Part shown: positions 1 through 64,000 of the stretch, piece by piece
How the letters are laid out: each line of letters starts with the position of its first letter
How positions within the stretch are numbered: position 1 is the first letter of the stretch
Assembly: GCA_002794035.1 (NCBI GenBank)
Contig: PCXQ01000001.1
Coordinates: 3,256-67,255, forward strand
Source: Candidatus Yanofskybacteria bacterium CG10_big_fil_rev_8_21_14_0_10_36_16
GTDB lineage: Bacteria > Patescibacteriota > Minisyncoccia > 2-02-FULL-40-12 > IGHO2-01-FULL-4-A
Direction: 5' to 3'
DNA: 64,000 bases
Made by a program: the position numbers and the translations under genes
The notes under the pieces: generated by a model
Told to the model about the DNA's origin: nothing
Seen by the model: the letters and a program-made list of their open reading frames with translations, nothing else
Database searches by the model: none

Positions 1-756
1 GTTTGAAATATTGGAATGAGCAACAATATTAGCATTTTGATCTACTATAAAAGTAATGCCTTCTTTACCTATTTTTATTTCTTCAATCCATTTTTGGAAT
101 TTACTCAGCTTTATTTGAAAGAGAAGTATGCCGGCAGGACTACCAAAAGAATTTTTTATAGGAAAAACAAAGGAGGCAACATTATAAGCTGGACTGGTTG
201 ATCTAGTATATATCTCAGAAAGATGGGGCTCCCAATCAGTTATGATATTACGATACCAATTTCTATGAATTAAGCTTGAGCCCAATATTCCGCTTTCAGG
301 GAAGGATGCTTTAGCTATTCCCTCAGTATCGGCAAGGCCTATCAATTCAATAGCTTCGTTGCTTTCTTGAATTGCGGGCGTTATTAATGAGGTTGCTTCT
401 TGCCATTTTCTTTCAATAACTAAATTTGTAATATCTCTGCGAGTAGAATAGTGGTTTCCTATAGTCTTAATTTTTTCTAATTGATTTCTTAGTACCTGAG
501 AAGCTAAAAGTGCTACTGTTTCATTTTTTGTAATAACAGCTGCACTTACGTTTATTCTGGAATGCTCATCTTCTGTGATTAATCCTCCTTCATCTTTTTC
601 TTTGTTAAGCAAAAAATAACTAATACCCACAGATGAAGCAGAAAGCAATATAAAAATTAAAACAGCAGACATTATTATCCCTGTTTTGCCTTTGGTTTTT
701 TCTGAATCGTTTGAGATTAGTGTAGAATTACTTTTTTGCTGACTCTGGTATTCCAT
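1..756 (-). CDS. Partial (C-terminus off window) membrane-anchored protein with a Cache-like extracytoplasmic domain
   Basis: ATG at 756-754 opens a frame that runs to the window edge (not in the ORF track). Translation starts MEYQSQQKSNST, then a TM helix IIMSAVLIFILLSASSVGISYFLL, then a long extracytoplasmic alpha/beta region. Confidence 0.4.
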   Translation of the reverse strand, partial: MEYQSQQKSNSTLISNDSEKTKGKTGIIMSAVLIFILLSASSVGISYFLLNKEKDEGGLITEDEHSRINVSAAVITKNETVALLASQVLRNQLEKIKTIGNHYSTRRDITNLVIERKWQEATSLITPAIQESNEAIELIGLADTEGIAKASFPESGILGSSLIHRNWYRNIITDWEPHLSEIYTRSTSPAYNVASFVFPIKNSFGSPAGILLFQIKLSKFQKWIEEIKIGKEGITFIVDQNANIVAHSNISN

Positions 757-892
757 TTAAATTTATTAATCTTTTACTAATCGACATTCCGACAATGCTT
801 TGTTTTTAAAGGGTTTGTCGGATGTTTTTACTTTAACATATTATTGCTTAAATACGTTATTAAATATTGTGGATATTAATAAAAAATGTTTA

Positions 893-2362
893 TTACAGTT
901 CATAACTATCTCCATCTTTTGGTACTACAGCATCAACTACTAGAATATCTTTTATTTTGCTTGCAAGAACTTCTGATACTTCTCTTTCCCCTTGAACCAC
1001 AAACACTTTTTTTAATCTATGTTCTCCTTCATCTTTATTTTGTTCATTTTGTCTTTGTGTTGTCTCATTAGAACAGCTTTCATCACTCTCAAGGTAGCTA
1101 TTTGCTGCTTTTACCCAGCGCAAAAGCCCTAGTTGGTCTGCATGTGCTGAATATCCTCCTATGGCCACAATGTTGCAGTTTACAGGGATTTCATTTCCAA
1201 AAATTCTTACAGAATTCGATTTTTTACCGACTTTTCTTTTGTCTTTTATTTCAAGAATTGCTCTGCCTAAGGTTCCTATTACCTGATATCCTACAAAAAG
1301 CATGGTTGATTTTGGATCGGGTAAGTATTTTCTTTCGTGGTGCAATATTCTTCCTCCAACACTCATTCCTGATCCTGCAATTATTATTTTGGGTGGAGGC
1401 ACTTCATTTATTGATTTTGATTCATTTACTGTTCTTGTCATCTTTAGTCCTGGGAAATGGAATATGTCATCTCCTGACTCAATAAGCTCTGATGCTTGTT
1501 TATTAAAGTTTTTCTGGTATTTTCTGTATACTTCTGTGATCTTTATTGCCAACGGGCTGTCAACAAATACAGGAATGCGGGGTATTCTTTTGTTTTCTAT
1601 TAATTCATTTAATTCAAAAAGAAGTTCTTGGGTTCTTTCAACTGCAAACGAGGGAATAATCAGTGCCCCGCCTTCCTTAACTGTATTTTCTACGGCGTCT
1701 TCTAGTTTCCCTTTCCTTAGCTCTCTGTCTTCGTGGACCCTATCACCATAAGCTGACTCTATAACCACATAATCAGCATTTCTGACTAATTCAGTAGGAT
1801 TTAAAAATGGTGTAGGCGGATTTCCTAGATCCCCTGAAAAATATATTCTTTTGTATTTCTCTCCTTCTTTCCACTTTATTTCAATTATAGATGACCCCAA
1901 AATATGTCCTGCGTCATGTAATTGTGCCTCGACATCTCCTTGTAAATCAACCTTTTCGTGGAAATCAAGACTTTGTACTAATTCAAGCATTCCTTTAATA
2001 TCTTTTCCTTCATAAAGAGGAGGATGTCCATCTTCTTTTGCTTCTCTTTCAATATGACTTAAGGAATCTGGCAAAGATGCAGTCATCAAGTCTTTTGCAG
2101 GGGTATTTGCATATATTTTACCTCTAAAGCCGTCTTTGTACAATTTGGGTAAGCGCCCCATATGATCTATGTGGCTGTGGGTTATGAAGACAAAATCTAC
2201 TTGGGAAGGATCATAAGAAAAATCTGCATAATTAAAATCTTCTGCGTATTTACTACCCTGGCTTAGACCGCAATCAATTACTATTTTTTGTCCGGAGTCA
2301 GTTTCAAGCAAATAATTAGCTCCAGTAACCTGACCAGCACCTCCGAAAAATGATAATTTCAT
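893..2362 (-). CDS. Metallo-beta-lactamase / beta-CASP ribonuclease (RNase J / CPSF-like)
   Basis: 489 aa. HSHIDH motif (HxHxDH) near the N-terminus; MBL fold followed by a beta-CASP-like region and C-terminal extension. Confidence 0.7.
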   Translation of the reverse strand: MKLSFFGGAGQVTGANYLLETDSGQKIVIDCGLSQGSKYAEDFNYADFSYDPSQVDFVFITHSHIDHMGRLPKLYKDGFRGKIYANTPAKDLMTASLPDSLSHIEREAKEDGHPPLYEGKDIKGMLELVQSLDFHEKVDLQGDVEAQLHDAGHILGSSIIEIKWKEGEKYKRIYFSGDLGNPPTPFLNPTELVRNADYVVIESAYGDRVHEDRELRKGKLEDAVENTVKEGGALIIPSFAVERTQELLFELNELIENKRIPRIPVFVDSPLAIKITEVYRKYQKNFNKQASELIESGDDIFHFPGLKMTRTVNESKSINEVPPPKIIIAGSGMSVGGRILHHERKYLPDPKSTMLFVGYQVIGTLGRAILEIKDKRKVGKKSNSVRIFGNEIPVNCNIVAIGGYSAHADQLGLLRWVKAANSYLESDESCSNETTQRQNEQNKDEGEHRLKKVFVVQGEREVSEVLASKIKDILVVDAVVPKDGDSYEL

Positions 2363-2413
2363 TTACAAATCATATCGACATAACCAATAAAACAAGGGTT
2401 TGTCGGAATATTA

Positions 2414-3259
2414 TTAAATTATTATGTAAAAAATTAAGTAACCTATTATACTTAAAGCAGCAATTGGTGGCAGTGCTGCCATTGGCCGTTTTTTATTTTG
2501 GTTCGTGAATATTAGATGTGTTAAGAAAAGCCCCGCAAGTGAAAATATTAATACAATCACTGATCCTGCAAGTGATGTTTTGGCTACAGATGATGTGAGT
2601 ATCAAGGGCATTACTATATCCCCTGAACCTAATATCATAAAATTATCTCCTGGAGTAACGTTGTTTAATCTTTCTGTGACAAGATTTAATTTTGATGGAA
2701 TTACAAAACCAAATATTGCTTTTGATTCAATCATTGCTTTTGCCATGCTAATCATGTGTTTTGTTTTGTAAACAGCTATTATGTCATAAATTGAAAGAAC
2801 AGCTAGTAAAATAACGGCGAACAAAGGCGTCACAGTAAGGCCAAATAAGGCTCCTATTCCTGCAATAGCGATTACCATTACTATATTTTGAATTATAACA
2901 TTATTCCTATATAAAAATAATCCTATTAATACCAAAGAGACAATGAGAGAGATGTAAGGGTTTAGAAATGATCCTAGGGATAGCTGTAAACCGCTAAAGA
3001 CAGCTAGTGTTAAAAATACTTTAAAAAAAATAGTTCCTGCTTTGCCGCCCTTTTTACTAAAAAATATAAAAAGAACTAATATGACTGCCAATATGATTAT
3101 GTCTAAAAGATTAAAGCTTAGCCCTTCAGACATGGCAACTGTTTCTTCTGGGGGTAATGCCAGTAGTTTTAATGTTACGGCTAATCCGAGGATTTGAGTG
3201 GCCAAGAAAGGTATTAATTCTTTTATGTATGAGCCAAGGTTTAGGTTTATATCCTTCAT
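2414..3259 (-). CDS. Presenilin / signal-peptide-peptidase-like intramembrane aspartyl protease (A22 / DUF1119-like)
   Basis: Polytopic membrane protein. YD motif (SIYDIIAVY) followed by GxGD (LGSGDIVMP) and a PAL-like AALPP near the C-terminus. Confidence 0.5.
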   Translation of the reverse strand: MKDINLNLGSYIKELIPFLATQILGLAVTLKLLALPPEETVAMSEGLSFNLLDIIILAVILVLFIFFSKKGGKAGTIFFKVFLTLAVFSGLQLSLGSFLNPYISLIVSLVLIGLFLYRNNVIIQNIVMVIAIAGIGALFGLTVTPLFAVILLAVLSIYDIIAVYKTKHMISMAKAMIESKAIFGFVIPSKLNLVTERLNNVTPGDNFMILGSGDIVMPLILTSSVAKTSLAGSVIVLIFSLAGLFLTHLIFTNQNKKRPMAALPPIAALSIIGYLIFYIII

Positions 3260-3322
3260 AAAGGTTAATAATTATTATTATATTTTAACAAATTTAGACA
3301 AATAAATTTAGCATTATAAGTT

Positions 3323-3760
3323 TTATAAGTCTCTTACAATTACTGTACCCCTCTCTAATTCATTATAAAAATTGTGATAACTAAATATTCCTGATTTTGA
3401 AAATCTATAAATGTATGATTCTCCAACCTTGACATCATTTATGCTATCGAGGCCAGAGAGTACTTCCTCGCCGTTATCGCCAATGTCTGAAATAACTCGT
3501 AATGATGTTAGTCCATCGTTTTGAAATTTAACAGTATCGCCTACTCGTATTCTTAGGTTGGTTGGGCTAAAAACTCCTGCCTTATAAAAAACAGAATAAA
3601 TCCTCGGTTTCCTGTTGTTTATTAAAGAGCCATTCGCAGTAACGTTAGTTGTTTGAAGTTGTGAAGTGGTTTCTCCAAAGTGAATTAATGCCAAAATAAA
3701 AACTGCCAGCACTAGCATTATTTCAAACCACATTAATCCATTATTGGATCTTTGTTCCAT
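3323..3760 (-). CDS. Membrane-anchored cupredoxin-like domain protein (no obvious Cu ligands)
   Basis: N-terminal TM helix; beta-rich domain with RIRVGDTVKFQNDG. No Cys present. Confidence 0.3.
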   Translation of the reverse strand: MEQRSNNGLMWFEIMLVLAVFILALIHFGETTSQLQTTNVTANGSLINNRKPRIYSVFYKAGVFSPTNLRIRVGDTVKFQNDGLTSLRVISDIGDNGEEVLSGLDSINDVKVGESYIYRFSKSGIFSYHNFYNELERGTVIVRDL

Positions 3761-3810
3761 GTAATTATTTTAACACCTACTGCCTGAGTAAGCAAAAAAA
3801 AGCCCCGATA

Positions 3811-4287
3811 TTAATATCGAGGAAGAACATTGTTTATGGTTTTGATCAGATCTACAACTGAATCAGAATGGGTTGTTATGATTTTTATAATGAAGCTGTT
3901 GCACTGTACAACCCGCAGGTCTTGATTAAATGATAGTTTTGGTTGTGTTCTTTTTTTTCTTTTTGCATCCCATCCATTTTCTGCATCACGTAAGAAATTT
4001 TTATCTCTGGTGACTATAAAAAATTTAGTTTTCGGAGTTATTAGTTTAGGAGGAGTATGGGTTAGTTTCCATATAAAATCTAGAATTACTTGAAAGTCAG
4101 ATAAGTGGAGAAAGCTAAGCTCACCGGAATGTCGAAAGATTAGTGGATTAGGAGATCTCAAACGATGGCGGCACATGTATTCTTTGTTGTTTCGGCAACT
4201 GTTCGTACATGGTTTGAGTCTAGATGCACATGCATCAAAATATAATACTAAATCATAAGGTTGCTTTTTCTTTCCCCTGTTCCTCAA
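3811..4287 (-). CDS. Hypothetical protein (weak NYN/YacP-like resemblance)
   Basis: 158 aa. LVLYFDA and FFIVTRDKNF segments recall NYN/YacP nucleases, but the N-terminal motif is missing. Confidence 0.25.
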   Translation of the reverse strand: MRNRGKKKQPYDLVLYFDACASRLKPCTNSCRNNKEYMCRHRLRSPNPLIFRHSGELSFLHLSDFQVILDFIWKLTHTPPKLITPKTKFFIVTRDKNFLRDAENGWDAKRKKRTQPKLSFNQDLRVVQCNSFIIKIITTHSDSVVDLIKTINNVLPRY

Positions 4288-4331
4288 GTATAATCTCCTT
4301 TTTAAAGATCTTTATTTCTGCTTTTATGTTA

Positions 4332-5570
4332 TCAATATTTAAGAAACTCTTCAACCACAGCCTTGTCAGACCACTGAATCTTCTTGTTATTTGATACTGC
4401 CATGGATGTTTCAGACCCTTTGCCTGTTATTATTACTGTATCGTCTTTTTTTGCTAGCGATAAAGCTTTTTTGATCGCATCTTGTCTGTTTATTATTAAA
4501 TTATAACCATTGTTCAAATTTGAAAAACCCGACACAATTTCTTGCAAAATTTCCTCAGGATTTTCATCGTAGGGATCCTCGTTTGTAAGTACGATTTCAT
4601 CACAATATTTTTCGGCAATGCGTCCAAAAGAGGATCTCTTCCATTTGTCTCTCCCTCCTCCTGCAGCTCCAAGTACACAAACAAGTTTAGAATTGTCCTT
4701 TTTGAGGGTCTGATAAACTTTTTCTAAACTGTCTGGTGTATGGGCGTAATCAACAACAACATCAAACGGTTGTCCCTTTTTTATGAATTCCATTCTACCG
4801 GGAACCTTTTCTATTTTTTCAAGTTCATTTTTCGCTTCTTTTGGGTTAATGCCATATGCTTTCGAGATGGCTAGTGCTGCCAGACCATTATAAATATTAA
4901 AATTGCCAACAAGTTTTAATTTGAGCTCAGTGTCTTTTTGATTGACATCTCCTTCTTGCATCCCGAAGGTTATTTTTTGGTCTGATTTAATTTCAATGAA
5001 GTCTTTAGATTGTTTGTCATCTATGTTTATTATATGTATAGCGTTTGTCTTAAAAAATAATTTTTGCTTTGCTTGCAAATAGTTTTCAAATGAGCCATGA
5101 CTCTCAATGTGTTCTTTGTGTATTCCTGTGAAAACAGCACAATTTACATTTATGCCTGCAAGACGATTTTGGGCCAGTCCCTCAGAAGTTGCTTCAAGTA
5201 TTACATATTTTGCTCCTGATTTTTTTGCATTATATAAAAATTTTTGCAACTTCATTCTGCCCGGCATCGTCATCTTTAGAGAGTTTGGCCATGTTTTATC
5301 CTTTATTTTAAAACCAAGTGATCCAATTGATGCGACGGGAATTCCAGCTTTTTCAAATATTCTTGTTGTCATATATACAACAGTTGACTTACCTTTTGTG
5401 CCGGTTACCGCTATTATTTTAAGGTTTTTTGAAGGAAATCCATAAAATATTCCTCCTAGTATAGATAAAAATCCATGGTAATATGGCTGAGTAAATTTAA
5501 ATATTGATCTAGGAATTAACTTACGTCCAATATCTAAAACCTTATTTAAGATATATAATTCTTTAAACAT
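4332..5570 (-). CDS. murE: Mur ligase family, UDP-N-acetylmuramoyl-tripeptide synthetase (MurE-like, short N-terminus)
   Basis: GTKGKST P-loop, LEATSEG, DYAHTPDSLEKV (MurE signature DYAHTPDAL). Confidence 0.6.
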   Translation of the reverse strand: MFKELYILNKVLDIGRKLIPRSIFKFTQPYYHGFLSILGGIFYGFPSKNLKIIAVTGTKGKSTVVYMTTRIFEKAGIPVASIGSLGFKIKDKTWPNSLKMTMPGRMKLQKFLYNAKKSGAKYVILEATSEGLAQNRLAGINVNCAVFTGIHKEHIESHGSFENYLQAKQKLFFKTNAIHIINIDDKQSKDFIEIKSDQKITFGMQEGDVNQKDTELKLKLVGNFNIYNGLAALAISKAYGINPKEAKNELEKIEKVPGRMEFIKKGQPFDVVVDYAHTPDSLEKVYQTLKKDNSKLVCVLGAAGGGRDKWKRSSFGRIAEKYCDEIVLTNEDPYDENPEEILQEIVSGFSNLNNGYNLIINRQDAIKKALSLAKKDDTVIITGKGSETSMAVSNNKKIQWSDKAVVEEFLKY

Positions 5571-5593
5571 GTTATATTAATGATTATTAATGT

Positions 5594-6514
5594 TTATAAT
5601 ACCTTCTTGCCTATAATATAAAGCCAGTACCACAGCTTATTTATAGGTAAATCAAAAGAACCAAAATACTCAATTTCACTACCTCCCCAACCTTTTTTAA
5701 ATCTTGTAACTCCGGGCCACTTTTTTTCATCAATCCCCCAAAAATCATAATGTTTTAATCCTGCTGATTTTAAAAATTTTATAATTTCCCAATGAAGCAC
5801 GAAGGGTGCCATGGCGGCTCTCATATTATAGTCAGATGCTCCATGAAGATAATAGCCGGTTTCTTTAAAAATTAATATTAAAGCAGAAGCTACAGGTTTT
5901 GAATTAAATTCAGCCGTAAAGATTTTGATTTGTATATCATCACTATTTTTAAAGTAGTCTATAAGCTTATGGTAGTAATTTTCAGAATGAGTGCTGAATT
6001 TGTCTTTAATAGATGTTTTTTTGAGAAGTTGCCAAAAAGTTTCTACATTATTATGTTGCTCTACTATTATAGAATGTTTTTTAGCAACGCGAATGTTGTA
6101 ACGAGTTTTAGAGTGCATTTCTGATAAAAGCTCATCTTCAGTTTTTTCTAAATTTAAAATCTGGGTCTTGTTGGGTTGAATTTGTTTTTTTGATTTTCTA
6201 AAACCTGATTCAATAAGTTTATCCGAAATTTTTTTAGACAATGGTTCTGCTTTTATGTAAATATATTTTTTTTCTTTTGAAATTTTTTTTAAATAAGATA
6301 CAAAATTTTCCGGAGAGAATTTGTCCTCATTGACAGCTAATGGTCCATGGGGTATATATAAATAATTTTTATTGACATATGGCATGTCGTGTTCTATTAT
6401 TTCAGCCCTAATTTCTCCCTCATGGTATTCAAAAACATTCCTGCCAATGTGCCTTTGGAATTCTAACCACGATTTTGATTGTAAAAATGACTCCATGTTT
6501 GAATTGAACATCAA
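5594..6514 (-). CDS. FemAB-family peptidoglycan interpeptide-bridge aminoacyl transferase
   Basis: 306 aa; TRFKKGWGG motif typical of FemX/FemAB. Sits directly downstream of murE. Confidence 0.55.
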   Translation of the reverse strand: MMFNSNMESFLQSKSWLEFQRHIGRNVFEYHEGEIRAEIIEHDMPYVNKNYLYIPHGPLAVNEDKFSPENFVSYLKKISKEKKYIYIKAEPLSKKISDKLIESGFRKSKKQIQPNKTQILNLEKTEDELLSEMHSKTRYNIRVAKKHSIIVEQHNNVETFWQLLKKTSIKDKFSTHSENYYHKLIDYFKNSDDIQIKIFTAEFNSKPVASALILIFKETGYYLHGASDYNMRAAMAPFVLHWEIIKFLKSAGLKHYDFWGIDEKKWPGVTRFKKGWGGSEIEYFGSFDLPINKLWYWLYIIGKKVL

Positions 6515-6642
6515 TAAATATTTATTCCTAAGTTATTTTTAATAGTCTAGTTAAAATATGTTAAATATGCACGTATTTCCTTACTAGAATATCTTATTAA
6601 ATAGATAAATTGACCCTAGACAGGGTCAATTTTGGGAGGTTT

Positions 6643-7227
6643 CTACTTCCCTAATATTTTGAGTGCATTAGTTATTTTTTCTTCTATAGTAGTGGCTTCT
6701 TTTGATGATTTTAGGGCTTCTATCGCTTGGTGTTGAGAATATCCTAGAGTCATTAAGGCATCGGCTGCCTCTCCTTCAAGAGCTAGGTTTCTCCCCGACT
6801 CATTGCTTGATTCACCAATTGTGATGACTTTATTTTTAAGTTCTAGAATTAGTCTTTGGGCAGTTTTGAGTCCAATGCTTGCTGTCTTGCTTAAGTATTT
6901 ATGGTCTCCTTGTATTATGCCTAGTTGAAGCGTGGCAAGATCAACAGAAGATAATATTGATTGGGCAGACTTTGGACCTATGCCAGAAACCGTGGTCAGC
7001 AGTTCAAAGAAATTTAACTCTTCGGGCGTGTTAAAACCATAAAGCTCAACGCTCCCGTCTCTAGGATTTAGTGTAAAGTGGGTGTAAAACTTGACTTTGT
7101 CTCCTATATTTGATAGAATATTTCTGTTTTTTTCAGATATGGCCACTCTGTAGCCTACTCCATTTACGTCAATTATTGCATATTTTTCCCCTAAAGATAT
7201 TAATTTTCCTTCAACATAACCAATCAT
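6643..7227 (-). CDS. ruvA: Holliday junction DNA helicase RuvA
   Basis: MIGYVEGKL...GVGYRV N-terminus; HhH motifs GIGPKSA. Confidence 0.9.
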   Translation of the reverse strand: MIGYVEGKLISLGEKYAIIDVNGVGYRVAISEKNRNILSNIGDKVKFYTHFTLNPRDGSVELYGFNTPEELNFFELLTTVSGIGPKSAQSILSSVDLATLQLGIIQGDHKYLSKTASIGLKTAQRLILELKNKVITIGESSNESGRNLALEGEAADALMTLGYSQHQAIEALKSSKEATTIEEKITNALKILGK

Positions 7228-7380
7228 GCTTTTATATTATCCCTTTTGGTTATATTTTTCAATCTATACAGAACTTACACGCTTGAGCATAAGCCCCCAA
7301 AATAAAGGGCTTATCTTGCTCAAGCCACAAGGGTTTGGCCAAACGCGTAAGCCTTACTATAATAATTTAACCTTAAATAA

Positions 7381-9423
7381 TTGTTTAAATTAAGCTCAAA
7401 ATTTAAGCCTACAGGCGACCAGCCCCAAGCAATAGATAGGCTGATACGAGGAATTAAAACAGGCGAAAAACACCAGACGCTTTTAGGCGTGACGGGTTCC
7501 GGCAAGACCTTTACTATTGCAAACGTAATCGCGAATGTTAAAAAGCCAACTCTTGTAATATCTCATAATAAGACCCTTGCAGCCCAGTTATATCAGGAGT
7601 TTAAAGAGTTTTTTCCGGAAAATGCCGTTCATTATTTTGTTAGTTACTATGATTATTATCAGCCAGAGGCCTATATTCCCCATTCAGACACGTATATTGA
7701 AAAAGATGCCAAAATAAACGAAGAAATAGACCGTCTTAGACATGCTTCAACCCAAGCTCTTATAAGTCGAGACGATGTTATTGTTGTGGCCTCGGTTTCT
7801 TGTATTTATAACCTTGGTTCTCCTGAAGATTATGATAATTTGTGTTTGGATGTTGTTGAGGGTCAAAAAGTAAGGCCGGGAGAAATTGCTGGGCATCTTG
7901 CCAGATTGCAATACGGATATGAACTTGAGCTTAAAAGAGGTACTTTCAGGAAATCAACAAAAGAAATAGAAGTAGCATCAGCTACCGGCGATAGGATTAC
8001 AAAAATAAAATTTAAGGGCAATGTTGTAGAAAAAATATCAGTTGCTGACAACGTTGAATTAGATGACATATTTTATAAAGATCCTAAGTTTGAGAAGGTT
8101 GTTGAAACAAAAATATTCCCTGCAAAGTATTGGATTGCCACAAATGACAAAACTGATTTGGCTATACAAAACATAAGGGCAGAACTGCAAAAACACATTA
8201 AAAAACTAGACAAGGAGGGGCTTTATGTAGAAGCAGAGCGTCTTAAATCAAGAACCGAATATGATATGGATATGATCAAAACCGCCGGTTATTGTCATGG
8301 AATTGAAAACTACTCAAGCCATCTTGATTTTAGAAAACCCGGAGAACCTCCATATACACTATTGAACTTTTTTTCCGCCAAAGGTGGATCCGCCTCCGGA
8401 GGAAAGACTAAGGGAGATTTTTTAACAATAATAGATGAATCTCACATGACTATTCCTCAAATAAGAGGTATGTATGGCGGGGATCATTCAAGGAAGACAA
8501 CATTGGTTAAGCATGGATTCCGCTTGCCTTCTGCCATTGATAATAGGCCTTTAAAGTTTGATGAGTTTGAAAAAAAAATTGATCAGAGAATATATGTATC
8601 TGCGACCCCTGGTCCCTATGAGCTTAAAAAAACAAAGAAAAGCAACGTTGTGGAGCAGTTTGTTAGACCCACAGGACTTCTTGATCCAGTTGTAGAAATT
8701 AAGCCAACAAAAAACCAGATCCCCCATTTAATATCTGAGATAAAGAAAAGAAACGATAATAACCAAAGAACTCTTGTCACAACCATTACAAAAAGGATGG
8801 CGGAAGACTTGTCAGAACATTTGGCGGACGAAGGCATAAAAGTAAATTATATTCATTCGGAGATCAAAACTTTAGATAGGCTTGAAATCATAAGGGATTT
8901 GCGTCTTGGCAGATACGATGTTGTTGTAGGGGTTAATTTGTTGAGAGAGGGTTTGGATTTGCCCGAGGTATCTCTTATCGCTATTCTTGATGCAGACAAA
9001 GAGGGCTTTTTAAGAAATGCGACAACCCTGGTTCAGACAATGGGCAGAGCAGCAAGGCATATTGAGGGAAGAATCATAATGTATGCTGACAAGATAACAA
9101 AATCTATGCAATTTGCTATTGATGAGACAGAAAGACGTAGAAAAATTCAAGAGACCCATAATAAAAAACACGGAATAACGCCAAAAACTATCATAAAGGA
9201 GATAGGTCAAAATTATTTGCCGGCAGGAAAAGGAAAAAAAGAAAAGATAAGCCGTTGGACTAGTTATGATCCTAAAGACGAAGAAGAACCAGAGAAAATG
9301 CTTCCTGAACAGCGTCTTGAATATCTTGAAAAAGAGATGAAGAATGCGGCTAAAAGACTACAATTTGAAAAGGCTATGATTATGCGTGAAGAGGTTTTAA
9401 GGTTAAGAAAAGAAGTTGGCTAG
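7381..9423 (+). CDS. uvrB: Excinuclease ABC subunit B
   Basis: TTG start right after an in-frame stop. FKLSSKFKPTGDQPQAI, GVTGSGKTF, full UvrB helicase motifs and the C-terminal UvrB/C interaction helix. Confidence 0.9.
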   Translation: MFKLSSKFKPTGDQPQAIDRLIRGIKTGEKHQTLLGVTGSGKTFTIANVIANVKKPTLVISHNKTLAAQLYQEFKEFFPENAVHYFVSYYDYYQPEAYIPHSDTYIEKDAKINEEIDRLRHASTQALISRDDVIVVASVSCIYNLGSPEDYDNLCLDVVEGQKVRPGEIAGHLARLQYGYELELKRGTFRKSTKEIEVASATGDRITKIKFKGNVVEKISVADNVELDDIFYKDPKFEKVVETKIFPAKYWIATNDKTDLAIQNIRAELQKHIKKLDKEGLYVEAERLKSRTEYDMDMIKTAGYCHGIENYSSHLDFRKPGEPPYTLLNFFSAKGGSASGGKTKGDFLTIIDESHMTIPQIRGMYGGDHSRKTTLVKHGFRLPSAIDNRPLKFDEFEKKIDQRIYVSATPGPYELKKTKKSNVVEQFVRPTGLLDPVVEIKPTKNQIPHLISEIKKRNDNNQRTLVTTITKRMAEDLSEHLADEGIKVNYIHSEIKTLDRLEIIRDLRLGRYDVVVGVNLLREGLDLPEVSLIAILDADKEGFLRNATTLVQTMGRAARHIEGRIIMYADKITKSMQFAIDETERRRKIQETHNKKHGITPKTIIKEIGQNYLPAGKGKKEKISRWTSYDPKDEEEPEKMLPEQRLEYLEKEMKNAAKRLQFEKAMIMREEVLRLRKEVG

Positions 9424-9444
9424 ATATAAACAATAAACAAAACA

Positions 9445-9480
9445 ATCCCCCGCAATTGCGGGGGGTTTGTGTTTTTTTTA
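9445..9480. terminator. Bidirectional intrinsic terminator
   Basis: CCCCCGCAATTGCGGGGGG hairpin followed by a T-run; between convergent uvrB and the dnaJ-cluster tail. Confidence 0.7.
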
Positions 9481-9720
9481 CTTTACTCTAATTAGAATAA
9501 TATCATCTGCTCTTTCAACTTCTCCAAGAATGGCGCTATTGCCTAGTTTTAATCTTAATCCTTCAACGGAATTTCCTCTGGATTCTTTGCAAGAAAAGCC
9601 ACAGCCTCTCTTTGTCTTTTTTTGGAGTACCCACATTTTAAGGTTTTCCTCGATTCCAACAGCAGCGTCTATTAAGTCGCCACAATGCCCTTGGTGTAAA
9701 ATTCCTGCATACATAAGCAC
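9478..9720 (-). CDS. Small Cys-containing protein (weak Nfu/NifU-like pattern)
   Basis: 80 aa; HCGD...GCGFSC spacing loosely resembles an Nfu C-terminal domain. An in-frame stop lies directly upstream. Confidence 0.25.
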   Translation of the reverse strand: MLMYAGILHQGHCGDLIDAAVGIEENLKMWVLQKKTKRGCGFSCKESRGNSVEGLRLKLGNSAILGEVERADDIILIRVK

Positions 9721-9797
9721 TCCTTATAAAAAATATTCGCGAAAGGTGCTTGTTGTATAATAATACAAAATTATGTTTTGGTCAATACTATTGTTGT

Positions 9798-10946
9798 TTA
9801 ATCTAATTCTTCCGCTAGTTCTTCCACCAATTTCTTTGCTTTTTTATTTAATTTATTGGGCATTTTTATATTTACTTTGACTATCTGGTCACCGGCTCTA
9901 TACCCTCCAAATCCTGATTGGCCATAAATTCCCAAACCTTTTAGGCGTATTTCTTGACCATCGTGGGTCCCAGGTTCTATTTTAATTTTTGATTTGCCAT
10001 CAATTGTAGGAACGGTAGTTTCTGTGCCAAGAAGAGCGTCCGTTAGTTTGAGTGGCATTTCGTATAGGATATCATTGCCTACGCGTTTAAAGTTTTCATC
10101 GGTGGTTGCATTAATGTGTAAATATAGATCTCCTGCTGAAGCACCTCTCAATCCTGCTTGGCCGGCACCTTTAACTGCCAATACTTCGCCGTTTTTGATA
10201 CCTGCAGGAATATTTATTTCCAAGACTTGTTTTTCTTTGTTTTTACCTGTGCCTTTGCAATGAGGACATTTTTCTTTTGGTATTTTGCCGCTACCCTGAC
10301 ATGCCTCGCATGCGGTGACTCTTATAAAGTTGCCAAAAAATGAGCCGGTAGATTCCTTTACTTGCCCTCTTCCTTTACATGTTGGACACTCATCCAAGGG
10401 CGTGCCTTTTTTGGCGCCCAACCCGTCACATTCTTTGCATGCTATATCTTTTTTTATTTCTATTTTTTTAAGTCCACCTCTTGCTATATCGTAAAAACTA
10501 ACCGATAGATTTACGTGAATATCTTCTCCTCGGCCTGCTTGTTGCCTGCTTCCTCTTTGACGAAATCCAAAAGCATCTCCGAACATGTCAAAGATATCAT
10601 CAAAATCAACATTTTGATATTGCCTGTCCTGAGACCCTCCGAAGGGTTGACCTCCCTGAGCGCCTCTGAAGAAATCGCTAAAATCGCCTTGTCTGAAGTC
10701 GAAACCGCCAAAACCTCCTCCACCCCCAGGTTGGCCTCCTTCGTTGAATGTAGAGCCAAATTTATCGTATTGGGAGCGTTTTTGAGGGTTAGACAAGACT
10801 TGATAGGCCTCATTTACCTCTTTGAACTTTTTTTCGTCTCCGCCCTTCTTGTCAGGATGATATTTGTGGGCCATTTTTCTGTATGCCTTCTTTATTTCAT
10901 CCTGAGAAGCGGACCTGTCTATGTCTAGTATTTTGTAGTAATCCAT
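9798..10946 (-). CDS. dnaJ: Chaperone DnaJ
   Basis: J domain HPD, G/F-rich region, four CxxCxGxG zinc-finger repeats. Confidence 0.9.
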
Positions 10947-11059
10947 GTTTTAAATTTCTAATTTCTCTCCCTACGGGAGATCTGCCGTAGGCATGATAAT
11001 TTTTAATTTCAAATACAATACGAAATTTTTAATTTTAAAATTTTGTTTTTTTATTATCT

Positions 11060-11182
11060 AAAAATCCAAAGTCCAAAACCCAAAGCCCAAACCAGTATTG
11101 AAATCCAAAACGTTATTATGCCTTTTGGATTTTGTTTATTTTTAGATTTGGTTGGGATTTTGGATTTTAGATTTTGGATTTT
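11060..11182. repeat. Imperfect long inverted repeat: (AAATCCAAA)n arm and (TTTGGATTT)n arm, upstream of dnaJ
   Basis: aaaatccaaagtccaaaacccaaagcccaaacc, about 50 nt spacer, then gatttggttgggattttggattttagattttggatttt. Confidence 0.6.
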
Positions 11183-11971
11183 CTAAAACTCTAACTGTTC
11201 TGCTTCAATTTGCACTATTTTGATTTTTGCTAGGCCGGTTCGTTTTGCCAGCCACACCCAAAACATGGTGATTGGTATTGTAAGCCACACGAATATAAAA
11301 CTCAATCCTTCAAGAACAAGAAATAAACCAAATGCTAAAATTGGAGGCATAAATTGGAAGTATGGCCCAACAAATTCTATGAACTGGTTTGTTACCTGCG
11401 TTATTAGTTGGTTTAGTGCCGATTCTCTTTCTTCTTCAGGCAACTCTCTTATTTCATCTCCCAAAAAAGTGCTTACAGTTCTTTCTATCACTTCATTTAC
11501 TGTGGGAGGAAGTTCTTTATTTGCTGCCTGGCTTTGTATTTTGGGGCTAAAGTAATATCCAAAAGATATCATAATAAAAAGAGGCATCATAACAATCGGC
11601 AACCCTCTTCTCATGATAAGGTGGGTATTTACTACATTTCTTTGTTCTTCCTCGTCTTTGATGATTTTGCCCGCATATAAATGGACCAAAAGGGATAACC
11701 CAACACCTATAAAGAAAAAGTAATTAAAGCCGAAAACTAAGAAAAATGGCAATACAACTGCAAGGGATATCCCTAGTCTTTCAAGGGACTTTCTCATTAA
11801 AAGAAAAGACATAGCTACTAGAGACGACAATACGAGGAGTCCCACTAGAGGTTGAATCCAAGCTTCAGCAACAGCAAAAAGAGATGAACCATAAAGCCAG
11901 GGTTTTGTAACAGCCCAAAACCAAGTAGATAGCGCAAGAATTATTATAAGTGTAATTGGTTTTTTATACAT
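11183..11971 (-). CDS. Polytopic membrane protein of unknown function, between dnaK and dnaJ
   Basis: 262 aa; about 6 TM segments and an acidic loop. Confidence 0.45.
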   Translation of the reverse strand: MYKKPITLIIILALSTWFWAVTKPWLYGSSLFAVAEAWIQPLVGLLVLSSLVAMSFLLMRKSLERLGISLAVVLPFFLVFGFNYFFFIGVGLSLLVHLYAGKIIKDEEEQRNVVNTHLIMRRGLPIVMMPLFIMISFGYYFSPKIQSQAANKELPPTVNEVIERTVSTFLGDEIRELPEEERESALNQLITQVTNQFIEFVGPYFQFMPPILAFGLFLVLEGLSFIFVWLTIPITMFWVWLAKRTGLAKIKIVQIEAEQLEF

Positions 11972-12111
11972 GCTTATATTTTAACACAATTTAATTTTTG
12001 CAGCTTCAACAATTACAACATTTTTATCAGCATCAGCGCCTTTATCGGTGAGTATGGTTTATAACATCCCAGCCCCGCCGAAGCAGAGCTGGGATGTTAG
12101 GGTTTTTTGTT

Positions 12112-14052
12112 TTATTCATTTTCTTGCCCTGGGTTTGTTTGTGGTGAGGAATCAGAATCTGTCGAAGGGTTTTCTTCTTTTGATGTTTTGGTTTCCTTAT
12201 TGCCTTCTGCCTCGCCATTTTTGGGCTCGGCATCTCCGGCACTTCCAGCACCTCCGGCATACATTGCTTGGCCTACTTTTTGAACTGATTGTGATAATTC
12301 TTCTGTAGTTTTTTTGATTTCATCTGTGTTATCGCTGTCCTTTGCTTTCTTTAGGGCCTCAATTTTTTCTTCAATTTCTTTTTTGTCTTCTTCTTTTAAT
12401 TTGTCGCCTGCGTCTTTAAGGGCTTTTTCAGACGAGTAAATCAAAGTTTCGGCCATATTTTTTGTTTCAACTGCTTCTTTTTTCTTTTTATCTTCCTCTG
12501 CGTGTTTTGCTGCTTCTTCTGTCATTCTTTTCTTTTCTTCATCAGTTAAACCTGATGAACCTTCAATCTTTATTGATTGTTCTTTGCCTGTGGCTTTGTC
12601 CTTTGCTTTTACGTTTAGTATTCCGTTGGCATCAATATCAAAGGATACTTCAATTTGAGGAACGCCACGAGGTGCTGGAGGAATACCGTCAAGAATAAAC
12701 CTACCTAAGGTTTTGTTATCAGCAGACATTGGTCGTTCACCTTGCAAGACGTGTATTTCAACAGACGGCTGATTGTCAGCGGCAGTTGAATAGGTTTGTG
12801 TTTTTGAAGTCGGCACAGTGGTGTTTTTCTCTATCATTCTTGTCATCACACCGCCCAATGTTTCAATACCAAGTGATAAAGGCGTAACATCAAGCAAAAG
12901 TACGTCTTTGACATCACCTTGCATAATTCCTCCTTGAATAGCTGCTCCCATTGCCACAACTTCATCAGGATTAATATCTTTGTGGGGCTCTTTGCCAAAA
13001 AGTTCTCTTACAGCACTAACTATTGCAGGCATTCTGGTTTGTCCCCCAACAAGTATCACTTCGTTAATATCTGATGGTTTAAATCCAGCGTCTTCAATTA
13101 CTTTATTGGTAATATCAATTGATTTTTTAATATGCCCCTCAACTAATGATTCAAGCTTTGCTCTTGTGAAATTAATGTTAAAATGCTTGGGTCCTGATGA
13201 ATCAGCAGTCAAGAAAGGTATATTGACGTCGCTTTGGTTTGTGGTTGATAGTTCGTGCTTGGCTTTTTCTGCAGCATCTTTTAAGCGCTGTAGAGCCATT
13301 TGGTCTTTTGAGACATCGATTCCTTGGTCTTTTTTAAATTCTTCAGCAAAATAATCAATTATGTGCTGATCAAAGTCATCTCCCCCAAGGTGAGTATCGC
13401 CTCCTGTTGATTTTACTTCTATTGTGTCTTCAGATACTTCAAGCACGGAAACGTCGAAAGTTCCTCCACCAAAGTCGTAAACAACTATTTTTTCATCTTT
13501 TTTCTTGTTAAAACCGTAAGCTAAAGCAGCGGCTGTTGGCTCGTTGATTACCCTTTTTACTTTAAGGCCTGCAATTTCGCCCGCATCTTTTGTGGCTTTT
13601 CTTTGAGAGTCGTCAAAGTATGCCGGTACAGTAATAATGGCTTCTTCTATTTTTTCACCTAGTTTGTCTTCGGCATCTGCTTTTAATTTTTGCAAAATCA
13701 TAGCTGATATTTCAGCAGGCTTGTAGTTTTTGTCAGCCATTTTTATTTCTACTGCACCATGAGAACCCTCATGGATGTCATAAGGTAATGTTTTCTTGTC
13801 ATGTTGGACTTCGGGGTCTGAAAATCTGCGTCCAATAAGGCGCTTGGCAGAAAATATAGTGTTAGTAGGATTTGTTACCGCCTGTCTTTTTGCTGTAATT
13901 CCTGCATAACGATCTCCGTTCTTACCTATGGCTACTATTGAAGGCGTTGTTCTCATGCCTTCCTTGTTTTCTAAAATTCTTGGCTGGCCTGCGTCTACTA
14001 TAGCCATGGCGCTGTTTGTTGTTCCTAGGTCTATTCCTAATATCTTGGGCAT
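12112..14052 (-). CDS. dnaK: Chaperone DnaK (Hsp70)
   Basis: [28 protein letters not shown]; C-terminus extended with a low-complexity tail. Confidence 0.95.
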
Positions 14053-14256
14053 ATGTTTTAAAAACTTCTTTATGTGGCGGACTAAATCCTTGTCCGCGAC
14101 GCAATTTCAGAAAGTTTTTTTGTTTAGTTTTTTGTTTAAGAAAGAGTCCCCTGCGGACGATGCTATACCATCCGCAGAAACTCTTTCCTTTGTTGACAAA
14201 TAATAGTTTTGGGGGTATTCTATAGTTAGTTATCCAAACAGAAGGAGTGTGCACCT

Positions 14257-14436
14257 ATGGGTTTAATGATCAATTCAGTGCTGGGTTCTTTTATTGCCGG
14301 CTATGCTTTTCATGGCTTGTTGGAAGCTATTTCTAGCACTGCCACTGCTTGGTATTCTATTGGTTTAATAATTGGTTTGTTTTATATGGTCATTAACATT
14401 TACTTATTTCATTGTCAGCAATTAAGTTTGGATTAA
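14257..14436 (+). CDS. Small hydrophobic protein (59 aa) with its own promoter and terminator
   Basis: TTGACA-17-TATTCT at 14193-14221; RBS AAGGAG at 14243; ATG at 14257; hairpin with T-run at about 14445-14478. Below the ORF-track length cut-off. Confidence 0.3.
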   Translation: MGLMINSVLGSFIAGYAFHGLLEAISSTATAWYSIGLIIGLFYMVINIYLFHCQQLSLD

Positions 14437-14534
14437 CTATTTAATGGCTCGGTCCGGCAATATAGCTGGCCCGGGTTTTTTTATTTACAGATTTTTTCCT
14501 TGTTATTGGTTACTAATTTTTAAAACCAAAGATT

Positions 14535-14963
14535 TTATTTAACTTCTACGTCTATTTTTTTAGGTTCCTTAACCTCTGCCTTTGGAACCACAATTTTTAA
14601 TACTCCATCTTCGTGAGTTGCCTTAACCTCGGTTTCCTTTATTCCTGCAGGTAGAGAAATTGCTCTTGAGAAGTGGCCTCTCCTAATCTCTTTTCGGTAA
14701 TAATTTTTGCCCTCTTTTTCCTCTTCTTGTTCTGATCCGCCTTCAATTCTCAATACCCCATCTTCTACAGAAATGTTTACTTTGTCTGCTTCTGATTTTG
14801 GGATTTGTAGTTCTACAACAATATTGTTGTCTTTTTCATAGACATCTATTGCCGGCGCCCAATGTCTTTTTACTGCCGGCCAGAAGTTGAGGGGCGTAAC
14901 ATCATCCCAGTCGTCAAACAATCTTTCCATTTCTTTGAAGGGATCATATTTTATGATGGACAT
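14535..14963 (-). CDS. Hsp20/alpha-crystallin small heat-shock protein
   Basis: Alpha-crystallin domain; PAIDVYE...GVL.I..P. Confidence 0.85.
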   Translation of the reverse strand: MSIIKYDPFKEMERLFDDWDDVTPLNFWPAVKRHWAPAIDVYEKDNNIVVELQIPKSEADKVNISVEDGVLRIEGGSEQEEEKEGKNYYRKEIRRGHFSRAISLPAGIKETEVKATHEDGVLKIVVPKAEVKEPKKIDVEVK

Positions 14964-15048
14964 AAATTATATACTCATCACATGTCTTCGATACCAACCA
15001 CGCTCAAGGTGTTTGATAGAAGCCAGATGATAAGTGTTATGTTTTAAG

Positions 15049-15175
15049 GTCAAAACTCAAAATTCAAAATCTCAACTAAACCCAAATATTTAAAATTCAA
15101 ATACAGGAAAGCTTAACTTTAGTTTTGGATTTAAATATTGGTTTGGATTTTGGGCTTTGGATTTAGGATTTTTTA
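15049..15175. repeat. Imperfect long inverted repeat (CAAA-rich arm / TTTG-rich arm) upstream of hsp20
   Basis: Same motif family as 11060-11182: caaaactcaaaattcaaaatc ... ggtttggattttgggctttggatttagg. Confidence 0.6.
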
Positions 15176-15209
15176 AAGATAATTTAATTAAGATAACTTT
15201 TTTTCTAAT

Positions 15210-15686
15210 CTACTTGCTTATTCTTACTTTTGCTGCCCTTATTATTTTTCCTCCTATTTCATATCCCGGCTGAACTTCTTCAACGACTGTGCCAGATTTT
15301 CCTCCTTCAGATTCGCCTATCGACTCATGTCTTAAGGGATCAAAATCTTCACCAATTGTTTCAATCTTTGTGACGCCATTTTTACTTAGAAAACTTATAA
15401 ATTTGCTTTTTATGTTTTCAAGACCTGTTACCCATTCACTGTTTTCATCCCGCACTTTCTCAGGCAAATGACTAAGGGCAATATCAAATTCATCTATAAA
15501 TGATACAAGCTGGATGACCAAGTCTTCGTTTGCAAACTTTATAGCTGATTCAATTCTGCTGGACTCTTCTTTTTTGTAATTTAAAAGGTCAGCTTGGGCT
15601 CTTTTCCAACCGCCAAGATATTCCCCAGCTTGTTTTTCGCATTCCTCAAGTTTTTTTTGGTTTTTTTGAATTTCCTTTTCAGACAT
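15210..15686 (-). CDS. grpE: Nucleotide exchange factor GrpE
   Basis: Coiled-coil N-terminus, RAQADLLNYKK, C-terminal beta domain. Confidence 0.9.
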   Translation of the reverse strand: MSEKEIQKNQKKLEECEKQAGEYLGGWKRAQADLLNYKKEESSRIESAIKFANEDLVIQLVSFIDEFDIALSHLPEKVRDENSEWVTGLENIKSKFISFLSKNGVTKIETIGEDFDPLRHESIGESEGGKSGTVVEEVQPGYEIGGKIIRAAKVRISK

Positions 15687-15692
15687 AATTTT

Positions 15693-16487
15693 TTATTCCA
15701 ACAGTAATGGTCTATTAGCTGTTAGGTTTAAATATTTTGTTGCAAATTTTACAAGGCCTAAGTTTCTTTCATAATCCATTCTCATAGGTCCTACTAGAGT
15801 TAGTGATCCTATATAGTTTTGTGGCAAGAGATATCTGCTAATAATCACTGTTTCCCCGGACATTTCCTCTAGAGGGTTTTCTTTTCCTATTAGAATTTTT
15901 ATATCTTTTCCAATATCCCCTGTCCCTACGCGTATGGTCGGTATTATGTTTTCTGAACCAAATATTTCTCCGGCCATTTTTTCAAAAATTTCGTCAAATT
16001 CATCAAAAAAACTTGTAATATTAAATATCCTGTCTATTTCTCTAAATTCGGGTAATGACATTAGTGCTGAAATTCCCGTTTTGTGAAATTCATTTTTTCC
16101 GATAATGCCAGTCATTATCATGTTGCCCGAAAGTCCCGAGAGAACTTTAGCTAACGCCTTATTTATATCGGATGGGTTGTTGAAATTTTTTTCTAGCTCT
16201 TCCTGAATTAATTCAGCTTCATTAATATCTATGCGTGGTGTGTTCTGTATTATATTATCTACAAAATATCTGAAGGCTTTGTGAGTGGGCACTCTGCCTG
16301 AAGATGTGTGGGGGTGTGTTAGATACCCAAGATCTTCAAGGTCATGCATATCTGCCCTAATAGTTGCGGAACTTACGCCAAGATTACCTCTGTTTTCAAG
16401 AAGCTTAGAACCTACAGGTTCAGCTGTTTGGGTGTATTCACGTATAATTGTTGACAATATTGCCTCTTGGCGTCCTGTTAAATCCAT
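15693..16487 (-). CDS. hrcA: Heat-inducible transcription repressor HrcA
   Basis: LTGRQEAIL...VGSKLL winged-helix N-terminus; overall HrcA architecture. Confidence 0.9.
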   Translation of the reverse strand: MDLTGRQEAILSTIIREYTQTAEPVGSKLLENRGNLGVSSATIRADMHDLEDLGYLTHPHTSSGRVPTHKAFRYFVDNIIQNTPRIDINEAELIQEELEKNFNNPSDINKALAKVLSGLSGNMIMTGIIGKNEFHKTGISALMSLPEFREIDRIFNITSFFDEFDEIFEKMAGEIFGSENIIPTIRVGTGDIGKDIKILIGKENPLEEMSGETVIISRYLLPQNYIGSLTLVGPMRMDYERNLGLVKFATKYLNLTANRPLLLE

Positions 16488-16689
16488 AAAAACAAATCAT
16501 CGCTTTCGCAGGAAGTCCCCTACACAAATGGGCTTATCCTGCTCAAGTCTAAGAAGGTTAGCTCAATTTCTTTGTTAGTCACTCCGGTACTCCCTCAACG
16601 TATTATATATATGCTTCGGTTCGTTCCTCGTGCCCGCCTCGAACTTGAGCAAACGATGATTTTTTTGTTATATTCCTATTATATTACTG

Positions 16690-16716
16690 TTAGCACTCTC
16701 AAGTCAAGAGTGCTAA
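16690..16716. promoter_or_regulatory. CIRCE operator (HrcA binding site)
   Basis: Perfect TTAGCACTC-N9-GAGTGCTAA, about 200 bp upstream of hrcA. Confidence 0.9.
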
Positions 16717-16794
16717 TTTCATTATATACAGACGTTAAAATAATGCAAGGGGTTTCATATAAATAAAAACCCCGCTGTTGCGAGGTTGCGTTGT

Positions 16795-17139
16795 TTAATA
16801 ACGGCCTATTGAGAATTCTTCTATATATTTCATTAAATAATCCGATGCTGTAATTTGTTTTGATCGAAGTTCTGGGCAAAATTCTTTTACTCTCCTATCT
16901 ATGTGTTCACATGTTGGTATTAATTTTTTAAGTTCTTCCTGAACTGAATAATTTTCATCGTCAGTACAAACATCGTCTATTCTTTCTTTCAAGTCAAAAT
17001 ATTCGAATACAACTTGCAGTTTTCTTTCCAAAACCCGAACTTCATTATACAAAAAGAATATTGCTAATATTCCGATTGCTATGATGATTCCGAGGCTCAT
17101 GATCACCTCCTTGTAGGTGTGCTTGTTTAAAATTAACAA
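16795..17139 (-). CDS. Hypothetical small membrane protein
   Basis: 114 aa; one N-terminal TM helix. Confidence 0.3.
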   Translation of the reverse strand: MLILNKHTYKEVIMSLGIIIAIGILAIFFLYNEVRVLERKLQVVFEYFDLKERIDDVCTDDENYSVQEELKKLIPTCEHIDRRVKEFCPELRSKQITASDYLMKYIEEFSIGRY

Positions 17140-17169
17140 AACGTTAATTAACTTGCAATAAAAAAGGGC

Positions 17170-17454
17170 TTATTGCCCTTTTGGATATACTTCTACAGGG
17201 TACCAATTCTTCCCTATAACAGGATGACATACCTTACAATCACAGCATTGATATAGATCCCTGGATAACTGATAGAATTGAATTGAACCACAGATACAGC
17301 CAAGCTTGTGTTCTTTAGGATGTCCTAATTCAGATTTCCATACCACATATACTTTTAAGGGCGAGGATACTTCGGTGTGGAAGCCTTTTACCATTTCTGG
17401 ATCGTCTAGTATGCGTTGCCATCCTTCATCTGGTTGTATTAGTGCAAAATTCAT
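17170..17454 (-). CDS. Hypothetical Cys-rich small protein
   Basis: 94 aa; CICG...CCDCKVCH cluster. Confidence 0.3.
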   Translation of the reverse strand: MNFALIQPDEGWQRILDDPEMVKGFHTEVSSPLKVYVVWKSELGHPKEHKLGCICGSIQFYQLSRDLYQCCDCKVCHPVIGKNWYPVEVYPKGQ

Positions 17455-17518
17455 TTTGTTATCCTTCTTGTTTTTATATGTACTGACTAAAAAGTATCAA
17501 AATGGTAAAATAATATCA

Positions 17519-18796
17519 ATGCATGACAAGTTTAAAAAATTCTGGAAGTCATTAGGTCCCGGATTAATTACGGGAGCATCAGATGATGATCCTTCGGGAA
17601 TCGCTACATATTCTATTGCAGGAGCAAAGTTCGGGCTGTCTGTTTTGTGGATGGCCATTTTTACGCTTCCGTTCATGATAACGATTCAGAGAATGGCGGG
17701 CCGAATTGGTCTTATTTCCGGCAAGGGCATAGCGGGTAATATGAAAAAACATTATCCACGTTTTGTCTTGGTGTCTGTGGCTTTGATGGCCGTTGCTCAA
17801 AATATAATAAATATAGGCGCAGATATTTCGGGCATGGCAGCCACCTTTGTGCTAACTGTTCCAATATCACCCCTGCTTTATTCTGTCATATTGGTTGCCG
17901 GTATCGTGCTTGCTTTGGTTTTTATCCCCTATTATAAATTAGCTTCATATTTAAAATGGGTTGCAATCGTTATGTTTTCATACGTTATGGCGGCATTTTT
18001 TGTTCAGCATGACTGGTCAGAGGTGTTTAAGAGAACTGTTATTCCAGAAATTCATTTTTCTAAAGATTACTTTCTTATGATTATAGCTATTTTGGGCACA
18101 ACTATTTCTCCCTATCTTTTCTTTTGGCAGGCATCTGAACAGGTAGAGGAAGAAAGAGTCCATGTAGATAAAAAGCTGTCTCCTAAGCATCAGCATCACA
18201 AGAGACACCCTTCAAACATAGTGGTTGGAAGAGAGATTAATGTTATGTATAAGGATATAAAGTCAGGAATGTTTTTCTCTAATTTAATAATGTTTTTTGT
18301 AATTGTTATGGCCGCGTCTACTTTATTTAATACAGGCCATTTTGAAGTTGAGACCATGGAACAGGTGGCATCAGTCTTAAAGCCTCTTGCTGGTCAATAT
18401 GCTAATATATTATTTTTGATAGGCATAACAGCGGCAGGTGTCTTAGCGATACCTGTTTTGGCAGGGTCAGCTGCATATGTAATGGCAGAAACATTTGGCT
18501 GGAAAGATGGCCTGAATCATAGGTTTGACAAGGCAAAAGCTTTTTATACGGTTATAGCTGGGTCAACTGTTTTGGGTTTATTGATTCCTGTTTTTGGTTT
18601 TGACCCCGTTAAAGCATTGTTCTATACTGCTATTTTGCATGGTATAACAGCGCCTTTTTTGATTTTTGCCATAATTCATATGGCAAATAACCCCAAAATT
18701 ATGGGTAAATATATAAATAGGCACAGATCTAATGTTGTGGGATATATTTTATTTTTAATTATGTCTGCTTCAACTATTTTGTTATTTTTCCTGTAG
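17519..18796 (+). CDS. NRAMP-family divalent metal transporter
   Basis: GPGLITGASDDDPSGIATYS motif, about 11 TM helices. Start moved to the internal ATG at 17519, because the track start at 17306 overlaps the convergent ORF. Confidence 0.6.
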   Translation: MHDKFKKFWKSLGPGLITGASDDDPSGIATYSIAGAKFGLSVLWMAIFTLPFMITIQRMAGRIGLISGKGIAGNMKKHYPRFVLVSVALMAVAQNIINIGADISGMAATFVLTVPISPLLYSVILVAGIVLALVFIPYYKLASYLKWVAIVMFSYVMAAFFVQHDWSEVFKRTVIPEIHFSKDYFLMIIAILGTTISPYLFFWQASEQVEEERVHVDKKLSPKHQHHKRHPSNIVVGREINVMYKDIKSGMFFSNLIMFFVIVMAASTLFNTGHFEVETMEQVASVLKPLAGQYANILFLIGITAAGVLAIPVLAGSAAYVMAETFGWKDGLNHRFDKAKAFYTVIAGSTVLGLLIPVFGFDPVKALFYTAILHGITAPFLIFAIIHMANNPKIMGKYINRHRSNVVGYILFLIMSASTILLFFL

Positions 18797-18808
18797 TTAT
18801 TTATAAAT

Positions 18809-20239
18809 TTGAAAATATTTAACACTCTTACAAAGAAAAAGGAATCATTTAATTTACCCGATAAAAAAGTTCGGATGTTTGTTTGTGGTCCTACAGTTTA
18901 TGACTACCCTCATATAGGACACGCCCGTACTTATATAATGTTTGACGTTGTTGCTAAGTATCTTCGCCACGAAGGGTACGATGTTTTTTATTTACAAAAT
19001 ATCACAGATATTGATGATAAAATAATTGCCAGAGCTAAGGAGCAAGGCAGAGAGATAAAAGAACTTACAGAAGAATTTGAAAAAATATATATGGAGGATA
19101 TGGTAGCCCTTGGTATTAATTCAGTTGATAAATACGCCAGAGCCACAGAGCACATATCAGAGATTGTTGCGCAAGTTAAAAAGTTAATAGACAAAGGTCA
19201 TGCGTATAAAATAGATCCTTCGGCAGAGCTCAGGACAAGCGGCCTCGCTTCTTCAGACGGGGCAGGCGGTTATTATTTTGATTTATCTACTTTTGAAGAT
19301 TATGGTAAATTATCAGGCAGAACGGCGGCACAAGCCGAGGATTCAGTGTCTAGAATAGATGAAAGCGTGGGTAAACGAAACAAGGGTGACTTCGTGTTAT
19401 GGAAACTGTCTAAGGAGGGCGAATCTGGTTGGGAATCAGAATTGGGTTACGGTAGACCCGGTTGGCATATTGAAGATACTGCAATAAGCGAGAAGTATCT
19501 AGGAGATCAATATGAAATTCATTGTGGCGCACAGGATTTGATGTTTCCTCATCATGAATCAGAAATAGCCCAACAGGAAGCGGCTTCAGGCAAAAAGCCC
19601 TTTGTTAAGTATTGGTTGCATTCAGGACTGCTAACTGTAGAAGGAAAGAAGATGTCAAAGTCTCTTGGTAATTTTGTGACCATAAGAGATATATTAGAAA
19701 AATATCCTGCCGAAGCAGTTAGGATGATGTTCTTGATGAGTAATTATCGATCCCCTGTTGATTATAGTGAACAAAATTTAAAACAGGCAGAGGCAGCAGT
19801 TCAAAGAATTTCCGAATTTGTAAATAGGCTTAATTTATCTAGCAGCCCAGGTGATAGTGGTTTAGATCGCATCATCTTAAATGATTCAAAAGAGCAGTTT
19901 GAAAAAGAAATGGACGATGATTTTAATACGCCGAAAGCTGTAGCTGTAATTTTTGATTTGATTAAGAAAATTAATCCAATGATTGACGAAGGCAAAATTA
20001 GCAAAGATGATGCAGAAATAACCTTAGGTATATTAAATGAATTTAACGATGTTTTAGGGGTGGTTCCTGCAGAATATTCTAGTGTTCCTGATGAAATTAA
20101 AAAGCTTGCAAAAGAGCGCGAAGAATTAAGAAAAGACAAAAAATTTGAGGAAGCAGACAAAGCTCGGGATGAATTAAAAGAAAAAGGATTTAAAGTAGAA
20201 GATACAGAATGGGGCCCTTTGATTAAAAAGATTAAATAA
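18809..20239 (+). CDS. cysS: Cysteinyl-tRNA synthetase
   Basis: CGPTVYDYPHIGHARTY (HIGH), KMSKSLGN (KMSKS), Zn-binding Cys. Confidence 0.9.
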   Translation: MKIFNTLTKKKESFNLPDKKVRMFVCGPTVYDYPHIGHARTYIMFDVVAKYLRHEGYDVFYLQNITDIDDKIIARAKEQGREIKELTEEFEKIYMEDMVALGINSVDKYARATEHISEIVAQVKKLIDKGHAYKIDPSAELRTSGLASSDGAGGYYFDLSTFEDYGKLSGRTAAQAEDSVSRIDESVGKRNKGDFVLWKLSKEGESGWESELGYGRPGWHIEDTAISEKYLGDQYEIHCGAQDLMFPHHESEIAQQEAASGKKPFVKYWLHSGLLTVEGKKMSKSLGNFVTIRDILEKYPAEAVRMMFLMSNYRSPVDYSEQNLKQAEAAVQRISEFVNRLNLSSSPGDSGLDRIILNDSKEQFEKEMDDDFNTPKAVAVIFDLIKKINPMIDEGKISKDDAEITLGILNEFNDVLGVVPAEYSSVPDEIKKLAKEREELRKDKKFEEADKARDELKEKGFKVEDTEWGPLIKKIK

Positions 20240-20289
20240 AAACCCCGTGCTTTTTATACAAAAAGTTCGGGGTGGGTGGATTCCGTAGT

Positions 20290-20526
20290 TTAAGGTTGTT
20301 TTTGTCTTTTAAGTAGTTTTTTTTCTAATTCCTGCAGATCATCTAAGGCCAATTCTAATTGTGGGAGTTCAAATTTTCTACCGCATTTGTTGCATTTATA
20401 ACCGTCACTGATGCCCGGTCCCATAACAAAGTCAAGCGGATTACTTGGCGGGGGTTGCACAACAAACACTTCCCAGATGTCACCGCCGCATTTACACTTT
20501 CCCCCATATTCTGGTTTCCTTGCCAT
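20290..20526 (-). CDS. Small zinc-ribbon protein
   Basis: RBS AGGAGGAGG then ATG (MARKPEYGGKCKCGG ... CNKCGRKF): two CxxC pairs. Confidence 0.4.
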   Translation of the reverse strand: MARKPEYGGKCKCGGDIWEVFVVQPPPSNPLDFVMGPGISDGYKCNKCGRKFELPQLELALDDLQELEKKLLKRQKQP

Positions 20527-20544
20527 AATCCTCCTCCTTTTCAA

Positions 20545-22317
20545 ATGTTAAACATCAAAGTACAACTAATAGCTATAATTATAATAACAGCTTCTGTTGC
20601 TTTGTCAATGGCGTCTGTTTGGAATGATTCGGTGATTGTTGATGAAGTGCCTCACATTGGCGCTGGTTACTCATATCTTAAAAAGCAGGATATGAGAATT
20701 AATCCCGAACATCCCCCCCTAGTTAAAGACTTAGCTGCAATTCCGCTTTTATTTCAAGACATAAACCAAGATGCTTTTAAAGATCCTTCTTGGGCGGAGG
20801 CTTTAAACGGTCAGTGGGTGTTTGGCCGTAATGTTATATTTGGCCAGGGCAATGATTCTCAAAAAATAACTCGTAGTGCAAAAATGCCGATGCTTGTGTT
20901 CTTTGTGCTGTCAGCTATTTTAGTGTTTCAATGGAGTCGTAAGCTTTATGGAGACAAAGCTGGTCTAATGGCTTTGTTTTTATTTTCTTTTTCAACAACT
21001 ATAATGGCTCATTCTCGCTTTGTTACGACAGATGTGGCAGCTATGTTCGGTATCGTTTCAGCTACTTACTTCTATGTTAAATGGCTTGAAGAACACTCTA
21101 ATAAAAATTTATGGATTGCAGGTCTTGTTTTGGGTGTTGCTTTAATTACAAAATTTTCAACTTTTCTACTCCTTCCCTTCTTTTTTATCTTAGCTTTTAT
21201 TTACGGAATTTTATCAACAAATAGGTTTCATACTACCTGCTACTTACTGCTTGTTACCATGGTGATAATTATTATTGCTTTTGTCTTTATCGTTTGGCCT
21301 GTATATTATTTCCACACAATAGGCTATCCAACTGAACGCCAATTGTCTGATACCGTAGAAAACCTAAGCACATATGGTAATCGTAATTTTGCCGATATCG
21401 TGATTTGGATGGCGGATAAACCAGTTTTGCGAGCTTTGGGCCAGTATGGGCTCGGTCTTTTAATGGTTGTCCAGCGTTCTGTTGGAGGCAATACTACGTT
21501 TTTCCTTGGCGAAACATCAAAATATGGCTGGTGGTATTACTTCCCTGTTGTTTATTTCATAAAGGAAACTTTGGCATGGTGGGGACTCGTAATTATGGCT
21601 GTAATTACATTTGTAATAACTAAAACTCTAAGGCCTAGAATCGGACTTAAGGATTTTTTAAAGTCCAACTTCACTCAATTTGCGATGTTTCTTTGGCTCG
21701 TTGTTTATTGGTATACAAGTATGGACAGTACTTTAAATATTGGGGTCAGGCACTTATTACCAGTTTATCCATTTACGATTATTTTGGTGTCAGGACAAAT
21801 AAGCCAAATTGCAGGCAGAATTAAGAGAGAGACACAAACTTTGATTTTTACTTCTAACTTATTGATTATGATTTTGTTTACTTGGTATTTTGTTGAGAAT
21901 ATTCGTGTTTATCCTTATTATCTCACATACTTCAATCAAGCAGTTGGTGGTCCCTTAAATGGATATAAATATGTCGTTGATTCTAATCTTGATTGGGGTC
22001 AGGATTTGAAGCGACTTTCAGATTGGATTGAAAAAAATAATATTAAAAAAATTGAGGTTGATTACTTTGGTTGGGCTGATCAATCATATTATCTTGGTGA
22101 TAAAGTTGTGTGGCTTTCGTCTGAAAAATATGGAGGATATGATGATTTTATCGCTAGAAATAAAACCGACGGCTGGATAGCTGTATCTGCCTCGTTTCTC
22201 CAAGGATCAGAGGGTCCAAAAGAAGAAGGTTTTAAACAGCCAAATTATTTGTGGCTTCATGAGCTTAAGCCAGTAACTGTTATAGGAAATTCAATTTTGA
22301 TATACAATATTAAATAA
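20545..22317 (+). CDS. Glycosyltransferase family 39 (PMT/ArnT-like, undecaprenyl-phosphate-dependent)
   Basis: N-terminal TM then DEVPHIGAGYSYL...RINPEHPPL motif, about 12 TM helices, large C-terminal periplasmic domain. Start chosen at ATG 20545; the track's longer upstream frame is antisense to the zinc-ribbon gene. Confidence 0.6.
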   Translation: MLNIKVQLIAIIIITASVALSMASVWNDSVIVDEVPHIGAGYSYLKKQDMRINPEHPPLVKDLAAIPLLFQDINQDAFKDPSWAEALNGQWVFGRNVIFGQGNDSQKITRSAKMPMLVFFVLSAILVFQWSRKLYGDKAGLMALFLFSFSTTIMAHSRFVTTDVAAMFGIVSATYFYVKWLEEHSNKNLWIAGLVLGVALITKFSTFLLLPFFFILAFIYGILSTNRFHTTCYLLLVTMVIIIIAFVFIVWPVYYFHTIGYPTERQLSDTVENLSTYGNRNFADIVIWMADKPVLRALGQYGLGLLMVVQRSVGGNTTFFLGETSKYGWWYYFPVVYFIKETLAWWGLVIMAVITFVITKTLRPRIGLKDFLKSNFTQFAMFLWLVVYWYTSMDSTLNIGVRHLLPVYPFTIILVSGQISQIAGRIKRETQTLIFTSNLLIMILFTWYFVENIRVYPYYLTYFNQAVGGPLNGYKYVVDSNLDWGQDLKRLSDWIEKNNIKKIEVDYFGWADQSYYLGDKVVWLSSEKYGGYDDFIARNKTDGWIAVSASFLQGSEGPKEEGFKQPNYLWLHELKPVTVIGNSILIYNIK

Positions 22318-22404
22318 ATCTATTTAATATTAGGCATATAAAAAACAACACTATGTGTTGTTTTTTGATAAATTCTGTAAAGATATTGTTACAATGGTCT
22401 GAAA

Positions 22405-22962
22405 CTAGGTTTTCATTAATTCATCTTCTTTCTTTTTTTCCATTTCTTCAATTTTTTTATTGTAGCTGTCTACCAATTCTTGCAAATCTTCTTTTGATTT
22501 GAACTTTTCATCTTCACCTATTTCCTTGTTTTTTTCTAACTTTTGTATTTCATTCCAAGCATCTTCCCTGATTCGTCTTATTTTGATTCGTGTTTCTTCA
22601 GTTTTATTTTTTAATACCTTAACAAATTCTTTGCGCCGTTCTTCTGTTAGGGGCGGAATGTTTAGGCGGATTGTTTGGCCGTCTACCGCAGGATTAAGGC
22701 CTAAATCGCTTTTAGATATGGCACCTCTTATGGCTTCAATTGCATTTGCATCCCATGGTTGAATCATTAATGTCCTAGGCTCAGGCGTTGTTATTGAAGC
22801 AAGCTCTTTTATGTGCATTTTTTGGCCATAAAAATCAACTTGTATATCTTCAACTAAAGACGGGGTTGCCCTTCCAGTCCTAACGGTGCCAACTTCTTTA
22901 TGATAGAAATCTACAGCAGATTCTAAGTTTTGTTTTGTTTTGGATAAAACTTCTTTTAACAT
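22405..22962 (-). CDS. frr: Ribosome recycling factor
   Basis: 185 aa with full RRF architecture. Confidence 0.9.
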   Translation of the reverse strand: MLKEVLSKTKQNLESAVDFYHKEVGTVRTGRATPSLVEDIQVDFYGQKMHIKELASITTPEPRTLMIQPWDANAIEAIRGAISKSDLGLNPAVDGQTIRLNIPPLTEERRKEFVKVLKNKTEETRIKIRRIREDAWNEIQKLEKNKEIGEDEKFKSKEDLQELVDSYNKKIEEMEKKKEDELMKT

Positions 22963-22971
22963 GTTTGTAAA

Positions 22972-23850
22972 TTATAGTGTTAATACAAAATTTTCCATTG
23001 CTAGTCTCTTATTATAATGTGGGTTTGAAATCGTGTAGTGTAATTTTAACAAATTCTTTGCCATTCTGACAACATCGGCTTTGCTTTTGCCGTCATTGTC
23101 TTGTGTTAACTTTGGTCTTAAATAAAGCATCCAGTATAGTATTGTTTTTTCAAGCTCGCCAGCTTTTGATTTATCGACGATATTGGCTACAAACAAAAAT
23201 CTTTCATGGATGTCAGATGATATTAGATCTGATAATTTTTGAACAGCTTTTTTGATATCCTTAAATGAATTTTCTTTTAAAATATTAAAAACCATGCCCG
23301 TTCGGCCATTTGAGAAATCAGATACAAATTTTATCTGTTCTTCAGATAATCCAGTATTGTTATCGTTTAATATCTTGCTGATTACTTGTGGTGAGTGAGC
23401 CGGGAAATAAAATTTTTGGCATCGTGAGAGAATCGTCGGCAATATGGTGTCTGTTTTGTGGCTTATTAATATCATAATTGCGTATGATGGCGGCTCTTCT
23501 ATTATTTTGAGGATTGAGTTTTGGGCCTCCTCTTGCATTTCATGTGCATTGTCTATAATTACGAATTTTAGTTTACCTCCAAATGGGCTTAATGAAAGGA
23601 ATTTCTTTGCCTCCCTTATTTTATCAATGGAAATAGTTTGTCCGCTGTCGGAATGAGAGCTGTCAATAAAAAGAAGATCGTGGGTTGCTGATCCCCCGCT
23701 TCGGGTTATGTGTTTGTTTGCCAACTCCAAGGCTAGTGTTTTTTTGCCTATCATTTCTTGGCCATGAAACAAAAAACTCCCTGAAGGATATTCGGATTTA
23801 AAATAATTATCCAGTATCTTTTTTTGGTTGTTGAATCCAAATATGGTCAC
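22972..23850 (-). CDS. holB: DNA polymerase III delta-prime subunit
   Basis: AAA+-like P-loop GQEMIGKKTLA, SRCQ motif (LSRCQKF). Confidence 0.75.
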   Translation of the reverse strand: MTIFGFNNQKKILDNYFKSEYPSGSFLFHGQEMIGKKTLALELANKHITRSGGSATHDLLFIDSSHSDSGQTISIDKIREAKKFLSLSPFGGKLKFVIIDNAHEMQEEAQNSILKIIEEPPSYAIMILISHKTDTILPTILSRCQKFYFPAHSPQVISKILNDNNTGLSEEQIKFVSDFSNGRTGMVFNILKENSFKDIKKAVQKLSDLISSDIHERFLFVANIVDKSKAGELEKTILYWMLYLRPKLTQDNDGKSKADVVRMAKNLLKLHYTISNPHYNKRLAMENFVLTL

Positions 23851-24026
23851 TACTTTAATACTTTAGCACTTAAATATTCCGATATAAACCCCACCCTTGG
23901 AAATCCACCATAGATCTAGATTAGCAAGTGAAACTGAATTTTCAAGTACAGGTTGAGTACTTTTCTGTTTTTTAATATTGTGGTATATTCACGAAGGTTA
24001 TTTTAAAATTTTTGTGAAGGCTAACA

Positions 24027-24362
24027 ATGTTCACAATGACTGAAAAAGCTGTGGGGGTAGCTTTAAAAGTAATGGCAGAACATTATGTAAATCAGAAATA
24101 TTTACGGATCGGTGTTGTTGGCGGAGGATGTTCAGGATTTCAGTATAGTATGAAATTTGAAGATAAAAAAATTCCTCTTGATAAGGAATATAAATTTAAA
24201 AGCGGACAAAAGGTATTAAAGGTGTTGATTGATTCAGCAAGCATGGTTTTTTTAGAAAATTGTGAAGTTGATTATGTTGAGACACTTGAAAGTTCAGGTT
24301 TTAAGTTTAATAACATAAACGTTAAATCTACTTGCGGATGCGGAAGCTCATTCAGTATATAA
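24027..24362 (+). CDS. HesB/IscA-family Fe-S cluster insertion protein
   Basis: GGGCSGFQY and C-terminal CGCGSSF motifs. Confidence 0.85.
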   Translation: MFTMTEKAVGVALKVMAEHYVNQKYLRIGVVGGGCSGFQYSMKFEDKKIPLDKEYKFKSGQKVLKVLIDSASMVFLENCEVDYVETLESSGFKFNNINVKSTCGCGSSFSI

Positions 24363-24432
24363 TATGCGCGACGTCCTGACACTGCTGTGGAATGGGCGGA
24401 AGCTCATTCAGTATATATTTTTTTTTTAATTT

Positions 24433-24470
24433 AAAACCCCTTGGGTAGTATCCAAGGGGTTTTGTGCTTT
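24433..24470. terminator. Bidirectional intrinsic terminator
   Basis: AAAACCCCTTGG-gtagtat-CCAAGGGGTTTT with T-run. Confidence 0.7.
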
Positions 24471-24481
24471 TGAGACAATAT

Positions 24482-24739
24482 TTAACTCATTGAAGGTGGT
24501 GTAGGACCTTGAGGAGAAGAATTGTTGTCATTCATTGATCCTTCGTCTGAAGAAGGTGTAGAGTCTTGAGGGGCTCCTCCCCCCATTGATTCCCCGCTTG
24601 ATGGAGGTTGCGTCATTGAAGACATGTCTGAAGATCCTGAGTCAGAATCTGAACTGCCGCCTCCTTTTTTGCTCTTTTTAAGCCAGAAATAAACTACTAT
24701 TAAAACGACCAACAGAACTAAACCAATTACAAGTTGCAT
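24482..24739 (-). CDS. Small membrane protein with Ser-rich low-complexity tail
   Basis: N-terminal TM helix, KKSKKGGG, SDS/SS-rich C-terminus. Confidence 0.35.
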   Translation of the reverse strand: MQLVIGLVLLVVLIVVYFWLKKSKKGGGSSDSDSGSSDMSSMTQPPSSGESMGGGAPQDSTPSSDEGSMNDNNSSPQGPTPPSMS

Positions 24740-24932
24740 AATTAAAAACTATAATCACACATAAGACCGGTATTTAAATAAATACACGGTTTATTAGTAA
24801 TTATAAGCCAAAAATCTAGTTATTAATTTAAAATTATAATTTAATATATGGCACTAAACCAAATATTAAATCCTTTTTAAGTATATCACTTTTTGTGGAT
24901 AATTTATCCACTTTTAACCTCATTTTTTATGG

Positions 24933-26060
24933 CTAAGCCATCGCAAGCAGTTTTTGGGCTATTATTTTTGCAGCTTCAGGCTTGGCGAAAGCTTTAATTC
25001 TAGATGCTAACTCTTCTTTCTTGCTTAAAACATTATCCACTGCGTTTATTAGCAGGTTTGTTGTTAGATTGTGTTCTTCTATTATAGTAGCTCCAAATTT
25101 AGATATTTCCATGGCATTTTTTAACTGGTGATTTGAGGGAGAATTCTTTATTGGTACAATTATTGCCGGTTTGCCTAAAAGAGCAATTTCAAAAAGGCTT
25201 CCTGCTCCTGCTCTGGAAACAACAATGTCTGATGCAGCATAAGCTAGTTTCATTTGGTCTGCATTAAAATACGGATAAAGGCGGTAATTACTTCTTACGC
25301 TTGGTGCATAAGTGTTTTCGCCTTCTTTAAGCATAAAATCAACCTGTTCCTGTACTTCTTTTGCCTTGTCTTGACCGCACTGGTGAATTATTTGATACTT
25401 GTAACTCATTTTTACTAGGGACAGCAATACTATCTTGTTTATTGCGCTTGCTCCCTGACTGCCACCCATAAAAAGTATTATGGGTTTTGAATTGTTTAAA
25501 CCAAATGATTTCATTGATCTTTCTTTATCCCCTTCTAGAAGATCTTTTCTAACAGGATTTCCAACAAGCTCTGTTCTTTTAGCCGGGAAATATCCATATG
25601 CTTCTTCAAATGACACAAATATTTTTTTAGCAAATTTAGCCGACCAAGTATTTACTTGTCCCGGTATCGAATCAGATTCGTGGATAACGACAGGAATAAA
25701 AAACAGCCGAGCAGCTAAAAGCGGGGGTACGGCATCATAAGCTCCTTTACTGAACACTATATCAGGCATGTATAGCCACATATAAAAAACAGATTGCAAA
25801 AATCCAAGAGGAAGTTTGATAAGGTCTAGAATGATTTTAATACCACGGTAACTTCTCAATTTACCGCTTAAAACTCTAAGAAAAGGAATTTTGTATTGTC
25901 TTGAAACTTCAGTAAGGTATCCTTTGTTATCGCCCATTAATATTAGTTCAATGTTTTGATTTTGGGACTCGCTTTCTTTTTGGAGTTCCTTAGCTACGGC
26001 AGCCAGAGGAAAAGCGTGTCCTCCGCTTGAGCCGCCAATTAAAAATATTCTTGTACTCAT
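24933..26060 (-). CDS. murG: Undecaprenyldiphospho-muramoylpentapeptide beta-N-acetylglucosaminyltransferase
   Basis: GGSSGGHAFPLAAVA N-terminus; GT28 C-terminal GAGSLFEIALLGKPAIIVP. Confidence 0.75.
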   Translation of the reverse strand: MSTRIFLIGGSSGGHAFPLAAVAKELQKESESQNQNIELILMGDNKGYLTEVSRQYKIPFLRVLSGKLRSYRGIKIILDLIKLPLGFLQSVFYMWLYMPDIVFSKGAYDAVPPLLAARLFFIPVVIHESDSIPGQVNTWSAKFAKKIFVSFEEAYGYFPAKRTELVGNPVRKDLLEGDKERSMKSFGLNNSKPIILFMGGSQGASAINKIVLLSLVKMSYKYQIIHQCGQDKAKEVQEQVDFMLKEGENTYAPSVRSNYRLYPYFNADQMKLAYAASDIVVSRAGAGSLFEIALLGKPAIIVPIKNSPSNHQLKNAMEISKFGATIIEEHNLTTNLLINAVDNVLSKKEELASRIKAFAKPEAAKIIAQKLLAMA

Positions 26061-26150
26061 GTTTTAAATTATACTATAAAAAGTAATTATAATTAAGCGC
26101 ATAATTGAAAATAACCAATAAAAGTGATAGAATACATCTAATATTTTAAG

Positions 26151-26232
26151 GGGCGAGTGATGAAATTGGCAAACATGCACGACTCAAAATCGTGTGCCGC
26201 AAGGCTTGAGGGTTCGAGTCCCTCCTCGCCCA
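26151..26232 (+). tRNA. tRNA-Leu (anticodon CAA)
   Basis: 7-bp acceptor GGGCGAG/CTCGCCC; anticodon stem CACGA/TCGTG with loop CTCAAAA; 13-nt variable arm; T-arm GAGGG-TTCGAGT-CCCTC. No encoded CCA. Confidence 0.8.
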
Positions 26233-26392
26233 CTTTTTATAGCTTATCATAGGGTGCTTAAAATAAATTCAGACAGAAATTAGAGAGCATATGTAGCGGG
26301 GTTAGCCATCGGTGATGGTAATTTGTTTAACCCAAATGGTAGAGCGACAAGATTGAGAATAATTTTAGTAATTTTTCGTATTTTTTAACAAT

Positions 26393-26424
26393 AAAACAGC
26401 CCCGCCACGGCGGGGCTGTTTTAT
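26393..26424. terminator. Bidirectional intrinsic terminator
   Basis: ACAGCCCCGCC-acg-GCGGGGCTGT followed by TTTTATT. Confidence 0.7.
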
Positions 26425-26438
26425 TGTTAAAAAAGTTT

Positions 26439-28874
26439 TTATTGAATAGAGTAAATATATTTTAGTACAGCATTAGCTACTCTTTCTAGACTTTGGGCAC
26501 TACATTTATCAAGCGTATCGCCTGTGGTATGAAATGGCGGATAGTTAAAATCAATTACTAAAAAGCTTGGTATGCCAGCATTGTTAAGCGGTGTGTGGTC
26601 GTCTCTTATTGTTTGTTCCACTTTATCACCAAAAGATTCATTACTTATGTTTTTCGCTATATTCCAAAAGAATTCTACTTGTTTTGGAGCGTTTTTAACT
26701 GATGATTCTTCTTTATATATTTTTAAGTTTTTATCGCATACCATATCAAGAACAAGTGCAGATGTTGGTTTGTTGTTTTTGTATGTACCATTTAAGTGTT
26801 CCGAAAAATATGTAGAGCCAAGGGGTACCCAGTTTCTGTAATTGCCGTTTTGTTTTATGTCCCCTTCCTCCCCATCAAAGAAAACTATATCAATACCAAT
26901 ACTCGGTATTTTGTTGTTATTGTTTAATATCCTTGCAATCTCTACAAGAACGGATACTCCTGAGGCTGAATCATTAGCTCCCGGTACCGGCTTGTCTTTA
27001 TGCATTAAGTCTAAATCGGCAAACTCTTTGCTGTCATAATGTGTTGCCAAGATAAGGCGTTTTTCTTTGTTTGGATAAAAACGGCCGATAATATTCATTA
27101 ATCCATAATTGTTTTTATCCTTATCTTCGTGGTTCCACGATTGTATTATTGTTTCGTGGGCCAGTTCTTTTATTTCAGCATTTAAAAAATCCTGGGTTTT
27201 TTTGTGGCCGGTAGATCCTATATAACGTGGCGCATAGCTTAGTTGTTGTTCTATTGTGGCCAGCATTTCGTCGCCATCGACTAGTTCGGGTTCATTAAAT
27301 GTTCGCTGTATGATGTCTGCTGTCATATAATCAACCGGGGCATAATTATCTGTAAGTATTGGATATAAATCTAAATTATATCTATCAAGGTTAATTAATT
27401 TATCCCCCATCGAACTGATTATGGGGTTTTTGTTTTGTAAAATTTGATTGGCACTTAGATCAATTTGCTTATCGCTGTTATGTCCTACAAAAATAATATT
27501 TTGTGAACCTGTTTTATTTGGGTTTTCGGTTGCAAAAAAGTAGCTGTTAGGAAAAACGCTTCTGAATGTTCTTATTTCCGAAAAAATAAGAGAAGGTTTT
27601 TGTCTTGATAAATTGCCAATCAAATTAGCTATAAATACGCCATTATCAGATAGTTTTTCTTTTGCTGTAATAAAAAATTCCTGCGTGGTGAAGTGAGCAG
27701 GAATGGAAAAAAGTGAATAATACACGTCGCTGAATATCAAGTCATATTTTTTATTAGAATCTCGCAGTAATCGCCGGCCATCCTCGGTGTAGTTATGAAA
27801 ATTGAGATTGTCTTTAAGATCGAAATATTGTTTAGCAAGATTGAAAAGCGATGGTTCTATTTCAGAAATATCAATTGTTGCATTTGGTAATTCTGCAGAA
27901 AGTGCTTTTGGTATAGAATATGCACCGCCTCCTATGACTAAGGCATTTTTGACTTCAGGATTGAATATTTTGTACAGAGAGTAGTATCTGGTGTAGTTAT
28001 ATACCAAATCAGTGGGGTCATTTGAATCAAGAAACATTGCCCCCGATAAACTTTTGTCCTGCTTGAAAACTCTTATTGGTCTTCCTCCGCTTAAGGTGTC
28101 AAAAATGGTTATATTTTCATATATGCCATCTTTGCTGTATAAAACATCTGCTTTAGTTTGGTTAATGATAAAAATGGTGGCCCCGGTTAAAGATATAACT
28201 GCAACAATAGATTTTATTATCCACTTTTTATTAATTCCTAAAAAAACAAGTGGTATAAAACCTAATAAAAATAGAGCTATTCCTGTGCCAATGAAAATAT
28301 AATCAATACCAAAATTTGGTATAAGAACAAATCCTGCAAGCAAGCTTCCCAGAATACTACCAAGTGTAGACCAAAAAAACACTTTGCCTGATATGCTGCC
28401 GATACCCTGTTCGGGCACTTGGACGCTTTGTAATTTTATTGCGTAAGGCGATAGCGTGCCCAACAGAAGAGCTGGTATAAGAAAAAGCAACAAAGAGGAA
28501 ATCAGAGGCCCAGTTATAAGAGAAAAATTGACGCTTAAAATCGGTAAAATTATAGCACCTATAAAATGTATAGTAATAACTAGCAAGCCACTGACAAGAA
28601 TTATTCCAAAAAACCACCTTAATACAGGATATTTGTCGGCAAATTTACCGCCTATGTAATATCCAATGCTTAAAGCTGCCAATATAACGCTTATAACACT
28701 TGATACGGTAAAAATAGTATTGCCATAATGAGGAGACAAAACACGTACAGCAACAACCTCAATGATTAATACGCAAGCTCCTGTAATAAAAACAGAAAGT
28801 GGGAGTAAATTTTGTTTTAGGAATTTATTCATGTATCTTGTTGTAATTGTAACAGGTTGCAAATATTTGCTCAA
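26439..28874 (-). CDS. Fusion protein: polytopic membrane domain + spermidine-synthase-like domain + C-terminal M28 zinc peptidase
   Basis: About 8 N-terminal TM helices. PABS-like fold (VIGGGAYSIP...DLIFSDV). M28 motifs (HYDS, ANDSASGV, FFDGEEGD, HTTGD). Confidence 0.55.
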   Translation of the reverse strand: MSKYLQPVTITTRYMNKFLKQNLLPLSVFITGACVLIIEVVAVRVLSPHYGNTIFTVSSVISVILAALSIGYYIGGKFADKYPVLRWFFGIILVSGLLVITIHFIGAIILPILSVNFSLITGPLISSLLLFLIPALLLGTLSPYAIKLQSVQVPEQGIGSISGKVFFWSTLGSILGSLLAGFVLIPNFGIDYIFIGTGIALFLLGFIPLVFLGINKKWIIKSIVAVISLTGATIFIINQTKADVLYSKDGIYENITIFDTLSGGRPIRVFKQDKSLSGAMFLDSNDPTDLVYNYTRYYSLYKIFNPEVKNALVIGGGAYSIPKALSAELPNATIDISEIEPSLFNLAKQYFDLKDNLNFHNYTEDGRRLLRDSNKKYDLIFSDVYYSLFSIPAHFTTQEFFITAKEKLSDNGVFIANLIGNLSRQKPSLIFSEIRTFRSVFPNSYFFATENPNKTGSQNIIFVGHNSDKQIDLSANQILQNKNPIISSMGDKLINLDRYNLDLYPILTDNYAPVDYMTADIIQRTFNEPELVDGDEMLATIEQQLSYAPRYIGSTGHKKTQDFLNAEIKELAHETIIQSWNHEDKDKNNYGLMNIIGRFYPNKEKRLILATHYDSKEFADLDLMHKDKPVPGANDSASGVSVLVEIARILNNNNKIPSIGIDIVFFDGEEGDIKQNGNYRNWVPLGSTYFSEHLNGTYKNNKPTSALVLDMVCDKNLKIYKEESSVKNAPKQVEFFWNIAKNISNESFGDKVEQTIRDDHTPLNNAGIPSFLVIDFNYPPFHTTGDTLDKCSAQSLERVANAVLKYIYSIQ

Positions 28875-28883
28875 TTTATTGAA

Positions 28884-28910
28884 TAAAAAACGGCCTGTTG
28901 GCCGTTTTTT
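28884..28910. terminator. Intrinsic terminator
   Basis: AAAAAACGGCC-tgtt-GGCCGTTTTTT. Confidence 0.6.
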
Positions 28911-28925
28911 GACAGTGGGTATATT

Positions 28926-29711
28926 TTAAGACAATAAGAATTTGATTAGTTTTTTAGTATCCTTTGTATCCTTAACTTTATAAGCAGGAACGGTGGTTTT
29001 AAGTACTGCGCTATCATTTCCTCCTTCAAACAATGCATCACCGACAAACAGCATGCTGTCATAAGGAATTTTTAGGGTTTTCTTTATTTGTTCAATGCCA
29101 TATTTTTTATCAATTCCCTCTCTTGTTACATCTATGGAGGTTAACCCACCTGCCTTAACTTCCATCTTGGGAAGTTCTTTTTGCAGCATTTTGATCATTT
29201 TCATCCTGGTTTTATTATTTTTTTTCTTCCAATCTTCTTTTGCTTTTACAGGAGCTTTTTGACCAACAGCGGAGAATGTAATTTGAGTTCCTCTGTCTTC
29301 TATTACTTTTCCGTATGCTTTTTTAGGATTTGAGTATCCCAGATCCTCAAATACTTTTTTAAATGCACTAAAAATCTTTTCTTTTTGATCCGGTGTAAAA
29401 TCATAAGAATAAATTTGCTTCCATTTGTTGCCTAAATAACGATAAAAAGTAGTTGAGGTTGTTGGGAATAAAAATAACTTTTCGAGTAATTTTTCGGGGG
29501 CTTTTAGCCTTGATACTAACTGATCACTGAACTGTTTATAGGTTCCTCCTCCAATAACCGCAACATGTTTAGATTCTAAAAGCTTTTTTAGTAATTCCGC
29601 CATTTCTTTATCTAGATTAGATTTGCTCACAGTCAGTGTGCCGTCTAAATCAAAAACAATCAAACTTTTATCTTTTGGTACCTCGCTTAGCTTTATAATT
29701 GGTTTTTTCAT
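28926..29711 (-). CDS. HAD-superfamily hydrolase (IIB-like)
   Basis: FDLDGTLT motif I; C-terminal GDALFEGGND motif. Confidence 0.6.
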   Translation of the reverse strand: MKKPIIKLSEVPKDKSLIVFDLDGTLTVSKSNLDKEMAELLKKLLESKHVAVIGGGTYKQFSDQLVSRLKAPEKLLEKLFLFPTTSTTFYRYLGNKWKQIYSYDFTPDQKEKIFSAFKKVFEDLGYSNPKKAYGKVIEDRGTQITFSAVGQKAPVKAKEDWKKKNNKTRMKMIKMLQKELPKMEVKAGGLTSIDVTREGIDKKYGIEQIKKTLKIPYDSMLFVGDALFEGGNDSAVLKTTVPAYKVKDTKDTKKLIKFLLS

Positions 29712-29773
29712 TTTATTTTTGCTATCTTTTTCTTAATGATATTAATTAATAATCTTTAAGAAAAAATAAGTTT

Positions 29774-31255
29774 ATGGATAAAAAAATAATAGATTTAAGC
29801 AAAATTAGAAATATTTACATGATAGGTATTAAGGGTACTGGAATGGCGCCTTTGGCGGTTAATCTTAAAAATATGGGCAAAATAATTACTGGCTCAGATA
29901 GCAGTCAGGTATTTTTTACAGATGAATTGCTTAAAAAACAAAAGATAAACATACTTTCCCCTTTTAAGGCCGGCAATATTCCTAGTGATGTAGATTTGGT
30001 AATTACCTCTACCGCATATGATAGCAAAAACCCGGAAATAAAAGAAGCTGAAACAAGAGGCCTTTCTGTTTTGGGATATCCCGAAGTTATTGGACTTCTA
30101 AGTAATTCAATGAAATCTGTGGCAGTGTGCGGAAGTCACGGAAAAACCACAACAACTGCTGTCCTTTCATATATATTATCAAGGTCAAACATCGGTGTTC
30201 TGCCAAATGTCGGTTCAATAGTTCCCCAACTTATCAATTACAAACCGGATTTCCCTTCAGGGCTTATTAATTTGGAAAAGTCCGAGGCAAAATCAAGCAT
30301 TGATACGAGGCGTACAGATGGTACGTCGAGTGTTAATGCGAAGATTTTAACGAAGGAATTCGTCAAACCCGAAGGGATTGGCTCAAAAGATCTTGCTTTA
30401 GCAGGTCATAATTTGAGCCAAGTTAATATGCCGTGGTTTGTGTTTGAGGCTGATGAATATCAAAACAAACTAAGGCATTATAGTGCCGACATTGTAATAC
30501 TCACTAATATTGATTATGACCACCCTGATTTTTTTAAGACGCTAAATGAGTATAAAAAGGTTTTTGTTGATTTTGTAAAAAGAATTCCCAAGGACGGACT
30601 TTTGATATATTGTTCGGATGATAAAGAGGCATCAAAGATTTCCATATACGCAAAATGTCCCAAAATTGCTTATAATTTAGAATTATTAGATTTAAGTAAG
30701 TGGGAAATAAAACTTGCGGGCCAGCATAATATTCTTAATACAATGGCAGCTATTTTGGCTGCCAAACATCTCGGTGTAGATGAGGATACAATTAAAAAAG
30801 CTGTGGCAAATTTTCAGGGTGTTAAACGCCGTCTTGAGTTTATAAAAAATACCCGCATAAACGGGCAGGACTGTGTTTTAATAGATGATTATGGCCACCA
30901 CCCTACTGAGATCAAGGCTTCAATAAAAGCCATTAAAGAAAAATATCCCAACAAAGTTTTGTGGACTGTTTTTCAACCGCATACTTTTAGCAGGACAAGC
31001 GCATTGTTTGATGATTTTGCAAAATCATTTAAAGAATCTGATAAGACAGTTGTTTTGGATATTTATACTTCTGCAAGAGAAAAAAGTGGTTCTATACATT
31101 CTCGAGACTTGGTTAAACAAATGAATAGTTCAAATGTTTTTTATAAAAAAGACATTCAGCAAACAGCTAAATTTTTAAAACAAAAAATAAATTCTCCCAG
31201 TGTCATAATGACAATAGGAGCAAGCAATGTCTGGGAATTGCATGAGTTGGTTTAG
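29774..31255 (+). CDS. murC: UDP-N-acetylmuramate--L-alanine ligase
   Basis: MIGIKGTGMAPLA, CGSHGKTTTTA, DDYGHHPTEI. Confidence 0.8.
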   Translation: MDKKIIDLSKIRNIYMIGIKGTGMAPLAVNLKNMGKIITGSDSSQVFFTDELLKKQKINILSPFKAGNIPSDVDLVITSTAYDSKNPEIKEAETRGLSVLGYPEVIGLLSNSMKSVAVCGSHGKTTTTAVLSYILSRSNIGVLPNVGSIVPQLINYKPDFPSGLINLEKSEAKSSIDTRRTDGTSSVNAKILTKEFVKPEGIGSKDLALAGHNLSQVNMPWFVFEADEYQNKLRHYSADIVILTNIDYDHPDFFKTLNEYKKVFVDFVKRIPKDGLLIYCSDDKEASKISIYAKCPKIAYNLELLDLSKWEIKLAGQHNILNTMAAILAAKHLGVDEDTIKKAVANFQGVKRRLEFIKNTRINGQDCVLIDDYGHHPTEIKASIKAIKEKYPNKVLWTVFQPHTFSRTSALFDDFAKSFKESDKTVVLDIYTSAREKSGSIHSRDLVKQMNSSNVFYKKDIQQTAKFLKQKINSPSVIMTIGASNVWELHELV

Positions 31256-31547
31256 TTAAAAATTAATAAGACTTTGTTTGTATTCTCATAGATTTCTGCT
31301 ACTATATTTCCATGCTTAGTATAGGTATGGTATGAACGCAATAGAACACAAGGAGGCCAAGTTTATTCCCTTCTCTTTTGTTATAAACCTGCCAAAACCG
31401 CGTTATGAGCGTATTATTGTAAACAGAGACCGGCAAGGTAGAATATTGAGATCAATGGCTCCCAAATAAAAGTTTGTAGCTCAAGAATTAAACTAACTGG
31501 GCTAAATTGAAAAATATGGTTCAGAAAATTTAATTCTTGTTTATATT

Positions 31548-31745
31548 ATGGAGACCTGTAACAGGTGTGACAAAGAATACCCCAAAGATTCAGAAAAGTG
31601 GCATCAAAGCACCGGTGGCATACAAACCGGTGGTGGCGATACGGATGAAAAAGGAGACTACACAGTGAAACCGGCAAAAATGTGCCACGAATGTTTTGAG
31701 AAACTACCAGAAGACCAAAAACATAGCTGGCCAGAAATAAACTAA
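31548..31745 (+). CDS. Hypothetical small Cys protein
   Basis: 65 aa; CNRC ... CHEC. Confidence 0.25.
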   Translation: METCNRCDKEYPKDSEKWHQSTGGIQTGGGDTDEKGDYTVKPAKMCHECFEKLPEDQKHSWPEIN

Positions 31746-31809
31746 CATGATTTAGGCAATATAAAATACTCCGGCAAGAGTATTTTATATTTTTATTATT
31801 TGAACTAGC

Positions 31810-32115
31810 TTACGCTATTCTGATTTCAAACTTCCTTCTGGTTGGAGCTAATGCCGCCCATCTCATGAAGGCAGTTTTTTGGAGCAAGGCATGGCTAGAA
31901 TTTAATGAATCAGATGTTTCTATCTCTACTACATATTCATAACCATTATGGGTTGCATAAACATCCGGTAGATGGCCATTAATTAGCGGCGGTTTGACAT
32001 TGCCCGGTAAATCTGACCAGACATTACTCCATCCGGCCGCAGTTATTTGTCTTGCCCAAGAAGCTACACCAGCATCGTGTTTTTGCTGATTAGCTTTCAA
32101 TCTTATATATGGCAA
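31810..32115 (-). CDS. Hypothetical protein
   Basis: 101 aa ORF; no recognisable motif. Confidence 0.3.
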   Translation of the reverse strand: MPYIRLKANQQKHDAGVASWARQITAAGWSNVWSDLPGNVKPPLINGHLPDVYATHNGYEYVVEIETSDSLNSSHALLQKTAFMRWAALAPTRRKFEIRIA

Positions 32116-32671
32116 TTTAAATTAAAAAGGGGTCTCTTGACTATAAATTTAATGGATGATAAGTTTCTGGGAACTGTTTATAACTTATTTTCATAATAAC
32201 TTATAAGTAGTTATAATTATTATTACTTACGTAAAAAGCTAAAAACTTTTGTAAAACATGCCTTTTGCCGAAGGCGTGTTTTATTTTCACATGGCTTCCA
32301 GACATTCTACTTATCGTCTTGAGCCCCCTCCCTTTCTTGGCCCTAATTTTAACAATTACTGCTTTGCAATTCTGCTTGCGATTTGGCCATTTTCACAAAC
32401 TGAAAAACAAAAAATCCTTTGGCCGAGACTTAAACGAGAACTGCAATAAGTTTCCTTATTGGTGTTCCCATCCAGATGGACATCTAGCTGGAACAACTAG
32501 TGCTCCCGCTAAAGTCCCTGCCAAAGGATTTCAAGGCTTTATTGTCTCGGCCGCTCTTTTAATGTCCGGCTGTCCAAACCGAACGAGCATTTTACTAATT
32601 ATTAAGTCTTAAACTAATTTCATTATAGGTTACCGTAAGATAGATTCAAGTAGCCCTTTTGTGGATAACGC

Positions 32672-33718
32672 TTATTTCTTTAACATTTTTTCAGCAAGCG
32701 CTTTTAGGGCTTCTTCGCCTTCTACGCCGCGGAGGCGGCCGGCAAGAAAGCCGAGTTTGTAATTTATATCATCGGCTATTAAACGCCAATTTGTGTCAGC
32801 TAAGGTTTTTTTGAGTAACCTGCGAAGATCATATACACTACTCCGATCTTGCCGACCGGGTTTATTATCCTGCAATGAAAAACCCACGGTTAAATCCCGC
32901 CCTGCTTCCGGCTTATCAAAATCAAGTTTAGAATACCCAGCTTTTTTAATAGCGGGGTTGAGGTGATTCTGTAGTTCTACAATGGTAAGTTTTTTAATTT
33001 TAGCAACAGCATCATAAATCTCCTTGTTCTCCTCGTGGTCTTTCATCCATTCCGCTATTTCTTTAAGGTTGGCAGTCCATGAAATGTAATCCGTACCCTC
33101 TTTGTCAGATATACAATATTTTCTTCTATTTGCCTCAAAGTTTGGATCAACCTCTTCTCTCTTGTCTAAATCCCAGGTATCAGTTTCTTTCTGGCCACAC
33201 CCCGGACAATTATAAGCTGTCGTTATGATATTACCCTTCCGGTTATGGACGGATGTTCTATTCGCATGGCACTTAGGACAAGGGTTTTTATATTCCCACT
33301 CTTGACCGTTTTCCCAGTAAGCACGTCGGCTATTACAGTTACTGCAGTCAAAGAAAAAGAGAACCCTGTCGTTTTTATCATTAATATCGGTATGTAAGTC
33401 TTTAGATTCTACTTGCATTAAATGGCTACAACTAAGGCAGCGGATTCCTTTCGGCTCAATGGCGTTATTAATCCTATCGTCTTTGTCCTGATCGCGTTCC
33501 ATCCATTTATGTATGGTTTCTGATTTATTTCTATATCGCTCTCCTTTTTTGAAATATAGGCCAATTTCTGTAAAAGCACCGGTTATTGAGCCGGCTTTTT
33601 TATACTTATCTCTTGAAGAGATATGATTCACAGAGTTAACCCATTCTTCGCATTCTTTAATGGTTAGGCGGTCATAAAGTTCGTGATAATAACTTTCGTC
33701 TTTTAGATACTTATACAT
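32672..33718 (-). CDS. Hypothetical four-CxxC zinc-ribbon protein, last gene of the defense-island operon
   Basis: 348 aa; CLSCSH, CSNC, CPKCH, CPGC pairs. The gene is 3 bp downstream of the NERD gene. Confidence 0.45.
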   Translation of the reverse strand: MYKYLKDESYYHELYDRLTIKECEEWVNSVNHISSRDKYKKAGSITGAFTEIGLYFKKGERYRNKSETIHKWMERDQDKDDRINNAIEPKGIRCLSCSHLMQVESKDLHTDINDKNDRVLFFFDCSNCNSRRAYWENGQEWEYKNPCPKCHANRTSVHNRKGNIITTAYNCPGCGQKETDTWDLDKREEVDPNFEANRRKYCISDKEGTDYISWTANLKEIAEWMKDHEENKEIYDAVAKIKKLTIVELQNHLNPAIKKAGYSKLDFDKPEAGRDLTVGFSLQDNKPGRQDRSSVYDLRRLLKKTLADTNWRLIADDINYKLGFLAGRLRGVEGEEALKALAEKMLKK

Positions 33719-33721
33719 TTA

Positions 33722-34366
33722 TTAAGAATCGTTTAATCTTTTGAGGCCCTTGGCGCTTTCAATATGTGACCTCCGGCTCTTTTTGTCCTTTATATCGGCG
33801 TTTTTGATAATGCTACAAATCTCGTCCCTTTCACTGTCAGACAATACCAAATCAGTATATTGTCTGATTTTTTCTACAGTATCCCTGCCATTACCGACTG
33901 TATCCGTACCAGTAATTTTAAGCTTATCCGCAGACGGGAAAATTATAAATGAATAAATGGGAGTATTTTGAAATCGCGGCTTTATTAGTGCCTCTATTGC
34001 TTTGGTGTGGGCGTAATTTTGCCTTAATGGATTATAGAATCTGCTCTTTCGTCTATAAATAACTTGGGTCCAGTATTGATCGCTGGCTTTACCGAAAATC
34101 CATCCAGAATAATCTTTCGTTTCAATGCAAAAAATTCCAAATCTTGAAACTATGATGTGATCAATTTGAGTTGTGCTTGTATTGCCGGTTGAAGGCAACA
34201 AAACGTCGCTTAGATTTATATACTGTTTAGGATCCAGCCCTGTCAGTTTTTTGTTTACAAATCTTTCGCCTAGCCAACCTTTCCATTGCGGAAACTTATA
34301 TTTAACCCACTGAACAATGAGATAAAGAAATCCAAACCAAATTAGTAAATATATAATGTTTTTCAA
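33722..34366 (-). CDS. NERD (nuclease-related domain) protein, membrane-anchored
   Basis: N-terminal TM helix, then IDHIIVSRFGIFCIETKDYSGWIFG (NERD core). Confidence 0.7.
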   Translation of the reverse strand: MKNIIYLLIWFGFLYLIVQWVKYKFPQWKGWLGERFVNKKLTGLDPKQYINLSDVLLPSTGNTSTTQIDHIIVSRFGIFCIETKDYSGWIFGKASDQYWTQVIYRRKSRFYNPLRQNYAHTKAIEALIKPRFQNTPIYSFIIFPSADKLKITGTDTVGNGRDTVEKIRQYTDLVLSDSERDEICSIIKNADIKDKKSRRSHIESAKGLKRLNDS

Positions 34367-34389
34367 TTTATAGTTATTGATGTATTTAG

Positions 34390-35724
34390 TTAGAAGGCAT
34401 GTCGCTCATTTTTTGTGATTTTTTGTAAAAACATTTTTTGTTGTTTTTTCTTTTGTAACCAACCCAACTTACACAAATCAGTTACTACTGACTGGGATAT
34501 TTTATATAGTTGTTTATCTAAATCAATCACCGTATTATCAACTTGTAATGCCAAATCATTCAAGCCCATTAATTTGATACCATTTAGTGTTCTAACGCGG
34601 GATAGAGCCACATAACCCATCCCGTAAGTAAATGACTTGCTAAGGTCAATTTCTGCAGCGTCTAAGCTCATCCCTTGGCTCTTGTGGACCGTAATAGCCC
34701 AAGCAAGCCGCAGGGGTACTTGGCTTATCTCCGCTTTTATAAGGTCATTTTCTTCAACGGTCCAACTTGTTGGCCGAGCTGCCACTTCTTTGCCTTTAAT
34801 TGTTTTGATAATAGGATAACTATCACCATCAAAATCAATTACTTTGCCCAATGTTCCATTAACATATCCTTTATCAAAATTGTTCTTTACAAACATTACT
34901 ACGGCATCCTTTTTTAAGGTAAGCTCTTCCGGAGCCAAGCAGCCTTTTTTCAATGATTCTACAAGATATTTTTCACCCCTGCATTGCATTTTATAAGTTT
35001 TTGGTTCGCTTTCAATTTTATTAAGTTCAAAGTTATTAATTGCATCCACATCAACATTATGAGTATAAAGTTTGGTAGGAGTTATATTAGTAACGGCCGG
35101 TTTGTTAAACCGGCTTGTTAAAAGACCAAGTGATGTGTCAGATGTTTTGCCAGCTCTTATATCATTTAACACATTAAGAAAATTAAGATCTTGTTGCCGG
35201 TATTGTTCTGTCAGATAGCAAATCTTTATATTCATGTTCTCCCAAGCTTTAGATGTGTGTATAAAACTATCATCTTCACCATTTTTTGATACTGGCGGTA
35301 ATTGAAAAAAGTCTCCGGATAAAATTACCTGCAAACCGCCAAATGGCAAATCATTTTTCTTAAACGCTTTGCAAACCTTATCTACCATGTCTAATCGGAA
35401 TGAGTGAAGCATTGAAACCTCGTCTATTATTAAAACTTTTGTTTTTAGGAATCTTGCTCGGAAGTTAATATTTTTAAGTAACTTTGATAAATGATCATCG
35501 GTAATCTCGTTTTGTATTCCTAATCCCGCCCAAGAGTGTATTGTCCGGCCATTCATATGAGTTGCGGCAATGCCGGTTGAGGCGGTTATACCAACGCCAA
35601 TATTTTTCCCTTTCAGAAAGTTGATATACTTGTTTAATAAAAAAGTTTTCCCGCTTCCAGCGGGACCAGTTAGATACACATTATGTCCAAGTTTTAATAT
35701 ATCTAAAGCTTCCTGTTGGGTCAT
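34390..35724 (-). CDS. PIF1/RecD-family SF1 DNA helicase
   Basis: GPAGSGKTF Walker A, DEVSM, GDFFQLPPV, C-terminal RecD/Pif1-like SH3 region. Confidence 0.75.
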   Translation of the reverse strand: MTQQEALDILKLGHNVYLTGPAGSGKTFLLNKYINFLKGKNIGVGITASTGIAATHMNGRTIHSWAGLGIQNEITDDHLSKLLKNINFRARFLKTKVLIIDEVSMLHSFRLDMVDKVCKAFKKNDLPFGGLQVILSGDFFQLPPVSKNGEDDSFIHTSKAWENMNIKICYLTEQYRQQDLNFLNVLNDIRAGKTSDTSLGLLTSRFNKPAVTNITPTKLYTHNVDVDAINNFELNKIESEPKTYKMQCRGEKYLVESLKKGCLAPEELTLKKDAVVMFVKNNFDKGYVNGTLGKVIDFDGDSYPIIKTIKGKEVAARPTSWTVEENDLIKAEISQVPLRLAWAITVHKSQGMSLDAAEIDLSKSFTYGMGYVALSRVRTLNGIKLMGLNDLALQVDNTVIDLDKQLYKISQSVVTDLCKLGWLQKKKQQKMFLQKITKNERHAF

Positions 35725-35743
35725 AAATTAAAAACTTAAAAAC

Positions 35744-37531
35744 TTAAAAACTTTGATAATACTCCCTTATCATATTAGCCATTAATTTTTGTCTTTCTTC
35801 CAGAAATTTTTGATAATCAGTAACTTCCATATCTAACACACTTACTGGTATGGCATTTTCTTTCAAGTTGTTTTCAAGCTCATTCTTGTCTTTAATGCCA
35901 CTGTATTTGAAAACCCCATTTTCAAGATGTTCCAATATTTCAGTAAAGTATTGTTTGGGTGATTTTGCTCCGATTTTGATATTAATTTCACTTTGTGTGT
36001 AGGCAAAATTGGCTATTTGGTTGTAATCTCTCTGTTTTAGCTTGTTGCTTTCAAGATATTTTTTGGGAAATATATGGTGTATATCTCCACGATGTATAAT
36101 CATATCTCGTACTTTTATATCAGTGGAAAGAAAACCTCTTTTTCCTAATTTTACTTGTGCTGCCCAAAAAAGTTTTAAGTACGGACTGGATATACTAGAT
36201 TTAACTAAATCGCGCACCAGACCTTCTGACCAGAATGTATCTGATAATTCAGCCCTCTCTATTCCTTCAAGATATTTTTCAGCACGCTGCTCAACGATGT
36301 TTCTTATATCTGTATCAAATTGGCTTTCGGGAGACCCAGAGTATCTTCCTATTAGCAGCGACATTATGAGCCACTTGCTAACTATACGCTCTATTTCAGA
36401 ATCATTGTATTCTTGTGATCTCAATTTGAGATATAAAATATAAGCAAAGTTTAAAGCATTTTTTGAACGAATTAACCCGCTTACTTCAAACCCCGCTGCC
36501 TTAACTATCATAGAAAAGCGTTCATAATGAGTTTTGTTTACAAAATCTAATACGCCGTTTTTTAATTTATTATAAGAATCCTCAACGATGGCTTCTTCGT
36601 AAGCCCTTGTTTCAAAGTTTCTACCAGATAGTAAACTTACCAAATCCCTCAACCTTCCGCGATTAAACTCTTTAGTAAAGCCAACCCTAATAATATCGGT
36701 ATAATCTGGTTGATAAATGTCATCCTGCAAGTTTTTGGCCCAAAGTATTTTTTGATAATATTCTGTATTAGTAAAGTCATCACTGGCGGATTTAATATTT
36801 TCAATAAACTCCGGATGTCGCAGAGTATGCGCAAAGTAATCTATTGCTTTTCTTAGATTTATCCCAAAATCTCCAAATGCTGCGATTCGTGACATTGCAA
36901 AGTCGGCCTGACTTAACACAACCCCCTCGGAGTTAATCCTGATAAATATTTCAGTAACCGTTTCTATATCAAGATTTTCTTTTAACTCTATAAATCCGAG
37001 CTGCTTATCTTTGATAGAATAAAGCTTGTCAATGTTGTTTTGAATGGTTTGTAAGTCTGCTTTTGGATTTCTTTTTTTGTATTCGTCTACAAGCGCAAAA
37101 ATACCTCCCTCATTTTTCAAAAACTCCGAAATATCACCAATCCAATTAACATCTTTTTCAATCGCGGGTGTTAATGTTTCAAACTTTTCCTCAATGGGAT
37201 TGAAGGCAATCCTGATTCTCATTTTTCTATATTCCTTGTCTAAAACTTCTTCTCCGAGAATGGCTGCTCTTAGTGCCGTAATTCGCTGCTGTCCGTCTAT
37301 AACAATTTTTTTACCGGATGATAAACTGCCATCTTTTAGACGAATAGATGGGTTACGCCATACAATTATGTAGCCAACAGGAAAGCCTTTATAGATAGAA
37401 TCCATCAAATCCCTCACTTTAATTGAACTCCACACAAAGGGTCGTTGAATCTCTGGTATAGCAATTTCATTGGACTGAACCCAGCTTAAAATGTCTTTAA
37501 TAAAATATTGATTTATAATGTATTGTTGCAT
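35744..37531 (-). CDS. GmrSD-family Type IV restriction endonuclease (DUF262 + DUF1524)
   Basis: N-terminal IPEIQRPFVW and IDGQQRITAL (DGQQR, DUF262); C-terminal IHHIFPKKY His-Me finger (DUF1524). Start set at the MQQYI ATG, 4 bp after the res stop. Confidence 0.8.
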   Translation of the reverse strand: MQQYIINQYFIKDILSWVQSNEIAIPEIQRPFVWSSIKVRDLMDSIYKGFPVGYIIVWRNPSIRLKDGSLSSGKKIVIDGQQRITALRAAILGEEVLDKEYRKMRIRIAFNPIEEKFETLTPAIEKDVNWIGDISEFLKNEGGIFALVDEYKKRNPKADLQTIQNNIDKLYSIKDKQLGFIELKENLDIETVTEIFIRINSEGVVLSQADFAMSRIAAFGDFGINLRKAIDYFAHTLRHPEFIENIKSASDDFTNTEYYQKILWAKNLQDDIYQPDYTDIIRVGFTKEFNRGRLRDLVSLLSGRNFETRAYEEAIVEDSYNKLKNGVLDFVNKTHYERFSMIVKAAGFEVSGLIRSKNALNFAYILYLKLRSQEYNDSEIERIVSKWLIMSLLIGRYSGSPESQFDTDIRNIVEQRAEKYLEGIERAELSDTFWSEGLVRDLVKSSISSPYLKLFWAAQVKLGKRGFLSTDIKVRDMIIHRGDIHHIFPKKYLESNKLKQRDYNQIANFAYTQSEINIKIGAKSPKQYFTEILEHLENGVFKYSGIKDKNELENNLKENAIPVSVLDMEVTDYQKFLEERQKLMANMIREYYQSF

Positions 37532-37535
37532 AAAT

Positions 37536-40217
37536 CTATTTTTCCCAAAGTCGGGCCGCTTCATCAAAGCTTTTCGGCTTCTGTGATAGCTTATCCCAAT
37601 CTTCTTGTTTAATATAAAGCATTTTGTATTTAACGTCGTTCTGAATACTATTAACATCTTTTATCCATTGTTCCAAGCGTTTTATTTTCTCAACATCGTC
37701 TAAGTCTTCGCGGCCTTTGGTTTCTATGATGTACACTTCTTTTTCTGAAACCTTTACGAAAAAGTCCGGGTAGTAATTTGAAATATCACCACTGGCATTT
37801 CGGTAATCAATCCTAAAATTAACTGCGAAGTAGTTTTTAGCATAAGAAATTATATCTTCCACTCCATCAAGAAAACCGGCAAACTCAAGTTCAAAATGCC
37901 CATCTCCAACTATTTTATTAAATGCGCTTTTCTTCGGTACAAGATATGCTTGATCCTTCACGACAAATGGTCGGCTCTTACTAATCTTAATATAATTTTG
38001 GATCTCGGCCTCGCCCTTATCTACCACGGTCAATTCGTTTATCTTCTTCTTAAATGTTTCTGTTACTGTTTTGCTGGCTTCAAGCTCTGACAAATTACGC
38101 AAAGCATTAAGATCGTCCAACTGTATTTTTTTATCAAAAAGGTTGTTTTCAATAAACTCTTTTACTTGGCCGTATAGAATATCATAACCGCTAAATAACC
38201 GAAGCTCTTTCATAATAACATTGGTAAAATACCCTATAACACTTTGGTAATCTGGTATGAAATTACTATCTAACTCTGTCTTGTGAGTTATATCACCGCT
38301 GGTAATATCCCTGAATATAATTTCGCGCTTTTCTTCTTCTGAAAACTCCTTTAATTTAACTTTCTTGTGACCAAATGTTGAAACATCAAGGTCTGAAAGG
38401 TTTTTATATTCCCGATAAATACGCGGTGTAAGAATGGGTATTTGAATATCTAACCTCGGTATATCTTTTTTGGTGTTTTCATTATCAACCTCAACAACCA
38501 AAGGAGCTTTAGGTTCTGTGCCTTCTCCCATTTTTCTGTGCTCAAGCTCAACACCTTCACTTTTAATAGATTCCACAAAATCCATAAAAGCATCTGTGCC
38601 CACTACACTAACTAATTCCGGCACTTCTTCGTTGCGATACATTCGTCTTAACCCTCTTCCAAGTGTTTGTTCTGGCAATATGTTGCTCTTTGAAGAATAA
38701 GGCCGCAATCCAACAATGGTTGTAACATTACGGACATCCCAACCTTCTTTAAGCATTAACACGGAAACTATGGCCTTATAAGGATTATCAAAATTATCAA
38801 TCTTGTTTGCTGCTTCCCGCAGCTTTTTTAATTCCTCCTCATTTTTCCCAGTTGCGCTTTCGGATATTTCACCGTTATTTTTTGTATGAATTACTAATAC
38901 AGAGTTTTTAAACTCCGGATAAGTATTTTCAAGATATTCAGCAACTTCATCACCGTTCTTAGTATCGTCGGTCATTAAAAACAAAACTGCTTTTTTGCCC
39001 AGTTTTATATGTTCATCATAAACCTTTTTCCACTCCAAATAACCGAGATGGACATAGTCCTTGTATTTCTCACTGAACTTTGAACTTTTATGCTCTTGTA
39101 GCTTGGCTCGGCTTGCAGAATCGGGCAGGACCGGACGCTTTACTACGTTTTGGTGAATGGCTTCAACCAATGGGTAATCGCTTATTGTTTGAACAAATAT
39201 AGCTCCGTTATTATGTCTTGGGGTAGCTGTTACATCAATTTGTAAAGATAATTCTTTGCCTTTCATCTTGAGACGATTGTGTATATCTTCTATGGACTTA
39301 AACCACGCTAAACGGCCATCGTGGATATGGTGCGCTTCATCATTTAGTACAACCAGCTCATCTATATCTCTAACTATTACCCCAAGATCAACTTTTGATT
39401 CATTTGTTGCGCCAACTGGTTTTTCGCCAAGAAAATATCGGGCCGTGTTTTCATCTTCAAAACTCGCAGCACTGCTATTACTCTCATAAACCCGATGAAT
39501 GTTAGTTAGAAAAATGTTTCCAGTTTTTTTAACTACACCTATTTCGTCTTGAATATGCAAAGTTAATTGAAAATCATCCCGCCAATTTTGGCCTGCAAAA
39601 CCATTATCCGGAAGTACCGGGTCTTCAAAAAATATCTTTAAGCCGTCAAAATCAGACCTGATACGGTCTAAAACAATAATGTTGGGGGTGATAACCAAAA
39701 AGTTTCGGGCTAATTTTGAATCCTCTTCATAAAGTTTATGAAAGAAGCTCCAAGCAAGAAGTAAACTTAACACCTTTGTCTTGCCGCTTCCGGTTGCCAT
39801 TTTTATTACGAAACGTAACCAGGATTCTTCAAACATTCCTGCTGAAACTGCTCCGGAACTATCAAATCTTATAAGGTCGTATTTATCTTTTACTTTTGCT
39901 ACTTCGTGGAGATAAATGGTTGTTTCTACTGCTTCTCTCTGTCCAAAATAGTATTGAAAAAGAAAGGTCTCTCCATCTGTATTTTCTCTTGGGTGGTCTA
40001 TTTTAAACCACCATTTAAGTAACGCTTTACTTGTTTCACTTGCCCCTTCATAATCAGCATCTCGCCATTCTTTGACCTTCCTACGAAGTTGATCCACTAA
40101 AGGCGGTAAAAGCCGAGCATAGCCCTGTTCTCTTAATGTCTCGTCTGCCGGAAACCACCGGAGGTCCGGGTTTAAAATCTCGTGAGGTGATTGTGGAAAC
40201 TTAGGGTGTAGTGCCAT
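37536..40217 (-). CDS. res: Type III restriction-modification Res subunit (SF2 helicase-nuclease)
   Basis: MATGSGKTKV Walker A, NDEAHH DEAH box, C-terminal endonuclease region; downstream of mod. Confidence 0.8.
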   Translation of the reverse strand: MALHPKFPQSPHEILNPDLRWFPADETLREQGYARLLPPLVDQLRRKVKEWRDADYEGASETSKALLKWWFKIDHPRENTDGETFLFQYYFGQREAVETTIYLHEVAKVKDKYDLIRFDSSGAVSAGMFEESWLRFVIKMATGSGKTKVLSLLLAWSFFHKLYEEDSKLARNFLVITPNIIVLDRIRSDFDGLKIFFEDPVLPDNGFAGQNWRDDFQLTLHIQDEIGVVKKTGNIFLTNIHRVYESNSSAASFEDENTARYFLGEKPVGATNESKVDLGVIVRDIDELVVLNDEAHHIHDGRLAWFKSIEDIHNRLKMKGKELSLQIDVTATPRHNNGAIFVQTISDYPLVEAIHQNVVKRPVLPDSASRAKLQEHKSSKFSEKYKDYVHLGYLEWKKVYDEHIKLGKKAVLFLMTDDTKNGDEVAEYLENTYPEFKNSVLVIHTKNNGEISESATGKNEEELKKLREAANKIDNFDNPYKAIVSVLMLKEGWDVRNVTTIVGLRPYSSKSNILPEQTLGRGLRRMYRNEEVPELVSVVGTDAFMDFVESIKSEGVELEHRKMGEGTEPKAPLVVEVDNENTKKDIPRLDIQIPILTPRIYREYKNLSDLDVSTFGHKKVKLKEFSEEEKREIIFRDITSGDITHKTELDSNFIPDYQSVIGYFTNVIMKELRLFSGYDILYGQVKEFIENNLFDKKIQLDDLNALRNLSELEASKTVTETFKKKINELTVVDKGEAEIQNYIKISKSRPFVVKDQAYLVPKKSAFNKIVGDGHFELEFAGFLDGVEDIISYAKNYFAVNFRIDYRNASGDISNYYPDFFVKVSEKEVYIIETKGREDLDDVEKIKRLEQWIKDVNSIQNDVKYKMLYIKQEDWDKLSQKPKSFDEAARLWEK

Positions 40218-40218
40218 A

Positions 40219-40614
40219 TTAGGTCAATCTGTAGATATATGCGTCTTTAATAAAAATACCGTTAATGATGTTTGATTTAAATCTAATACCTGCTTTTGAC
40301 TGTTTTGATGTTTTTATCATTGTTCTCAAAAGTTTCAGAAAGTCATTATCGTGATGAAGTATTGTTATATTTGAAAGTCCGATGTCTTTTACTGTTTTTT
40401 CTTCCCCGAATTGATTGATGAAATCATTATAATTTTGCCGCGTATTTTTAATACGGTCATATTTTTTTGATGAAATTAATAATCTCCAAGCATCTGACTC
40501 GGGAACAAGTATCCAAAGAAAAACCGTTGGATTTATTTTTTGTTTATCCATCAAATCTAATAAGGTTTTTCCACTTTCAATTTTTGGTTCTTCTACCATA
40601 ATTTTTTTATCCAA
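40219..40614 (-). CDS. Hypothetical protein, partner of the HEPN protein (possible toxin/antitoxin component)
   Basis: 131 aa. Overlaps the HEPN gene by 22 bp and ends 1 bp before res. No clear MNT GS-x-D-x-D motif. Confidence 0.4.
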   Translation of the reverse strand: MDKKIMVEEPKIESGKTLLDLMDKQKINPTVFLWILVPESDAWRLLISSKKYDRIKNTRQNYNDFINQFGEEKTVKDIGLSNITILHHDNDFLKLLRTMIKTSKQSKAGIRFKSNIINGIFIKDAYIYRLT

Positions 40615-41030
40615 ACTAAAATACCCTTACGCCTATCTTTTATTGAGTTGATTAAAGCTTCTGCGTCAGTTTTCTTGCATATTCCATATCTGCTTTCTTC
40701 GGTCCAATCTTTAACCGTGCTCCAATTTGACTCAAAGCCCTTATCTTTGCCTGCTCTCTTATCAAAGGCCCACTTGATACCACTTACACTCAATAAGTCG
40801 TTTAAATCGTGACTATAGAGTTTCTGATAAACACTCTTTTTTGGAGGGAAGCTCTTTTCTTTGACATTTTTGCAATAGCAAGCCTTGAGGGCAAGTTCAA
40901 CGGCATAACCTGCTAAATAGTAAGCACCACTATACTCCTTATTATTAAAAAGGGTTATCGCTTCTCTGATGCGCCTCAATGCTAACTTTTTAAAATCACC
41001 GTATTCTGGATTGTCCCAAAATAAAGCCAT
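40593..41030 (-). CDS. HEPN-domain protein
   Basis: AYYLAGYAVELALKA helix and YSHDLNDLL motif typical of HEPN. Confidence 0.55.
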   Translation of the reverse strand: MALFWDNPEYGDFKKLALRRIREAITLFNNKEYSGAYYLAGYAVELALKACYCKNVKEKSFPPKKSVYQKLYSHDLNDLLSVSGIKWAFDKRAGKDKGFESNWSTVKDWTEESRYGICKKTDAEALINSIKDRRKGILVWIKKLW

Positions 41031-41033
41031 ACT

Positions 41034-43283
41034 TTATATACTAATCTCAATTATTTTCATTGTATCGTTACCGAAAATATCTACGACCTTTATGGCAATT
41101 TTACGTCTGCCTTTTGGTAATTCTTTATAAGCGGTTATAAACTCAAGGTTTCTGTCCTTTTTGGTTCTAAATGATTGCCATTCGTTTTCAAAAATGTAAT
41201 CGCCGGTCCATTGTTCTTCAATTTCTTCCTTTTCGTTTTTTATAGCCACAACTTCTTTTTTGCTTTCAAAGTTAAAGTCAACGGACCAGTAATCAATCCA
41301 ATCACTCCATTTTTCAGTCAAAACATCCCTTGTAACTACACCCTCTTTGTCTTTTGAGATTTTAATAATTTTACCATTTTCTACTACAAGCTTTTTGCTG
41401 CCGTTTTTGAGGCTTTCTTCTACCTCTTTAATTGAATCTTGATTATAAAAAACTGAAAAATCAGTTAACTCAATGGCCAATGAGTTCTTTTTTATATGAG
41501 GCTTAACTTCAATGTAAGATACGTCGTGAAAAACAACTTGGTTTTTTTCTACAGCCCGTTTGTCAAATACATCTCGTGGAATATATTTAAGGGCCAAATC
41601 AACACCTTGATTTTTGGCATCTTCTTGTATTCTCGGAAATAATCCCATTTCAAACTCAAAAGCCAATATGTCTACTTTAGTTATTTTCTTTTCAACTGCT
41701 TCTTTAATTACTTCTTCAACAAATAACCGAGTAACTGGCAAGTTAATTGGGCCAACAGATACTAATCTTGCAGATTTTTTACCGAAAAAGGTTTTGAAAT
41801 TATTAATTGGTTCTGCTTTGTATGCTGACAGGATTAAAGAAACAAAATCTTTTTCTTTCTGTGCGATTTGTTTTTGCTTTTGCTCGTCCCGAAGATTGGG
41901 GTTTATACCAACGTAATGCTGCCTTTCATATTTACCAAGATTTAATACTTCAAATGCCCGATAATCTTTCCCAGTCTTTTTAAGTTCTCGTTGCACTCCA
42001 ATCATTCTCTTGCGTGTTGTGTGAATTGAGAACTTACCCAAGTCAGAACCAATCCATTTGCGGCTTAGTTTTTCAGCTGCAGCAAGGGTGGTACCAGAAC
42101 CGACAAAGAAGTCGGCAACAAGATCGTCCTCGTTTGAAGAGGCCTTTATTATGCGCTCAAGTAAGGACTCTGGTTTTTGGGTTGGATAATTATTACGTTC
42201 TTTAGCCATTGGATTAACTGGATTTATATCTAGCCAAATATCTTCAGAAACATTTCCTTTAGTATCTTCGTAAAACCTTTTTACATATGGTAACCCACTT
42301 TCAGAAAAAACAATAAGTCCCCGTTTCATTCCTTCATCTATTCTTTCTTGAGACCATATCCAGTGTTTGCCTGCCGGTGGATACAGCAACTTTTCACCGA
42401 ATTTTTTTGCTTCACCTTGTCCCTTTTGAGTAAAATCAGCCAAAGAATATCTTTTTCCCGTTTGCTCATCGGTGTACCTGTAATGAGTTTTTAATAATTT
42501 TTCCGATTTCGGTAAAAATTGAGTATTAAAAATAGTCTTCTCTTTATCTTTTGAATAAAAGAAGACTGTATCATGTACGTTTGGATAAGTTTTTGACTGT
42601 GGCTTAGCCGATGTCAGTTTTTGCCAAATAATTTCATTTTTAAAATTATTAGTTCCAAATATCTCATCTAATACCAACCTCATGTAGCTGTTAACCCTCC
42701 AATCACAATGTACATAAATACTCCCGTTTGCGGCCAACAAATCTCGCATCAGTGAAAGTCGCTCGTAAATCATAGAGATAAAACTATCTGCTCCCTTGCC
42801 CCAAGTATCCCGATATGCTAATTCCTCTAATACTGTTGGTTGTTTCTTAAACTCTTCGCCCCCAACCTCAATATCCATAGAAAAATCTGCCCCAACATCA
42901 AAAGGCGGATCAATGTAGATAAGTTTAATGCCCCCATTAGCTTCAATTTCTTCTCGTAGGGGTCCATTTTTTAAGCTTGATAGGATTAGTTTGTTGTCAC
43001 CCCAAATAAGTTTATTAGTCCAGCCCTTGATTTGGCGGCCGCGCTGGTCAAAATCAAACAACACCTGCTGGCGCTTTACTTCCTTCTCACTTCTCGGCTC
43101 ATCAACCTGTTCAATAACCTGAAATGGCAAGATAACATTGGTGACTTCATTTGTCTTGCCGTTCCAGACAAGCTCAACCTCTCGTTTGTCCTCAAACAAA
43201 AGAAACCGGTACTTATCGGGAAGAGGTTTACCGGCTTCAATAAACTTTATAGCATCGCGTTTTTCATTGTCAGTTAGATCCAT
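41034..43283 (-). CDS. mod: Type III restriction-modification Mod subunit (beta-class N6/N4 DNA methyltransferase)
   Basis: DPPF (motif IV) precedes FFVGSGTTLAAA (motif I). 749 aa with a large target-recognition region. Confidence 0.8.
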   Translation of the reverse strand: MDLTDNEKRDAIKFIEAGKPLPDKYRFLLFEDKREVELVWNGKTNEVTNVILPFQVIEQVDEPRSEKEVKRQQVLFDFDQRGRQIKGWTNKLIWGDNKLILSSLKNGPLREEIEANGGIKLIYIDPPFDVGADFSMDIEVGGEEFKKQPTVLEELAYRDTWGKGADSFISMIYERLSLMRDLLAANGSIYVHCDWRVNSYMRLVLDEIFGTNNFKNEIIWQKLTSAKPQSKTYPNVHDTVFFYSKDKEKTIFNTQFLPKSEKLLKTHYRYTDEQTGKRYSLADFTQKGQGEAKKFGEKLLYPPAGKHWIWSQERIDEGMKRGLIVFSESGLPYVKRFYEDTKGNVSEDIWLDINPVNPMAKERNNYPTQKPESLLERIIKASSNEDDLVADFFVGSGTTLAAAEKLSRKWIGSDLGKFSIHTTRKRMIGVQRELKKTGKDYRAFEVLNLGKYERQHYVGINPNLRDEQKQKQIAQKEKDFVSLILSAYKAEPINNFKTFFGKKSARLVSVGPINLPVTRLFVEEVIKEAVEKKITKVDILAFEFEMGLFPRIQEDAKNQGVDLALKYIPRDVFDKRAVEKNQVVFHDVSYIEVKPHIKKNSLAIELTDFSVFYNQDSIKEVEESLKNGSKKLVVENGKIIKISKDKEGVVTRDVLTEKWSDWIDYWSVDFNFESKKEVVAIKNEKEEIEEQWTGDYIFENEWQSFRTKKDRNLEFITAYKELPKGRRKIAIKVVDIFGNDTMKIIEISI

Positions 43284-43371
43284 GGGCCATAGTAAGATAA
43301 CTTTTACTTAAAGGGTATCACTTTTGTGCTGTTTTTTAAAGGTCTGAAAAAGAGCGTTGAGGGCGTTGACA

Positions 43372-43785
43372 CTAAACGAGAAATTGAGCGACAAACCAGA
43401 TGCCGGCAGTAATTAAAAACCATATCAACTGATTGGCTTCCCTAAAATCTCCGGAGCGGTAGTAGCGGCCAACTTGGGTTACGGTAAATATCGCGGCAGT
43501 CATCGGGATAAAGTTAAATGGAATATCAAATCTAAAGGACACGAGATAATATACGATTATTAAAGCTACCGCTTCGGAAAAACCCGAAAAGCGTGATTTT
43601 AAAATATCGCTATGTTTATCTAACAACCCTTTGAATGGGGCATAAATGAACATAGCAATAATTGGACTAATGGCTGCGATATAAAACAATGAGAATAAGG
43701 CCCATAAGAATGGCAAAAATATAAAAGAAGAAATAATAACTATACCCCATAGCAGTAAACTAATTTTTGATTTTATTACATCCAT
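43372..43785 (-). CDS. Hypothetical 4-TM membrane protein
   Basis: Start taken at MDVIKSK. The track's upstream extension is encoded by the hairpin cluster. Confidence 0.35.
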   Translation of the reverse strand: MDVIKSKISLLLWGIVIISSFIFLPFLWALFSLFYIAAISPIIAMFIYAPFKGLLDKHSDILKSRFSGFSEAVALIIVYYLVSFRFDIPFNFIPMTAAIFTVTQVGRYYRSGDFREANQLIWFLITAGIWFVAQFLV

Positions 43786-44012
43786 AAAATTACAAAACCC
43801 GCCGCTAGGCGATGGATTTCTCCACCTGTTACCCTTTCGGGTAACAACCACTGCTGGTGCTCCTAAACGACGGGTTTAGTACCCAGCAGTGGTTTTTACG
43901 TCATACCTCAAATGTTGACATTTTGAGGGTTAGGCAATTTTTAGTTGTTAGACCAATATTATCACAAAACCTTGAAAATCTCCATAATTTTCGTTTTACT
44001 TAAATTAATACT

Positions 44013-44768
44013 ATGGCCTTAATTAACGACAAACAATTTAAACAATTTTTAGAACTCCTAATAAATAAGGTTGAATTAAGAAACGATATTCATTTGGGAA
44101 TACAATACCGTGAATTAATCCAAATATTTTTAGATGATAACGCTATCAAAGATTATTTGCGCTATTCTGAAAATAAGAAGTTGTTAAAATTAATAGGCAT
44201 ATCTAAATATAAAGAAAAGGAAGATCCTTACCCTGATGATTATTATATAAACGAGATAACGCCTAACAATGATTTTATAGGCCCGAAAAGATATTATGCC
44301 GTAAAGAGGTATATACGGTATAATTTCTACCCAAAGGACAACTTTATACTTGATGTGTCTGATAAAAAAATTAAAGGTTTTTATAAGCAGTATCAAAAAG
44401 AAGGTCCGGGGCAAGACCCAAAACGGCTAATTTCCAAAAATAAAAGTGCTTATTTTTATAAATCAAAACAAATAGTTTTTGACAGTGAAGAAACTGACTA
44501 CTTCAGAGTATTTGATGTCCTTTACGAAAATAGTGGGCAAGACAACTTTTTGTCATATGAAAATATAGATAAAGAAATGGTCCGAAGGGGCTCGCCAAAA
44601 CTTATAGATGATCAACAAAAAATTAAACGTATTCATAATGCAGTTAAGAACTTATTTTTATATTCTCGTTGCGGAAGTGAAAAGCTAAAAAATACTACGC
44701 CCAATAAAACTGAACTAATAAAAAAGGTTAGAGGGAGAGGGTGTGTTTTCAATAACCCTCTAATTTAA
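44013..44768 (+). CDS. Hypothetical protein (first gene of the plus-strand element module)
   Basis: 251 aa; Lys/Tyr-rich; no motif recognised. Confidence 0.35.
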   Translation: MALINDKQFKQFLELLINKVELRNDIHLGIQYRELIQIFLDDNAIKDYLRYSENKKLLKLIGISKYKEKEDPYPDDYYINEITPNNDFIGPKRYYAVKRYIRYNFYPKDNFILDVSDKKIKGFYKQYQKEGPGQDPKRLISKNKSAYFYKSKQIVFDSEETDYFRVFDVLYENSGQDNFLSYENIDKEMVRRGSPKLIDDQQKIKRIHNAVKNLFLYSRCGSEKLKNTTPNKTELIKKVRGRGCVFNNPLI

Positions 44769-44792
44769 TAAGTTATCTCTCAATTTCTTGTG

Positions 44793-44820
44793 GACAGCCA
44801 AATATCGGCTGTCTTTTTTT
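44793..44820. terminator. Intrinsic terminator
   Basis: GACAGCC-aaatatc-GGCTGTC followed by T8. Confidence 0.7.
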
Positions 44821-44899
44821 CTTTTTTTACTTGGTTTTAGCGGCCAAAGAGATAAACGGAGAAATTAAAAGATATTAAATATTGATTCAAAATTAAATT

Positions 44900-45526
44900 A
44901 TGCAACCAATAATTAAAACTTTTACTGAACCGGATTGGGATTATCTGTTTTGGACTTGGGATTTAGAAAAACAATGGCAGGAGTCATTGCCAAGGCCAAC
45001 TGAACGAGAGTTGTTAGGTATTTTCCCGGAAGCAAAAAAGATATTGCCGGCATTATTAAGGGACTGGCAACAAAGAAAAAGTGAATTAACCAAAGAACTG
45101 GCTCGGAAATTAAAAATAGTAAAACTTGGCGCGGATAGCGACAGCGAAAGATTTTTCTGGACTGAATGGCTGAAAACAAAATATTTAGGAGAAATTACTG
45201 AAATCGTTAATGACATTAAAAAGTTCAAGAGAATGATGGCTATATCAAACAACCGGGGCCGAGCCTTACGAAGCGAAGAGTCATTGCAAAAGGCTTTAGC
45301 TGTGCCAATAGCATCGGCTATCCGAATTAAACTAAGAAAATTGGGTAATAAACTTGTTGGGCTGTGTCCCCTACATAACGAGAGTAACCCATCATTTTAT
45401 ATCTATACCGATACTAATTCCTTTTATTGCTACGGATGTGGCAAGGGTGGAAATGTAATCAACTTGGTTAGATTTCTACACGATTACACATTCCCAGAAG
45501 CAATAAAGTATTTAACTAATTTATAA
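44900..45526 (+). CDS. CHC2 zinc-finger (DnaG-primase-type) protein
   Basis: C-terminal CPLHNESNPSFYIYTDTNSFYCYGCGKGGNVINLV matches the primase CHC2 Zn-binding module. Confidence 0.6.
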   Translation: MQPIIKTFTEPDWDYLFWTWDLEKQWQESLPRPTERELLGIFPEAKKILPALLRDWQQRKSELTKELARKLKIVKLGADSDSERFFWTEWLKTKYLGEITEIVNDIKKFKRMMAISNNRGRALRSEESLQKALAVPIASAIRIKLRKLGNKLVGLCPLHNESNPSFYIYTDTNSFYCYGCGKGGNVINLVRFLHDYTFPEAIKYLTNL

Positions 45527-45609
45527 CTTTTGTTTCTTGTTCGGGCTCTTGGCAAAGGCCATAGTAAGCTCCGGCCAGGAGCTCAAACAAGAAACGCGGA
45601 GCTTACTTT

Positions 45610-47154
45610 ATGTCAAACAACCAAAACAATGAAAAACAAAATAAGGAAGGGCGGAAACCACAAGCAACCAAAATCGTAGAATTGGTCAGTGAAAGCAACA
45701 TAACCCTATTCCATAACGAGTTAAAACAGCCCTATGCCTATATTGAAATAAATAACCATAGCGAAATATGGCCCTGTGAAAGCAGGCAATTTAAGGACTG
45801 GCTGGGACACATATTTTGGAATAACGAAGGAAAATCTGCCTATCCTAATGCGATAAACGGTGCGCTATCAACATTAAGAGCCAAGGCGCTTTACGAAGGA
45901 CAGAAGTATAAACTAAACAACCGAGTAGCAATCAAAGACGGTGCAATTTGGTATGACCTTTCTAACAATAACTGGGAAGCGGTCCGTATAAGCAAAAATG
46001 GATGGCGAATCATAGGCAACCCTCCTATCATATTTCAGCGCTTTTCTCATCAGCAAGAACAATTAACCCCGGTACCAGAAGGAAATATAAAGGATGTCTT
46101 ATCGCTAATCAATGTAAAAAAAGAACACCAACTGCTTTTATTGGTTTACTTAGTATCCTGTTTTATTCCGGACTTTCCCCATCCGATATTGGTGGTTCAC
46201 GGGCCTCAAGGCTCATCAAAATCAATGCTATCCAAAGTTCTTAAAAGCTTAGTTGATCCATCTGTATTAGAAACTTGCGACTTCCCTGCAAGTAAAGCGG
46301 AACTGGCTCAAATACTATCCCACCATCACTATGTTGTCTTTGATAATCTCTCGTACCTATCAGATTCAAATTCCGACATTCTATGCCGTGCTGTTACCGG
46401 AGGAGGATTTTCAAAACGGGAACTCTACACGAACGACGAAGACGTAATACACCTATTTAAGCGTTGCATAAACCTCAACGGCATAAATCCGGTGGCAACA
46501 AAACCAGACCTGCTAGAACGAAGCATATTACTGGAATTAGAAAGGATACCCAATGAAAAAAGGAAAAAAGAGACAGATATTTTGCAGCAATTTGAAACCA
46601 AGAGACCAGAAATATTAGGGGCAATCCTAAACACAGTTGCCAAAGCAATGGAGATTAAAGAATCAATAAAAGTAACTGGATTGCCGCGGATGGCGGATTT
46701 TACAGAGTGGGGTTGCGCTATCGCTGAAGCAATAGGACATCCAAAAGAAGAGTTTTTATCTTCTTATTTTGAAAACATAAAGTCGCAAAATGACCAGGTT
46801 ATTTATGATAGCCCTGTTTGCAGTACTCTTTTGAGCTTAATGAAGGAGCGAGAGCAATGGAATGGAACAGCAACGCAACTTTTATCTGAGTTAATTGAAG
46901 AGGCGGAAAGGTTAAATATCAACACAAAAGAAAAAGGCTGGCCCAAATCAGCAGCGTCATTAAGCGGTAAATTAAATAACTATAAAACCAATCTTGAAGA
47001 AGCCGGTATAAAAATAAATCGTTTTGATGAAAACAGGCAAAGACAATTATCTATCAGCAATGATTCTGCTATTGAGAGCCAGGCCGGCAACGGATTAGCC
47101 GAAGAAGACGATAGAGACGCTGCAACGCTCTCAACGCTCTTTCCCGAGCATTAA
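45610..47154 (+). CDS. P-loop NTPase replication protein (phage/plasmid primase-associated SF3-helicase-like)
   Basis: VVHGPQGSSKS Walker A; hhhhDN Walker-B-like VVFDNL. Sits next to the CHC2 primase finger gene. Confidence 0.5.
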   Translation: MSNNQNNEKQNKEGRKPQATKIVELVSESNITLFHNELKQPYAYIEINNHSEIWPCESRQFKDWLGHIFWNNEGKSAYPNAINGALSTLRAKALYEGQKYKLNNRVAIKDGAIWYDLSNNNWEAVRISKNGWRIIGNPPIIFQRFSHQQEQLTPVPEGNIKDVLSLINVKKEHQLLLLVYLVSCFIPDFPHPILVVHGPQGSSKSMLSKVLKSLVDPSVLETCDFPASKAELAQILSHHHYVVFDNLSYLSDSNSDILCRAVTGGGFSKRELYTNDEDVIHLFKRCINLNGINPVATKPDLLERSILLELERIPNEKRKKETDILQQFETKRPEILGAILNTVAKAMEIKESIKVTGLPRMADFTEWGCAIAEAIGHPKEEFLSSYFENIKSQNDQVIYDSPVCSTLLSLMKEREQWNGTATQLLSELIEEAERLNINTKEKGWPKSAASLSGKLNNYKTNLEEAGIKINRFDENRQRQLSISNDSAIESQAGNGLAEEDDRDAATLSTLFPEH

Positions 47155-47186
47155 TAAAACAAGGGGTACTACCCATAACTTAAGTT

Positions 47187-47558
47187 ATGCAGTGTAAATA
47201 CATAAAAAATAATAAAAAACAGTGCGGAGCAAACGCAATGCTCAAAAACAGTTATTGCTTTTATCATAATCCGGATGTCAAAAAAGCAGATAAAAAAGAG
47301 GCTCAATCAAGAGGTGGTAAGGGCAATAAAAGTAGAGTTAGTGAAACTCTTCCGCCAATAACTTTCAAGAAGTCCCGAAACGTCGTCGGATTGCTTGAGG
47401 AAACTATTAATTTGGTTAGGGCAGGAAAAATGGAAATACGAGTTGCTAACTGCATAGGATACTTGTCGGGCCACATCATCAAGGCAATTGAGGTTTCAGA
47501 GCTTACGCAACGCCTACAGGAAGTTGAGAAAAAAATAGAAATAAAATGGCAGGAATAA
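47187..47558 (+). CDS. Hypothetical protein with N-terminal Cys cluster
   Basis: CKYIKNNKKQCG...CFYH. Confidence 0.3.
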   Translation: MQCKYIKNNKKQCGANAMLKNSYCFYHNPDVKKADKKEAQSRGGKGNKSRVSETLPPITFKKSRNVVGLLEETINLVRAGKMEIRVANCIGYLSGHIIKAIEVSELTQRLQEVEKKIEIKWQE

Positions 47559-47836
47559 CTTTATCTACAATAAAAAGATTAGAGAAAAAAGCCGAAGAAT
47601 TAAGGGCGGCAAATCCAATAGTGGACCGGGTCATAACTGTTCCTTGGCCTTTAGAGATTTATAGCGAAGAGGGAGAAAGATTTATCCAAGAGGAAATTGA
47701 GCGGCGAAATCAAATTAGGAAAGAATCCGGTATTTATTCCGAAGGTCCTTTCTACGTGATTATGCCGGGTAGAATGCCTCAATGGGTGGCCGAAGAAGAA
47801 TGGAGGAAACAAGAAGAGGCAGAGAAACTTAAATAA
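47546..47836 (+). CDS. Hypothetical protein
   Basis: 96 aa, overlaps the previous gene by 13 bp; charged and helical. Confidence 0.3.
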   Translation: MAGITLSTIKRLEKKAEELRAANPIVDRVITVPWPLEIYSEEGERFIQEEIERRNQIRKESGIYSEGPFYVIMPGRMPQWVAEEEWRKQEEAEKLK

Positions 47837-47864
47837 TTTCCAATTTTAAGTTATAATGAGTAAA

Positions 47865-47959
47865 CTACACAAAAACCCAAATAGTAGTCAAGACCTTGAA
47901 CATAACGAGGGGCAACGAGGGTTTTTGTGTAGTAACAAAACTTCTTGTCGTTGCCCCTC
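47865..47959 (+). promoter_or_regulatory. Two overlapping alternative hairpins upstream of the serine recombinase gene
   Basis: Hairpin A has a 14-bp perfect stem: CTACACAAAAACCC (47865-47878) pairs with GGGTTTTTGTGTAG (47919-47932). Hairpin B has a 12-bp stem: GAGGGGCAACGA (47907-47918) pairs with TCGTTGCCCCTC (47948-47959) and is followed by TTTGTGCT. A's 3' arm sits inside B's loop. Confidence 0.45.
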
Positions 47960-48058
47960 TTTGTGCTATAAGGCGTCCTCTGTTTTAGATCCCAAGTCAT
48001 TAGAACAAGCATATTTTAGAATTTTTGACTGGGTTTTAGAAAACAAGGACAGTAAATT

Positions 48059-49702
48059 ATGGAAAAAACAAAAAGATTAGCTGCTCTATATGGTAGAGTA
48101 AGCACATCAAACCAAGAGGACCAGAAAACAATTGAGAACCAAGTTGATGCTCTTAATGAGTTAGCGAACAAAAATGATTTTACCATTGTTCAAGAATATA
48201 AAGATGATGGTTGGTCCGGAGATATTTTAGCCAGACCGGCCCTTGATCAGCTAAGGCAAGATGCAAAAAGTAAAATATGGGATACTTTGTTAATTTACGA
48301 TCCGGATAGGTTGGCCCGAAGATACTCATACCAGGAGTTGATTATGGACGAGTTAAAAGAGGCCGGGGTTGAAGTGATATTTATTACTGTATCTGCACCA
48401 AAAAATCCTGAAGATAAGATTTTGCATGGAGTTCGGGGGTTATTTGCAGAATATGAGAGGGTACGGATTACAGAACGTTTTCGTTTAGGAAAGCTCCGCA
48501 AGGTAAAAAACGGCCATGTATTAACAACGGAAGCCCCTTATGGCTATAACTACATAAGAGGAGACAGAGAAAGGCAAATACACGGTTATTATAAAATTAA
48601 CCCCGAGGAAGCAGAGGTTGTAAAAAAGATTTTTCAGTGGATTGGGGATGAAAAACTAAATATCAGAGCTGTTGTAAGAAAATTAAAAGAAGTAGGAATT
48701 AAACCAAGAAAAGCCAAAAGAGGTGTTTGGGCTACGAGCACAATATCAACAATGCTAAAAAACGGGGCTTATATTGGAGAGGCACATTGGGGTAGTTCGT
48801 ATGCAGTAGTACCCGAAAATCCAATCAAAAAAGAGAAGTATAAAAAAATGAAAAAAAGTAGCCGGAGAATAAAACCGAAAGAAGATTGGATAGCATCTAA
48901 AATACCTGTACCTGCCATAATAACCAAGGAGCTGTTTGCAAAGGTACAAAAACAACTAAAAACAAATTCCTCTCTATGTCCAAGAAATAAAAAATATACA
49001 TATCTACTAGGCGGCAAAATACATTGTGTATGCGGTAAAACCAGAAGTGGAGTAGGCCCACAGCGCGGTAAGCATCTATACTATCGCTGTAATGACAGGA
49101 TTTATAGCTTTCCTATACCTCCTACCTGTAAAGAACAAGCCATCAATGCAAGGATAGCTGATGAATTAGTTTGGAATAAAATAGCAAATCTTATGAGTTC
49201 ACCGGAATTGTTAAAAAACCAAGCAGAAAAATGGTCTGATTCTCGCAAGGTGGGGGCAAGATCTCATATTGGCGATATAGAAACAACAGAAAAGGAAATA
49301 TTAAAGTTAAAAGCACAGGAGGATCGCTATAATAAAGCATATGGTGCCGGGGTGTTTGATATAAACCAATTAAAAGAGTATGTTGCTCCGGTAAGAGAAC
49401 GAATAGAATTGTTAAAATCCCAAATAGTCAAAATCAAACAGGAAGAAAACCAGTCGCAAGACAATGCCCTCCCCTCGCTAGATGAAATCCGGTCATTTAC
49501 GAAAGTAACAAGAAATGCTTTATTTAACTTGAATTTTGAAATGAAAAGAGCCACAATTTTAAATGTTATAGATAAAATTATCGGTACACAAAAACAATTG
49601 AAGGTGTATGGTCAAGTGCCGATAACACAAAATTATGTCACATACAAAACTAGCTATCGGTATAGTCGGGTTGCCCAATGTTGGAAAATCAACATTATTT
49701 AA
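48059..49702 (+). CDS. Large serine recombinase (integrase)
   Basis: LAALYGRVSTSNQ catalytic Ser, resolvase fold, recombinase domain, CxxC zinc ribbon (CVCGK...CNDR), coiled-coil. The 3' end overlaps ychF by 68 bp. Confidence 0.85.
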   Translation: MEKTKRLAALYGRVSTSNQEDQKTIENQVDALNELANKNDFTIVQEYKDDGWSGDILARPALDQLRQDAKSKIWDTLLIYDPDRLARRYSYQELIMDELKEAGVEVIFITVSAPKNPEDKILHGVRGLFAEYERVRITERFRLGKLRKVKNGHVLTTEAPYGYNYIRGDRERQIHGYYKINPEEAEVVKKIFQWIGDEKLNIRAVVRKLKEVGIKPRKAKRGVWATSTISTMLKNGAYIGEAHWGSSYAVVPENPIKKEKYKKMKKSSRRIKPKEDWIASKIPVPAIITKELFAKVQKQLKTNSSLCPRNKKYTYLLGGKIHCVCGKTRSGVGPQRGKHLYYRCNDRIYSFPIPPTCKEQAINARIADELVWNKIANLMSSPELLKNQAEKWSDSRKVGARSHIGDIETTEKEILKLKAQEDRYNKAYGAGVFDINQLKEYVAPVRERIELLKSQIVKIKQEENQSQDNALPSLDEIRSFTKVTRNALFNLNFEMKRATILNVIDKIIGTQKQLKVYGQVPITQNYVTYKTSYRYSRVAQCWKINII

Positions 49703-50783
49703 TGCCCTGACTAAAAAACAAGTAGATATTTCTAATTATGCTTTTACAACGATCGACCCAAATGTCGGGGTTGTTGGGGTACCTGATGAAAGATTAGATA
49801 AATTGGCCAAGATGTCTAATTCCGAGAAAATTACCCCTACGGCCATTGAATTTATTGATATCGCAGGTCTTATTAAGGGCGCAGCAGAAGGAGAAGGGTT
49901 GGGTAATAAGTTTTTAGCTAATATTCGTGAAGTAGATGCCATTGCTCACGTAGTAAGGGTTTTTCCCGCCGGAGGCGGGTCCGCTCATGGCGGAGAAATA
50001 CAGCATGTGCACAAAAATATTGATCCGGTAAATGATATTGAAATAATCAATCTGGAATTAATAATGGCTGATTTGCAGACTATTGAAAGAAGATTAAGGG
50101 AGACAAAAGGCAATGACCCTGCCAAGACTTTTGAAAAAGAGGTGTTAAACAAACTTAAAGAAAATTTAGAAAAAGAAATTCTTGCAATAAACATTTTATT
50201 TACTGAAAAAGAACAAGAAATTGTTCGTGGGTTACATCTTTTAACCAACAAAAAAGTTATATATGCCTTTAATGTGGCAGAACAACAGTTGAAAGACAAT
50301 TGGCAGCCTAACAAAGAATTGCTTGATGTTATAAAAAACAATGAATTTGTTGTTGTCTCAAATACGTTTGAACAATTGCTATCTGAATCAGACCCTGAAG
50401 AAAAAAAGGTTTATCTTGAAGAACTAGGTTTAAAATATAGCGGTTTAGATCAGCTTATAAAAAAAGGATACAAGGCTCTTGGTTTAATTACATTTTTGAC
50501 AACTGGTCCTAAAGAAACACGTGCTTGGACAGCTCATGAGGGTGATTCTATCCCCCGTGCGTCATCTGCTATCCATACTGATTTTGAAGAAAAATTTATT
50601 AAAGCCGATGTGATAAATTGGCAAACACTTTTAGATGTAGCGGTCCATTCGGCGGATTCGGGTTCCTCATCACAAGCAGGCTCAGGCCAAGCTTGGTCTA
50701 AAGCAAAAGAGCTTGGCAAGATGAGAACAGTTGGTAAAGATTACATAATTCAAGAAGGTGATGTAGTCGAGATTAAAATTTGA
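49635..50783 (+). CDS. ychF: Ribosome-binding ATPase YchF
   Basis: GIVGLPNVGKSTLFNALT G1 motif; TGS-like C-terminus with a short insertion. Confidence 0.85.
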   Translation: MSHTKLAIGIVGLPNVGKSTLFNALTKKQVDISNYAFTTIDPNVGVVGVPDERLDKLAKMSNSEKITPTAIEFIDIAGLIKGAAEGEGLGNKFLANIREVDAIAHVVRVFPAGGGSAHGGEIQHVHKNIDPVNDIEIINLELIMADLQTIERRLRETKGNDPAKTFEKEVLNKLKENLEKEILAINILFTEKEQEIVRGLHLLTNKKVIYAFNVAEQQLKDNWQPNKELLDVIKNNEFVVVSNTFEQLLSESDPEEKKVYLEELGLKYSGLDQLIKKGYKALGLITFLTTGPKETRAWTAHEGDSIPRASSAIHTDFEEKFIKADVINWQTLLDVAVHSADSGSSSQAGSGQAWSKAKELGKMRTVGKDYIIQEGDVVEIKI

Positions 50784-50914
50784 TCTTGACTACATCACTG
50801 TAAGAAGGCCGAACATTTTCTTGGTTTTTTGTAGAAAATGTGAAGGTGTCGAAATAATTCAATTATTTCGACAGATGTTGTTGAAATTAAAATATAGAAT
50901 AAACAGTAGTTTTT

Positions 50915-50945
50915 AAAAACCCCGCCAAGGCGGGGTTTTTGATTT
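50915..50945. terminator. Bidirectional intrinsic terminator
   Basis: AAAAACCCCGCC-aa-GGCGGGGTTTTT. Confidence 0.75.
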
Positions 50946-50970
50946 TATTTAAGATTTGAACTCTTTATAA

Positions 50971-51513
50971 TTATAATTCATTACAGTAATTTTTTGTATT
51001 GCAGGAACCGGTTAAGTCCTGGAATTGCTTACATTTATCACCGTCTTTAGAAAACAGTTGGCAAAAACCTAAATAGTTTCCTTGATTATCAAAATGATAT
51101 ACTCCACCTTCAGATATGGGGCTTTCTACAACTTTCCAAATTGGGCTGCCATCTACTTCAACACAAAAAAATGCACTTTGCGATCCTCCTTGAAACAAAT
51201 GTGTTATGTTGTTTTGGTCCTTGAATTCATGTTCTCCCGATCGAGTGCACAATGTTTTAACAATTAAAGGCATTTTGTCGCCGACAATTTGTTGGCTGGT
51301 GCTTGCAGAAGTTTTATCTAGATGCCATCCAAAAGGTGTGTTTAGTGGCCAGATATTTTCGAGAAAAGCAAAAGCAAGCCAAGCAATAACAAAACCAGAA
51401 AGCAACAATAAAAATGATTCTAGTTTTGCACGTTGAACCTGCTCAAAACTATATCCGTCTTGAGGGAGGTTAGCAGAGGAAGAGCTTTCTTTTTGAGGAT
51501 TTTGATTATCCAC
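50971..51513 (-). CDS. Hypothetical membrane-anchored Cys-containing protein
   Basis: 180 aa, one TM helix, 6 Cys in the extracytoplasmic part. Confidence 0.35.
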   Translation of the reverse strand: MDNQNPQKESSSSANLPQDGYSFEQVQRAKLESFLLLLSGFVIAWLAFAFLENIWPLNTPFGWHLDKTSASTSQQIVGDKMPLIVKTLCTRSGEHEFKDQNNITHLFQGGSQSAFFCVEVDGSPIWKVVESPISEGGVYHFDNQGNYLGFCQLFSKDGDKCKQFQDLTGSCNTKNYCNEL

Positions 51514-51864
51514 TTTATAAATGGCTAAAACACTTTAACAAAAGTGTGCATTAAATTAAAATAACCACTTGTGTTAAAGCGTTAGATTACTAATTAAAGT
51601 GTCAAAGTATCTTTTATACGAAAGGTGAGGCAAATGGCCACAGGTTGTTTATGTATGCGAATGCTACGTATGCGATCGCAAAACTGGTCAACATGAGCAT
51701 AAAAAACTCTGTTTTTATTCTCTTCGTGTTGTTTTGGGATTGGACCATGTAATTATTACTCAATATATTTGCATGATGCAAAATAAATAAAGAGCAGATT
51801 AGGAACTTTTTATTACTACTAATATTATATCACTAATATTTCAAAATATTATAAACAGTTATTA

Positions 51865-51896
51865 AAAAACCCGCTAAGGCGGGGTTTTTAATTTTA
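51865..51896. terminator. Intrinsic terminator (same family)
   Basis: AAAAAACCCGCT-aa-GGCGGGGTTTTTAATTTT. Confidence 0.7.
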
Positions 51897-52496
51897 TATT
51901 TTTAATTCTTGTGCTTTCCTAAATAATTCATTTGCTGCTTCCCAATTTAAATTCTTAAAGAAGTTGTCTATATAAGTTTTTCTATCAGAACCAGTATCCA
52001 TGAAGTATGAGTGTTCGTATACATCGCAGGTTATTATTGGTATTGCCCCCCATATTCCCCCATGGTTGTGGGCGTCACAGTTGAATACTCTAAGCTCGCC
52101 AACATTAGCGTCCCAAGCAAGAATTGTCCAACCTCGGGCTGCCATAGCACAGGCAGTAAAGTACTTTTGAAACTGTTCAACTGACCCATATTTAGCAGAA
52201 ATTGCTTCAGCTAGCTCCCCCGTTGACTTGCCATCGCCTCCCAAAATATCAAAATATTTTTCATGAAGGTAAACTCCGTTATTTGCAAAACTCTCGCCAT
52301 TTTTTAGAGAGCGCAGTTCGCTATAAGTTTGATTTCCTTCAGGGTTATCACTTTTGGCAATATCTGTCAGACGTTCTTTTATAGAATTGCTTTTATCAAC
52401 ATAGCCTTTGTATAGTTTGCCGTGGTGAGTTTCTATTGTTTTTGAGGAGATACCTTCTAGCTCTTTATCAAAAGGCAGTGGTTTGTGATTGTACAT
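51894..52496 (-). CDS. Fe/Mn superoxide dismutase
   Basis: HHGKLYKGY, DVYEHSYF (DVWEHAYY motif). Confidence 0.85.
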   Translation of the reverse strand: MYNHKPLPFDKELEGISSKTIETHHGKLYKGYVDKSNSIKERLTDIAKSDNPEGNQTYSELRSLKNGESFANNGVYLHEKYFDILGGDGKSTGELAEAISAKYGSVEQFQKYFTACAMAARGWTILAWDANVGELRVFNCDAHNHGGIWGAIPIITCDVYEHSYFMDTGSDRKTYIDNFFKNLNWEAANELFRKAQELKI

Positions 52497-52565
52497 GCTA
52501 ATTTGTCCAAGGGTATATCGATTGGGTAACTGTCTGTTCCCGTTCGTTTTATTGCGCTCGGACAG

Positions 52566-52805
52566 TTAGTTGGTTATGCCGAGGGCTTTATTTACTCTTT
52601 CTTTATCAAATCCTACTATAACTTTGTCATCTATAACTATTACGGGTACGGCCATTGAACCGCTTTTTTCTACCATTTCTTGCCTTTTTTGTGCATCTGA
52701 AACAACATCATATGCTTCATATGCAATATTTTTTTCATTGAAATATTCTTTTGCCATTTTGCAAAAATGACATGTAGGGGTGGTGTAAATTTGAACCTTA
52801 GCCAT
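52566..52805 (-). CDS. Glutaredoxin / NrdH-like redoxin
   Basis: 79 aa, CHFC active site (TTPTCHFCK). Confidence 0.75.
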   Translation of the reverse strand: MAKVQIYTTPTCHFCKMAKEYFNEKNIAYEAYDVVSDAQKRQEMVEKSGSMAVPVIVIDDKVIVGFDKERVNKALGITN

Positions 52806-52979
52806 AATAAAATATTAGCCAACGAATTTTGTGTATATACTACAAGCTTAGTATAAACTTGCAATTCGTGGACATTAATTAAGTTTATTAATTATATCAC
52901 AGCTATCCTATTGTTGCCAAAAAGCAGTAAATGGGCAATAATACATCAATGTTCCTTAACACATATAGGTGGTATACAA

Positions 52980-53891
52980 ATGAAGACAAAGCTTGGTTTA
53001 TTGATTATATTAATTTGTTTTTTTAAAAATACTGTTTGGGCTATGACTGAAAGCGAAAGAGATAATAAAATAGATGAATTTGTGGTTCATTTTGGTAACA
53101 GTGAAGCTGAACTTGCCCTTGAGATAGCTGAAGATCTTTCCGCATCTTTTCCTGAAGATCCTTATTTTAATATTTTAAAATCAAGGGCTATAGGCCAACT
53201 GATTAAAAATAAGATTTTAGAGGGATACAAACTTAAGAACATAAGAAATGGTCCATATTTCCAAGAATTAAGTACAAGATTTTATGCGGAAATAGATAGT
53301 GGATTAAAAAAGTTAGAAGGAGACAATAGCGTAAAAGGCAAATATCTGAGAGGGGTTTTGTTGGGATCCAAAGGAACTTTTGTTCAAATATTTATTGCTG
53401 AATTTAATATATTATCTCCTATTAAATCGCGTAATAATTATCAGGCAGCAGATAAGCTTGGCGCTAATGGCTTGGAGTTAATAATGGAAGCCCTTGAGGA
53501 AGATCCTTCGCTTTGTCCTGCTAAGTTTGTGATAGCAAAGACAAAATATGAGATGTCCAAACTAGGTTTTGTTGAGAGAACAATAATAAGCAATTCTAAC
53601 TCCTTGACCTTTAAACTTCTAGGAAGAAATTTTGATGTAGGAGAGGCTTGGGATTGGATAAACCAAACTTATTGGTGTGCCTCCCCGTATTATTACCAGA
53701 AAGAAATTAATTGGGATAAAATATTTGTTTATAAAGAAATGACGATGGATTACTGTATTAATGGCAATTTAGACAAAGATGGCCATAAAAGGCTGTTAGA
53801 GATACTAGATGTGCTTTGCAATAAGTTTCCCAAGAATAACCAAATAAGGAAAGAGAAAAATATTGTTGAATTTCATCTTGATAGATTTTAA
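52980..53891 (+). CDS. Hypothetical secreted protein
   Basis: RBS AGGTGG then ATG at 52980; signal peptide MKTKLGLLIILICFF. Confidence 0.4.
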   Translation: MKTKLGLLIILICFFKNTVWAMTESERDNKIDEFVVHFGNSEAELALEIAEDLSASFPEDPYFNILKSRAIGQLIKNKILEGYKLKNIRNGPYFQELSTRFYAEIDSGLKKLEGDNSVKGKYLRGVLLGSKGTFVQIFIAEFNILSPIKSRNNYQAADKLGANGLELIMEALEEDPSLCPAKFVIAKTKYEMSKLGFVERTIISNSNSLTFKLLGRNFDVGEAWDWINQTYWCASPYYYQKEINWDKIFVYKEMTMDYCINGNLDKDGHKRLLEILDVLCNKFPKNNQIRKEKNIVEFHLDRF

Positions 53892-53974
53892 AATGTTAAA
53901 CCCGTCAAGGACACATTGGCGGGTTTTTGTTATAATTATATTTATTTTAGTGGTTTTTTATTAATGTAAAAATT

Positions 53975-54382
53975 ATGGGTTGGATAATTAAAATCGTTGC
54001 TTTTGTTGCCGTGGTTTCTTTAACTAGTGGTTTTGTTATAACTAAAGTTCCTGATCTAAAGCAAAAAGTGGTTGAATATATAAACCCAGCAGAAAAAGAA
54101 AGACGTATATTGGGAGAACTGGACCAGGTGCTTGAAGATTTGGAAGATACAGCAATGCAAGTAAGCGATTTTGACAGCCCTGAAGAGGTTCGGGAAAAAA
54201 TTTCTAAGGCGGCAGAACTTATAAACAAGGCTCAAGATTTAAGATTGCAGGCTCAGGAAGCAAATGATAAGGATCAAGGTCTTGTAAGATCCGGAATGAC
54301 TCGAATTATTGATTCCTTTACTAGCAAGACAATTCCTGAAATTACAGATGAGTTGAAAGCCGAGATATGCAAAGAGCAGTAG
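53975..54382 (+). CDS. Hypothetical membrane-anchored coiled-coil protein
   Basis: N-terminal TM helix, acidic helical remainder. Confidence 0.35.
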   Translation: MGWIIKIVAFVAVVSLTSGFVITKVPDLKQKVVEYINPAEKERRILGELDQVLEDLEDTAMQVSDFDSPEEVREKISKAAELINKAQDLRLQAQEANDKDQGLVRSGMTRIIDSFTSKTIPEITDELKAEICKEQ

Positions 54383-54464
54383 TAAGTAGCATGTAGCAAG
54401 TATTATGCAAAAAAATCTAGATTTTAATCTAGATTTTTTATTCTTGCTACTGACTACTGGCTAC

Positions 54465-54540
54465 TAAAACAATAGTGGTGGGATTTTTGAGTCTACTAAA
54501 AATATTATAAGTCCGATTATCGCGCCAACGGCCGATATCA
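54465..54540. repeat. Direct repeat copy 1 (76 bp, duplicate of the mraY 3' end)
   Basis: Identical in sequence to 54688-54763. Confidence 0.9.
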
Positions 54541-54687
54541 ACACAAAAGTCGCGGGCCCCTCCCTCGCTGGCTAGGGATCCACTCCCGCTCCTTGAAACC
54601 TTGCGGTTTCAATACTTCCACTATGGGGAAACACCCAGTTTCCCCAGCCCCCCTTCTGATTTCGGATGATATCAGTTTTTTGTTGAT
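54541..54687. other. 147-bp GC-rich structured insert between the repeat copies
   Basis: Minus-strand reading contains GGGGAAAC-UGGGU-GUUUCCCC and UUGAAACC-GCAA-GGUUUCAA (GNRA loop) hairpins closed by GGCUGG / CCAGC. Confidence 0.5.
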
Positions 54688-55760
54688 TAAAACAATAGTG
54701 GTGGGATTTTTGAGTCTACTAAAAATATTATAAGTCCGATTATCGCGCCAACGGCCGATATCATCCAAAATCTCATGGTGATTTGGGTTTCATGCCAGCC
54801 CTTGGCCTCGAAATGGTGGTGTATGGGAGTAGATAGGAAAATCTTTTTGCCTCGTAATTTTTTTGAGGTTATTTGAACTATCACAGATAAAGATTCACCA
54901 ACAAACACTAGGGCTATAATTGGTAAAAGCAAAGCGGTATTGGTTAGCATGGCAATAATACCCAGAACAACCCCCAAAGACATTGACCCCGTGTCGCCCA
55001 TAAAAAATTTGGCAGGATAAATATTGAACCACAAAAATGCTACAAGAGCTCCCATGATGGATGCTATAAACACAACGAGATCCATCCTTTCTTGAACAAA
55101 AGCTATTGCGCCATAAGCGGCAAACATGGTTAAGAAGGTTCCACCAGCAAGTCCATCAAGGCCATCAGTTTCATTTGCTGAAAATGCAGTCGCTACGATA
55201 ATAAATATAAAGAATGGAATGTACCACCACCCTATTGCCATGTCTCCTGCAAAAGGTATGTTTATTGAATTAAAGTCCAATTTAAAGAAGAACCACCATG
55301 CACCTCCTGTAGCAACAAGGAGGTAAAGACCTATTCTGTGGCGCATTTTAAGGCCTCCTCCGTTAGGTCCTATTCGAAATACTCCAAAAAGATCATCTGC
55401 CAACCCAAACATTGCAGCAACAAAAAGAGCGCCTAATGGCAACAGTGTCTGTGCACGAGATAGAAAATTCCAATCAGACCAAGTTCCGTTGTAAAGGCTG
55501 GCAAAAAAAGAAAAACCAAGAGTTACGATTATTACAGTTGCCCAAACTACTACCCCGCCCATAGTGGGTGTTCCTTCTTTTTTTTTGTGCAGTTTATTAA
55601 AAATGGGTGCCGAATCGCTTCCTTTTAATTGCTTGCCAAGATTGTTTTTTTGGATAACTTTATTCCATGCGGGTGTTAATATTATTGCAATAAAAAAAGA
55701 TAGTGTCGCCACCACGAAAACTCTGACAACGTTAAAAACAGTAAATGTTTCGCCTATCAA
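54687..55760 (-). CDS. mraY: Phospho-N-acetylmuramoyl-pentapeptide transferase
   Basis: GTPTMGG motif, 10-TM architecture, conserved Asp-rich loops. Confidence 0.85.
   Translation of the reverse strand: MIGETFTVFNVVRVFVVATLSFFIAIILTPAWNKVIQKNNLGKQLKGSDSAPIFNKLHKKKEGTPTMGGVVVWATVIIVTLGFSFFASLYNGTWSDWNFLSRAQTLLPLGALFVAAMFGLADDLFGVFRIGPNGGGLKMRHRIGLYLLVATGGAWWFFFKLDFNSINIPFAGDMAIGWWYIPFFIFIIVATAFSANETDGLDGLAGGTFLTMFAAYGAIAFVQERMDLVVFIASIMGALVAFLWFNIYPAKFFMGDTGSMSLGVVLGIIAMLTNTALLLPIIALVFVGESLSVIVQITSKKLRGKKIFLSTPIHHHFEAKGWHETQITMRFWMISAVGAIIGLIIFLVDSKIPPLLF
54688..54763. repeat. Direct repeat copy 2 (last 25 codons of mraY)
   Basis: Begins immediately after the mraY stop triplet at 54687-54689. 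Confidence 0.9.
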
Positions 55761-55847
55761 TTAAGAAATATCTATACAAAAATAAAAATTTATACAAATA
55801 TACCGGTTTCAGTCTATATATTTGTAACAGATTTGTAATTTCGTAGA

Positions 55848-56831
55848 TTAATTATCCCACTTGTGAGCTGCTTTGCCCCATTCAATTAACTTCTCTGTTT
55901 CTCCGAATCTGTCATTGCTTCCAAGAACTATACTTAATAAAGTGTTTCCAGAGTGCCTTACCAACAAAAGCATTGATTCCCCCGCTCCATCAGTAAACCC
56001 AGTTTTGCCTCCGATTATGTTTTCTATTTTGGCAAGCAATTTATTCGTGTTGGTTAAGGGATGAATTATCAAACCATCAGTTGATTTAACTTCTGCAGAC
56101 TCAGTAAGTGTTGTTTTCCATATAGTATCATACCTTTCTGAATATTTCACTAGTTTTATTAGATCTGAAACCGTTGAGAACCCTTCGTCGTTTAAACCTG
56201 CTGGGTCTAAAAATCGAGTATCTATCATTCCAAGATCAAGGGCTTTCTTGTTCATTTCTAGCACAAAATCAATACTTTTTTTGTTAAGCATATCAGCAAG
56301 CGCCAGAGCCGAGTCATTTGAAGATTTAATCAATAACATTTTGAATAAATTTTCGGCACTTATTTCCTCGCCTTTATAAAGGTCAGCACCATTACCATCA
56401 ACATTTGTGTCTTCTGCTTTTATGGTTGTTGTTTCATCCAAGTTTAGGTGTTCCAACACTATAATCGCAGTCATTATTTTTGTTATGGAGGCTATCGGTA
56501 AGTGTTGTCCGATGTTTTTTTGAAATAAAAATTTGCCTGTATTAATATCATAAAGAGCTGCTGCTTTGGCGTTAATTTCGGGCAAAGGTATGTTAAAATC
56601 TCTTATTGGATAATAATTGGGTTCAGATGATGAAGTCAAATAAGTCGATGTTTCAGAAGGTGTGTTAGGGGCTATGCTTGTTTTGTTAGTATCTGCCGTT
56701 GTGTCAATTTCTTCTGCTATCGATGCTTTTAATCCTGTTTCCAATTGACTATTGTCATCCCAAATTAAAAAAACGGCCAGTCCCGTTAGTAATACCACAA
56801 GAGTTGTAAGAAATATTATGCGTTCAGGCAT
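55848..56831 (-). CDS. D-alanyl-D-alanine carboxypeptidase (S11, PBP5-like)
   Basis: Signal anchor; SITK (SxxK), SSND (SxN), KTG. Confidence 0.75.
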   Translation of the reverse strand: MPERIIFLTTLVVLLTGLAVFLIWDDNSQLETGLKASIAEEIDTTADTNKTSIAPNTPSETSTYLTSSSEPNYYPIRDFNIPLPEINAKAAALYDINTGKFLFQKNIGQHLPIASITKIMTAIIVLEHLNLDETTTIKAEDTNVDGNGADLYKGEEISAENLFKMLLIKSSNDSALALADMLNKKSIDFVLEMNKKALDLGMIDTRFLDPAGLNDEGFSTVSDLIKLVKYSERYDTIWKTTLTESAEVKSTDGLIIHPLTNTNKLLAKIENIIGGKTGFTDGAGESMLLLVRHSGNTLLSIVLGSNDRFGETEKLIEWGKAAHKWDN

Positions 56832-56891
56832 TAATAAAATATCAAAATTTTAGATTTGTTGAGATTCTTATAAACAATTATTGTTTTATGT

Positions 56892-58307
56892 CTATTTTTT
56901 TTTAGACACTTGCAGATGCAATTCTTTTAATTGTTCTGATGTTAAGTCGCTTGGTGCGTCCATCATAAGGTCTCGGCCATCTCCGGTTTTGGTAAAAGCT
57001 ATGACTTCTCTAATGTTTGGTTCATTGGTAAAAATTGATATTAACCTATCAAAACCCCAAGCTATACCACCGTGGGGTGGAGCACCATATTCAAATGCTT
57101 CAAGCATGTGTCCGAAATTTTTAGATGCGGTATCAGCATCAAGGCCTATTATTTCAAAAACTTTTCTTAATATTTCAGGTTTGTGGCTTCTAATGCTTCC
57201 TCCCCCAATCTCAAGTCCGTTTAGAACAATGTCGTATTGGCTTGTGAGTATTTCGCCTATTTTTTCTTTTTTAAGTAGCCAATTCGTATGTGCTTTATTT
57301 GGCATTGAAAACGGATTATGAGTAAAAGTCCATTTCTTTTCCCCGCCAGAGTCGGGTCCGCCTTCGGCGGAAAAAAATGGGAAATCAATTACCCAACAAA
57401 AAGCCAAAAGATTTGGGTCTTCTTTGTCTTTGCGCAAATCAGGTCTGTCTGAATTATACTTTTCCATAGCTTCTTTATATGATATGCGCGGGAAAGGAAT
57501 CTCTTGAATTTTTTTGTCTGGTAGAAGATTTTTTACTATTTCAATTAACAGTTCCTCATTGACTTGCATAACATCTTCGCGTTCGACAAAAGACATTTCC
57601 ATGTCCATTTGGGTGAATTCGGGTTGTCTGTCCCCTCTGGTATCTTCGTCCCTGAAACATCTTGCCATTTGAAAATATTTTTCAATACCGGCGACCATTA
57701 AAAGTTGTTTATATTGCTGGGGTGCTTGGGGCAGAGCGTAAAATTTTCCTTCATGAACACGAGAAGGCACAACATAGTCTCGTGCTCCCTCCGGTGTAGA
57801 TTTTGATATTATCGGTGTTTCTACTTCTATAAAACCTTTCTCCGTTAGCCAATTTCTTATAAATTGACTGGTCTTGTGTCTTAATTGTAAATTTTTTCTC
57901 ATTCTTTCACGGCGTAAATCAAGATAGCGGTATTTCATTCTGTTTTCTTCTCCGATTTCTTTGCCATCAGAATCAATTTCAAAAGGCGGGGTTTTTGATT
58001 CGGAAAGTACTTCAAGCTCAATTGGTTTAAGTTCAACTTTGCCTGTTTCAATTTCTGGATTTACCATTTTTTCAGGCCTTTCAGTCATTTTGCCTTTTAT
58101 TTTGATAACCCATTCTGGTCTTAATTTCTCTGCTTTTTTATGGAGTTCCTCATCCTTGGGCGTAAAAACAACCTGAAGCAAACCGCTTCGGTCTCTAAGA
58201 TCAATAAAAATTAGTTTGCCGTGATCCCTTCTGGTGTGGACCCAGCCAGCAACCTCAACTTCTTTGTCTATGTTTTGGATTGTGTCCAATATAGAAATAC
58301 GTGTCAT
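56892..58307 (-). CDS. aspS: Aspartyl-tRNA synthetase, bacterial-type motifs but no GAD insertion domain
   Basis: OB-fold N-terminus; FRDEDTRGDRQPEFTQMD motif 2; SDRPDLR then, about 12 residues later, FCWVIDFPFF (GAD absent); motif 3 GGIAWGFDRL. Confidence 0.85.
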   Translation of the reverse strand: MTRISILDTIQNIDKEVEVAGWVHTRRDHGKLIFIDLRDRSGLLQVVFTPKDEELHKKAEKLRPEWVIKIKGKMTERPEKMVNPEIETGKVELKPIELEVLSESKTPPFEIDSDGKEIGEENRMKYRYLDLRRERMRKNLQLRHKTSQFIRNWLTEKGFIEVETPIISKSTPEGARDYVVPSRVHEGKFYALPQAPQQYKQLLMVAGIEKYFQMARCFRDEDTRGDRQPEFTQMDMEMSFVEREDVMQVNEELLIEIVKNLLPDKKIQEIPFPRISYKEAMEKYNSDRPDLRKDKEDPNLLAFCWVIDFPFFSAEGGPDSGGEKKWTFTHNPFSMPNKAHTNWLLKKEKIGEILTSQYDIVLNGLEIGGGSIRSHKPEILRKVFEIIGLDADTASKNFGHMLEAFEYGAPPHGGIAWGFDRLISIFTNEPNIREVIAFTKTGDGRDLMMDAPSDLTSEQLKELHLQVSKKK

Positions 58308-58418
58308 AAACTTAATTTTAATACAATATTACACACAAATCAAAATCCCGCACTTCTTGACTTAATTAGACAATACATGCAGGATTTTTTAAATATTACA
58401 CTAAGTTTTAAAAAATTT

Positions 58419-58859
58419 TTAAATGAGGTTTAATAATTGTGTCGGGCTATCTTTTAAATACATGCCCCTTATCTCCTTCTTTATTTTGTCTCTTAATTGT
58501 TTGGGCAACTCATTTTTAAACTGGTTGATAATCTCGGGTGCACAAAATAGATATATTTCGTTTATGGCTCCTTTTTTGTCTACTTCTAATATATAGCTAG
58601 CTGCTTTTTTTATAAACTCTTTATGTATCTTTTCTTTTGGTATTTCGCGGGAAGAACCGCTTGAAATAATCCCAGCAGTTTTTGATCTAATTTCTGAAAA
58701 CCCTTCGTTATCTGAATATTTGGGAGTTATTACTTCTATCTTATTTACTTCCTCTATTAAACCATTCTCTGCTAAATAAAAAATGCCGCTTTGATTGCCG
58801 AAAACAGCTAATAGTGTTGGGTTATTTTTAAATTGTTGAAATTGTTTTGGAATTTGCAT
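58419..58859 (-). CDS. Hypothetical protein
   Basis: 146 aa; no motif recognised. Confidence 0.3.
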   Translation of the reverse strand: MQIPKQFQQFKNNPTLLAVFGNQSGIFYLAENGLIEEVNKIEVITPKYSDNEGFSEIRSKTAGIISSGSSREIPKEKIHKEFIKKAASYILEVDKKGAINEIYLFCAPEIINQFKNELPKQLRDKIKKEIRGMYLKDSPTQLLNLI

Positions 58860-58880
58860 TATATAAATTTTAAATTAATT

Positions 58881-59246
58881 TTAAAAACTATAGTCTGGTG
58901 CTACTATTGGTGCGGGTGTAATTATGGGTTTTGGTGTGACGCTTTCATCTTTGAGGGGGTCTGTCCCTGCTTTTATTTCTTCCCCATCAAGAAATCCATC
59001 ACCATCGCTGTCAGGATTAAATGGGTCTGTATTATAATTAGATTCTTCAAAATCAGCAATGCCGTCAAAATCAGAATCTTTTGCTAGGGGGTTGTTGATA
59101 TTAGTCGTAGGGGTTTTGTTTAAGTTTAAATTGGTATTTGTGGCTTTATTGATTGTGTTATTGCTGGGTTTTTGTACTGCATCTGATACAAACAAAATAG
59201 CTACAAAAATGATCCCAGCCGATATTGTTATTAATATCCCCTTCAT
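58881..59246 (-). CDS. Secreted protein with thrombospondin-type-3-like Ca-binding repeats
   Basis: Signal anchor; DSDFDGIADFEE, DPFNPDSDGDGFLDGEE (DxDxDG). Confidence 0.45.
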   Translation of the reverse strand: MKGILITISAGIIFVAILFVSDAVQKPSNNTINKATNTNLNLNKTPTTNINNPLAKDSDFDGIADFEESNYNTDPFNPDSDGDGFLDGEEIKAGTDPLKDESVTPKPIITPAPIVAPDYSF

Positions 59247-59340
59247 GTAATAAATATGCCAAAAATTAAGCTAAATTTCAAGTCACTCTAAATATTTATT
59301 ATGTTCTTATAACATTAAATTATGGTTAAGAAAAAGTAAT

Positions 59341-59640
59341 GGCCCCGCACTTCTTGGTGCGGGGCACGGGGTTGGAGGTTGGGGTCGCCTAGTGAAGGCG
59401 GCCGGCGTGAATGGGTTCAAACCGGATCGGATGAGCCCACAGAGATTCGATCGCGACGCTCCCAAGAGCTCGCGCCTCCTCGGACGAGATTGCCAGAAGC
59501 CCCAAGGGAACCTCCGGAAAAGACTGTTCCTCCTCCTCTGGAGTTCTTCGGCCTCGCCGTTTCTCGTTTCCCCTGACCTTGCGAGGCCAGGAGACATCAT
59601 CTCTCTGCATCTTCTGCATGGGAAATCCTCCTACTATTTA
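59341..59640. other. About 300-bp GC-rich island (candidate structured RNA or foreign fragment)
   Basis: Sharp GC jump; ORFs in four frames overlap one another. Begins with the perfect hairpin CCCCGCAC-ttcttg-GTGCGGGG. An RBS-like AGGAGGA then ATG lies on the minus strand. Confidence 0.3.
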
Positions 59641-59739
59641 AGTGTAGCATAATTAAAATGGCTTGTCAAATATTAAAAAATGTGGTATTTTAAAATAATT
59701 AAAAAACCAGCCTCTTTTTAAAAAGCTGGTTTTTATCGA

Positions 59740-60108
59740 TTATTCCCATATATTTTCTAATTCTGCCAATATCTCATCAGGAATAGGTATTGCTTTGCCC
59801 ACAGGACTTATGCCGGGGTATCTCCATGCAGATATTATTGTTTTTTTATTTGTTAATGGTATTTCATTTTGTATTTTTCGTTTTAAATTTTTATTTTCCT
59901 GATACATTACCCAAATTTCCTGAGGAGTTTTGCTTGTAGCTTTTTGCATAACCGCCGTGGTCCCAGTCGCTACCCCCTCTTCAGTGCGATGAGGATGTCT
60001 TACCACTCTTTTTATTAAGCTTTCTGATATACCATAATAAACCATCTTGTCTTTAACATGGTTGGTCCACTTATATTTTTCGTTGTCTTTAGGTAATTTA
60101 AATTGCAT
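59740..60108 (-). CDS. Hypothetical protein
   Basis: 122 aa. Confidence 0.3.
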   Translation of the reverse strand: MQFKLPKDNEKYKWTNHVKDKMVYYGISESLIKRVVRHPHRTEEGVATGTTAVMQKATSKTPQEIWVMYQENKNLKRKIQNEIPLTNKKTIISAWRYPGISPVGKAIPIPDEILAELENIWE

Positions 60109-60180
60109 GTTGTTGGGGTCTTTAATAGTAAATAGATAAATATAGATTAAATGATTTTGTTGTTTTCGTAAACTTAATAA

Positions 60181-60208
60181 TTAAAAACCCCGCCTAGGCG
60201 GGGTTTTT
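60181..60208. terminator. Intrinsic terminator (same family)
   Basis: AAAAACCCCGCC-ta-GGCGGGGTTTTT. Confidence 0.75.
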
Positions 60209-60210
60209 GT

Positions 60211-60699
60211 TCAATCACAATACTCATATGAAAGATTATTATATTCTTCAGTGGTGTAAAGATAAATACCGTCTTTATGCCACAAAACAAAATTCGATAT
60301 GCCCGAATCAAGAGCCAGCTTACTGCAAATTGTGCAATATGGTTTGCCTGATCTTAATATGTTGCCGTTATTATCAATCCTGACAAAAAAGATGGTAGAG
60401 TTTCTAAGCGCTTTCTGTGAATGGCTGTTTATAGCTTCAAATATTGCTCTTTGTTCGGCATGCATACAGCACGTTTTGTCGGTTACCTTTTTATGCAACT
60501 TTGTTTTATCGCAAGAACATCTGCGTTGCGAATCAATATTCCCCGGAGGAGAATTATATCCTTGTCCTATAACTATGCCGCATTTTACAATTACGCTCCC
60601 GCATTTTGATCGCGAGCACGTTGATTTAGTAGCCACACTAGCGGCAGCTTCAAACCATTTTTTTAATGGCATTTCTTCTTCTTTGCTTAGTTTTTTCAT
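60211..60699 (-). CDS. Deoxycytidylate (dCMP) deaminase, ComEB-like
   Basis: CMHAEQRAI (HAE) and YCTICSK (PCxxC) zinc ligands. Confidence 0.75.
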   Translation of the reverse strand: MKKLSKEEEMPLKKWFEAAASVATKSTCSRSKCGSVIVKCGIVIGQGYNSPPGNIDSQRRCSCDKTKLHKKVTDKTCCMHAEQRAIFEAINSHSQKALRNSTIFFVRIDNNGNILRSGKPYCTICSKLALDSGISNFVLWHKDGIYLYTTEEYNNLSYEYCD

Positions 60700-60779
60700 T
60701 TCACACCTCTTGTTGATTTTAAAAAAGCTGGAATTATATTGCCATAAATAATAATAAATTTAAAGTAATTCAAATTAAT

Positions 60780-60835
60780 CCCCACACTCATGCATGAGTG
60801 TGGGGATTAAAAACCCCGCCTAGGCGGGGTTTTTA
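60780..60835. terminator. Tandem hairpins: 26-nt perfect palindrome plus family terminator
   Basis: CCCCACACTCATGCATGAGTGTGGGG, then AAAAACCCCGCC-ta-GGCGGGGTTTTT (identical to 60181-60208). Confidence 0.7.
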
Positions 60836-60853
60836 ATGATTTTATTTTAAGGA

Positions 60854-61885
60854 TTAAGGAGTGAAATATATAATCTTTCCATTTTCATAAACATGAAGGT
60901 CATTGGTTTCCTCTGAAACGGTAAAGACCGTTGTGCCTTTAAAGACATAAGATGCGCTTATTGCAGATAGGTGTCGTGTGTGGACTTTGTGCTGGAAGCC
61001 GAATTGGTCAGATAAATCTTTGAATTTGCCCGGGCTTACTTTATTGGCGACTGTTCTGGGGCGCATACCTTCCACCATAACCCCGGAATGTAAAATGTCT
61101 CCGCGCTCATCTATCAATATAGCGCCATCAAAATTTATGGTGGTTTCAATGTCGTGCCCTTTTGTTTTTTTATGTCCGAGATCTAATATACTAATTTTAT
61201 TTTTATCAAAAATATCTTGTTCGCTATCGGATATGTCTGTGTAATTGTTCCATTTATTTTTCCACCCTAAAATAATAAACAGGCCGAAATTTTTCTTACG
61301 ATTCGTGAGATCTATTATAAAATCAATCAATTTCATTTTAAAGTCATAAGGAAGTTTGGTTTTTGACTCTTTTAATGTTTTTGAACTTTCTGATAATTTT
61401 TTTACGGTTTGTGTTTTGATTGGGTTTTTTTTGCTACTGCCCATTATTTTGCCGTATCTATCAAGGAGCCATGAGCTTGATTGTATTTTACCGCCTGCTC
61501 CGGCATTGAATACCATTTTGCATCCTATCTCATTGCATACTTGGACTTCTGGGATGTTGTTTTTAAATCGGTCTCCCCCATTTACAAATATATCAGGCTT
61601 AATTGTTGCAAGCTCACTACACACACTCATGTCTTTAGGATTTTTTTTGTGCTTTGATAGGACAACCTCATCTACGCAGTTTATCGCTTCTATCATTTCG
61701 CGTCTTTCATTTTGGGGCATAAAAACAAAGCCCTTCTTTTTTTTGAGCCAGTTATCGTTATTTAAAATAACAACAAGCTTGTCGCCGAGTTTTTTTGCTG
61801 ATCGGAATAACCTTACGTGACCTATGTGTAGAGGGTCAAAACCCCCGCTGACTGTTACTACTTTTTTATTGCTTGATTTTTTCAT
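60854..61885 (-). CDS. Fusion protein: HIGH-motif nucleotidyl/cytidylyltransferase-like N-domain + diadenylate cyclase (DAC/DisA_N) C-domain
   Basis: N-terminal TVSGGFDPLHIGHV (cytidylyltransferase-like HxGH). C-terminal DGAILIDERGD, HTRHLSAI, TVFTVSEETNDLHVYENG (DGA, RHR-like and VSEETG motifs of c-di-AMP synthases). Confidence 0.55.
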   Translation of the reverse strand: MKKSSNKKVVTVSGGFDPLHIGHVRLFRSAKKLGDKLVVILNNDNWLKKKKGFVFMPQNERREMIEAINCVDEVVLSKHKKNPKDMSVCSELATIKPDIFVNGGDRFKNNIPEVQVCNEIGCKMVFNAGAGGKIQSSSWLLDRYGKIMGSSKKNPIKTQTVKKLSESSKTLKESKTKLPYDFKMKLIDFIIDLTNRKKNFGLFIILGWKNKWNNYTDISDSEQDIFDKNKISILDLGHKKTKGHDIETTINFDGAILIDERGDILHSGVMVEGMRPRTVANKVSPGKFKDLSDQFGFQHKVHTRHLSAISASYVFKGTTVFTVSEETNDLHVYENGKIIYFTP

Positions 61886-62358
61886 TGATTATTCTTAATA
61901 ATTTTTTGTCTTAGTGGTTCCAATCTTGAACCTATACTAATTGCCAGTGCTATCATAACTAGGTTTTTAATTATGTATTGTCCTTCAAGAGTTGGTGTCA
62001 TAAATTGTTGCCATGTAAATTTCGGTAGAAATATCAGTGGCATAAATGTGGTACCCATGTGCAATACTAATATGAATATTGCTATTCTTGTAAGTTTAGG
62101 AATTAAAAACATTACGCCTATTACCATTTCTAGGTATCCAAAAAACGCTATAAATGAAGACGGTTCAAGGAACGGTAGGGTTTTCATTTGAAGTTCTTGA
62201 ACCAAGGGATTTGCCGGGCTTGTGCTTATAACTTTTAGCAATCCGAACCAGAAAAAAATTATGCCAATAGATATCCGTGAAAGCCAAGGATTTATCTTTC
62301 TGATAAATTTCAAAATTTTTAGATCCGCATTGATTATGAAGTTGTTATACATATGCAT
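61882..62358 (-). CDS. DoxX-like small membrane protein
   Basis: 158 aa, 4 TM helices. Confidence 0.35.
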   Translation of the reverse strand: MHMYNNFIINADLKILKFIRKINPWLSRISIGIIFFWFGLLKVISTSPANPLVQELQMKTLPFLEPSSFIAFFGYLEMVIGVMFLIPKLTRIAIFILVLHMGTTFMPLIFLPKFTWQQFMTPTLEGQYIIKNLVMIALAISIGSRLEPLRQKIIKNNQ

Positions 62359-62469
62359 TTAATATATCATAAATAGTAAGAAATATTTAAGTAAAATGTA
62401 TATTGACTTAAACCAAAGTACTTATTATTCTGTTTAGTATAGTTATTTAAAAAATAATAAGGAGAATAT

Positions 62470-62685
62470 ATGACATTGAAACTTGCAGAAAATGGATGTA
62501 TTCAAAAATTCCTACTTTCACAGCCAGAAAGTGGAATGGGTTATCAAGAGATAAAACTTAAGTTAAGGGATGGGCGTGAAATTCCAAATCTTGTTGTAGT
62601 GAACGCAGAGTTAATTGAAATTCCAGATGAATATGGAAATGTAATGGAAGACGACATTCAAGCTGTTTATTTTAAAATTGTTTAA
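62470..62685 (+). CDS. Hypothetical small protein
   Basis: RBS AAGGAG, then 6 nt, then ATG. Confidence 0.4.
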   Translation: MTLKLAENGCIQKFLLSQPESGMGYQEIKLKLRDGREIPNLVVVNAELIEIPDEYGNVMEDDIQAVYFKIV

Positions 62686-62708
62686 TCGGGAAATTCAAGG
62701 AACAGGCA

Positions 62709-62960
62709 ATGTCTAGAACAACTTCACAAGATCGAATGAATCAACTTCTTATAAAGCATTACCAAGGTCTTATGACAACAAGTGAACGTTTTGAGCTTCA
62801 TCGGTTATTGAAAGAAAAGTATGCATACGGGGTGCAAATGCTCGAGTATCGTTGTCCTAAATGTAACACACCATTAACCTTTTCTTGGGCTGATGGCCCA
62901 GCTTGTATGTGGTTTACCGGTGGTTGTGGGTGGACTCCTCACCGTGAAGATTTAGTTTAA
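62709..62960 (+). CDS. Hypothetical zinc-ribbon protein
   Basis: CPKC...CGW Cys pairs; RBS AAGGAAC. Confidence 0.4.
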   Translation: MSRTTSQDRMNQLLIKHYQGLMTTSERFELHRLLKEKYAYGVQMLEYRCPKCNTPLTFSWADGPACMWFTGGCGWTPHREDLV

Positions 62961-62984
62961 ACCCCGCTTTCGCGGGGTTTTAAT
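62959..62984. terminator. Intrinsic terminator (same family)
   Basis: AAACCCCGC-tttc-GCGGGGTTTT. Confidence 0.75.
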
Positions 62985-63052
62985 TTGCCATAATAATTAT
63001 TGCTCTCATGCTCCATGACACTTTGGGTTTTTATTCACTGTCACACATGATA

Positions 63053-63337
63053 TTAAGATTCTAATCGTGAAAGGATATCTAACATTTCCTGCGAAATTGG
63101 CCTTTGTCGTTCCCGCGTTTCAATTGTTTCCGCTGGAGTTTTTGCGTCCGTCTCCTTAGACGATTCTGATAATAGATATTCAGCGGTTCCTTGAAGTTGT
63201 TCTGTGATTTCTGGATTGTCTTGAACCAACTTTTTTAATTCAACTATTCTTTCTGCGACTTCTCTTAACAATTGATTTCCTTTTTGATATTCAGGCGACG
63301 GCTCTCTTGTATAATCTTTTTCAAATTCTTCTGACAT
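63053..63337 (-). CDS. Hypothetical acidic helical protein
   Basis: 94 aa. Confidence 0.3.
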   Translation of the reverse strand: MSEEFEKDYTREPSPEYQKGNQLLREVAERIVELKKLVQDNPEITEQLQGTAEYLLSESSKETDAKTPAETIETRERQRPISQEMLDILSRLES

Positions 63338-63369
63338 AAATTTGTATTTTAATTTATTGTTTATTTAAT

Positions 63370-63595
63370 TTCGACCTTCTCTCAAGGTATCACTTTTCCG
63401 CAAGAATTTCTATTCCTGCGTCATGTGGCACTTTTTATCCATTCGACTCCTCCTCGACAAGCTCGGAGCCGCTCAGGATAAACGTTGTCTCGGTCTAACG
63501 CTCGTGACAACGTTTATATCCCAGTACCAGAACCTGCGGTTCGGTACGGGACTGCACTCGCTAAATGTAGCTATATAAAATTTCAGCTCGCTTGT
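63370..63595. ncRNA. Candidate structured ncRNA of unknown class, downstream of secA
   Basis: GC-rich with no ORF of 60 aa or more. Perfect 12-bp hairpin ATAAACGTTGTC-tcggtctaacgctcg-TGACAACGTTTAT, plus CCCAGTACC...GGTACGGG and further stems. Confidence 0.3.
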
Positions 63596-63598
63596 TTT

Positions 63599-64000
63599 TT
63601 ATCCTTTATGATGAGGAGCATTTATCATTCCGCACTTTTTCCATTTATATAGTTGTCCTGTATTAGGATTGGTTGCTCCGCATGGACAGGGATCGTTTCG
63701 GCCTACCTTTTGAGTATTTTTGATCGGTTTAGAATTGTTTTGGTTTTGGTTGTTTGGATTTTGAGTTTGGGGTTTTGGATTTTCAAAAATGTTTGCTCTC
63801 CCTTCCTTTGTCTCTTGTCTCTGGGGTTTTTTTAATATTGTTACCTTAAATATTGTATTTGCGACTTGAGTACTTATTGTTTGTTGTAATTCTTTAAACA
63901 ATCTTTGCCCTTCAACTTTATACTCAACCAGAGGATCTTTTTGGCCATAAGCACGAAGGCGAACAGAATCACGAAGCTGTTCCATTGTTTCAATGTGATC
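63599..64000 (-). CDS. secA: Preprotein translocase SecA, C-terminal part (N-terminus off window)
   Basis: LRAYGQKDPLVEYK wing/helical region and C-terminal zinc finger DPCPCGA...KKCG. The frame continues to the window edge. Confidence 0.8.
   Translation of the reverse strand, partial: DHIETMEQLRDSVRLRAYGQKDPLVEYKVEGQRLFKELQQTISTQVANTIFKVTILKKPQRQETKEGRANIFENPKPQTQNPNNQNQNNSKPIKNTQKVGRNDPCPCGATNPNTGQLYKWKKCGMINAPHHKG

What the first reader, a model, noticed from the sequence alone, without database searches (positions are those of the whole stretch)
43852..49702. Integrative element with large serine recombinase whose reading frame runs 68 bp into ychF
The integrase ORF (547 aa, catalytic YGRVSTSNQ) ends at 49702, while ychF begins at 49635 (MSHTKLAIGIVGLPNVGKST). 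This implies the element's attachment junction lies at or inside the ychF 5' end, so the element may now supply the ychF promoter or start. Upstream are a CHC2 primase Zn-finger protein and a P-loop replication protein, which is typical of integrated plasmid or phage-like elements. The opposite boundary, and whether the defense island is cargo of the same element, are unresolved. Candidate left ends are about 43.85-44.0 kb or about 31.3-32.7 kb.
Basis: partly seen in the sequence, partly recalled or inferred. Interest (0 to 1): 0.65.

Follow-up and report, generated by a model that had tools for sequence, protein, structure and literature searches.

The report
Mobile element that splits its integrase
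An 18.3-kb mobile element sits in the first codons of the essential-type GTPase gene ychF of a Candidate Phyla Radiation (CPR) bacterium, and its recombination site lies inside its own serine-integrase gene, so insertion rewrites the ends of both genes.

Summary
The 547-aa large serine recombinase ORF (48059-49702) overlaps ychF (49635-50783) by 68 bp.

The element runs from 31324 to 49660 (18,335 bp), so the whole defence island is cargo.

The crossover is a GG dinucleotide, at 31324-25 in attL and 49659-60 in attR, 24 nt inside ychF. The element supplies ychF's ATG and first 8 codons. The native start (MLSIG) is stranded at 31312, next to murC.

The new point is that the ~50-bp attP (ATGTC-N19-GG-N19-GACAT) lies inside the integrase coding region. 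Integration therefore moves the last 47 integrase codons, a conserved IPFxFxIxLP tail, 18 kb away to 31326-31469. The integrated gene ends instead in 13 out-of-frame ychF codons.

Of 80 related integrase loci, 56 show the same int-ychF junction. Five more complete attL/attR pairs were found, plus one apparently circular relative with an intact integrase.

I infer, without proof, that the C-terminal swap changes integrase activity with integration state.

Tyrosine-recombinase precedents exist (Mx8, SSV-type). I found none for serine recombinases.

The parts
31300..31349 (+). attL. It consists of the host B arm (to 31323), the core GG (31324-25) and the element P' arm (31326-31349).
   Evidence: The block GGTAT is shared with attR. 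The left side carries the native ychF start and the right side carries the integrase tail.
31312..31325 (+). Displaced native ychF 5' end, ATG CTT AGT ATA GG (MLSIG...).
   Evidence: It has the same N-terminus as the empty-site ychF genes L002, L004, L005 and L006 (MLSIGIVG). Joining it to 49661 onward gives MLSIGIVGLPNVGKSTLF.
31326..31469 (+). Displaced 3' end of the integrase gene: 47 codons plus TAA, YGMNAIEHKEAKFIPFSFVINLPKPRYERIIVNRDRQGRILRSMAPK*.
   Evidence: Tails of intact homologues and attL extensions of related elements match here (P0066 E 4.9e-11, L061 attL extension E 4e-14), while the preceding parts of the intact tails match 4957x-49663. The same motif is present in 21 other loci.
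31482..31539 (+). Hairpin just after the displaced integrase stop. It is a candidate integrase terminator in the circular form.
   Evidence: Inverted repeat I4, 27-nt arms, 74% complementary. The function is inferred only.
31548..32615 (.). Small ORFs of unknown function at the left end of the element (65-aa Cys-rich ORF 31548-31745, 101-aa ORF 31810-32115 on the minus strand, others).
   Evidence: ORF list. No significant family hits.
32672..43283 (-). Defence cargo: 348-aa unknown, NERD (33722-34366), PIF1/RecD-like helicase (34390-35724), GmrSD/HEC-05-like (35744-37657), type III Res-like (37536-40217), a 131-aa ORF with no significant match (40219-40614), HEPN (40593-41030), type III Mod methyltransferase (41034-43283).
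   Evidence: Pfam, PADLOC, HEPN, NCBIfam. All lie between attL and attR.
43372..43851 (-). Membrane protein (159 aa; the more likely start is Met at about 43785).
   Evidence: A homologue (51% identity) sits at the same place in the closest related element, L055. An alternative public gene call gives 137 aa.
44013..47154 (+). Putative replication module: 251-aa unknown, 208-aa CHC2 primase zinc-finger protein (44900-45526), 514-aa P-loop protein (45610-47154).
   Evidence: PF01807 E 4.6e-20. PHROGs DNA primase families. Homologues are present in L055 and L091. The 514-aa protein has no family hit; its Walker A motif was read from the sequence.
47187..48080 (+). Three small ORFs (123, 96 and 74 aa) just upstream of int. 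They are candidates for a directionality factor.
   Evidence: Homologues are present in L055, L060 and L074. No family hits. A circular relative has an HTH_17 excisionase-type ORF at this position.
48059..49702 (+). Integrase ORF as it stands in the integrated state (547 aa). The element-encoded part runs to 49660 (residues 1-534); codons 535-547 (49661-49699) and the stop are ychF DNA read out of frame.
49635..49685 (+). attR. It consists of the element P arm (49635-49658, which is also int codons 526-533 plus the first base of codon 534, and new ychF codons 1-8), the core GG (49659-60) and the host B' arm (the P-loop coding region).
   Evidence: Occupied loci share ATGTCnnnTnCAAAACTAnCnATCGG. 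The attP dyad symmetry is centred on GG. Paired att sites are shown.
49635..50783 (+). ychF, the target gene, with an element-derived start (MSHTKLAI) fused in frame to host codons from Gly9 onward.
   Evidence: TIGR00092 383 bits. Empty-site genes start M-x(1-3)-[IV]G, whereas occupied genes start MS[SH][ST]KL[AST][IV]G.

Best explanation
SHOWN BY SEQUENCE COMPARISON. Window 31324-49660 is an 18.3-kb integrative element of a Candidatus Yanofskybacteria genome. It carries a putative replication module, a defence-gene cargo and a large serine recombinase.

The recombinase's ~50-bp attP is a dyad, ATGTC-N19-GG-N19-GACAT, located inside the 3' end of its own coding sequence. The attB is the 5' end of ychF, with the crossover GG in the Gly codon of IGIVG, just upstream of the P-loop. 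Recombination exchanges gene ends in two ways.

1. ychF loses its own start and upstream region, which are left at attL beside murC. It gains an element-encoded ATG plus 8 codons that keep the P-loop in frame, so the target gene stays whole.

2. int loses its last 47 codons, a conserved IPFxFxIxLPxPRYERII tail now at attL 18 kb upstream. It terminates instead after 13 out-of-frame ychF codons.

The 24-bp P arm therefore does three jobs: it is a recombinase half-site, int codons 526-533 plus the first base of codon 534, and YchF codons 1-8.

INFERRED. The excised circle encodes a 581-aa integrase and the integrated copy a 547-aa form that lacks a C-terminal beta-strand. I propose that this state-dependent swap alters integrase activity. 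The most likely form is that full-length Int drives attP x attB integration, while the truncated Int, probably with one of the small upstream ORFs, is the form available for attL x attR excision. ychF is most likely transcribed by read-through from the element's plus-strand genes.
For: Int is a large serine recombinase by domains and by fold of a 60-61% identical homologue, whose top Foldseek hits are the SPbeta, phiC31, Bxb1 and LI integrases.

Of 80 homologue loci, 56 have ychF overlapping the int 3' end in the same way. None of 54 ychF loci from other genomes has the integrase upstream. Their YchF proteins start MLSIG, MSFSIG or MKIG, 3-4 residues shorter than in occupied loci.

Window 31312-31349 reads ATGCTTAGTATA-GG-TATGGTATGAACGC..., that is, the native ychF start followed in frame by the integrase tail. 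Tails of intact integrases match partly at 4957x-49663 and partly at 31320-31457 (P0066 E 4.9e-11). The attL search pattern gave 0 hits in 851 kb x 2 strands of empty loci and exactly 1 in the window.

Five other elements give complete attL/attR pairs, 7.0-11.4 kb apart, with the same structure. Dyad symmetry over 22 attP sequences peaks sharply at GG (0.559, against 0.375 or less elsewhere).

The tail block lies 26-53 nt beyond the core and has codon-position entropies of 0.98/0.64/1.68, which indicates protein-level selection. AlphaFold2 of the intact homologue P0066 predicts a confident strand at 551-559 after a disordered linker that is encoded by attP.

Contig L136, which carries P0066, has a 16-nt terminal overlap. 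Joining its ends completes an HTH_17 ORF (E 4.6e-14) upstream of an intact int with attP and no ychF.

L005 has murC directly upstream of ychF, as in the reconstructed empty site.
Against: No empty site and no circular form of this particular element was found. Three independent assemblies all show the occupied state.

The window's P' arm departs from the dyad consensus at +20 and +24, and the conserved RH is EH here, so this copy could be impaired.

The central dinucleotide is inferred from symmetry and from shared blocks. AT, 3 nt further on, is excluded only by symmetry and by being palindromic. attB shows little symmetry (0.29).

Nothing shows what the C-terminal tail does, and I could not read which surface the predicted strand packs on.

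Relatives outside Patescibacteria keep an intact gene on long contigs, and P0117 lies in a Bradyrhizobium chromosome. In those lineages the internal palindrome may not be the site that is used.

No promoter for ychF was identified.
Confidence: 0.88

Rival explanations
1. The element is compact (about 43.85-49.7 kb), and the defence island to its left is an independent chromosomal island.
For: Gene orientation switches at 43.85-44.0 kb, and a hairpin lies at 43841-43899. The closest relative, L055, shares only genes from the membrane protein rightwards.
Against: There is no att-like site and no ychF or integrase remnant near 43.85-44.0 kb. The displaced ychF start and the integrase tail are both at 31.3 kb. 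Other complete elements also carry variable cargo between attL and the core genes.
Confidence: 0.03
2. The copy in this genome is a fossil. It integrated as described but can no longer excise, so the int-ychF overlap is now a fixed chromosomal arrangement.
For: The P' arm has two departures from the consensus at the outer motif. Only the occupied state is seen in three assemblies. Decayed copies exist in the family, for example L101, where int is broken into two ORFs.
Against: Both parts of int are intact ORFs, and the displaced tail keeps the conserved motif through to its stop. The element's replication genes are intact too.
Confidence: 0.2
3. The overlap of attP with the int 3' end is neutral compaction. 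The C-terminal tail is dispensable, and the swap has no regulatory consequence.
For: The segment encoded by attP itself is predicted to be disordered (residues 525-547). Tail lengths vary from 27 to 52 aa, and the distal part differs between clades. The integrated-state tail is arbitrary out-of-frame ychF sequence.
Against: The IPFxFxIxLP block is conserved across clades with a third-position-biased substitution pattern and is predicted as a confident strand. It stays intact in 6 of 6 attL sites even though it is separated from the gene.
Confidence: 0.35
4. The truncated integrase is inactive, a 'suicidal' integrase as in SSV-type elements. Excision would then need full-length Int supplied in trans by another copy.
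For: This is the analogy with SSV-type integrases (PMC7253208). Loss of a conserved strand could destabilise the zinc-ribbon domain.
Against: Only 47 of 581 residues are lost. The catalytic, recombinase, zinc-ribbon and coiled-coil parts remain. In Mx8 the comparable swap did not inactivate the enzyme (PMC6070905).
Confidence: 0.15

Closest known systems
Canonical large serine integrases of phages and elements (phiC31, Bxb1, A118/LI, SPbeta SprA)
   Same: Same domain order: resolvase, recombinase domain, zinc ribbon with embedded coiled coil. Same fold matches. The attP is about 50 bp and dyad-symmetric around a 2-bp core, with outer motifs at +/-20-24, inside the phiC31 zinc-ribbon-domain contact zone of +/-17-27 (10.1101/2025.05.02.651858). 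Integration is into a protein-coding gene.
   Different: To my knowledge the att sites of those enzymes lie outside the integrase ORF, so the protein is the same before and after integration, and direction is set by a separate directionality factor. Here attP is inside the ORF and the C-terminus changes. Sequence identity to solved integrases is only 12-18%.
Myxophage Mx8 integrase (IntP to IntX)
   Same: attP lies within the int coding sequence. Integration creates a recombinant gene with a new 3' end, and the enzyme is altered rather than destroyed (PMC6070905, citing Tojo 1996 and Magrini 1999).
   Different: Mx8 Int is a tyrosine recombinase that targets tRNA-linked attB sites. Here the enzyme is a serine recombinase and the target is the 5' end of a protein-coding gene, which the element repairs.
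SSV-type 'suicidal' integrases of archaeal elements
   Same: The recombination site lies within the integrase ORF, so the gene is partitioned on integration and reconstituted on excision (PMC7253208).
   Different: They are tyrosine recombinases of archaea. The split gives two inactive pseudogenes, whereas here 92% of the protein, including all recognised domains, stays in one piece.
Genomic islands that insert in the 5' end of dusA
   Same: [quoted passage not shown]
   Different: The target and the hosts differ, and no overlap of attP with the integrase ORF is described in the abstract I read.
Pipolins encoding large serine recombinases and integrated at ychF
   Same: ychF has been reported as an integration site for elements that encode large serine recombinases and carry defence cargo (PMC11551731).
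   Different: Pipolins are defined by a primer-independent PolB, and no PolB domain was found among the element's Pfam-scanned ORFs. I did not test whether their recombinases are related to this family.
Integration-dependent immunity of mycobacteriophages (Broussard et al. 2013; from my own knowledge, not checked here)
   Same: An attP inside a coding sequence makes the gene product differ between the free and integrated states, which works as a genetic switch.
   Different: In those phages the split gene is the repressor, not the integrase.

Membership tests
Large serine recombinase (serine integrase) | N-terminal resolvase-type catalytic domain with a serine nucleophile | tested here: met
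   PF00239 E 3.7e-32 over residues 8-153. R13 and S15 of YGRVSTS are invariant in 28 homologues.
Large serine recombinase (serine integrase) | Recombinase domain followed by a Cys4 zinc ribbon carrying a coiled-coil insertion | tested here: met
   PF07508 E 3.9e-22. PF13408 scores 24.5 bits, just under its cut-off of 25.3. C323, C325, C344 and C357 are invariant. The AlphaFold2 model of a homologue has long helices across 364-503 and then a hairpin. The top Foldseek hits are the SPbeta, phiC31, Bxb1 and LI integrases.
Large serine recombinase (serine integrase) | An attP of about 50 bp with dyad symmetry around a 2-bp non-palindromic core, and hybrid attL/attR sites without long direct repeats | tested here: met
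   Symmetry peaks at GG (0.559) over 22 attP sequences. Six attL/attR pairs share only GG-N-AT.
Large serine recombinase (serine integrase) | Catalyses attP x attB recombination | not testable with these tools
   This needs an in vitro or in vivo assay.
Integrases with attP inside their own ORF (Mx8 IntP; SSV-type) | The recombination site lies in the int coding sequence, so integration changes or splits the gene | tested here: met
Integrases with attP inside their own ORF (Mx8 IntP; SSV-type) | Tyrosine recombinase chemistry and fold | tested here: not met
   The protein is a serine recombinase. It works like these systems but is not a member.
Prophage | Capsid, portal, terminase or tail genes | tested here: not met
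   No such Pfam or PHROGs hit was found among the scanned ORFs. The IMG/VR scans found no close relative and no attP match; the only integrase hit was one distant one at 33% identity. Small ORFs under 60 aa were not scanned.
Integrative conjugative or mobilisable element | Relaxase, coupling protein or type IV secretion genes | tested here: not met
   None was found in the window element. A distant relative, L095, does sit next to a TrwB/TraG-like gene.
Pipolin | Primer-independent family B DNA polymerase | tested here: not met
   No PolB domain was found in the element's Pfam-scanned ORFs.
YchF (target gene) | Equivalog-level match, including the G1 P-loop and the C-terminal YchF domain | tested here: met
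   TIGR00092 scores 383 bits against a cut-off of 279, and the alignment starts at residue 6. PF01926 and PF06071 also match.

The most novel reading that the evidence does not exclude
The C-terminal swap is a built-in directionality switch for a large serine recombinase. The 581-aa enzyme made only from the excised circle would be integration-proficient. The 547-aa enzyme made only from the integrated copy, lacking the beta-strand that follows the coiled-coil hinge, would be released for attL x attR excision, with less or no need for a separate directionality factor. That would be a natural, genetically encoded way of coupling recombinase direction to integration state. It would be widespread in Patescibacteria and usable as a self-limiting integration tool.
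Probability: 0.22. Interest if true: 0.85.

Novelty: new variant of a known kind. Interest (0 to 1): 0.66.

Why it matters
Very little is known about how mobile DNA moves in Candidate Phyla Radiation bacteria. This analysis defines, to the base pair, a large family of small integrative elements there. Of 80 sampled integrase loci, 56 sit at the same ychF site. The elements ferry restriction-modification and other defence genes.

The elements exploit the nearly invariant P-loop coding DNA of ychF as a landing pad and repair the gene with a 24-bp arm. That arm is at the same time a recombinase-binding half-site, integrase codons and new YchF codons.

For recombinase biology, this is, as far as I could find, the first serine-integrase family whose attP lies in its own ORF, so the protein differs between the free and integrated states. 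This bears directly on the much-studied question of how serine integrases control direction, and it gives simple constructs to test (Int581 against Int547).

It also shows that public annotations of these genomes misplace the ychF start, and that they report hybrid integrase ORFs whose tails are host sequence.

Tried and rejected
1. A blastn-short and tblastn search of the window for a duplicated ychF 5' end or a long direct repeat found nothing significant. The remnant is only 14 nt, and it was found only after the empty-site starts were known.

2. An exact look-up of the 382-aa YchF failed because public gene calls use a later start.

3. IMG/VR scans with the integrase, with an alignment of it, and with exact and degenerate attP patterns gave no close relative and no attP match; the only integrase hit was one distant one at 33% identity.

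4. The plasmid collection holds only generic serine recombinases at about 30% identity.

5. A look-up of murC to find an empty site of the same strain returned only occupied contigs.

6. Promoter and terminator scans around 49.0-49.75 kb and 31.15-32.7 kb did not exceed shuffled controls. A -10-like hexamer 6 nt upstream of the new ATG is present in only 8 of 51 occupied loci, so I dropped the idea that the element brings a leaderless promoter.

7. AT as the central dinucleotide was rejected. Its symmetry score is 0.209 and it is palindromic.

8. Trans-expression of the displaced tail from the old ychF start (the ATGA overlap at 31332-35) was rejected as a general mechanism, because other attL sites lack the Met.

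9. A 22/27 match of attR to 36694-36720 inside the GmrSD-like gene was judged to be chance.

10. Six literature searches found no description of this family and none of a serine recombinase with attP in its own ORF. Two further searches failed on term format.

Full report
**Observation.** The ORF list gives a 547-aa ORF at 48059-49702 (+) and a 382-aa ORF at 49635-50783 (+), which overlap by 68 nt. The first is a large serine recombinase, with Resolvase E 3.7e-32, Recombinase E 3.9e-22 and a zinc-ribbon match. The second is YchF: TIGR00092 scores 383 bits against a cut-off of 279. An in-frame TAA at 49623-25 leaves ATG 49635 as the only start that preserves the Walker A motif. The genome is Candidatus Yanofskybacteria CG10_big_fil_rev_8, because the integrase is 100% identical to P0001.

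**The overlap is a family trait.** The integrase has more than 1000 homologues, and the 119 best-scoring ones are 58-67% identical, mostly from Patescibacteria metagenomes. Their C-terminal tails resemble one another in a way that corresponds to GIVGLPNVGKST read one base out of frame.
- Of 80 homologue loci fetched from metagenomes, 56 have ychF overlapping the integrase 3' end in the same way.
- Three contigs end too early to tell.
- Twenty-one have no ychF downstream.
- Conversely, none of 54 ychF loci from other genomes has the integrase upstream.

**The element supplies the ychF start.** In the 54 unoccupied loci YchF begins MLSIGIVG, MSFSIGIVG, MKIGIVG and similar. In occupied loci it begins MS[SH][ST]KL[AST][IV]GIVG, encoded by a conserved ATGTCnnnTnCAAAACTAnCnATCGG. 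The first eight codons therefore travel with the element.

**attL and the split integrase.** Just after murC (29774-31255) the window reads ccATGCTTAGTATAGGTATGGTATGAACGCAATAG. This is a native-type start (MLSIG) up to GG.
- From there an open frame encodes YGMNAIEHKEAKFIPFSFVINLPKPRYERIIVNRDRQGRILRSMAPK* (31326-31469).
- In the loci without ychF the integrase ORF simply continues past the same point. It runs for 27-52 codons and carries the motif [YH]G.N..RH...IPFxFxIxLP.
- C-terminal tails of intact homologues match the window in two pieces. The first part maps to 4957x-49663 and the second to 31320-31457 (P0066 E 4.9e-11).
- attL extensions of related elements match the second piece alone (L061 attL extension E 4e-14).
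- A pattern describing 'old start + GG + tail' hits the window once. It hits 851 kb x 2 strands of unoccupied loci not at all.
- The same pattern finds attL in five other occupied loci (L056, L061, L099, L101, L109), 7.0-11.4 kb upstream of their attR.

Joining the window's two halves gives a 581-aa integrase. It also gives an attB whose product is MLSIGIVGLPNVGKSTLF, identical to unoccupied genes. L005 has murC directly upstream of ychF.

**Geometry of the sites.** All six attL/attR pairs share GG-N-AT, and N differs in three pairs.
- Over 22 attP sequences (16 intact, 6 reconstructed), dyad symmetry has a single sharp maximum on GG: 0.559, against 0.375 or less at every other centre.
- The outer motifs are ATGTC at -24..-20 and GACAT at +20..+24.
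- That placement fits the zinc-ribbon-domain contact zone of phiC31 attP, +/-17-27 (10.1101/2025.05.02.651858).
- I therefore place the crossover at GG, 31324-25 and 49659-60, which makes the element 18,335 bp.
- The new ychF ATG is the outermost P-arm motif.
- attB symmetry is weak (0.29). Only the B' arm, the P-loop coding DNA, is strongly conserved among hosts.

**Content.** The following lie between the att sites.
- The displaced integrase tail and small ORFs (31.3-32.6 kb).
- A minus-strand defence block: NERD, a PIF1/RecD-like helicase, a GmrSD/HEC-05-like protein, a type III Res-like protein, HEPN and a type III Mod methyltransferase.
- A membrane protein that is also present in the closest relative, L055.
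- A plus-strand block with a CHC2 primase zinc-finger protein and a 514-aa P-loop protein.
- Three small ORFs, then int.

No capsid, terminase, relaxase, secretion or PolB genes were found. Viral-contig scans gave no close relative and no attP match, only one distant integrase hit at 33% identity. The other complete elements carry different cargo.

**A free form exists in the family.** Contig L136 (8,445 nt) carries the intact 586-aa homologue P0066 with attP and no ychF. Its ends overlap by 16 nt, and joining them completes an HTH_17 excisionase-type ORF (E 4.6e-14) just upstream of int.

**The lost tail looks functional.** The IPFxFxIxLP block lies 26-53 nt beyond the core, so in most loci it lies beyond the 24-bp P' arm.
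- Its codon-position entropies are 0.98, 0.64 and 1.68.
- In an AlphaFold2 model of P0066 (mean pLDDT 76.9), the last zinc-ribbon hairpin is at 504-521.
- The attP-encoded segment 525-547 is disordered, and 551-559 is a confident strand.
- I could not see what that strand packs against.

**Mechanism.** The anatomy above is shown by comparison. That the window copy still moves is inferred. Both integrase parts are intact, but the P' arm deviates at +20 and +24, and only occupied contigs were found.

That the C-terminal swap changes activity is an inference from conservation and from the Mx8 precedent. In Mx8 the equivalent swap altered the integrase rather than killing it (PMC6070905). My preferred version is that full-length Int integrates and truncated Int is the form that excises.

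ychF is probably read through from the element's plus-strand genes, because no promoter or plus-strand terminator signal stood out.

**Comparison with what is known.** The enzyme is a member of the large serine recombinases. The 'attP within int' design works like Mx8 and the SSV-type integrases (PMC7253208), but those are tyrosine recombinases. ychF has been reported as a site for pipolins that encode large serine recombinases (PMC11551731), and 5'-end gene targeting recalls the dusA islands (PMC4482086). Six literature searches found no serine recombinase with attP in its own ORF and no description of this family.

**Verdict.** This is a new variant of a known kind, of moderate to high interest.

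Noticed in passing
window 36694-36720: A 27-nt stretch inside the GmrSD-like gene (on the opposite strand) matches the attR core plus B' arm (49655-49681) at 22 of 27 positions. It is probably chance (E 3.6) but could be a pseudo-att site.
   Followed up: partly
window 31312-31335: The stranded native ychF ATG now opens a 7-codon ORF (MLSIGMV*). Its TGA overlaps an ATG that would start a 44-aa peptide equal to the displaced integrase tail. The Met is absent from the attL sites of other elements.
   Followed up: partly
window 49671: Public gene calls start ychF at TTG 49671 (370 aa), which avoids most of the overlap but removes the first glycine of the Walker A motif. ATG 49635 fits the family better.
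   Followed up: yes
window 43841-43899, 45532-45595 and 47901-47965: Three strong hairpins lie inside the element. One sits between the divergent membrane-protein and 251-aa genes, one between the primase zinc-finger and P-loop genes, and one inside the 74-aa ORF. Their function is unknown; an origin or regulatory role is possible.
   Followed up: no
L001-L054, upstream of ychF: In 22 of 52 unoccupied loci a TAnnnT hexamer lies 6-7 nt upstream of the ychF ATG and there is no Shine-Dalgarno sequence. This suggests leaderless ychF mRNAs in these bacteria.
   Followed up: partly
L101 9986-11629; L123 about 2100; L134 about 11590: These are decayed or odd family members. In L101 int is broken into two ORFs, L123 has a one-base frame difference at the junction, and L134 has a junction that reads IGIVGSQ* and then diverges.
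   Followed up: no
P0081, P0086: In high-GC hosts the hybrid integrase ORF runs more than 60 (P0086, 609 aa) to about 100 (P0081, 648 aa) codons out of frame into ychF. This inflates annotated protein lengths.
   Followed up: no
L084-L105 group, L095 5462-6853, P0117: Relatives from non-Patescibacteria (L095 has GC 0.52; P0117 lies in a Bradyrhizobium chromosome) keep an intact integrase, including the internal ATGTC-N19-GG-N19-GACAT dyad. L095 lies next to a TrwB/TraG-like coupling protein. Where and how these integrate is unknown.
   Followed up: partly
window 35744-37657 / 37536-40217: The listed ORFs for the GmrSD-like and Res-like genes overlap by 122 nt. The upstream start of the former is probably over-extended.
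   Followed up: no
window 26151-26233: A tRNA-Leu(CAA) gene lies 5 kb left of the element. It is not involved in the integration.
   Followed up: yes

Follow-up and report, generated by a model that had tools for sequence, protein, structure and literature searches.

Interleaved hairpins upstream of a large serine recombinase gene belong to a conserved putative integrase leader RNA

The 64,000-nt stretch of contig PCXQ01000001.1 from a Candidatus Yanofskybacteria bacterium analysed here (the window) carries two long inverted repeats with interleaved arms, both inside the 222-nt gap between a 96-aa ORF (47546–47836) and the integrase gene, which encodes a large serine recombinase (LSR). Further 5′ on the same strand lie a CHC2 zinc-finger primase-like gene and several ORFs without a family match. 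The locus raises the question whether these repeats act as DNA or as RNA, and what they might do for the integrase gene. The original prediction named both attenuation or antitermination control of integrase expression and a recombinase binding site such as attP.

Both inverted repeats far exceed chance. Thirteen perfect inverted repeats of at least 12 bp with loops of at most 60 nt were found in the window, against 0.52 in 100 dinucleotide-preserving shuffles of it, and a 15-bp perfect repeat was reached in none of the 100 shuffles. Hairpin B was present as predicted, with a perfect 12-bp stem (47907–47918 / 47948–47959) and 29 nt between its arms, and it can be extended to 18 bp at 89%. Hairpin A is real as well and has the expected 40-nt loop, but its stem is 15 bp, the earlier value of 14 bp having missed one terminal pair. 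The interleaving was verified: the arms come in the order A5′, B5′, A3′, B3′, with 0 nt between B5′ and A3′. RNA folding, proposed as a check, gave z = −3.4 for the 141-nt hairpin region. Neither hairpin arm is recopied in the window beyond chance, and an exact 27-mer was absent from the metagenome contigs searched, which rules out a repeated element or MITE. The coordinates of all features are collected in Table 1.

Table 1. Features of the integrase locus in the window, and LOOT RNA positions in the window and at six other loci.
Feature	Sequence	Positions	Strand	Remarks
-35-like hexamer TTAAAT	window	47829–47834	+	weak, 3/6; 17 nt 5′ of the -10 box
-10 box TATAAT	window	47852–47857	+	last two bases are the AT of the small-ORF ATG
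Small ORF, 74 aa	window	47856–48080	+	N-terminal half from the hairpins, C-terminal conserved helix; 22-nt overlap with integrase start
Predicted transcription start	window	47864	+	opens helix A as its first paired base; 7th nt 3′ of the -10 box
Helix A 5′ arm	window	47864–47878	+	partner 47919–47933; 15 bp, 100% complementary
Loop L1	window	47879–47900	+	sequence variable; 3′ part conserved, UYGAAYC
Helix B 5′ arm	window	47901–47918	+	core 47907–47918; invariant AAnGAGGG at base; partner 47948–47965
Helix A 3′ arm	window	47919–47933	+	bases 47921–47928 also form the helix C 5′ arm
Helix C 5′ arm	window	47921–47928	+	within A3′; 47925 bulged
Helix C hexaloop	window	47929–47934	+	GUAGUA; complements the first 5 nt of the predicted RNA
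Loop L3	window	47934–47947	+	14 nt; holds the helix C 3′ arm
Helix C 3′ arm	window	47935–47941	+	inside L3; 7 pairs formed with the 5′ arm
Helix B 3′ arm	window	47948–47965	+	CCCUCUUUG is the invariant core
Large serine recombinase (integrase)	window	48059–49702	+	Pfam Resolvase, Recombinase, Zn_ribbon_recom; PHROG 95 integrase 2.5e-97
ychF (host target gene)	window	49635–50783	+	5′ end overlaps integrase 3′ end, read as the right junction
LOOT RNA	window	43811–43936	−	
LOOT RNA	L006	2573–2690	+	
LOOT RNA	L008	1824–1958	+	
LOOT RNA	L002	1417–1545	−	
LOOT RNA	L037	1051–1169	+	
LOOT RNA	L041	1655–1782	+	
LOOT RNA	L003	2728–2851	−	

We compared integrase relatives of 51–76% identity taken from genome and metagenome collections. 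The region 5′ of their integrase genes is of three types: 12 relatives carry an HTH_17 excisionase-like (xis) gene behind a consensus promoter, five carry neither this gene nor hairpins, and a further five distinct sequences, the window among them, have hairpins interleaved in this way whose arms differ in sequence. A profile search with the ORF that spans the hairpins gave 69 matches, about 60 of which have the hairpin-encoded N-terminus, and the motif was present in the DNA of all nine further distinct members of this profile. The interleaved architecture was thus recovered directly 5′ of LSR genes as 14 distinct sequences at 24 loci in metagenomes and MAGs, the hosts being CPR bacteria and one Bacteroidota-labelled MAG. 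At every recovered locus the motif and the ORF stand directly 5′ of an integrase reading frame, typed as Resolvase plus Recombinase wherever a gene call and Pfam data exist, and among these loci the motif and an HTH xis gene never co-occur. The elements that bear the motif have unrelated cargo and differing targets (ychF, a tRNA gene and others).

Covariation was found in both helices. Over the 14 sequences, 92.9% of the cells of helices A and B are paired, against 41–52% when the 3′ partners are slid by 1–3 columns; both sides have changed in 22 of 36 pairs, and none of 500 shuffles reached any of five covariation measures. The five sequences ascertained through their integrases gave the same result. 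Helix A has both sides changed in 13 of its 15 pairs and 93.8% of its cells paired, while helix B has nine such pairs; in the extended B stem the pairs 106–170 and 107–169 are A-U in 14 and 13 of the 14 sequences, respectively. A third helix, C, came from the RNAalifold nested consensus, with 86.7% of cells paired and five of seven pairs changed on both sides, a level that 0 of 500 shuffles reached; its ungapped register gave no covariation signal. The claim of a structured regulatory element linked to the integrase gene is supported by these covarying helices together with the strict LSR linkage. Mismatches are biased on the + strand toward G.U (32, vs 13 A.C), two pairs are mainly wobbles (114–162, G.U in 7/14 sequences, and another, U.G in 8/14), and locus L037 has an extra 3 nt on each B arm, which gives a longer helix B. 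Together with the covariation, these features point to a single-stranded + strand nucleic acid and not to a protein site in dsDNA. L1 is 22, 25, 28 or 31 nt long across the family, that is, it varies in steps of 3, and the length of L3 is constant in 13 of the 14 sequences. Few unpaired bases are conserved, and no ligand or protein trigger is evident.

With a covariance model built on helices B and C, each of the 24 hairpin loci gave a single + strand match that scored 72–102 bits, compared with 19–46 bits on the reverse strand, and the model had no credible match in the 12 xis-type and five other relatives. Rfam release 15 gave nothing at the gathering threshold in the hairpin region (best match Plastid-psbA-1, E-value 1.1, 23 bits vs a cut-off of 54), so a known RNA family is ruled out. 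No match to the motif DNA was found by blastn against annotated phages and plasmids, a pattern scan of IMG/VR returned only five chance matches without hairpins, and no integrase relatives were found in viral contigs. Our search of the literature on LSR-linked RNA motifs found nothing relevant, and to our knowledge no conserved structured RNA tied to large serine recombinases has been described. Judged by comparison of these sequences, the leader is a previously undescribed, evolutionarily conserved RNA family, and what is new about it is the very long interleaved helices, the overlap with promoter and coding sequence, and the fact that it is never found beside an excisionase gene.

These results bear on the proposal that the repeats work as DNA, either as attP or as a recombinase or repressor binding site composed of two interleaved inverted repeats. 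The position of the motif would suit such a site, as it adjoins the integrase gene and overlaps the promoter-proximal region, a common operator location. However, the arms vary freely while remaining complementary, G.U is tolerated and A.C much less so, and the arm spacings of 40 and 29 bp are unlike LSR att sites, which are roughly 50 bp. We read the window as containing an element of about 6 kb in its integrated state, with the right junction in the 3′ end of the integrase gene. In several independent hosts, the last ~15–40 integrase codons share their DNA with the 5′ end of ychF, which is read in another frame (49635–49702 in the window, 7493–7608 in L002, 7562–7629 in L006, 7608–7654 in L037 and 7784–7845 in L041). 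This suggests that the LSR lineage targets the start of ychF and that the integrase C-terminus should change on excision. Since the hairpins are intact in elements with their junction at the integrase 3′ end and ychF, an attP 5′ of the integrase gene is implausible. The motif is unsplit in the integrated state, covaries as RNA does and has no fixed half-site sequence; this rules out attP, and a DNA-level site of any kind is extremely improbable. At L027, a locus of the hairpin type, the 3′ end of the integrase gene (1412–3139) overlaps a tRNA gene (3079–3150, − strand), which suggests that the leader motif travels with LSRs using other attachment sites.

Covariation alone cannot separate ssDNA from RNA motifs (Weinberg 2017, PMC5737381), and the primase-like protein of the window element would be in keeping with an ssDNA structure, for instance a signal for priming or replicating the element. 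But the motif moves with the integrase gene and its promoter among unrelated cargo, always on the integrase sense strand and with a constant distance of 6 nt to the -10 box, and we consider an ssDNA function very unlikely.

Our analysis also showed a LOOT RNA (Rfam RF03000, 50–86 bits) at the far left edge of the element in seven independent loci, 3–5.5 kb 5′ of the integrase gene and in varying orientation relative to it. The integrase gene runs into ychF in at least five of these seven loci, and no LOOT RNA was found in the scanned elements without ychF beside the integrase gene (L030, L032, L036, L039, L026 and L027). The LOOT RNA either belongs to the element or is host sequence next to the ychF attachment site; its position at an element edge is not discussed in the main text of the paper that reported its discovery.

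Analysis of the putative promoter showed that its boxes are fixed relative to the RNA structure. In the -10 box (TAnnnT), none of the 14 sequences departs from the T, the A and the final T, and at least 90% of them have the G of an extended TGn. The -10 box is followed by helix A after 6 nt, with no gap in any of the 14, and the first base of helix A is always a purine. At the -35 position, the homologous loci have TTAACA, TTCACA, TTTACC or TTGGAA. A promoter scan called this promoter in L030, L036 and L032 (TTAACA-17-TACAAT or TAGTAT, with an upstream TG and ending on the T of the ATG) and did not call it in the window; the boxes are of the sigma-70 type, CPR promoters themselves being uncharacterised. 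In the xis-type relatives (L002, L001, L003, L005 and others), a perfect TTGACA-18-TATAAT stands 6 nt 5′ of the HTH_17 xis ATG (in L002 at 5763–5801, 12/12), a geometry from which a leaderless xis-int mRNA is predicted. Because these relatives share the -10-plus-6-nt spacing, we infer that hairpin-type RNA starts flush with helix A, its predicted +1 being the first base of A (47864). Where the neighbouring gene is divergent, no second conserved promoter was seen 5′ of the ATG.

Some minor features of the promoter regions were recorded. L006 has TATAAT-GTGTCT-ATG directly on its integrase gene. An antisense TATAAT lies just 3′ of B in some members, being absent from the window and L008, and a conserved Tyr codon explains it equally well. 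L009, L013, L026, L032, L034 and L036 form one subfamily with a conserved pyrimidine block, TTCTTCCCTCTTACC, about 45–55 nt 5′ of the ATG and just 5′ of the -35 position. This block resembles the 3′ arm of helix B (CTCCCTCTTTG) and is absent from the window; it could be an operator, a UP-like element or an alternative partner of B5′ on long transcripts.

The small ORF had been thought probably just to encode the stems, and this view did not hold. Its frame contains no stop in any of the five integrase-ascertained sequences, independent homologues in which the other frames have 0–7 stops; the composition-matched chance of an open frame is 0.08–0.16 per sequence. Almost all of the ~60 motif-bearing protein matches are full length, with lengths of 63–111 aa across homologues, and the window ORF is 100% identical to P0001 (hypothetical COV29_00255 of a Candidatus Yanofskybacteria MAG). 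The frame is maintained even though its ATG (47856) takes its A and T from the end of the -10 box and its G from the base that follows. In L022 the ATG is shifted by 3 nt, into the -10 box, while TAnnnT stays put. L030 offers no alternative in-frame start; the gene upstream is divergent and a second promoter is not visible, which leaves transcription of this ATG unexplained. Upstream AUGs in the leader are mildly depleted (29 observed vs 50 expected), which is not decisive for selection against them. The ORF ends from −6 to +80 nt relative to the integrase start, often with a 19–23 nt overlap.

The two halves of the small protein differ. The C-terminal AFDLLFEEV is conserved at the protein level with synonymous variation, also in relatives without hairpins. 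In the AlphaFold model, residues 1–45 are unstructured (mean pLDDT 51–66 over residues 1–40) and residues 46–62 form the only helix (pLDDT 79–91). This fits a first half that is under nucleotide-level rather than protein-level constraint. Neither Pfam nor PHROG gave a match to the small ORF. P0048, P0056, P0060 and P0061 keep the hairpin-encoded N-terminus and have a different conserved C-terminus, which indicates that the hairpin module is portable.

The claim of an alternative-hairpin switch stood in part. A and B share no bases and have the topology of an H-type pseudoknot, so they are not alternatives to each other; A and C, however, draw on the same bases and are mutually exclusive. From the pairing pattern, the true alternative appears to be a switch of A vs C framed by B. 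The pseudoknot order (S1a-L1-S2a-S1b-L3-S2b), the near-zero S2a-S1b junction (0–3 nt) and the loop lengths (L1 22–31, L3 14 nt) are conserved in the 14 sequences and resemble those of H-type pseudoknots. The stems of 15 and 12–18 bp are far longer, and all pseudoknots known to us have much shorter ones. Helix A is complete before B3′ is transcribed, and the full A + B pseudoknot, in which each helix exceeds one turn, may be sterically or kinetically hard to form.

Fold energies were calculated for nested folds, as ViennaRNA excludes pseudoknots. Folds with B (+C) are more stable than those with A in 12 of 14 sequences, the difference between the B + C fold and the A fold being a few to ~15 kcal/mol. 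The sum of B alone and A alone is close to the nested minimum (in the window, −26.6 and −20.3 vs −39.0 kcal/mol). This suggests, within such a model, that the two RNA states are plausibly balanced.

One way in which these folds might act is transcription attenuation, B with the nested C being an intrinsic terminator and either an early helix A or a ribosome on the leader ORF deciding whether B forms. B is GC-rich and followed by UUUG, T makes up five of the first eight bases after the B core in several members, a leader ORF is present, A would precede B during transcription, and B-containing folds are the thermodynamic minimum in most sequences. The terminator-like character first ascribed to B was not confirmed, however. 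The supposed U-rich tract 3′ of B is only UUUGUGCU, and its UUU pairs with the invariant AAA of the extended helix; the B loop has 29 nt; and the tract is lost in L027, where it reads AUUGAG (CCCTCATTG), and is UUUGGGCG in L026. A terminator scan was silent at B in the window, L030, L036 and L032. The evident terminators of this genome have 4-nt loops and long T runs, and a canonical terminator at B is ruled out by the loop size, the paired U tract and the unlikeness to them. That the ORF is read through B to a conserved C-terminus argues against frequent termination. As a would-be antiterminator, A shares no bases with the B stem; its competitor is C, in the loop of B. We therefore consider attenuation quite unlikely.

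The comparison set for hairpin B was formed by long perfect inverted repeats with 4-nt loops and flanking runs of A and T in the window (26381–26434, 60775–60837 and 54410–54439), one of them of 25 bp beside tRNA-Leu (26151–26233). They look like the bidirectional intrinsic terminators of the genome.

Another possibility is a translational gate for the small ORF only, in which A, on long transcripts, blocks the 30S subunit, B + C frees the start and an Xis-like factor is thereby controlled; that transcription starts flush with helix A would on this view be incidental. The distance from the ATG to helix A is fixed, the helix starting 8 nt further 3′, the ORF is maintained and overlaps the integrase gene in several members, the HTH xis gene is absent from hairpin loci, and the layout recalls lambda xis/int/PI. 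Lambda Xis has 72 aa and is encoded by a small ORF upstream of int, with PI placed on the xis start. Here too a small ORF stands immediately 5′ of int, with an overlap of about 20 nt in many members, and a promoter on the ORF start would give a transcript that contains int and lacks the small-ORF start codon. At the sequence level this layout is seen in the -10 box, whose final base coincides with the T of the ATG in 13 of the 14 sequences, and in the predicted start behind it. Unlike lambda, the integrase is a serine and not a tyrosine recombinase, the small protein has a single predicted helix and not the Xis fold, the transcript would begin with a large covarying RNA structure that is absent in lambda, and no activator site like that of CII was identified. 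Against control of the small ORF alone, the -10 box is more invariant than the ATG (L022), no same-strand upstream gene or promoter was seen in L030, L034 and L036, and no structure is predicted for the half of the protein that the hairpins encode. Such a gate seems unlikely.

The explanation that we favour is that the hairpins are the core of a conserved cis-acting leader switch of about 105 nt in the integrase mRNA of small LSR integrative elements. We consider this probable, and the preference is for the general class of leader switch, rather better than an even chance, each single output being much less probable. A sigma-70-type promoter with its -10 box over the small-ORF ATG would start transcription at the first base of helix A. 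In one form (form I), B and C would make one long hairpin and leave a 5′ tail of about 40 nt free. The hexaloop of C would then display the complement of the first 5 nt of the RNA and might serve as a toehold for the 5′ end. In the other (form II), helix A would sequester the 5′ end and could stack on B to give an H-type pseudoknot. How the RNA divides between these forms may set the amount of integrase and, on longer transcripts that include the ATG, also that of the small-ORF protein. The likeliest route would be through accessibility of the 5′ end to decay and ribosome access just 3′ of the ATG, not termination. What the sequences show is the three covarying helices and their strand, the -10 and -35 boxes at fixed spacing, the maintained ORF, the LSR linkage and the separation from xis genes; the start site, the two-state behaviour in vivo and the regulatory output are inferred.

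Known leaders resemble this putative switch in part, and its layout is like that of lambda PI/xis/int described above. The ompA, ermC and aprE leaders are 5′-terminal stem-loop mRNA stabilisers, and a helix at the first transcribed base is the defining requirement for blocking 5′-end-dependent decay. If transcription starts as predicted, on the 7th base after the -10 box, the present family would have its helix at the first transcribed base in 14/14 sequences. Helix A has, however, the conserved competitor C and the interleaved B, which suggests a regulated rather than a constitutive state. With leader-peptide attenuators and riboswitch platforms the family shares mutually exclusive pairings, A and C, in a leader that is itself an ORF. 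Unlike them, it lacks a canonical terminator and a regulatory codon run, does not sequester the Shine-Dalgarno sequence or start codon of the gene it would regulate, and has few conserved unpaired bases.

A bolder reading takes the leader as an RNA sensor or protein-binding switch that replaces the missing excisionase module and sets integration vs excision, the choice of fold giving either integrase alone or integrase together with the small helical protein. We regard this as unlikely, and its extreme form, a direct cofactor role of the RNA for the recombinase, finds no support, the leader being without complementarity to att regions.

The motif might also give rise, through processing or termination, to a short trans-acting RNA of about 105 nt, as it has its own promoter and a compact stable fold. 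But there is no convincing terminator, the ORF runs on through the motif, and there is no conserved complementarity to att or integrase start regions, which makes this reading highly improbable. Complementarity of the leader to the integrase-3′/att region was not found in 8/9 loci, which rules out a guide RNA of the bridge-RNA type. The window alone has a single 11-nt identity (TACACAAAAAC) between the helix A 5′ arm (47866–47876) and the integrase 3′ coding region (~49585–49595), with p ~0.01 before correction for nine loci, and it is probably due to chance. Z-scores of about 0 in most loci ruled out long-range pairing between the free 5′ arm and the start of the integrase gene.

LSRs are widely used genome-engineering tools, and if the cis-acting leader switch controls the output of integrase or of a directionality factor, it would add a new layer of control to integration and excision. 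The leader would also be a compact dual-use sequence, with promoter, coding region and RNA structure together, and the covariance model is ready for finding such elements in metagenomes.

A last observation concerns AFD(I/L)LFEEV(L/M), encoded at 48001–48045 in the window. Almost all relatives, regardless of module type, encode it about 20–200 nt 5′ of the integrase or xis module, and its DNA is partly palindromic (CTTCTT TTTG AAGAAG). The protein that contains it may be a partner of the integrase.

Follow-up and report, generated by a model that had tools for sequence, protein, structure and literature searches.

The 147-bp insert that separates two identical copies of the end of mraY in the 64,000-nt stretch of DNA analysed in this study (the window) very probably represents a mobile family with a characteristic anatomy, in which a compact two-hairpin core and a segment complementary to the target site are enclosed by a duplication of the end of the host gene. 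Considered jointly with the mode of insertion proposed below, the evidence inclines us to regard it as one copy of a group of undescribed, GC-rich, non-coding mobile cassettes of 84-150 bp, carried by Patescibacteria (CPR), here by a Yanofskybacteria-like host. The combination of a tiny scaffold, an "address" individual to each copy and a gene-end duplication is undescribed both in the bacterial element classes tested and in the literature searched.

The duplicated end of mraY and the anatomy of the insert

The host gene mraY (54687-55760, minus strand) is intact; its 357-aa ORF (PF00953) encodes a phospho-N-acetylmuramoyl-pentapeptide transferase with 74-77% identity to the MraY proteins of Yanofskybacteria/Paceibacterota. 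The 3' end of this gene is present twice, as a direct repeat identical at 76/76 positions (start-to-start spacing of 223 nt), which is the only long local direct repeat within the 64 kb. The right-hand copy (DR2, 54688-54763, minus strand) is contiguous with the ORF and is the one in use: it comprises the last 24 2/3 codons of mraY and the TA of the stop codon, and the C-terminus that it encodes aligns to the end of MraY homologues. The other copy (DR1, 54465-54540, minus strand) is displaced and disused, since it lies past the mraY stop codon and out of frame with the gene (+1); on the minus strand it is followed by a G, so that its stop codon reads TAG. The insert between the two copies (54541-54687) has a GC content of 52% (55% in the core), compared with a window mean of 36% (SD of 6.4% per 100 nt). 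A previous sequence-only reading of this DNA had described a perfect 76-bp repeat around a GC-rich insert and had taken the right-hand copy for the mraY 3' end, and both statements were confirmed.

DR1 adjoins the native downstream flank of the gene (54378-54464), a long bidirectional terminator hairpin containing a perfect 14-nt inverted repeat (54410-54439), which is common to the mraY side and to a convergent ORF of 135 aa (53975-54382). When extended, this hairpin gave a spurious miRNA-like match in the Rfam search. An inverted match downstream of mraY (L047) was rejected as a chance similarity inside the next gene. The databases contained no sister allele or empty site for the mraY of the window, the nearest MraY being only 77% identical, and a comparison of the 3' regions of 80 related mraY loci revealed neither the core nor a duplicated gene end in any of them.

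The suspicion of an assembly artefact, raised in the sequence-only reading, or of a plain tandem duplication can be practically dismissed. The whole structure is spanned at 100% identity by three assemblies from different samples, namely ENA ERZ27293400 (k141), ENA ERZ27293414 (L099) and JGI 3300025850 (L103), and an identical MraY is encoded on a fourth contig (JGI, 92.8 kb). Several short-read assemblies do break within the repeat (the contigs of JGI 3300004210, JGI 3300004209 and Logan SRR6240789 end 30-60 nt inside one copy), but this is the behaviour of short-k assemblers at a true repeat, and the k-mers of the k=141 assembler are longer than 76 bp. With three independent assemblies across the whole structure and three others interrupted within the repeat, an artefact is excluded; moreover, the same architecture occurs on seven unrelated contigs. 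A tandem duplication would be expected to produce the order A-B-A-B, whereas A-B-A with a foreign, GC-rich B was observed.

Read along the plus strand, the insert begins with a non-homologous filler of 9 nt, ACACAAAAG (54541-54549), located between DR1 and the conserved start (G)TCG and able to pair at 7/9 positions with the spacer at the opposite end. It is followed by the left end of the element (TCGC...) with a variable GC-rich hairpin (54550-54584, plus strand), as defined by alignments of the family members, and by a core of 74 nt (54585-54658, plus strand), recognised by identity and by a covariance model, which consists of GCTCC, hairpin H1, TACTTCCAC, hairpin H2 and CCCCTTCTG. H1 (TTGAAACC-TTGC-GGTTTCAA, 54593-54612) and H2 (GGGGAAAC-ACCCA-GTTTCCCC at 54625-54645, within the hairpin of 54624-54646) are each unique in the window, and the window core scores 97 bits with covariance model R1 (E=5e-22).

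The next segment, GATTTCGGATGATATCAG (54658-54675, plus strand), is the reverse complement of 54755-54772 (15/16 matches, P=0.0005 against shuffles); in the minus-sense fold the two form a predicted helix of 18 bp, including two G.U pairs. This complementarity had not been noticed in the sequence-only reading. The target (minus strand) lies across the insertion point, which falls between 54763 and 54764, and therefore crosses the boundary between the repeat and the body of mraY. The insert ends with a spacer, TTTTTTGTTGAT (54676-54687, plus strand), the last base of which is the third base of the TAA stop codon in use. No source of the spacer and filler was found among the sequences compared.

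With regard to the hairpins described earlier, both stems were recovered in the minimum-free-energy fold of either strand, whereas the proposed closing helix (GGCUGG/CCAGC) is neither part of that fold nor conserved among relatives. Nor is a GNRA loop a conserved trait: on the minus strand, some members have GCAA or GAGA as the loop, but others have UAGG or UAUG. The suggestion of a structured RNA received partial support: the hairpins covary (the closing pair of H2 alternates between T-A and C-G among members, and the member L093 carries a compensated stem change), and the wobble pattern presented below suggests RNA pairing, but no Rfam family was matched. The only Rfam match within the insert in a search of the window (E<=10) was isrF, at the level of noise (9.5 bits, with a gathering score of 40; E=2.2), and five other members gave no match within the element at E<=1. 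The element contains no ORFs, and scans of the insert for promoters and terminators, and for tRNA or tmRNA genes with ARAGORN, were negative. Phage and plasmid collections held no real match to the insert, and the IMG/VR scans returned a single chance match, located in a coding region (L002).

Further loci and evidence of mobility

The core recurs on seven other metagenome contigs, representing six further distinct loci (81-94% identity to 54586-54658; 82-99 bits with model R1), so that, with the window, eight contigs and seven loci are known. Six of these contigs were found with a two-hairpin pattern which fixes the stem sequences, and the conservation of H1 is therefore partly a matter of ascertainment; the seventh (L093) was the single match (P0001) of a translated-core search of a protein database. 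The window itself contains only one copy of the core.

Each locus is flanked by a duplication of its own gene end (19-100 bp), which corroborates the earlier proposal of insertion at a gene 3' end with restoration of the coding end. The core occupies the 3' ends of mraY (window), rplR (L084), trxB (L085), an unnamed gene (L083/L087) and another gene (L093), as well as the 3' end of a tRNA gene (L088) and, at the opposite extremity, the 5' end of rnhA (L086). The respective repeats are 76, 72, about 99, 30, 31, 19 and about 40-75 bp long, those of the window, L084 and L093 being perfect. Their second boundary falls 0-12 nt from the stop codon or, for the tRNA gene, at its 3' end, and no target motif is shared by the junctions across the loci. 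A RelE-like cleavage at UA|G, considered as the cause of the boundary in the window and L084, was rejected because it does not fit L085, L087 and L093.

The order of the parts is general. On the plus strand of the window, DR1 is followed by 0-9 nt of filler, (G)TCGCTCC with or without the variable hairpin, the core with its two hairpins of 8-9 bp each, ending in CCCCTTCTG, a target-complementary segment of 9-26 nt, a spacer of 0 to about 40 nt, and DR2 with the gene body. The left-end hairpin is present in most members, with varying sequence, and is missing from the minimal member L093, and the filler varies in length in step with how many gene-body bases the complementary segment covers. The core is fused in frame with the displaced gene end in L084 only, and neither in the window nor in L085. 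In all seven loci the repeats enclose 84-150 bp of non-coding DNA (84 bp in the smallest member), which makes it unlikely that the insert is the remnant of a larger element, as the sequence-only reading had allowed. L093 contains two identical tandem units of 115 nt, as expected from unequal or Campbell-type recombination.

The option of a miniature element was borne out by this recurrence and by the rplR locus, for which filled and empty alleles are available on strain-identical contigs. The empty site (contig L108) is exact, with a 67-nt rplR-rpsE spacer and a TAG stop codon; the filled allele (L084 and L105-L107) contains an additional block of 204 bp, composed of 132 nt of new sequence and a 72-nt duplicate, and the two types of contigs differ by 0-1 mismatch in 3.2 kb of flanks. 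The L084 repeats are identical (72/72), and both carry the resident sequence. Deletion between the repeats would yield the same empty allele, and the polymorphism therefore fits either gain or loss of the element.

In older insertions, the two repeat copies were shown to stem from different lineages. They differ at 11 synonymous versus 2 non-synonymous codons, and 12 of 14 changes fall at third positions. The displaced copy in L085 uses the codons ACG and GCG, which the resident trxB never does (0/12 and 0/24, respectively; GC3 of 0.13). In L086, it is the copy in use that encodes a different N-terminus, 3 aa longer, and the ATGA overlap with the upstream gene is preserved in the displaced one.

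A survey of about 80 kb (the genes of the window and the flanking contigs) revealed no reverse transcriptase, HUH nuclease or DDE transposase, and no DEDD, TnpB or IscB genes in or near the element. The sole recombinase encoded there is a large serine recombinase (48059-49702), which belongs to an unrelated island beside ychF, 5 kb away.

The complementary segment and the proposed mode of insertion

The complementary segment is significant in all seven loci (P of 0.0005-0.006 each against shuffles) and always begins directly after CCCCTTCTG. Its helix with the target is part of the minimum-free-energy fold of each of the five loci folded. All seven transition mismatches within the helices become G.U pairs when the minus-sense strand is read, as against none in the plus sense, a pattern which points to pairing as RNA. 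The minus-sense fold is also the more stable one in 5/5 loci (e.g. -85.7 versus -54.9 kcal/mol in L084). At six of the seven loci, the 3' UTR of the host gene contains the core in the mRNA sense. Co-transcription with the host gene is nevertheless not general, because L086 sits at a 5' end, where the minus-sense strand is antisense to rnhA.

From these observations we infer that the segment chooses the insertion site, rather than being a product of the insertion. In L084, there are 3-5 mismatches between the segment and the resident target although both repeats are identical, as are the empty allele and the flanks; this indicates that the guide pre-dates the insertion event.

We therefore consider, as a tentative proposal, a guide-directed RNA mechanism, in which both the RNA intermediate and the trans-acting enzyme are inferred. 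The cassette would enter a conserved gene near its end, at a position set by pairing of the internal segment with the target, and the terminal 19-100 bp of the gene would be placed on both sides, so that the gene end stays complete; this would explain why the element is tolerated in essential genes. The pairing partner would most likely be a gene-sense (window minus) RNA, and a factor with its gene elsewhere would copy or recombine it into DNA. After insertion, the two repeats may permit precise loss and re-entry of the element by homologous (Campbell-type) recombination, and also its transfer between related lineages. A simple logic of cutting the empty site fails, because the occupied allele retains the intact target sequence at the junction of DR2 and the gene body.

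A more speculative version of this proposal sees the element as a self-contained programmable insertion RNA: the core would act as a scaffold for a trans-encoded enzyme and the 9-26 nt as a wobble-tolerant guide, with an RNA or ssDNA copy written in and the gene end resynthesised. Such an element would be a natural counterpart of insertion by guide-directed copying of a template, carried by a non-coding unit of 84 nt in bacteria whose genomes are minimal. If the overall reading is correct, a mobile element of only 84-150 nt lives harmlessly in essential genes (mraY, rplR, trxB, tRNA) together with a sequence that matches the site of its own insertion, which makes it interesting in practice as a candidate for a minimal programmable insertion system. 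More modestly, the family accounts for one type of contig break and for the "duplicated gene ends" met with when CPR metagenomes are assembled, and it marks recent gene flow among CPR lineages.

Part of the same evidence can be read differently. A structured 3'-UTR module serving the host, which would stabilise or regulate the mRNA through its two hairpins and its long-range helix with the coding end and be spread by ordinary homologous recombination only, would account for the position and sense of the core in six of the seven loci, for a helix kept as RNA (seven G.U pairs to none on the mRNA-sense strand), for the lack of a mobility enzyme in about 80 kb, and for repeat copies of different lineages, which fit the transfer of alleles by recombination. 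We nonetheless judge this unlikely: recombination alone cannot place the core, together with a newly matched segment, at mraY, rplR, trxB, rnhA and a tRNA gene, a second copy of the gene end would be needless, and L086 lies at a 5' end in the opposite sense. Moreover, 80 related mraY loci lack the module, which is therefore no conserved regulatory trait of mraY.

It is equally doubtful that the complementary segment is a by-product, formed when the 3' end of the target folds back, copies 9-26 nt and then switches template to the element, the whole event being an accident of template switching or retro-insertion. In 4/7 loci the segment ends exactly at the boundary between the repeat and the gene body, as would a run-off at a break; variable filler is found only at the opposite junction, and the register at the CCCCTTCTG junction is constant. 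However, the L084 event looks recent, yet its segment departs from the resident target at 3-5 positions, the strand-biased wobbles (7:0) suggest maintained pairing and not a neutral relic, and three successive template switches would be required.

Comparison with known mobile elements

The variable length of the repeats brings to mind the insertion sequences IS1634 and IS1549, which generate direct repeats of 8-514 bp (PMC2266710), i.e. from tens to hundreds of bp and covering the 19-100 bp seen here. A miniature derivative of such a DDE transposon, mobilised by a transposase in trans and duplicating its target by a staggered cut, would be in agreement with the perfect repeats in the window, L084 and L093 and with the presence of resident sequence in both L084 copies, but we consider it quite improbable. 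The element has no terminal inverted repeats (its left end is TCGCTCC and its right end the target-specific segment), and no transposase was found in about 80 kb. A staggered cut creates no complementary, guide-like segment, whereas all seven loci have one; it also leaves without account the anchoring of the repeats at a gene end in every case and the copies of mixed lineage (the foreign N-terminus in L086 and the foreign codon usage in L085).

Duplication of a gene or tRNA end, with restoration of the gene, is the classic mark of integrase-mediated integration. The insert shares with tyrosine-integrase islands and prophages, which target the 3' ends of tRNA, tmRNA or protein genes, the conserved gene end as a target (including a tRNA gene, in L088), the flanking gene-end repeat and the functional state of the gene, and the window does contain a large serine recombinase. 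Nevertheless, it is very unlikely to be the remnant of an island or prophage that entered the mraY 3' end and later lost its interior. Seven independent deletions would have been needed, each leaving the same 84-150 bp, and what distinguishes the filled rplR allele from the empty one is precisely the small block. The elements encode no integrase, and gene-end repeats, although present at all the loci compared, differ in sequence and length at each, with a new target every time and a target-complementary segment in place of a fixed att core. The serine recombinase lies in its separate island next to ychF, and to our knowledge serine integrases make no long repeats.

Several other candidates were rejected. 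Splicing of the group I/II type is at odds with the junction bases, the lack of an Rfam match and the presence of both orientations relative to host transcription. An HDV-like or hammerhead ribozyme was rejected by inspection, since the core has no P1 partner and no CUGANGA/GAAA motif conserved across members. A diversity-generating retroelement (TR/VR) does not fit identical window repeats, the lack of a reverse transcriptase in about 80 kb, housekeeping genes and a tRNA gene as targets, or differences in older copies that are synonymous third-position changes and not adenine-directed. A CRISPR array, with three or more short repeats and unique spacers, was excluded since the repeats are two copies of host coding sequence and the L093 units are identical 115-mers.

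Small elements are a further group for comparison. MITEs have terminal inverted repeats and duplications of 2-10 bp, while REPINs and IS200/IS605 derivatives produce no duplication and reach many copies per genome. The family described here resembles MITEs, REP/REPIN elements and IS200/IS605 derivatives in being small, non-coding, rich in hairpins and presumably mobilised in trans. Unlike MITEs, its ends are not complementary across members and its repeats are long (19-100 bp) and variable; unlike the other two groups, it is present only once in 64 kb, has long repeats and shows no shared target motif.

Base-paired targeting is known from group II introns (EBS/IBS), from the bridge/seek RNAs of IS110/IS1111 and from the omega RNAs of TnpB/IscB. 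The structured non-coding scaffold beside a 9-26 nt target complement is similar, and the wobble tolerance suggests RNA here as well. The element differs in that it has no Rfam match to group II introns or omega RNAs and no cognate protein nearby; those systems are not known to duplicate tens of bp of target, and the guide of the element differs in each copy and matches the site of that copy.

Folded single-stranded substrates which mimic a target duplex are known for CTX-phi (attP(+)) and integrons (attC). Likewise, the stem that the complementary segment forms with the gene end reproduces the chromosomal target sequence, a likeness that would suit the entry of a small single-stranded circle in the Campbell manner, but the element has no conserved dif- or attI-like site and has a different target for each copy.

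Finally, mobile ORFs and homing-endonuclease insertions of organelles bring in a replacement C-terminal segment and leave the old end downstream, as in Allomyces atp6. The element is unlike them in being bacterial and far smaller, in having no ORF or endonuclease, and in its hairpin core and complementary segment. In both cases, the gene end is duplicated, with one copy foreign and mostly synonymous changes, the gene remains intact, and there is spread to the homologous site in other lineages.

The duplicated end of mraY

The perfect direct repeat reported at the end of mraY was confirmed: the displaced copy (54465-54540) and the in-use copy (54688-54763) agree at 76 of 76 positions, and this pair is the sole long local direct repeat of the window. 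The right-hand copy forms the end of a 357-aa minus-strand ORF (54687-55760), which encodes MraY (PF00953; 74-77% identity to the MraY proteins of Yanofskybacteria and Paceibacterota). The repeat begins within the stop codon, at its second base; this codon is TAA in the in-use copy and TAG in the displaced one. Between the copies lies a 147-bp insert (54541-54687) with a GC content of 52%, compared with 36% for the genome. Among 5.8 billion proteins the closest to this MraY shares only 77% identity; the perfect repeat therefore either derives from the resident gene or was homogenised.

An assembly artefact can be dismissed, because the repeat is spanned identically by assemblies from different samples. 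The same strain was assembled from at least five samples, and the whole structure is covered at 100% identity in ENA ERZ27293400, ENA ERZ27293414 (contig L099) and JGI 3300025850 (contig L103). Contigs of JGI 3300004210, JGI 3300004209 and Logan SRR6240789 end 30 or 60 nt into a repeat copy, as expected of short-k graphs where a repeat is genuine.

The main interpretation of the sequence-only reading, integration at the 3' end of a gene with restoration of the coding end, is supported, and the two perfect hairpins of the insert are present as described. The GNRA loop and the GGCUGG/CCAGC closing helix are not conserved among relatives, and these two details are unsupported. A long bidirectional terminator hairpin (54378-54465), located between a 135-aa ORF and the displaced mraY end, gives spurious miRNA-family matches in Rfam.

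A family with a common anatomy

Scanning metagenomes with the two-hairpin pattern identified six contigs (L083-L088), 81-94% identical to 54586-54658, and a translated-core search of predicted proteins added a seventh (L093). Built on the 74-nt core (54585-54658), a covariance model scores 82-99 bits on all members and finds no further match in the window, nor in 80 related mraY loci, whose comparison had been proposed from the sequence. The element is therefore rare, occurs as a single copy in the window and is no general trait of mraY in the clade. The suggestion of a structured RNA found no counterpart in Rfam, where no family matches any member; phage and plasmid collections hold nothing resembling the insert, and literature searches gave no account of such an element, either within or outside the CPR bacteria.

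In the plus orientation of the window, every locus shows the same order. The displaced gene end is followed by a filler (0-9 nt), a left end, (G)TCGCTCC, to which most members add a variable GC-rich hairpin, then the core, a target-specific segment, a spacer (0-40 nt) and the in-use gene end with the gene body. The core consists of GCTCC, hairpin H1 (TTGAAACC-N4-GGTTTCAA), TWCTTCCRC, hairpin H2 (GGGGAAAC-N5-GTTTCCCC) and CCCCTTCTG. H1 is invariant, partly by ascertainment, as the search pattern had fixed it. H2 shows a compensatory change (three members have T-A as the closing pair, three have C-G), and in L093 its stem GGGGAAAC/GTTTCCCC is replaced by GGGAAAAC/GTTTTCCC.

The flanking repeats range from 19 to 100 bp. 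Besides mraY in the window, the occupied sites are the 3' ends of rplR within the ribosomal operon (L084), trxB (L085), a tRNA gene (L088), an unnamed gene (L083/L087, a single locus in two samples) and a different unnamed gene (L093), as well as the 5' end of rnhA (L086). About 500 nt from this rnhA locus lies an RNase P RNA of class A (L086 242-614, plus strand; 128 bits). The L093 element is a minimal form of 84 bp, without the variable hairpin; it occurs in two identical tandem 115-nt units (325-554), each composed of the element and a 31-nt gene end; after them comes another gene-end copy, the third, which is native (84% identity). The tandem also creates a spurious 77-aa ORF (P0001).

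The target-complementary segment

The key feature, missed in the sequence-only reading, is that in each copy the 9-26 nt directly after CCCCTTCTG are reverse-complementary to that copy's own target, spanning the boundary between repeat and gene body. In the window this segment (54658-54675; GATTTCGGATGATATCAG) is complementary to 54755-54772, forming an inverted repeat; the target sequence is still present in the occupied allele. The complementarity is significant against shuffles in all seven loci (P 0.0005-0.006 each), and the minimum-free-energy structure contains the helix in each of the five loci that were folded. At all seven loci the filler is as long, to within 1 nt, as the stretch of gene body that the segment covers (9/9, 6/5, 4/3, 1/0, 0/0, 0/0 and 0/0-1), and the filler sequence is not copied from that stretch.

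All seven transition mismatches in the helices (two in the window, four in L084, one in L083) give G.U on the minus-sense strand and none does so on the plus-sense strand; minus-sense folds were also the more stable in 5/5 loci. For 3'-end insertions at least, this points to pairing that would matter in RNA with the sense of the host gene.

Alleles, exchange and possible mechanism

The L18 protein of the rplR locus is encoded on six contigs. L108 carries the exact empty site, with a 67-nt rplR-rpsE spacer and the native TAG stop, whereas L084 and L105-L107 contain a 204-bp block made up of 132 new nucleotides and a 72-nt gene-end duplicate. Empty and filled alleles lie on strain-identical contigs from sister samples (ERZ27254763 versus ERZ27254767 and others), with 0-1 mismatch across 3.2 kb of flanks. 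The population is thus polymorphic at this locus, and the empty allele may either predate the element or have been restored by recombination between the repeats. Both repeat copies of L084 are identical to the empty allele, yet 3-5 positions of its complementary segment do not match the resident target, which argues that the segment came in with the element and was not copied from the target at insertion. Alternatively, these mismatches might reflect long residence combined with repeat homogenisation.

At three older loci the repeat copies differ by 11 synonymous and two non-synonymous codons, 12 of 14 substitutions falling at third positions. Both copies have therefore been under protein-level selection; they are orthologous ends from different lineages and not an end with a duplicate in decay. 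The foreign copy in L085 is the displaced one, because it uses ACG and GCG codons absent from resident trxB (0/12 and 0/24; GC3 0.13). TTTCTG (the last 6 nt of the core) with the complementary segment stands left of both L085 repeat copies (5176-5194 and 5424-5442), which suggests a second invasion of a site already holding an element scar. In L086 it is the displaced copy that still shows the native ATGA overlap with the gene upstream, and the in-use copy encodes another N-terminus, longer by 3 aa. This lineage signal and the L093 tandem units fit reciprocal (Campbell-type) or double-crossover exchange anywhere in shared homology, in which case the repeats would be bounded at the gene end because homology between lineages stops there.

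The observed anatomy, statistics, polymorphism and lineage signal describe what is very probably a mobile family. We infer a non-autonomous cassette, whose internal segment, acting as a guide, would set the insertion point by base-pairing with the target. The cassette would probably act as a gene-sense RNA intermediate handled by a trans-encoded enzyme, and the gene-end duplication would keep the host gene intact. The repeats could later permit precise loss, re-entry and lateral transfer via homologous recombination. We regard such a guide-directed RNA mechanism as tentative and rather doubtful.

The element misses a defining feature of each system compared. Gene-end restoration is shared with integrase-borne islands and with organelle mobile-ORF insertions bearing a replacement C-terminus, but the element has neither the integrase nor the cargo of such islands. 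Long variable repeats also occur in IS1634/IS1549 (PMC2266710), from which it differs in lacking inverted termini and a transposase. In its scaffold-plus-guide layout the element resembles group II introns, IS110 bridge RNAs and TnpB/IscB omega RNAs, but it has no Rfam match or cognate protein. Nor does it have a short fixed duplication or a high copy number. It apparently belongs to a new class of tiny mobile cassettes that carry a guide-like segment and duplicate gene ends, more unusual than first proposed.

Approximately 80 kb of this genome contain no enzyme candidate for the cassette; the only recombinase there is a large serine recombinase (48059-49702) at the edge of an unrelated integrated defence/mobile island (~33700-49700) adjoining ychF. 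This island encodes NERD, PIF1 helicase, GmrSD, ResIII/TnsA-like helicase, HEPN, N6_N4 methyltransferase and DnaG zinc-ribbon proteins, several ORFs without assigned function, and a LOOT RNA (43811-43936, minus strand; RF03000, 86 bits; gathering score 46). A second GC-rich island (59330-59620; 60-67% GC versus 36%), probably foreign, resembles a small minus-strand ORF (76 aa as called in one JGI assembly). Its ribosome-binding site (GGAGG) lies near 59625, and its terminator is a GC hairpin at 59341-59366. A perfect intergenic 22-nt direct repeat, GCGGAAGCTCATTCAGTATATA, is present in two copies 56 nt apart (24340-24361 and 24396-24417).

Follow-up and report, generated by a model that had tools for sequence, protein, structure and literature searches.

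A sharply bounded GC-rich island among minus-strand genes

The DNA analysed here, referred to as the window, is a stretch of 64,000 nucleotides from a Candidatus Yanofskybacteria (Parcubacteria/CPR) MAG, and all coordinates are positions in it. The feature under study is a 293-bp GC-rich island surrounded by genes that all lie on the minus strand, in the order dCMP deaminase, p122 (122 aa), island, a 121-aa TSP3-repeat protein, a 146-aa baeRF/host-attachment-like protein, and AspRS. The island unit occupies the space between the terminator of p122, upstream, and the promoter of the downstream TSP3-repeat/baeRF-like gene pair. The next gene on the minus strand starts 95 nt after the island terminator, and its own promoter-like sites lie just ahead of its ATG (59281..59253). 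For p122, a match to DUF4258 was seen at an E value of 0.07 only. Elsewhere in this neighbourhood, an identical 29-bp palindromic terminator with a AAAAACCCCGCCTAGGCGGGGTTTTT core is present at 60180-60208 and 60806-60834, bracketing the dCMP deaminase gene, and a near-copy of it lies at 50913-50942.

The initial annotation had described a jump in GC content far above the background, and this was borne out: the island has a GC content of 60.8%, versus 36.1% for the entire window, and its flanks fall to 20% (59247-59341) and 23% (59635-59739), which gives it sharp edges. It contains the GC-richest 150-nt stretch of the 64 kb (maximum, 0.65); the runner-up, at 54487-54705, reaches 0.57. The edges coincide with the limits of the predicted minus-strand transcript (Table 1). 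The GC content at the three codon positions of the 76-codon open reading frame (ORF) within the island (0.66/0.47/0.64) is far from that of host genes (0.46/0.33/0.31), and the DNA is therefore compositionally foreign to the host genome.

Table 1. Positions of the island, its predicted signals and its open reading frames in the window
Feature	Coordinates	Strand	Remarks
GC-rich island, entire	59342..59634	none	60.8% GC, sharp edges
Terminator of upstream gene p122	59734..59702	-	sequence signal
Sigma-70-type promoter (predicted)	59641..59669	-	10/12 matches plus TG, in AT-rich, host-like DNA
Shine-Dalgarno AGGAGGA	59626..59632	-	6 nt (TTTCCC) ahead of ATG
76-codon ORF	59389..59619	-	ATG 59619..59617, TAG 59391..59389
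Intrinsic-terminator-like hairpin	59328..59365	-	GCCCCGCAC-CAAGAA-GUGCGGGGC (59365..59342), then CAUUACUUUUUC
ORF, 97 aa	59307..59600	-	
ORF, 65 aa	59379..59576	+	
ORF, 86 aa	59392..59652	+	

The island sequence is real, reproducible, and stable in the population. It was recovered at 100% identity from JGI 3300004210, where the locus forms a 24-kb contig, from JGI 3300004209, from Logan SRR6240789, and from the MEGAHIT assembly ENA ERZ27293414, and it was partially covered in ENA ERZ27293412 and JGI 3300004208. Crystal Geyser is the origin of the samples behind JGI 3300004208 to 3300004210 and SRR6240789. Both of its junctions are spanned at 100% identity in at least four samples by contigs from three pipelines, and the occurrence of byte-identical copies in at least four independently assembled samples indicates that the island is no assembly artefact. 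Within the island, the short contigs of ERZ27293412 and JGI 3300004208 break off (at 59455 and 59454, respectively), as might be expected of an assembly chimera or a contaminant insert; however, the junction-spanning contigs leave that explanation with a practically negligible probability. A third contig, from JGI 3300025850, ends at 59654, just before the island, and taken together these breaks suggest either a drop in coverage or a branch in the assembly graph at the GC-rich stretch. For the pair at 59454/59455 our guess is that a coverage drop is the simplest explanation.

The copy in ERZ27293414 belongs to a strain variant that differs from the window only by a 31-bp indel near 60241, approximately 600 bp from the island. 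The extra 31 bp, which are also carried by the strain variant in JGI 3300025850 (contig positions 2517-2547 and 1151-1181, respectively), lie near the 3' end of the dCMP deaminase gene and yield a product of 160 aa rather than 162 aa, the rest being identical. The population copies of the island itself are all identical and offer no variant for a comparison of synonymous and nonsynonymous changes.

Minus-strand signals and the 76-codon reading frame

At the right edge of the island, the minus strand carries a promoter-like site that consists of a -35 element TTGACA (59669..59664), a 17-nt spacer, and an extended -10 element TGc-TACACT (59649..59641). The predicted transcription start, near 59634, is the exact beginning of the GC-rich DNA. 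This site is the sole one with a perfect TTGACA among the 13 listed sites with at least 10 of 12 matches in 20 kb. Promoter-like sites as a class were not enriched over shuffled sequence in those 20 kb (73 versus 64.9 +/- 8.0), and we estimate that the chance of finding one in the right 40 nt and on the right strand would be about 1%. On the plus strand there was no promoter-like site ahead of the island, and the plus-strand copy of the hairpin described below has no T-run.

Between the predicted start and the ATG lies a 15-nt leader bearing a strong Shine-Dalgarno sequence. The initial annotation had drawn attention to a minus-strand AGGAGGA-ATG ahead of a 76-aa Arg-rich ORF, and we recovered exactly this arrangement, with 10 Arg residues in the product. 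Such a Shine-Dalgarno sequence is rare in this genome: AGGAGG precedes the first ATG in none of 38 long host ORFs, and a weak site precedes it in 5 of the 38. Two small host genes (78 aa at 20526 and 101 aa at 17097) are also preceded by a strong Shine-Dalgarno sequence, and the signal therefore appears to be usable in this genome. Across the gene starts of the window (for example, aspS at 58307 and the baeRF-like gene at 58859), most genes have no Shine-Dalgarno site, and approximately one-quarter have a -10-like hexamer that ends 4 to 11 nt before the ATG, which, given the predicted start codons, hints that some mRNAs may be leaderless.

At the other edge, the perfect hairpin described in the initial annotation is indeed present, at 59343-59364, and extends to a 9-bp stem with eight G-C pairs, GCCCCGCAC-ttcttg-GTGCGGGGC (59342-59365). 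Read on the minus strand, it begins 24 nt past the stop codon and, having the most G-C pairs, ranks first among 28 terminator-like sites in 20 kb; its U-tract does not directly abut the stem. Host terminators in the window are built differently, with an A-run, CCCCGCC-loop-GGCGGGG, and a T-run. The minus strand thus presents a ribosome-binding site with a start codon, an open frame, and a stop codon, all within one promoter-terminator unit, as expected of a protein-coding gene.

The predicted product (MQKMQRDDVSWPRKVRGNEKRRGRRTPEEEEQSFPEVPLGLLAISSEEARALGSVAIESLWAHPIRFEPIHAGRLH) is a protein of 8.8 kDa with a pI of 8.3; 10 Lys or Arg residues fall within residues 1 to 26 and are followed by an acidic stretch. 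One helix, described as amphipathic, is predicted at residues 46 to 62. The AlphaFold single-sequence model, with one helix, was of low confidence (pLDDT, 66; pTM, 0.18). We read the product as basic at its N terminus and largely disordered; the Arg-rich segment, which is the only lead to a function, might point to nucleic acid binding, although this is a guess. The predicted tryptic peptides of the product are DDVSWPR, TPEEEEQSFPEVPLGLLAISSEEAR, ALGSVAIESLWAHPIR, and FEPIHAGR.

Statistical evidence on whether this frame is coding points in both directions. A complete ATG-initiated ORF of at least 76 codons arose on a given strand in 2% of dinucleotide shuffles, and an ORF of at least 70 codons with GGAGG or AGGAG 4 to 16 nt upstream arose in 0.085% of 20,000 such shuffles. 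The codon-position GC content, which the initial annotation had proposed as a test of coding, differs from that of host genes as described above. The period-3 signal of the ORF was not significant (P = 0.13). In a generic codon log-odds model, trained on GC-rich metagenomic ORFs, the score of the ORF corresponded to the 5.6th percentile of true coding segments and to the 83rd percentile of off-frame ones; the antisense frame scored equally. The amino acid composition of the product falls between those of real GC-rich proteins and random ORFs, slightly closer to the former; its Arg content of 13% is the value expected from random translation of the island DNA. Among the possibilities raised previously, a protein gene agrees best with the promoter, Shine-Dalgarno sequence, ATG, stop codon, and terminator, all of which are on the minus strand, but it gains nothing from homology (see below) and the codon statistics are ambiguous.

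Gene callers also disagree on the locus. The ORF is already in GenBank as the hypothetical protein COV29_00320 (PJE51591.1) of a Candidatus Yanofskybacteria MAG, and it is called both by NCBI and in JGI 3300004210; the ENA and Logan annotations call no gene at the island, and JGI 3300004209 and JGI 3300004208 place a call on the opposite strand. This plus-strand call covers 59256-59576 (positions 677-997 of the JGI 3300004209 contig and 1-199 of the JGI 3300004208 contig), and its stored product is 11 residues long, MPKIKLNFKSL followed by a stop; we would guess that it came from a frameshift-tolerant gene caller.

Structured-RNA tests of the island and of other segments

The initial annotation had taken four overlapping ORFs in different frames as typical of a structured RNA. 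The four ORFs (97, 76, 65, and 86 aa, on both strands) are all there; however, each of the six frames has only zero to four stop codons across the island, and the overlap follows from the scarcity of stop codons in GC-rich DNA. Many open frames in a GC-rich island of an AT-rich genome do not, taken alone, indicate a structured RNA. A 13-mer of the island, CCCGCACTTCTTG (59344-59356), does recur in the window as had been noted, although at 58347-58359 rather than at 58345-58357. When the remaining window was shuffled in 1-kb blocks with dinucleotide composition preserved, at least one 13-mer common to the island was found in 70 of 400 shuffles (17.5%); the recurrence is compatible with chance, and we rejected it as a meaningful duplication.

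The initial annotation had recognised no RNase P, tmRNA, or SRP motifs. The Rfam families compared with the island included these three as well as 6S, T-box, riboswitches, group II intron domains, and CsrB/Rsm. A scan of the entire window with Rfam 15 at gathering thresholds, a check that had been proposed from the outset, returned no match within the island, and ARAGORN found no tRNA or tmRNA there. At an E value of up to 10, a scan of 59100-59900 gave only chance-level matches in the island, far below gathering: ClpQY_promoter at 21 bits (gathering threshold, 42) on the terminator hairpin, RF_site5 at 15.2 bits, and LPR69 at 13.3 bits. A CsrB/Rsm-like GGA sponge was considered and rejected, since, by eye, GGA is about as frequent as composition predicts and lies outside the predicted hairpin loops; no Csr/Rsm family of Rfam matched the island.

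Folding of the unit with its terminator gave z scores, relative to dinucleotide shuffles, of -2.6 to -3.0 on the minus strand and -1.9 to -2.0 on the plus strand. When the terminator hairpin was left out, the 267-nt core scored -1.33 (minus) and -0.43 (plus), and we attribute the excess folding of the whole minus-strand unit to that hairpin. The core value falls within the range of 36 random GC-rich control segments (-2.9 to +1.4). A LOOT RNA (RF03000) at 43811-43936 on the minus strand, which we took as our positive control for structure, scored 86 bits over the full model length, with a z score of -7.33. The LOOT RNA resembles the island in that its GC enrichment does not extend past a short unit that is transcribed independently and has its own terminator; in contrast to the island core, it folds far beyond its shuffles and is matched by a model. 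The structured-RNA reading of the island is weak.

These results bear on the proposal that the island is a lineage-specific small RNA, possibly of dual function, which would use the same promoter and terminator and in which the ORF would be incidental or secondary. The match between the GC-rich stretch and the predicted transcript, within its GC-poor flanks, is in keeping with such an RNA, as are the stronger folding of the minus strand than of the plus strand when the terminator is included, the ambiguous coding statistics, and the lack of a protein homologue. GC enrichment is, moreover, a classic signature of RNA genes in AT-rich genomes, on which a published search approach is built (PMC6429828). 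However, the fold of the core is ordinary for GC-rich DNA and far weaker than those of the LOOT RNA and of two further segments of the same window, downstream of secA (-5.7) and of mraY (-4.5); no Rfam family, tRNA, or tmRNA was found; a full-length ORF behind a strong, well-spaced Shine-Dalgarno sequence is the 0.085% event among shuffles noted above; and no related sequence turned up among 80 Parcubacteria loci or in any of the collections scanned. We regard a small RNA as unlikely.

Dual-function small RNAs that encode small proteins include SgrS/SgrT, RNAIII/hld, and SR1/SR1P. Like the island, these consist of an independent transcript of approximately 300 nt (predicted in the case of the island) with a small ORF led by a Shine-Dalgarno sequence and with a terminator; unlike them, the island has no identified base-pairing target, conserved structure, or homologue, and on this comparison a dual function would be only a formal possibility.

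The position of the island also brings to mind a cis-acting 5' leader or attenuator that would act through the terminator hairpin on the downstream TSP3-repeat, baeRF-like, and aspS genes. The order of elements has the appearance of such a leader: a promoter is followed by approximately 290 nt of GC-rich RNA, a terminator, a further 95 nt, and then a gene on the same strand, and an aminoacyl-tRNA synthetase gene lies further downstream. Nevertheless, no T-box, riboswitch, or leader family of Rfam matched, inspection of the sequence and fold gave no evident antiterminator alternative, and the downstream gene has promoter-like sites of its own. In addition, known leader peptides are far shorter than 76 codons. 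We consider this a very remote prospect.

Both of the comparison segments are of interest in themselves. At 63338-63600 on the minus strand, between the 3' end of secA and a gene for a 94-aa protein, there are four or five clean hairpins; the minimum free energy is -78.2 kcal/mol, versus -54.5 +/- 4.2 kcal/mol in shuffles (z score, -5.66), and no Rfam family matched at an E value of up to 1. As an unannotated structured RNA, this segment is a more convincing candidate than the island. The second segment (54467-54765; GC-rich core, 54542-54689) is a 148-bp patch with 52% GC directly downstream of mraY (54687..55760, minus strand). On either side of it stands one copy of a perfect 75-bp direct repeat, a duplication of the final 25 codons of mraY. 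The patch folds into a multihairpin structure with a closing stem, with z scores of -4.49 on the plus strand and -2.9 on the minus strand and no Rfam match. The spacing of 304 bp is found also in three k141 ENA/JGI assemblies; other JGI contigs break within the repeat. The patch looks like either an insertion at the 3' end of the gene or a small structured RNA.

Relatives, origin, and interpretation of the island

No relative of the product or of the DNA of the island was found in the collections searched. The 76-aa product retrieved itself only, both from 5.8 billion clustered proteins by a word-indexed search and from 1.84 billion representatives by a full HMMER scan, and no family among the Pfam, NCBIfam, PHROGs, and PADLOC profiles matched it at an E value of up to 1. 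Sequences from the PDB gave chance-level matches (E values of 0.4 and 1.7), the best of which fell on a low-complexity stretch. The other five frames of the island, searched as one concatenated protein query, gave no match. Clear protein homology of one frame, which the initial annotation had set against its RNA reading, was thus seen in none of the six frames; its alternative of a foreign gene fragment is unlikely, given a complete ORF and six frames that all lack a match.

At the DNA level, a blastn search in distant mode found nothing in phages and a single 35-nt chance match in plasmids, and viral and metagenome contigs yielded seed-only chance matches in an 18-mer scan and nothing in protein-pattern scans. 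We also compared 80 aspS loci from GTDB species of Parcubacteria, in which AspRS is 59 to 69% identical to that encoded here; none of them had a homologue of the island, and the neighbouring genes were not shared either. The closest AspRS found anywhere is 72% identical, and the lineage is without a sequenced close relative.

Some specific identities were considered. A type II antitoxin pairing with the DUF4258-like p122 was rejected because the two genes are separated by the p122 terminator and a promoter of the island's own, and because the product matched no antitoxin family in the profile searches. The marks of a mobile insertion (an insertion sequence, MITE, integrative element, or integron cassette) were not seen: apart from AT-rich noise, the flanks contained neither direct nor inverted repeats, and there was no att-like site and no mobility gene among the neighbouring genes listed above.

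Two further known classes of locus are close to the island. In one AT-rich genome, approximately one-third of the long GC-rich intergenic regions proved to be unannotated protein genes and approximately one-quarter held short ORFs, so that more than half of the surveyed regions were protein coding or carried short ORFs (PMC6429828). Like those short ORFs, the island is a GC-rich patch in an AT-rich genome in which a short ORF bearing translation signals, and no structured RNA, was recognised, and the outcome of that survey fits the interpretation of the island as a small gene. The short ORFs and upstream ORFs of the survey were recognised by their conservation across genomes (PMC6429828), whereas the island ORF has no relative; at 76 codons it is also longer than typical upstream ORFs, and its codons have a composition foreign to the host. 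The second class comprises horizontally acquired single-gene islets (ORFans), which the island resembles in its atypical GC content (GC3 of 0.64 versus 0.31 in the host), its sharp edges, and its location between core genes. Unlike acquired islets, it came with no donor, mobility gene, flanking repeats, or att-like sites that we could find, and its promoter appears to be AT-rich, host-like DNA.

From these observations we favour the interpretation that the island is an orphan, compositionally foreign small protein gene, led by a Shine-Dalgarno sequence and equipped with its own promoter and terminator, and we give it about an even chance of being correct. The signals themselves, their order and spacing, the foreign composition, and the reproducible sequence are observed; expression and translation of the 76-codon ORF are what we infer from them. 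In the envisaged scheme, the sigma-70-type promoter in AT-rich host DNA would start transcription at the right edge of the island, and the transcript would be a monocistronic minus-strand unit whose short leader carries a strong Shine-Dalgarno sequence. The 76-codon ORF would then give rise to an 8.8-kDa protein with an Arg-rich N terminus, an acidic linker, and one amphipathic helix, and the GC-rich hairpin past the stop codon would end the transcript. The gene would either have been acquired horizontally and recently, its source being a GC-rich donor not yet sampled or a mobile element, or have arisen as a young ORF on inserted GC-rich DNA. If this interpretation is correct, the island adds one more orphan small gene of foreign composition to a reduced CPR genome and is mildly useful as an example of how small genes are taken up or created in such genomes. 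Its significance would grow with transcript or peptide data that revealed a regulatory RNA or RNA-binding peptide confined to this lineage, or with the discovery of a donor that identified the host of the bacterium.

A different explanation of the same foreign composition is that the island is foreign DNA that was captured and is inert, or else a proto-gene, either young or in decay; it may be transcribed but would yield no product under selection. It is an orphan at both the DNA and protein levels in every frame, its composition is far from that of the host, the amino acids of the product are near random translation, the structural model is of low confidence, the gene callers disagree, and a similar GC-rich islet with a single ORF lies beside aspS in another genome (see below). 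Against this stand the intact ORF, the canonical spacings of the promoter, Shine-Dalgarno sequence, and terminator, the absence of flanking direct or inverted repeats, and the identity of the island in every sample and in the strain variant, although all of these represent one population. On balance, we think inert DNA improbable.

Also rather improbable, in our judgment, is that the island is something other than a conventional gene in either of two ways: a functional or dual-function RNA restricted to this lineage of episymbiotic CPR bacteria, or a recently captured DNA fragment that has become wired to a host promoter. In the latter case, the source might be an unsampled partner, the host organism, or a mobile element, and the island would offer a glimpse of a gene being born or acquired in a reduced genome.

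The other islet was found in a Parcubacteria genome with a GC content of 37% (CAZKFS010000003.1, positions 7400-7770). It spans approximately 370 bp with 50 to 59% GC, lies directly downstream of aspS, and contains a minus-strand ORF of 100 aa, which matches no Pfam family and is not similar to the 76-aa ORF. The presence of this comparable islet next to aspS means that GC-rich islets with a single ORF recur in Parcubacteria.
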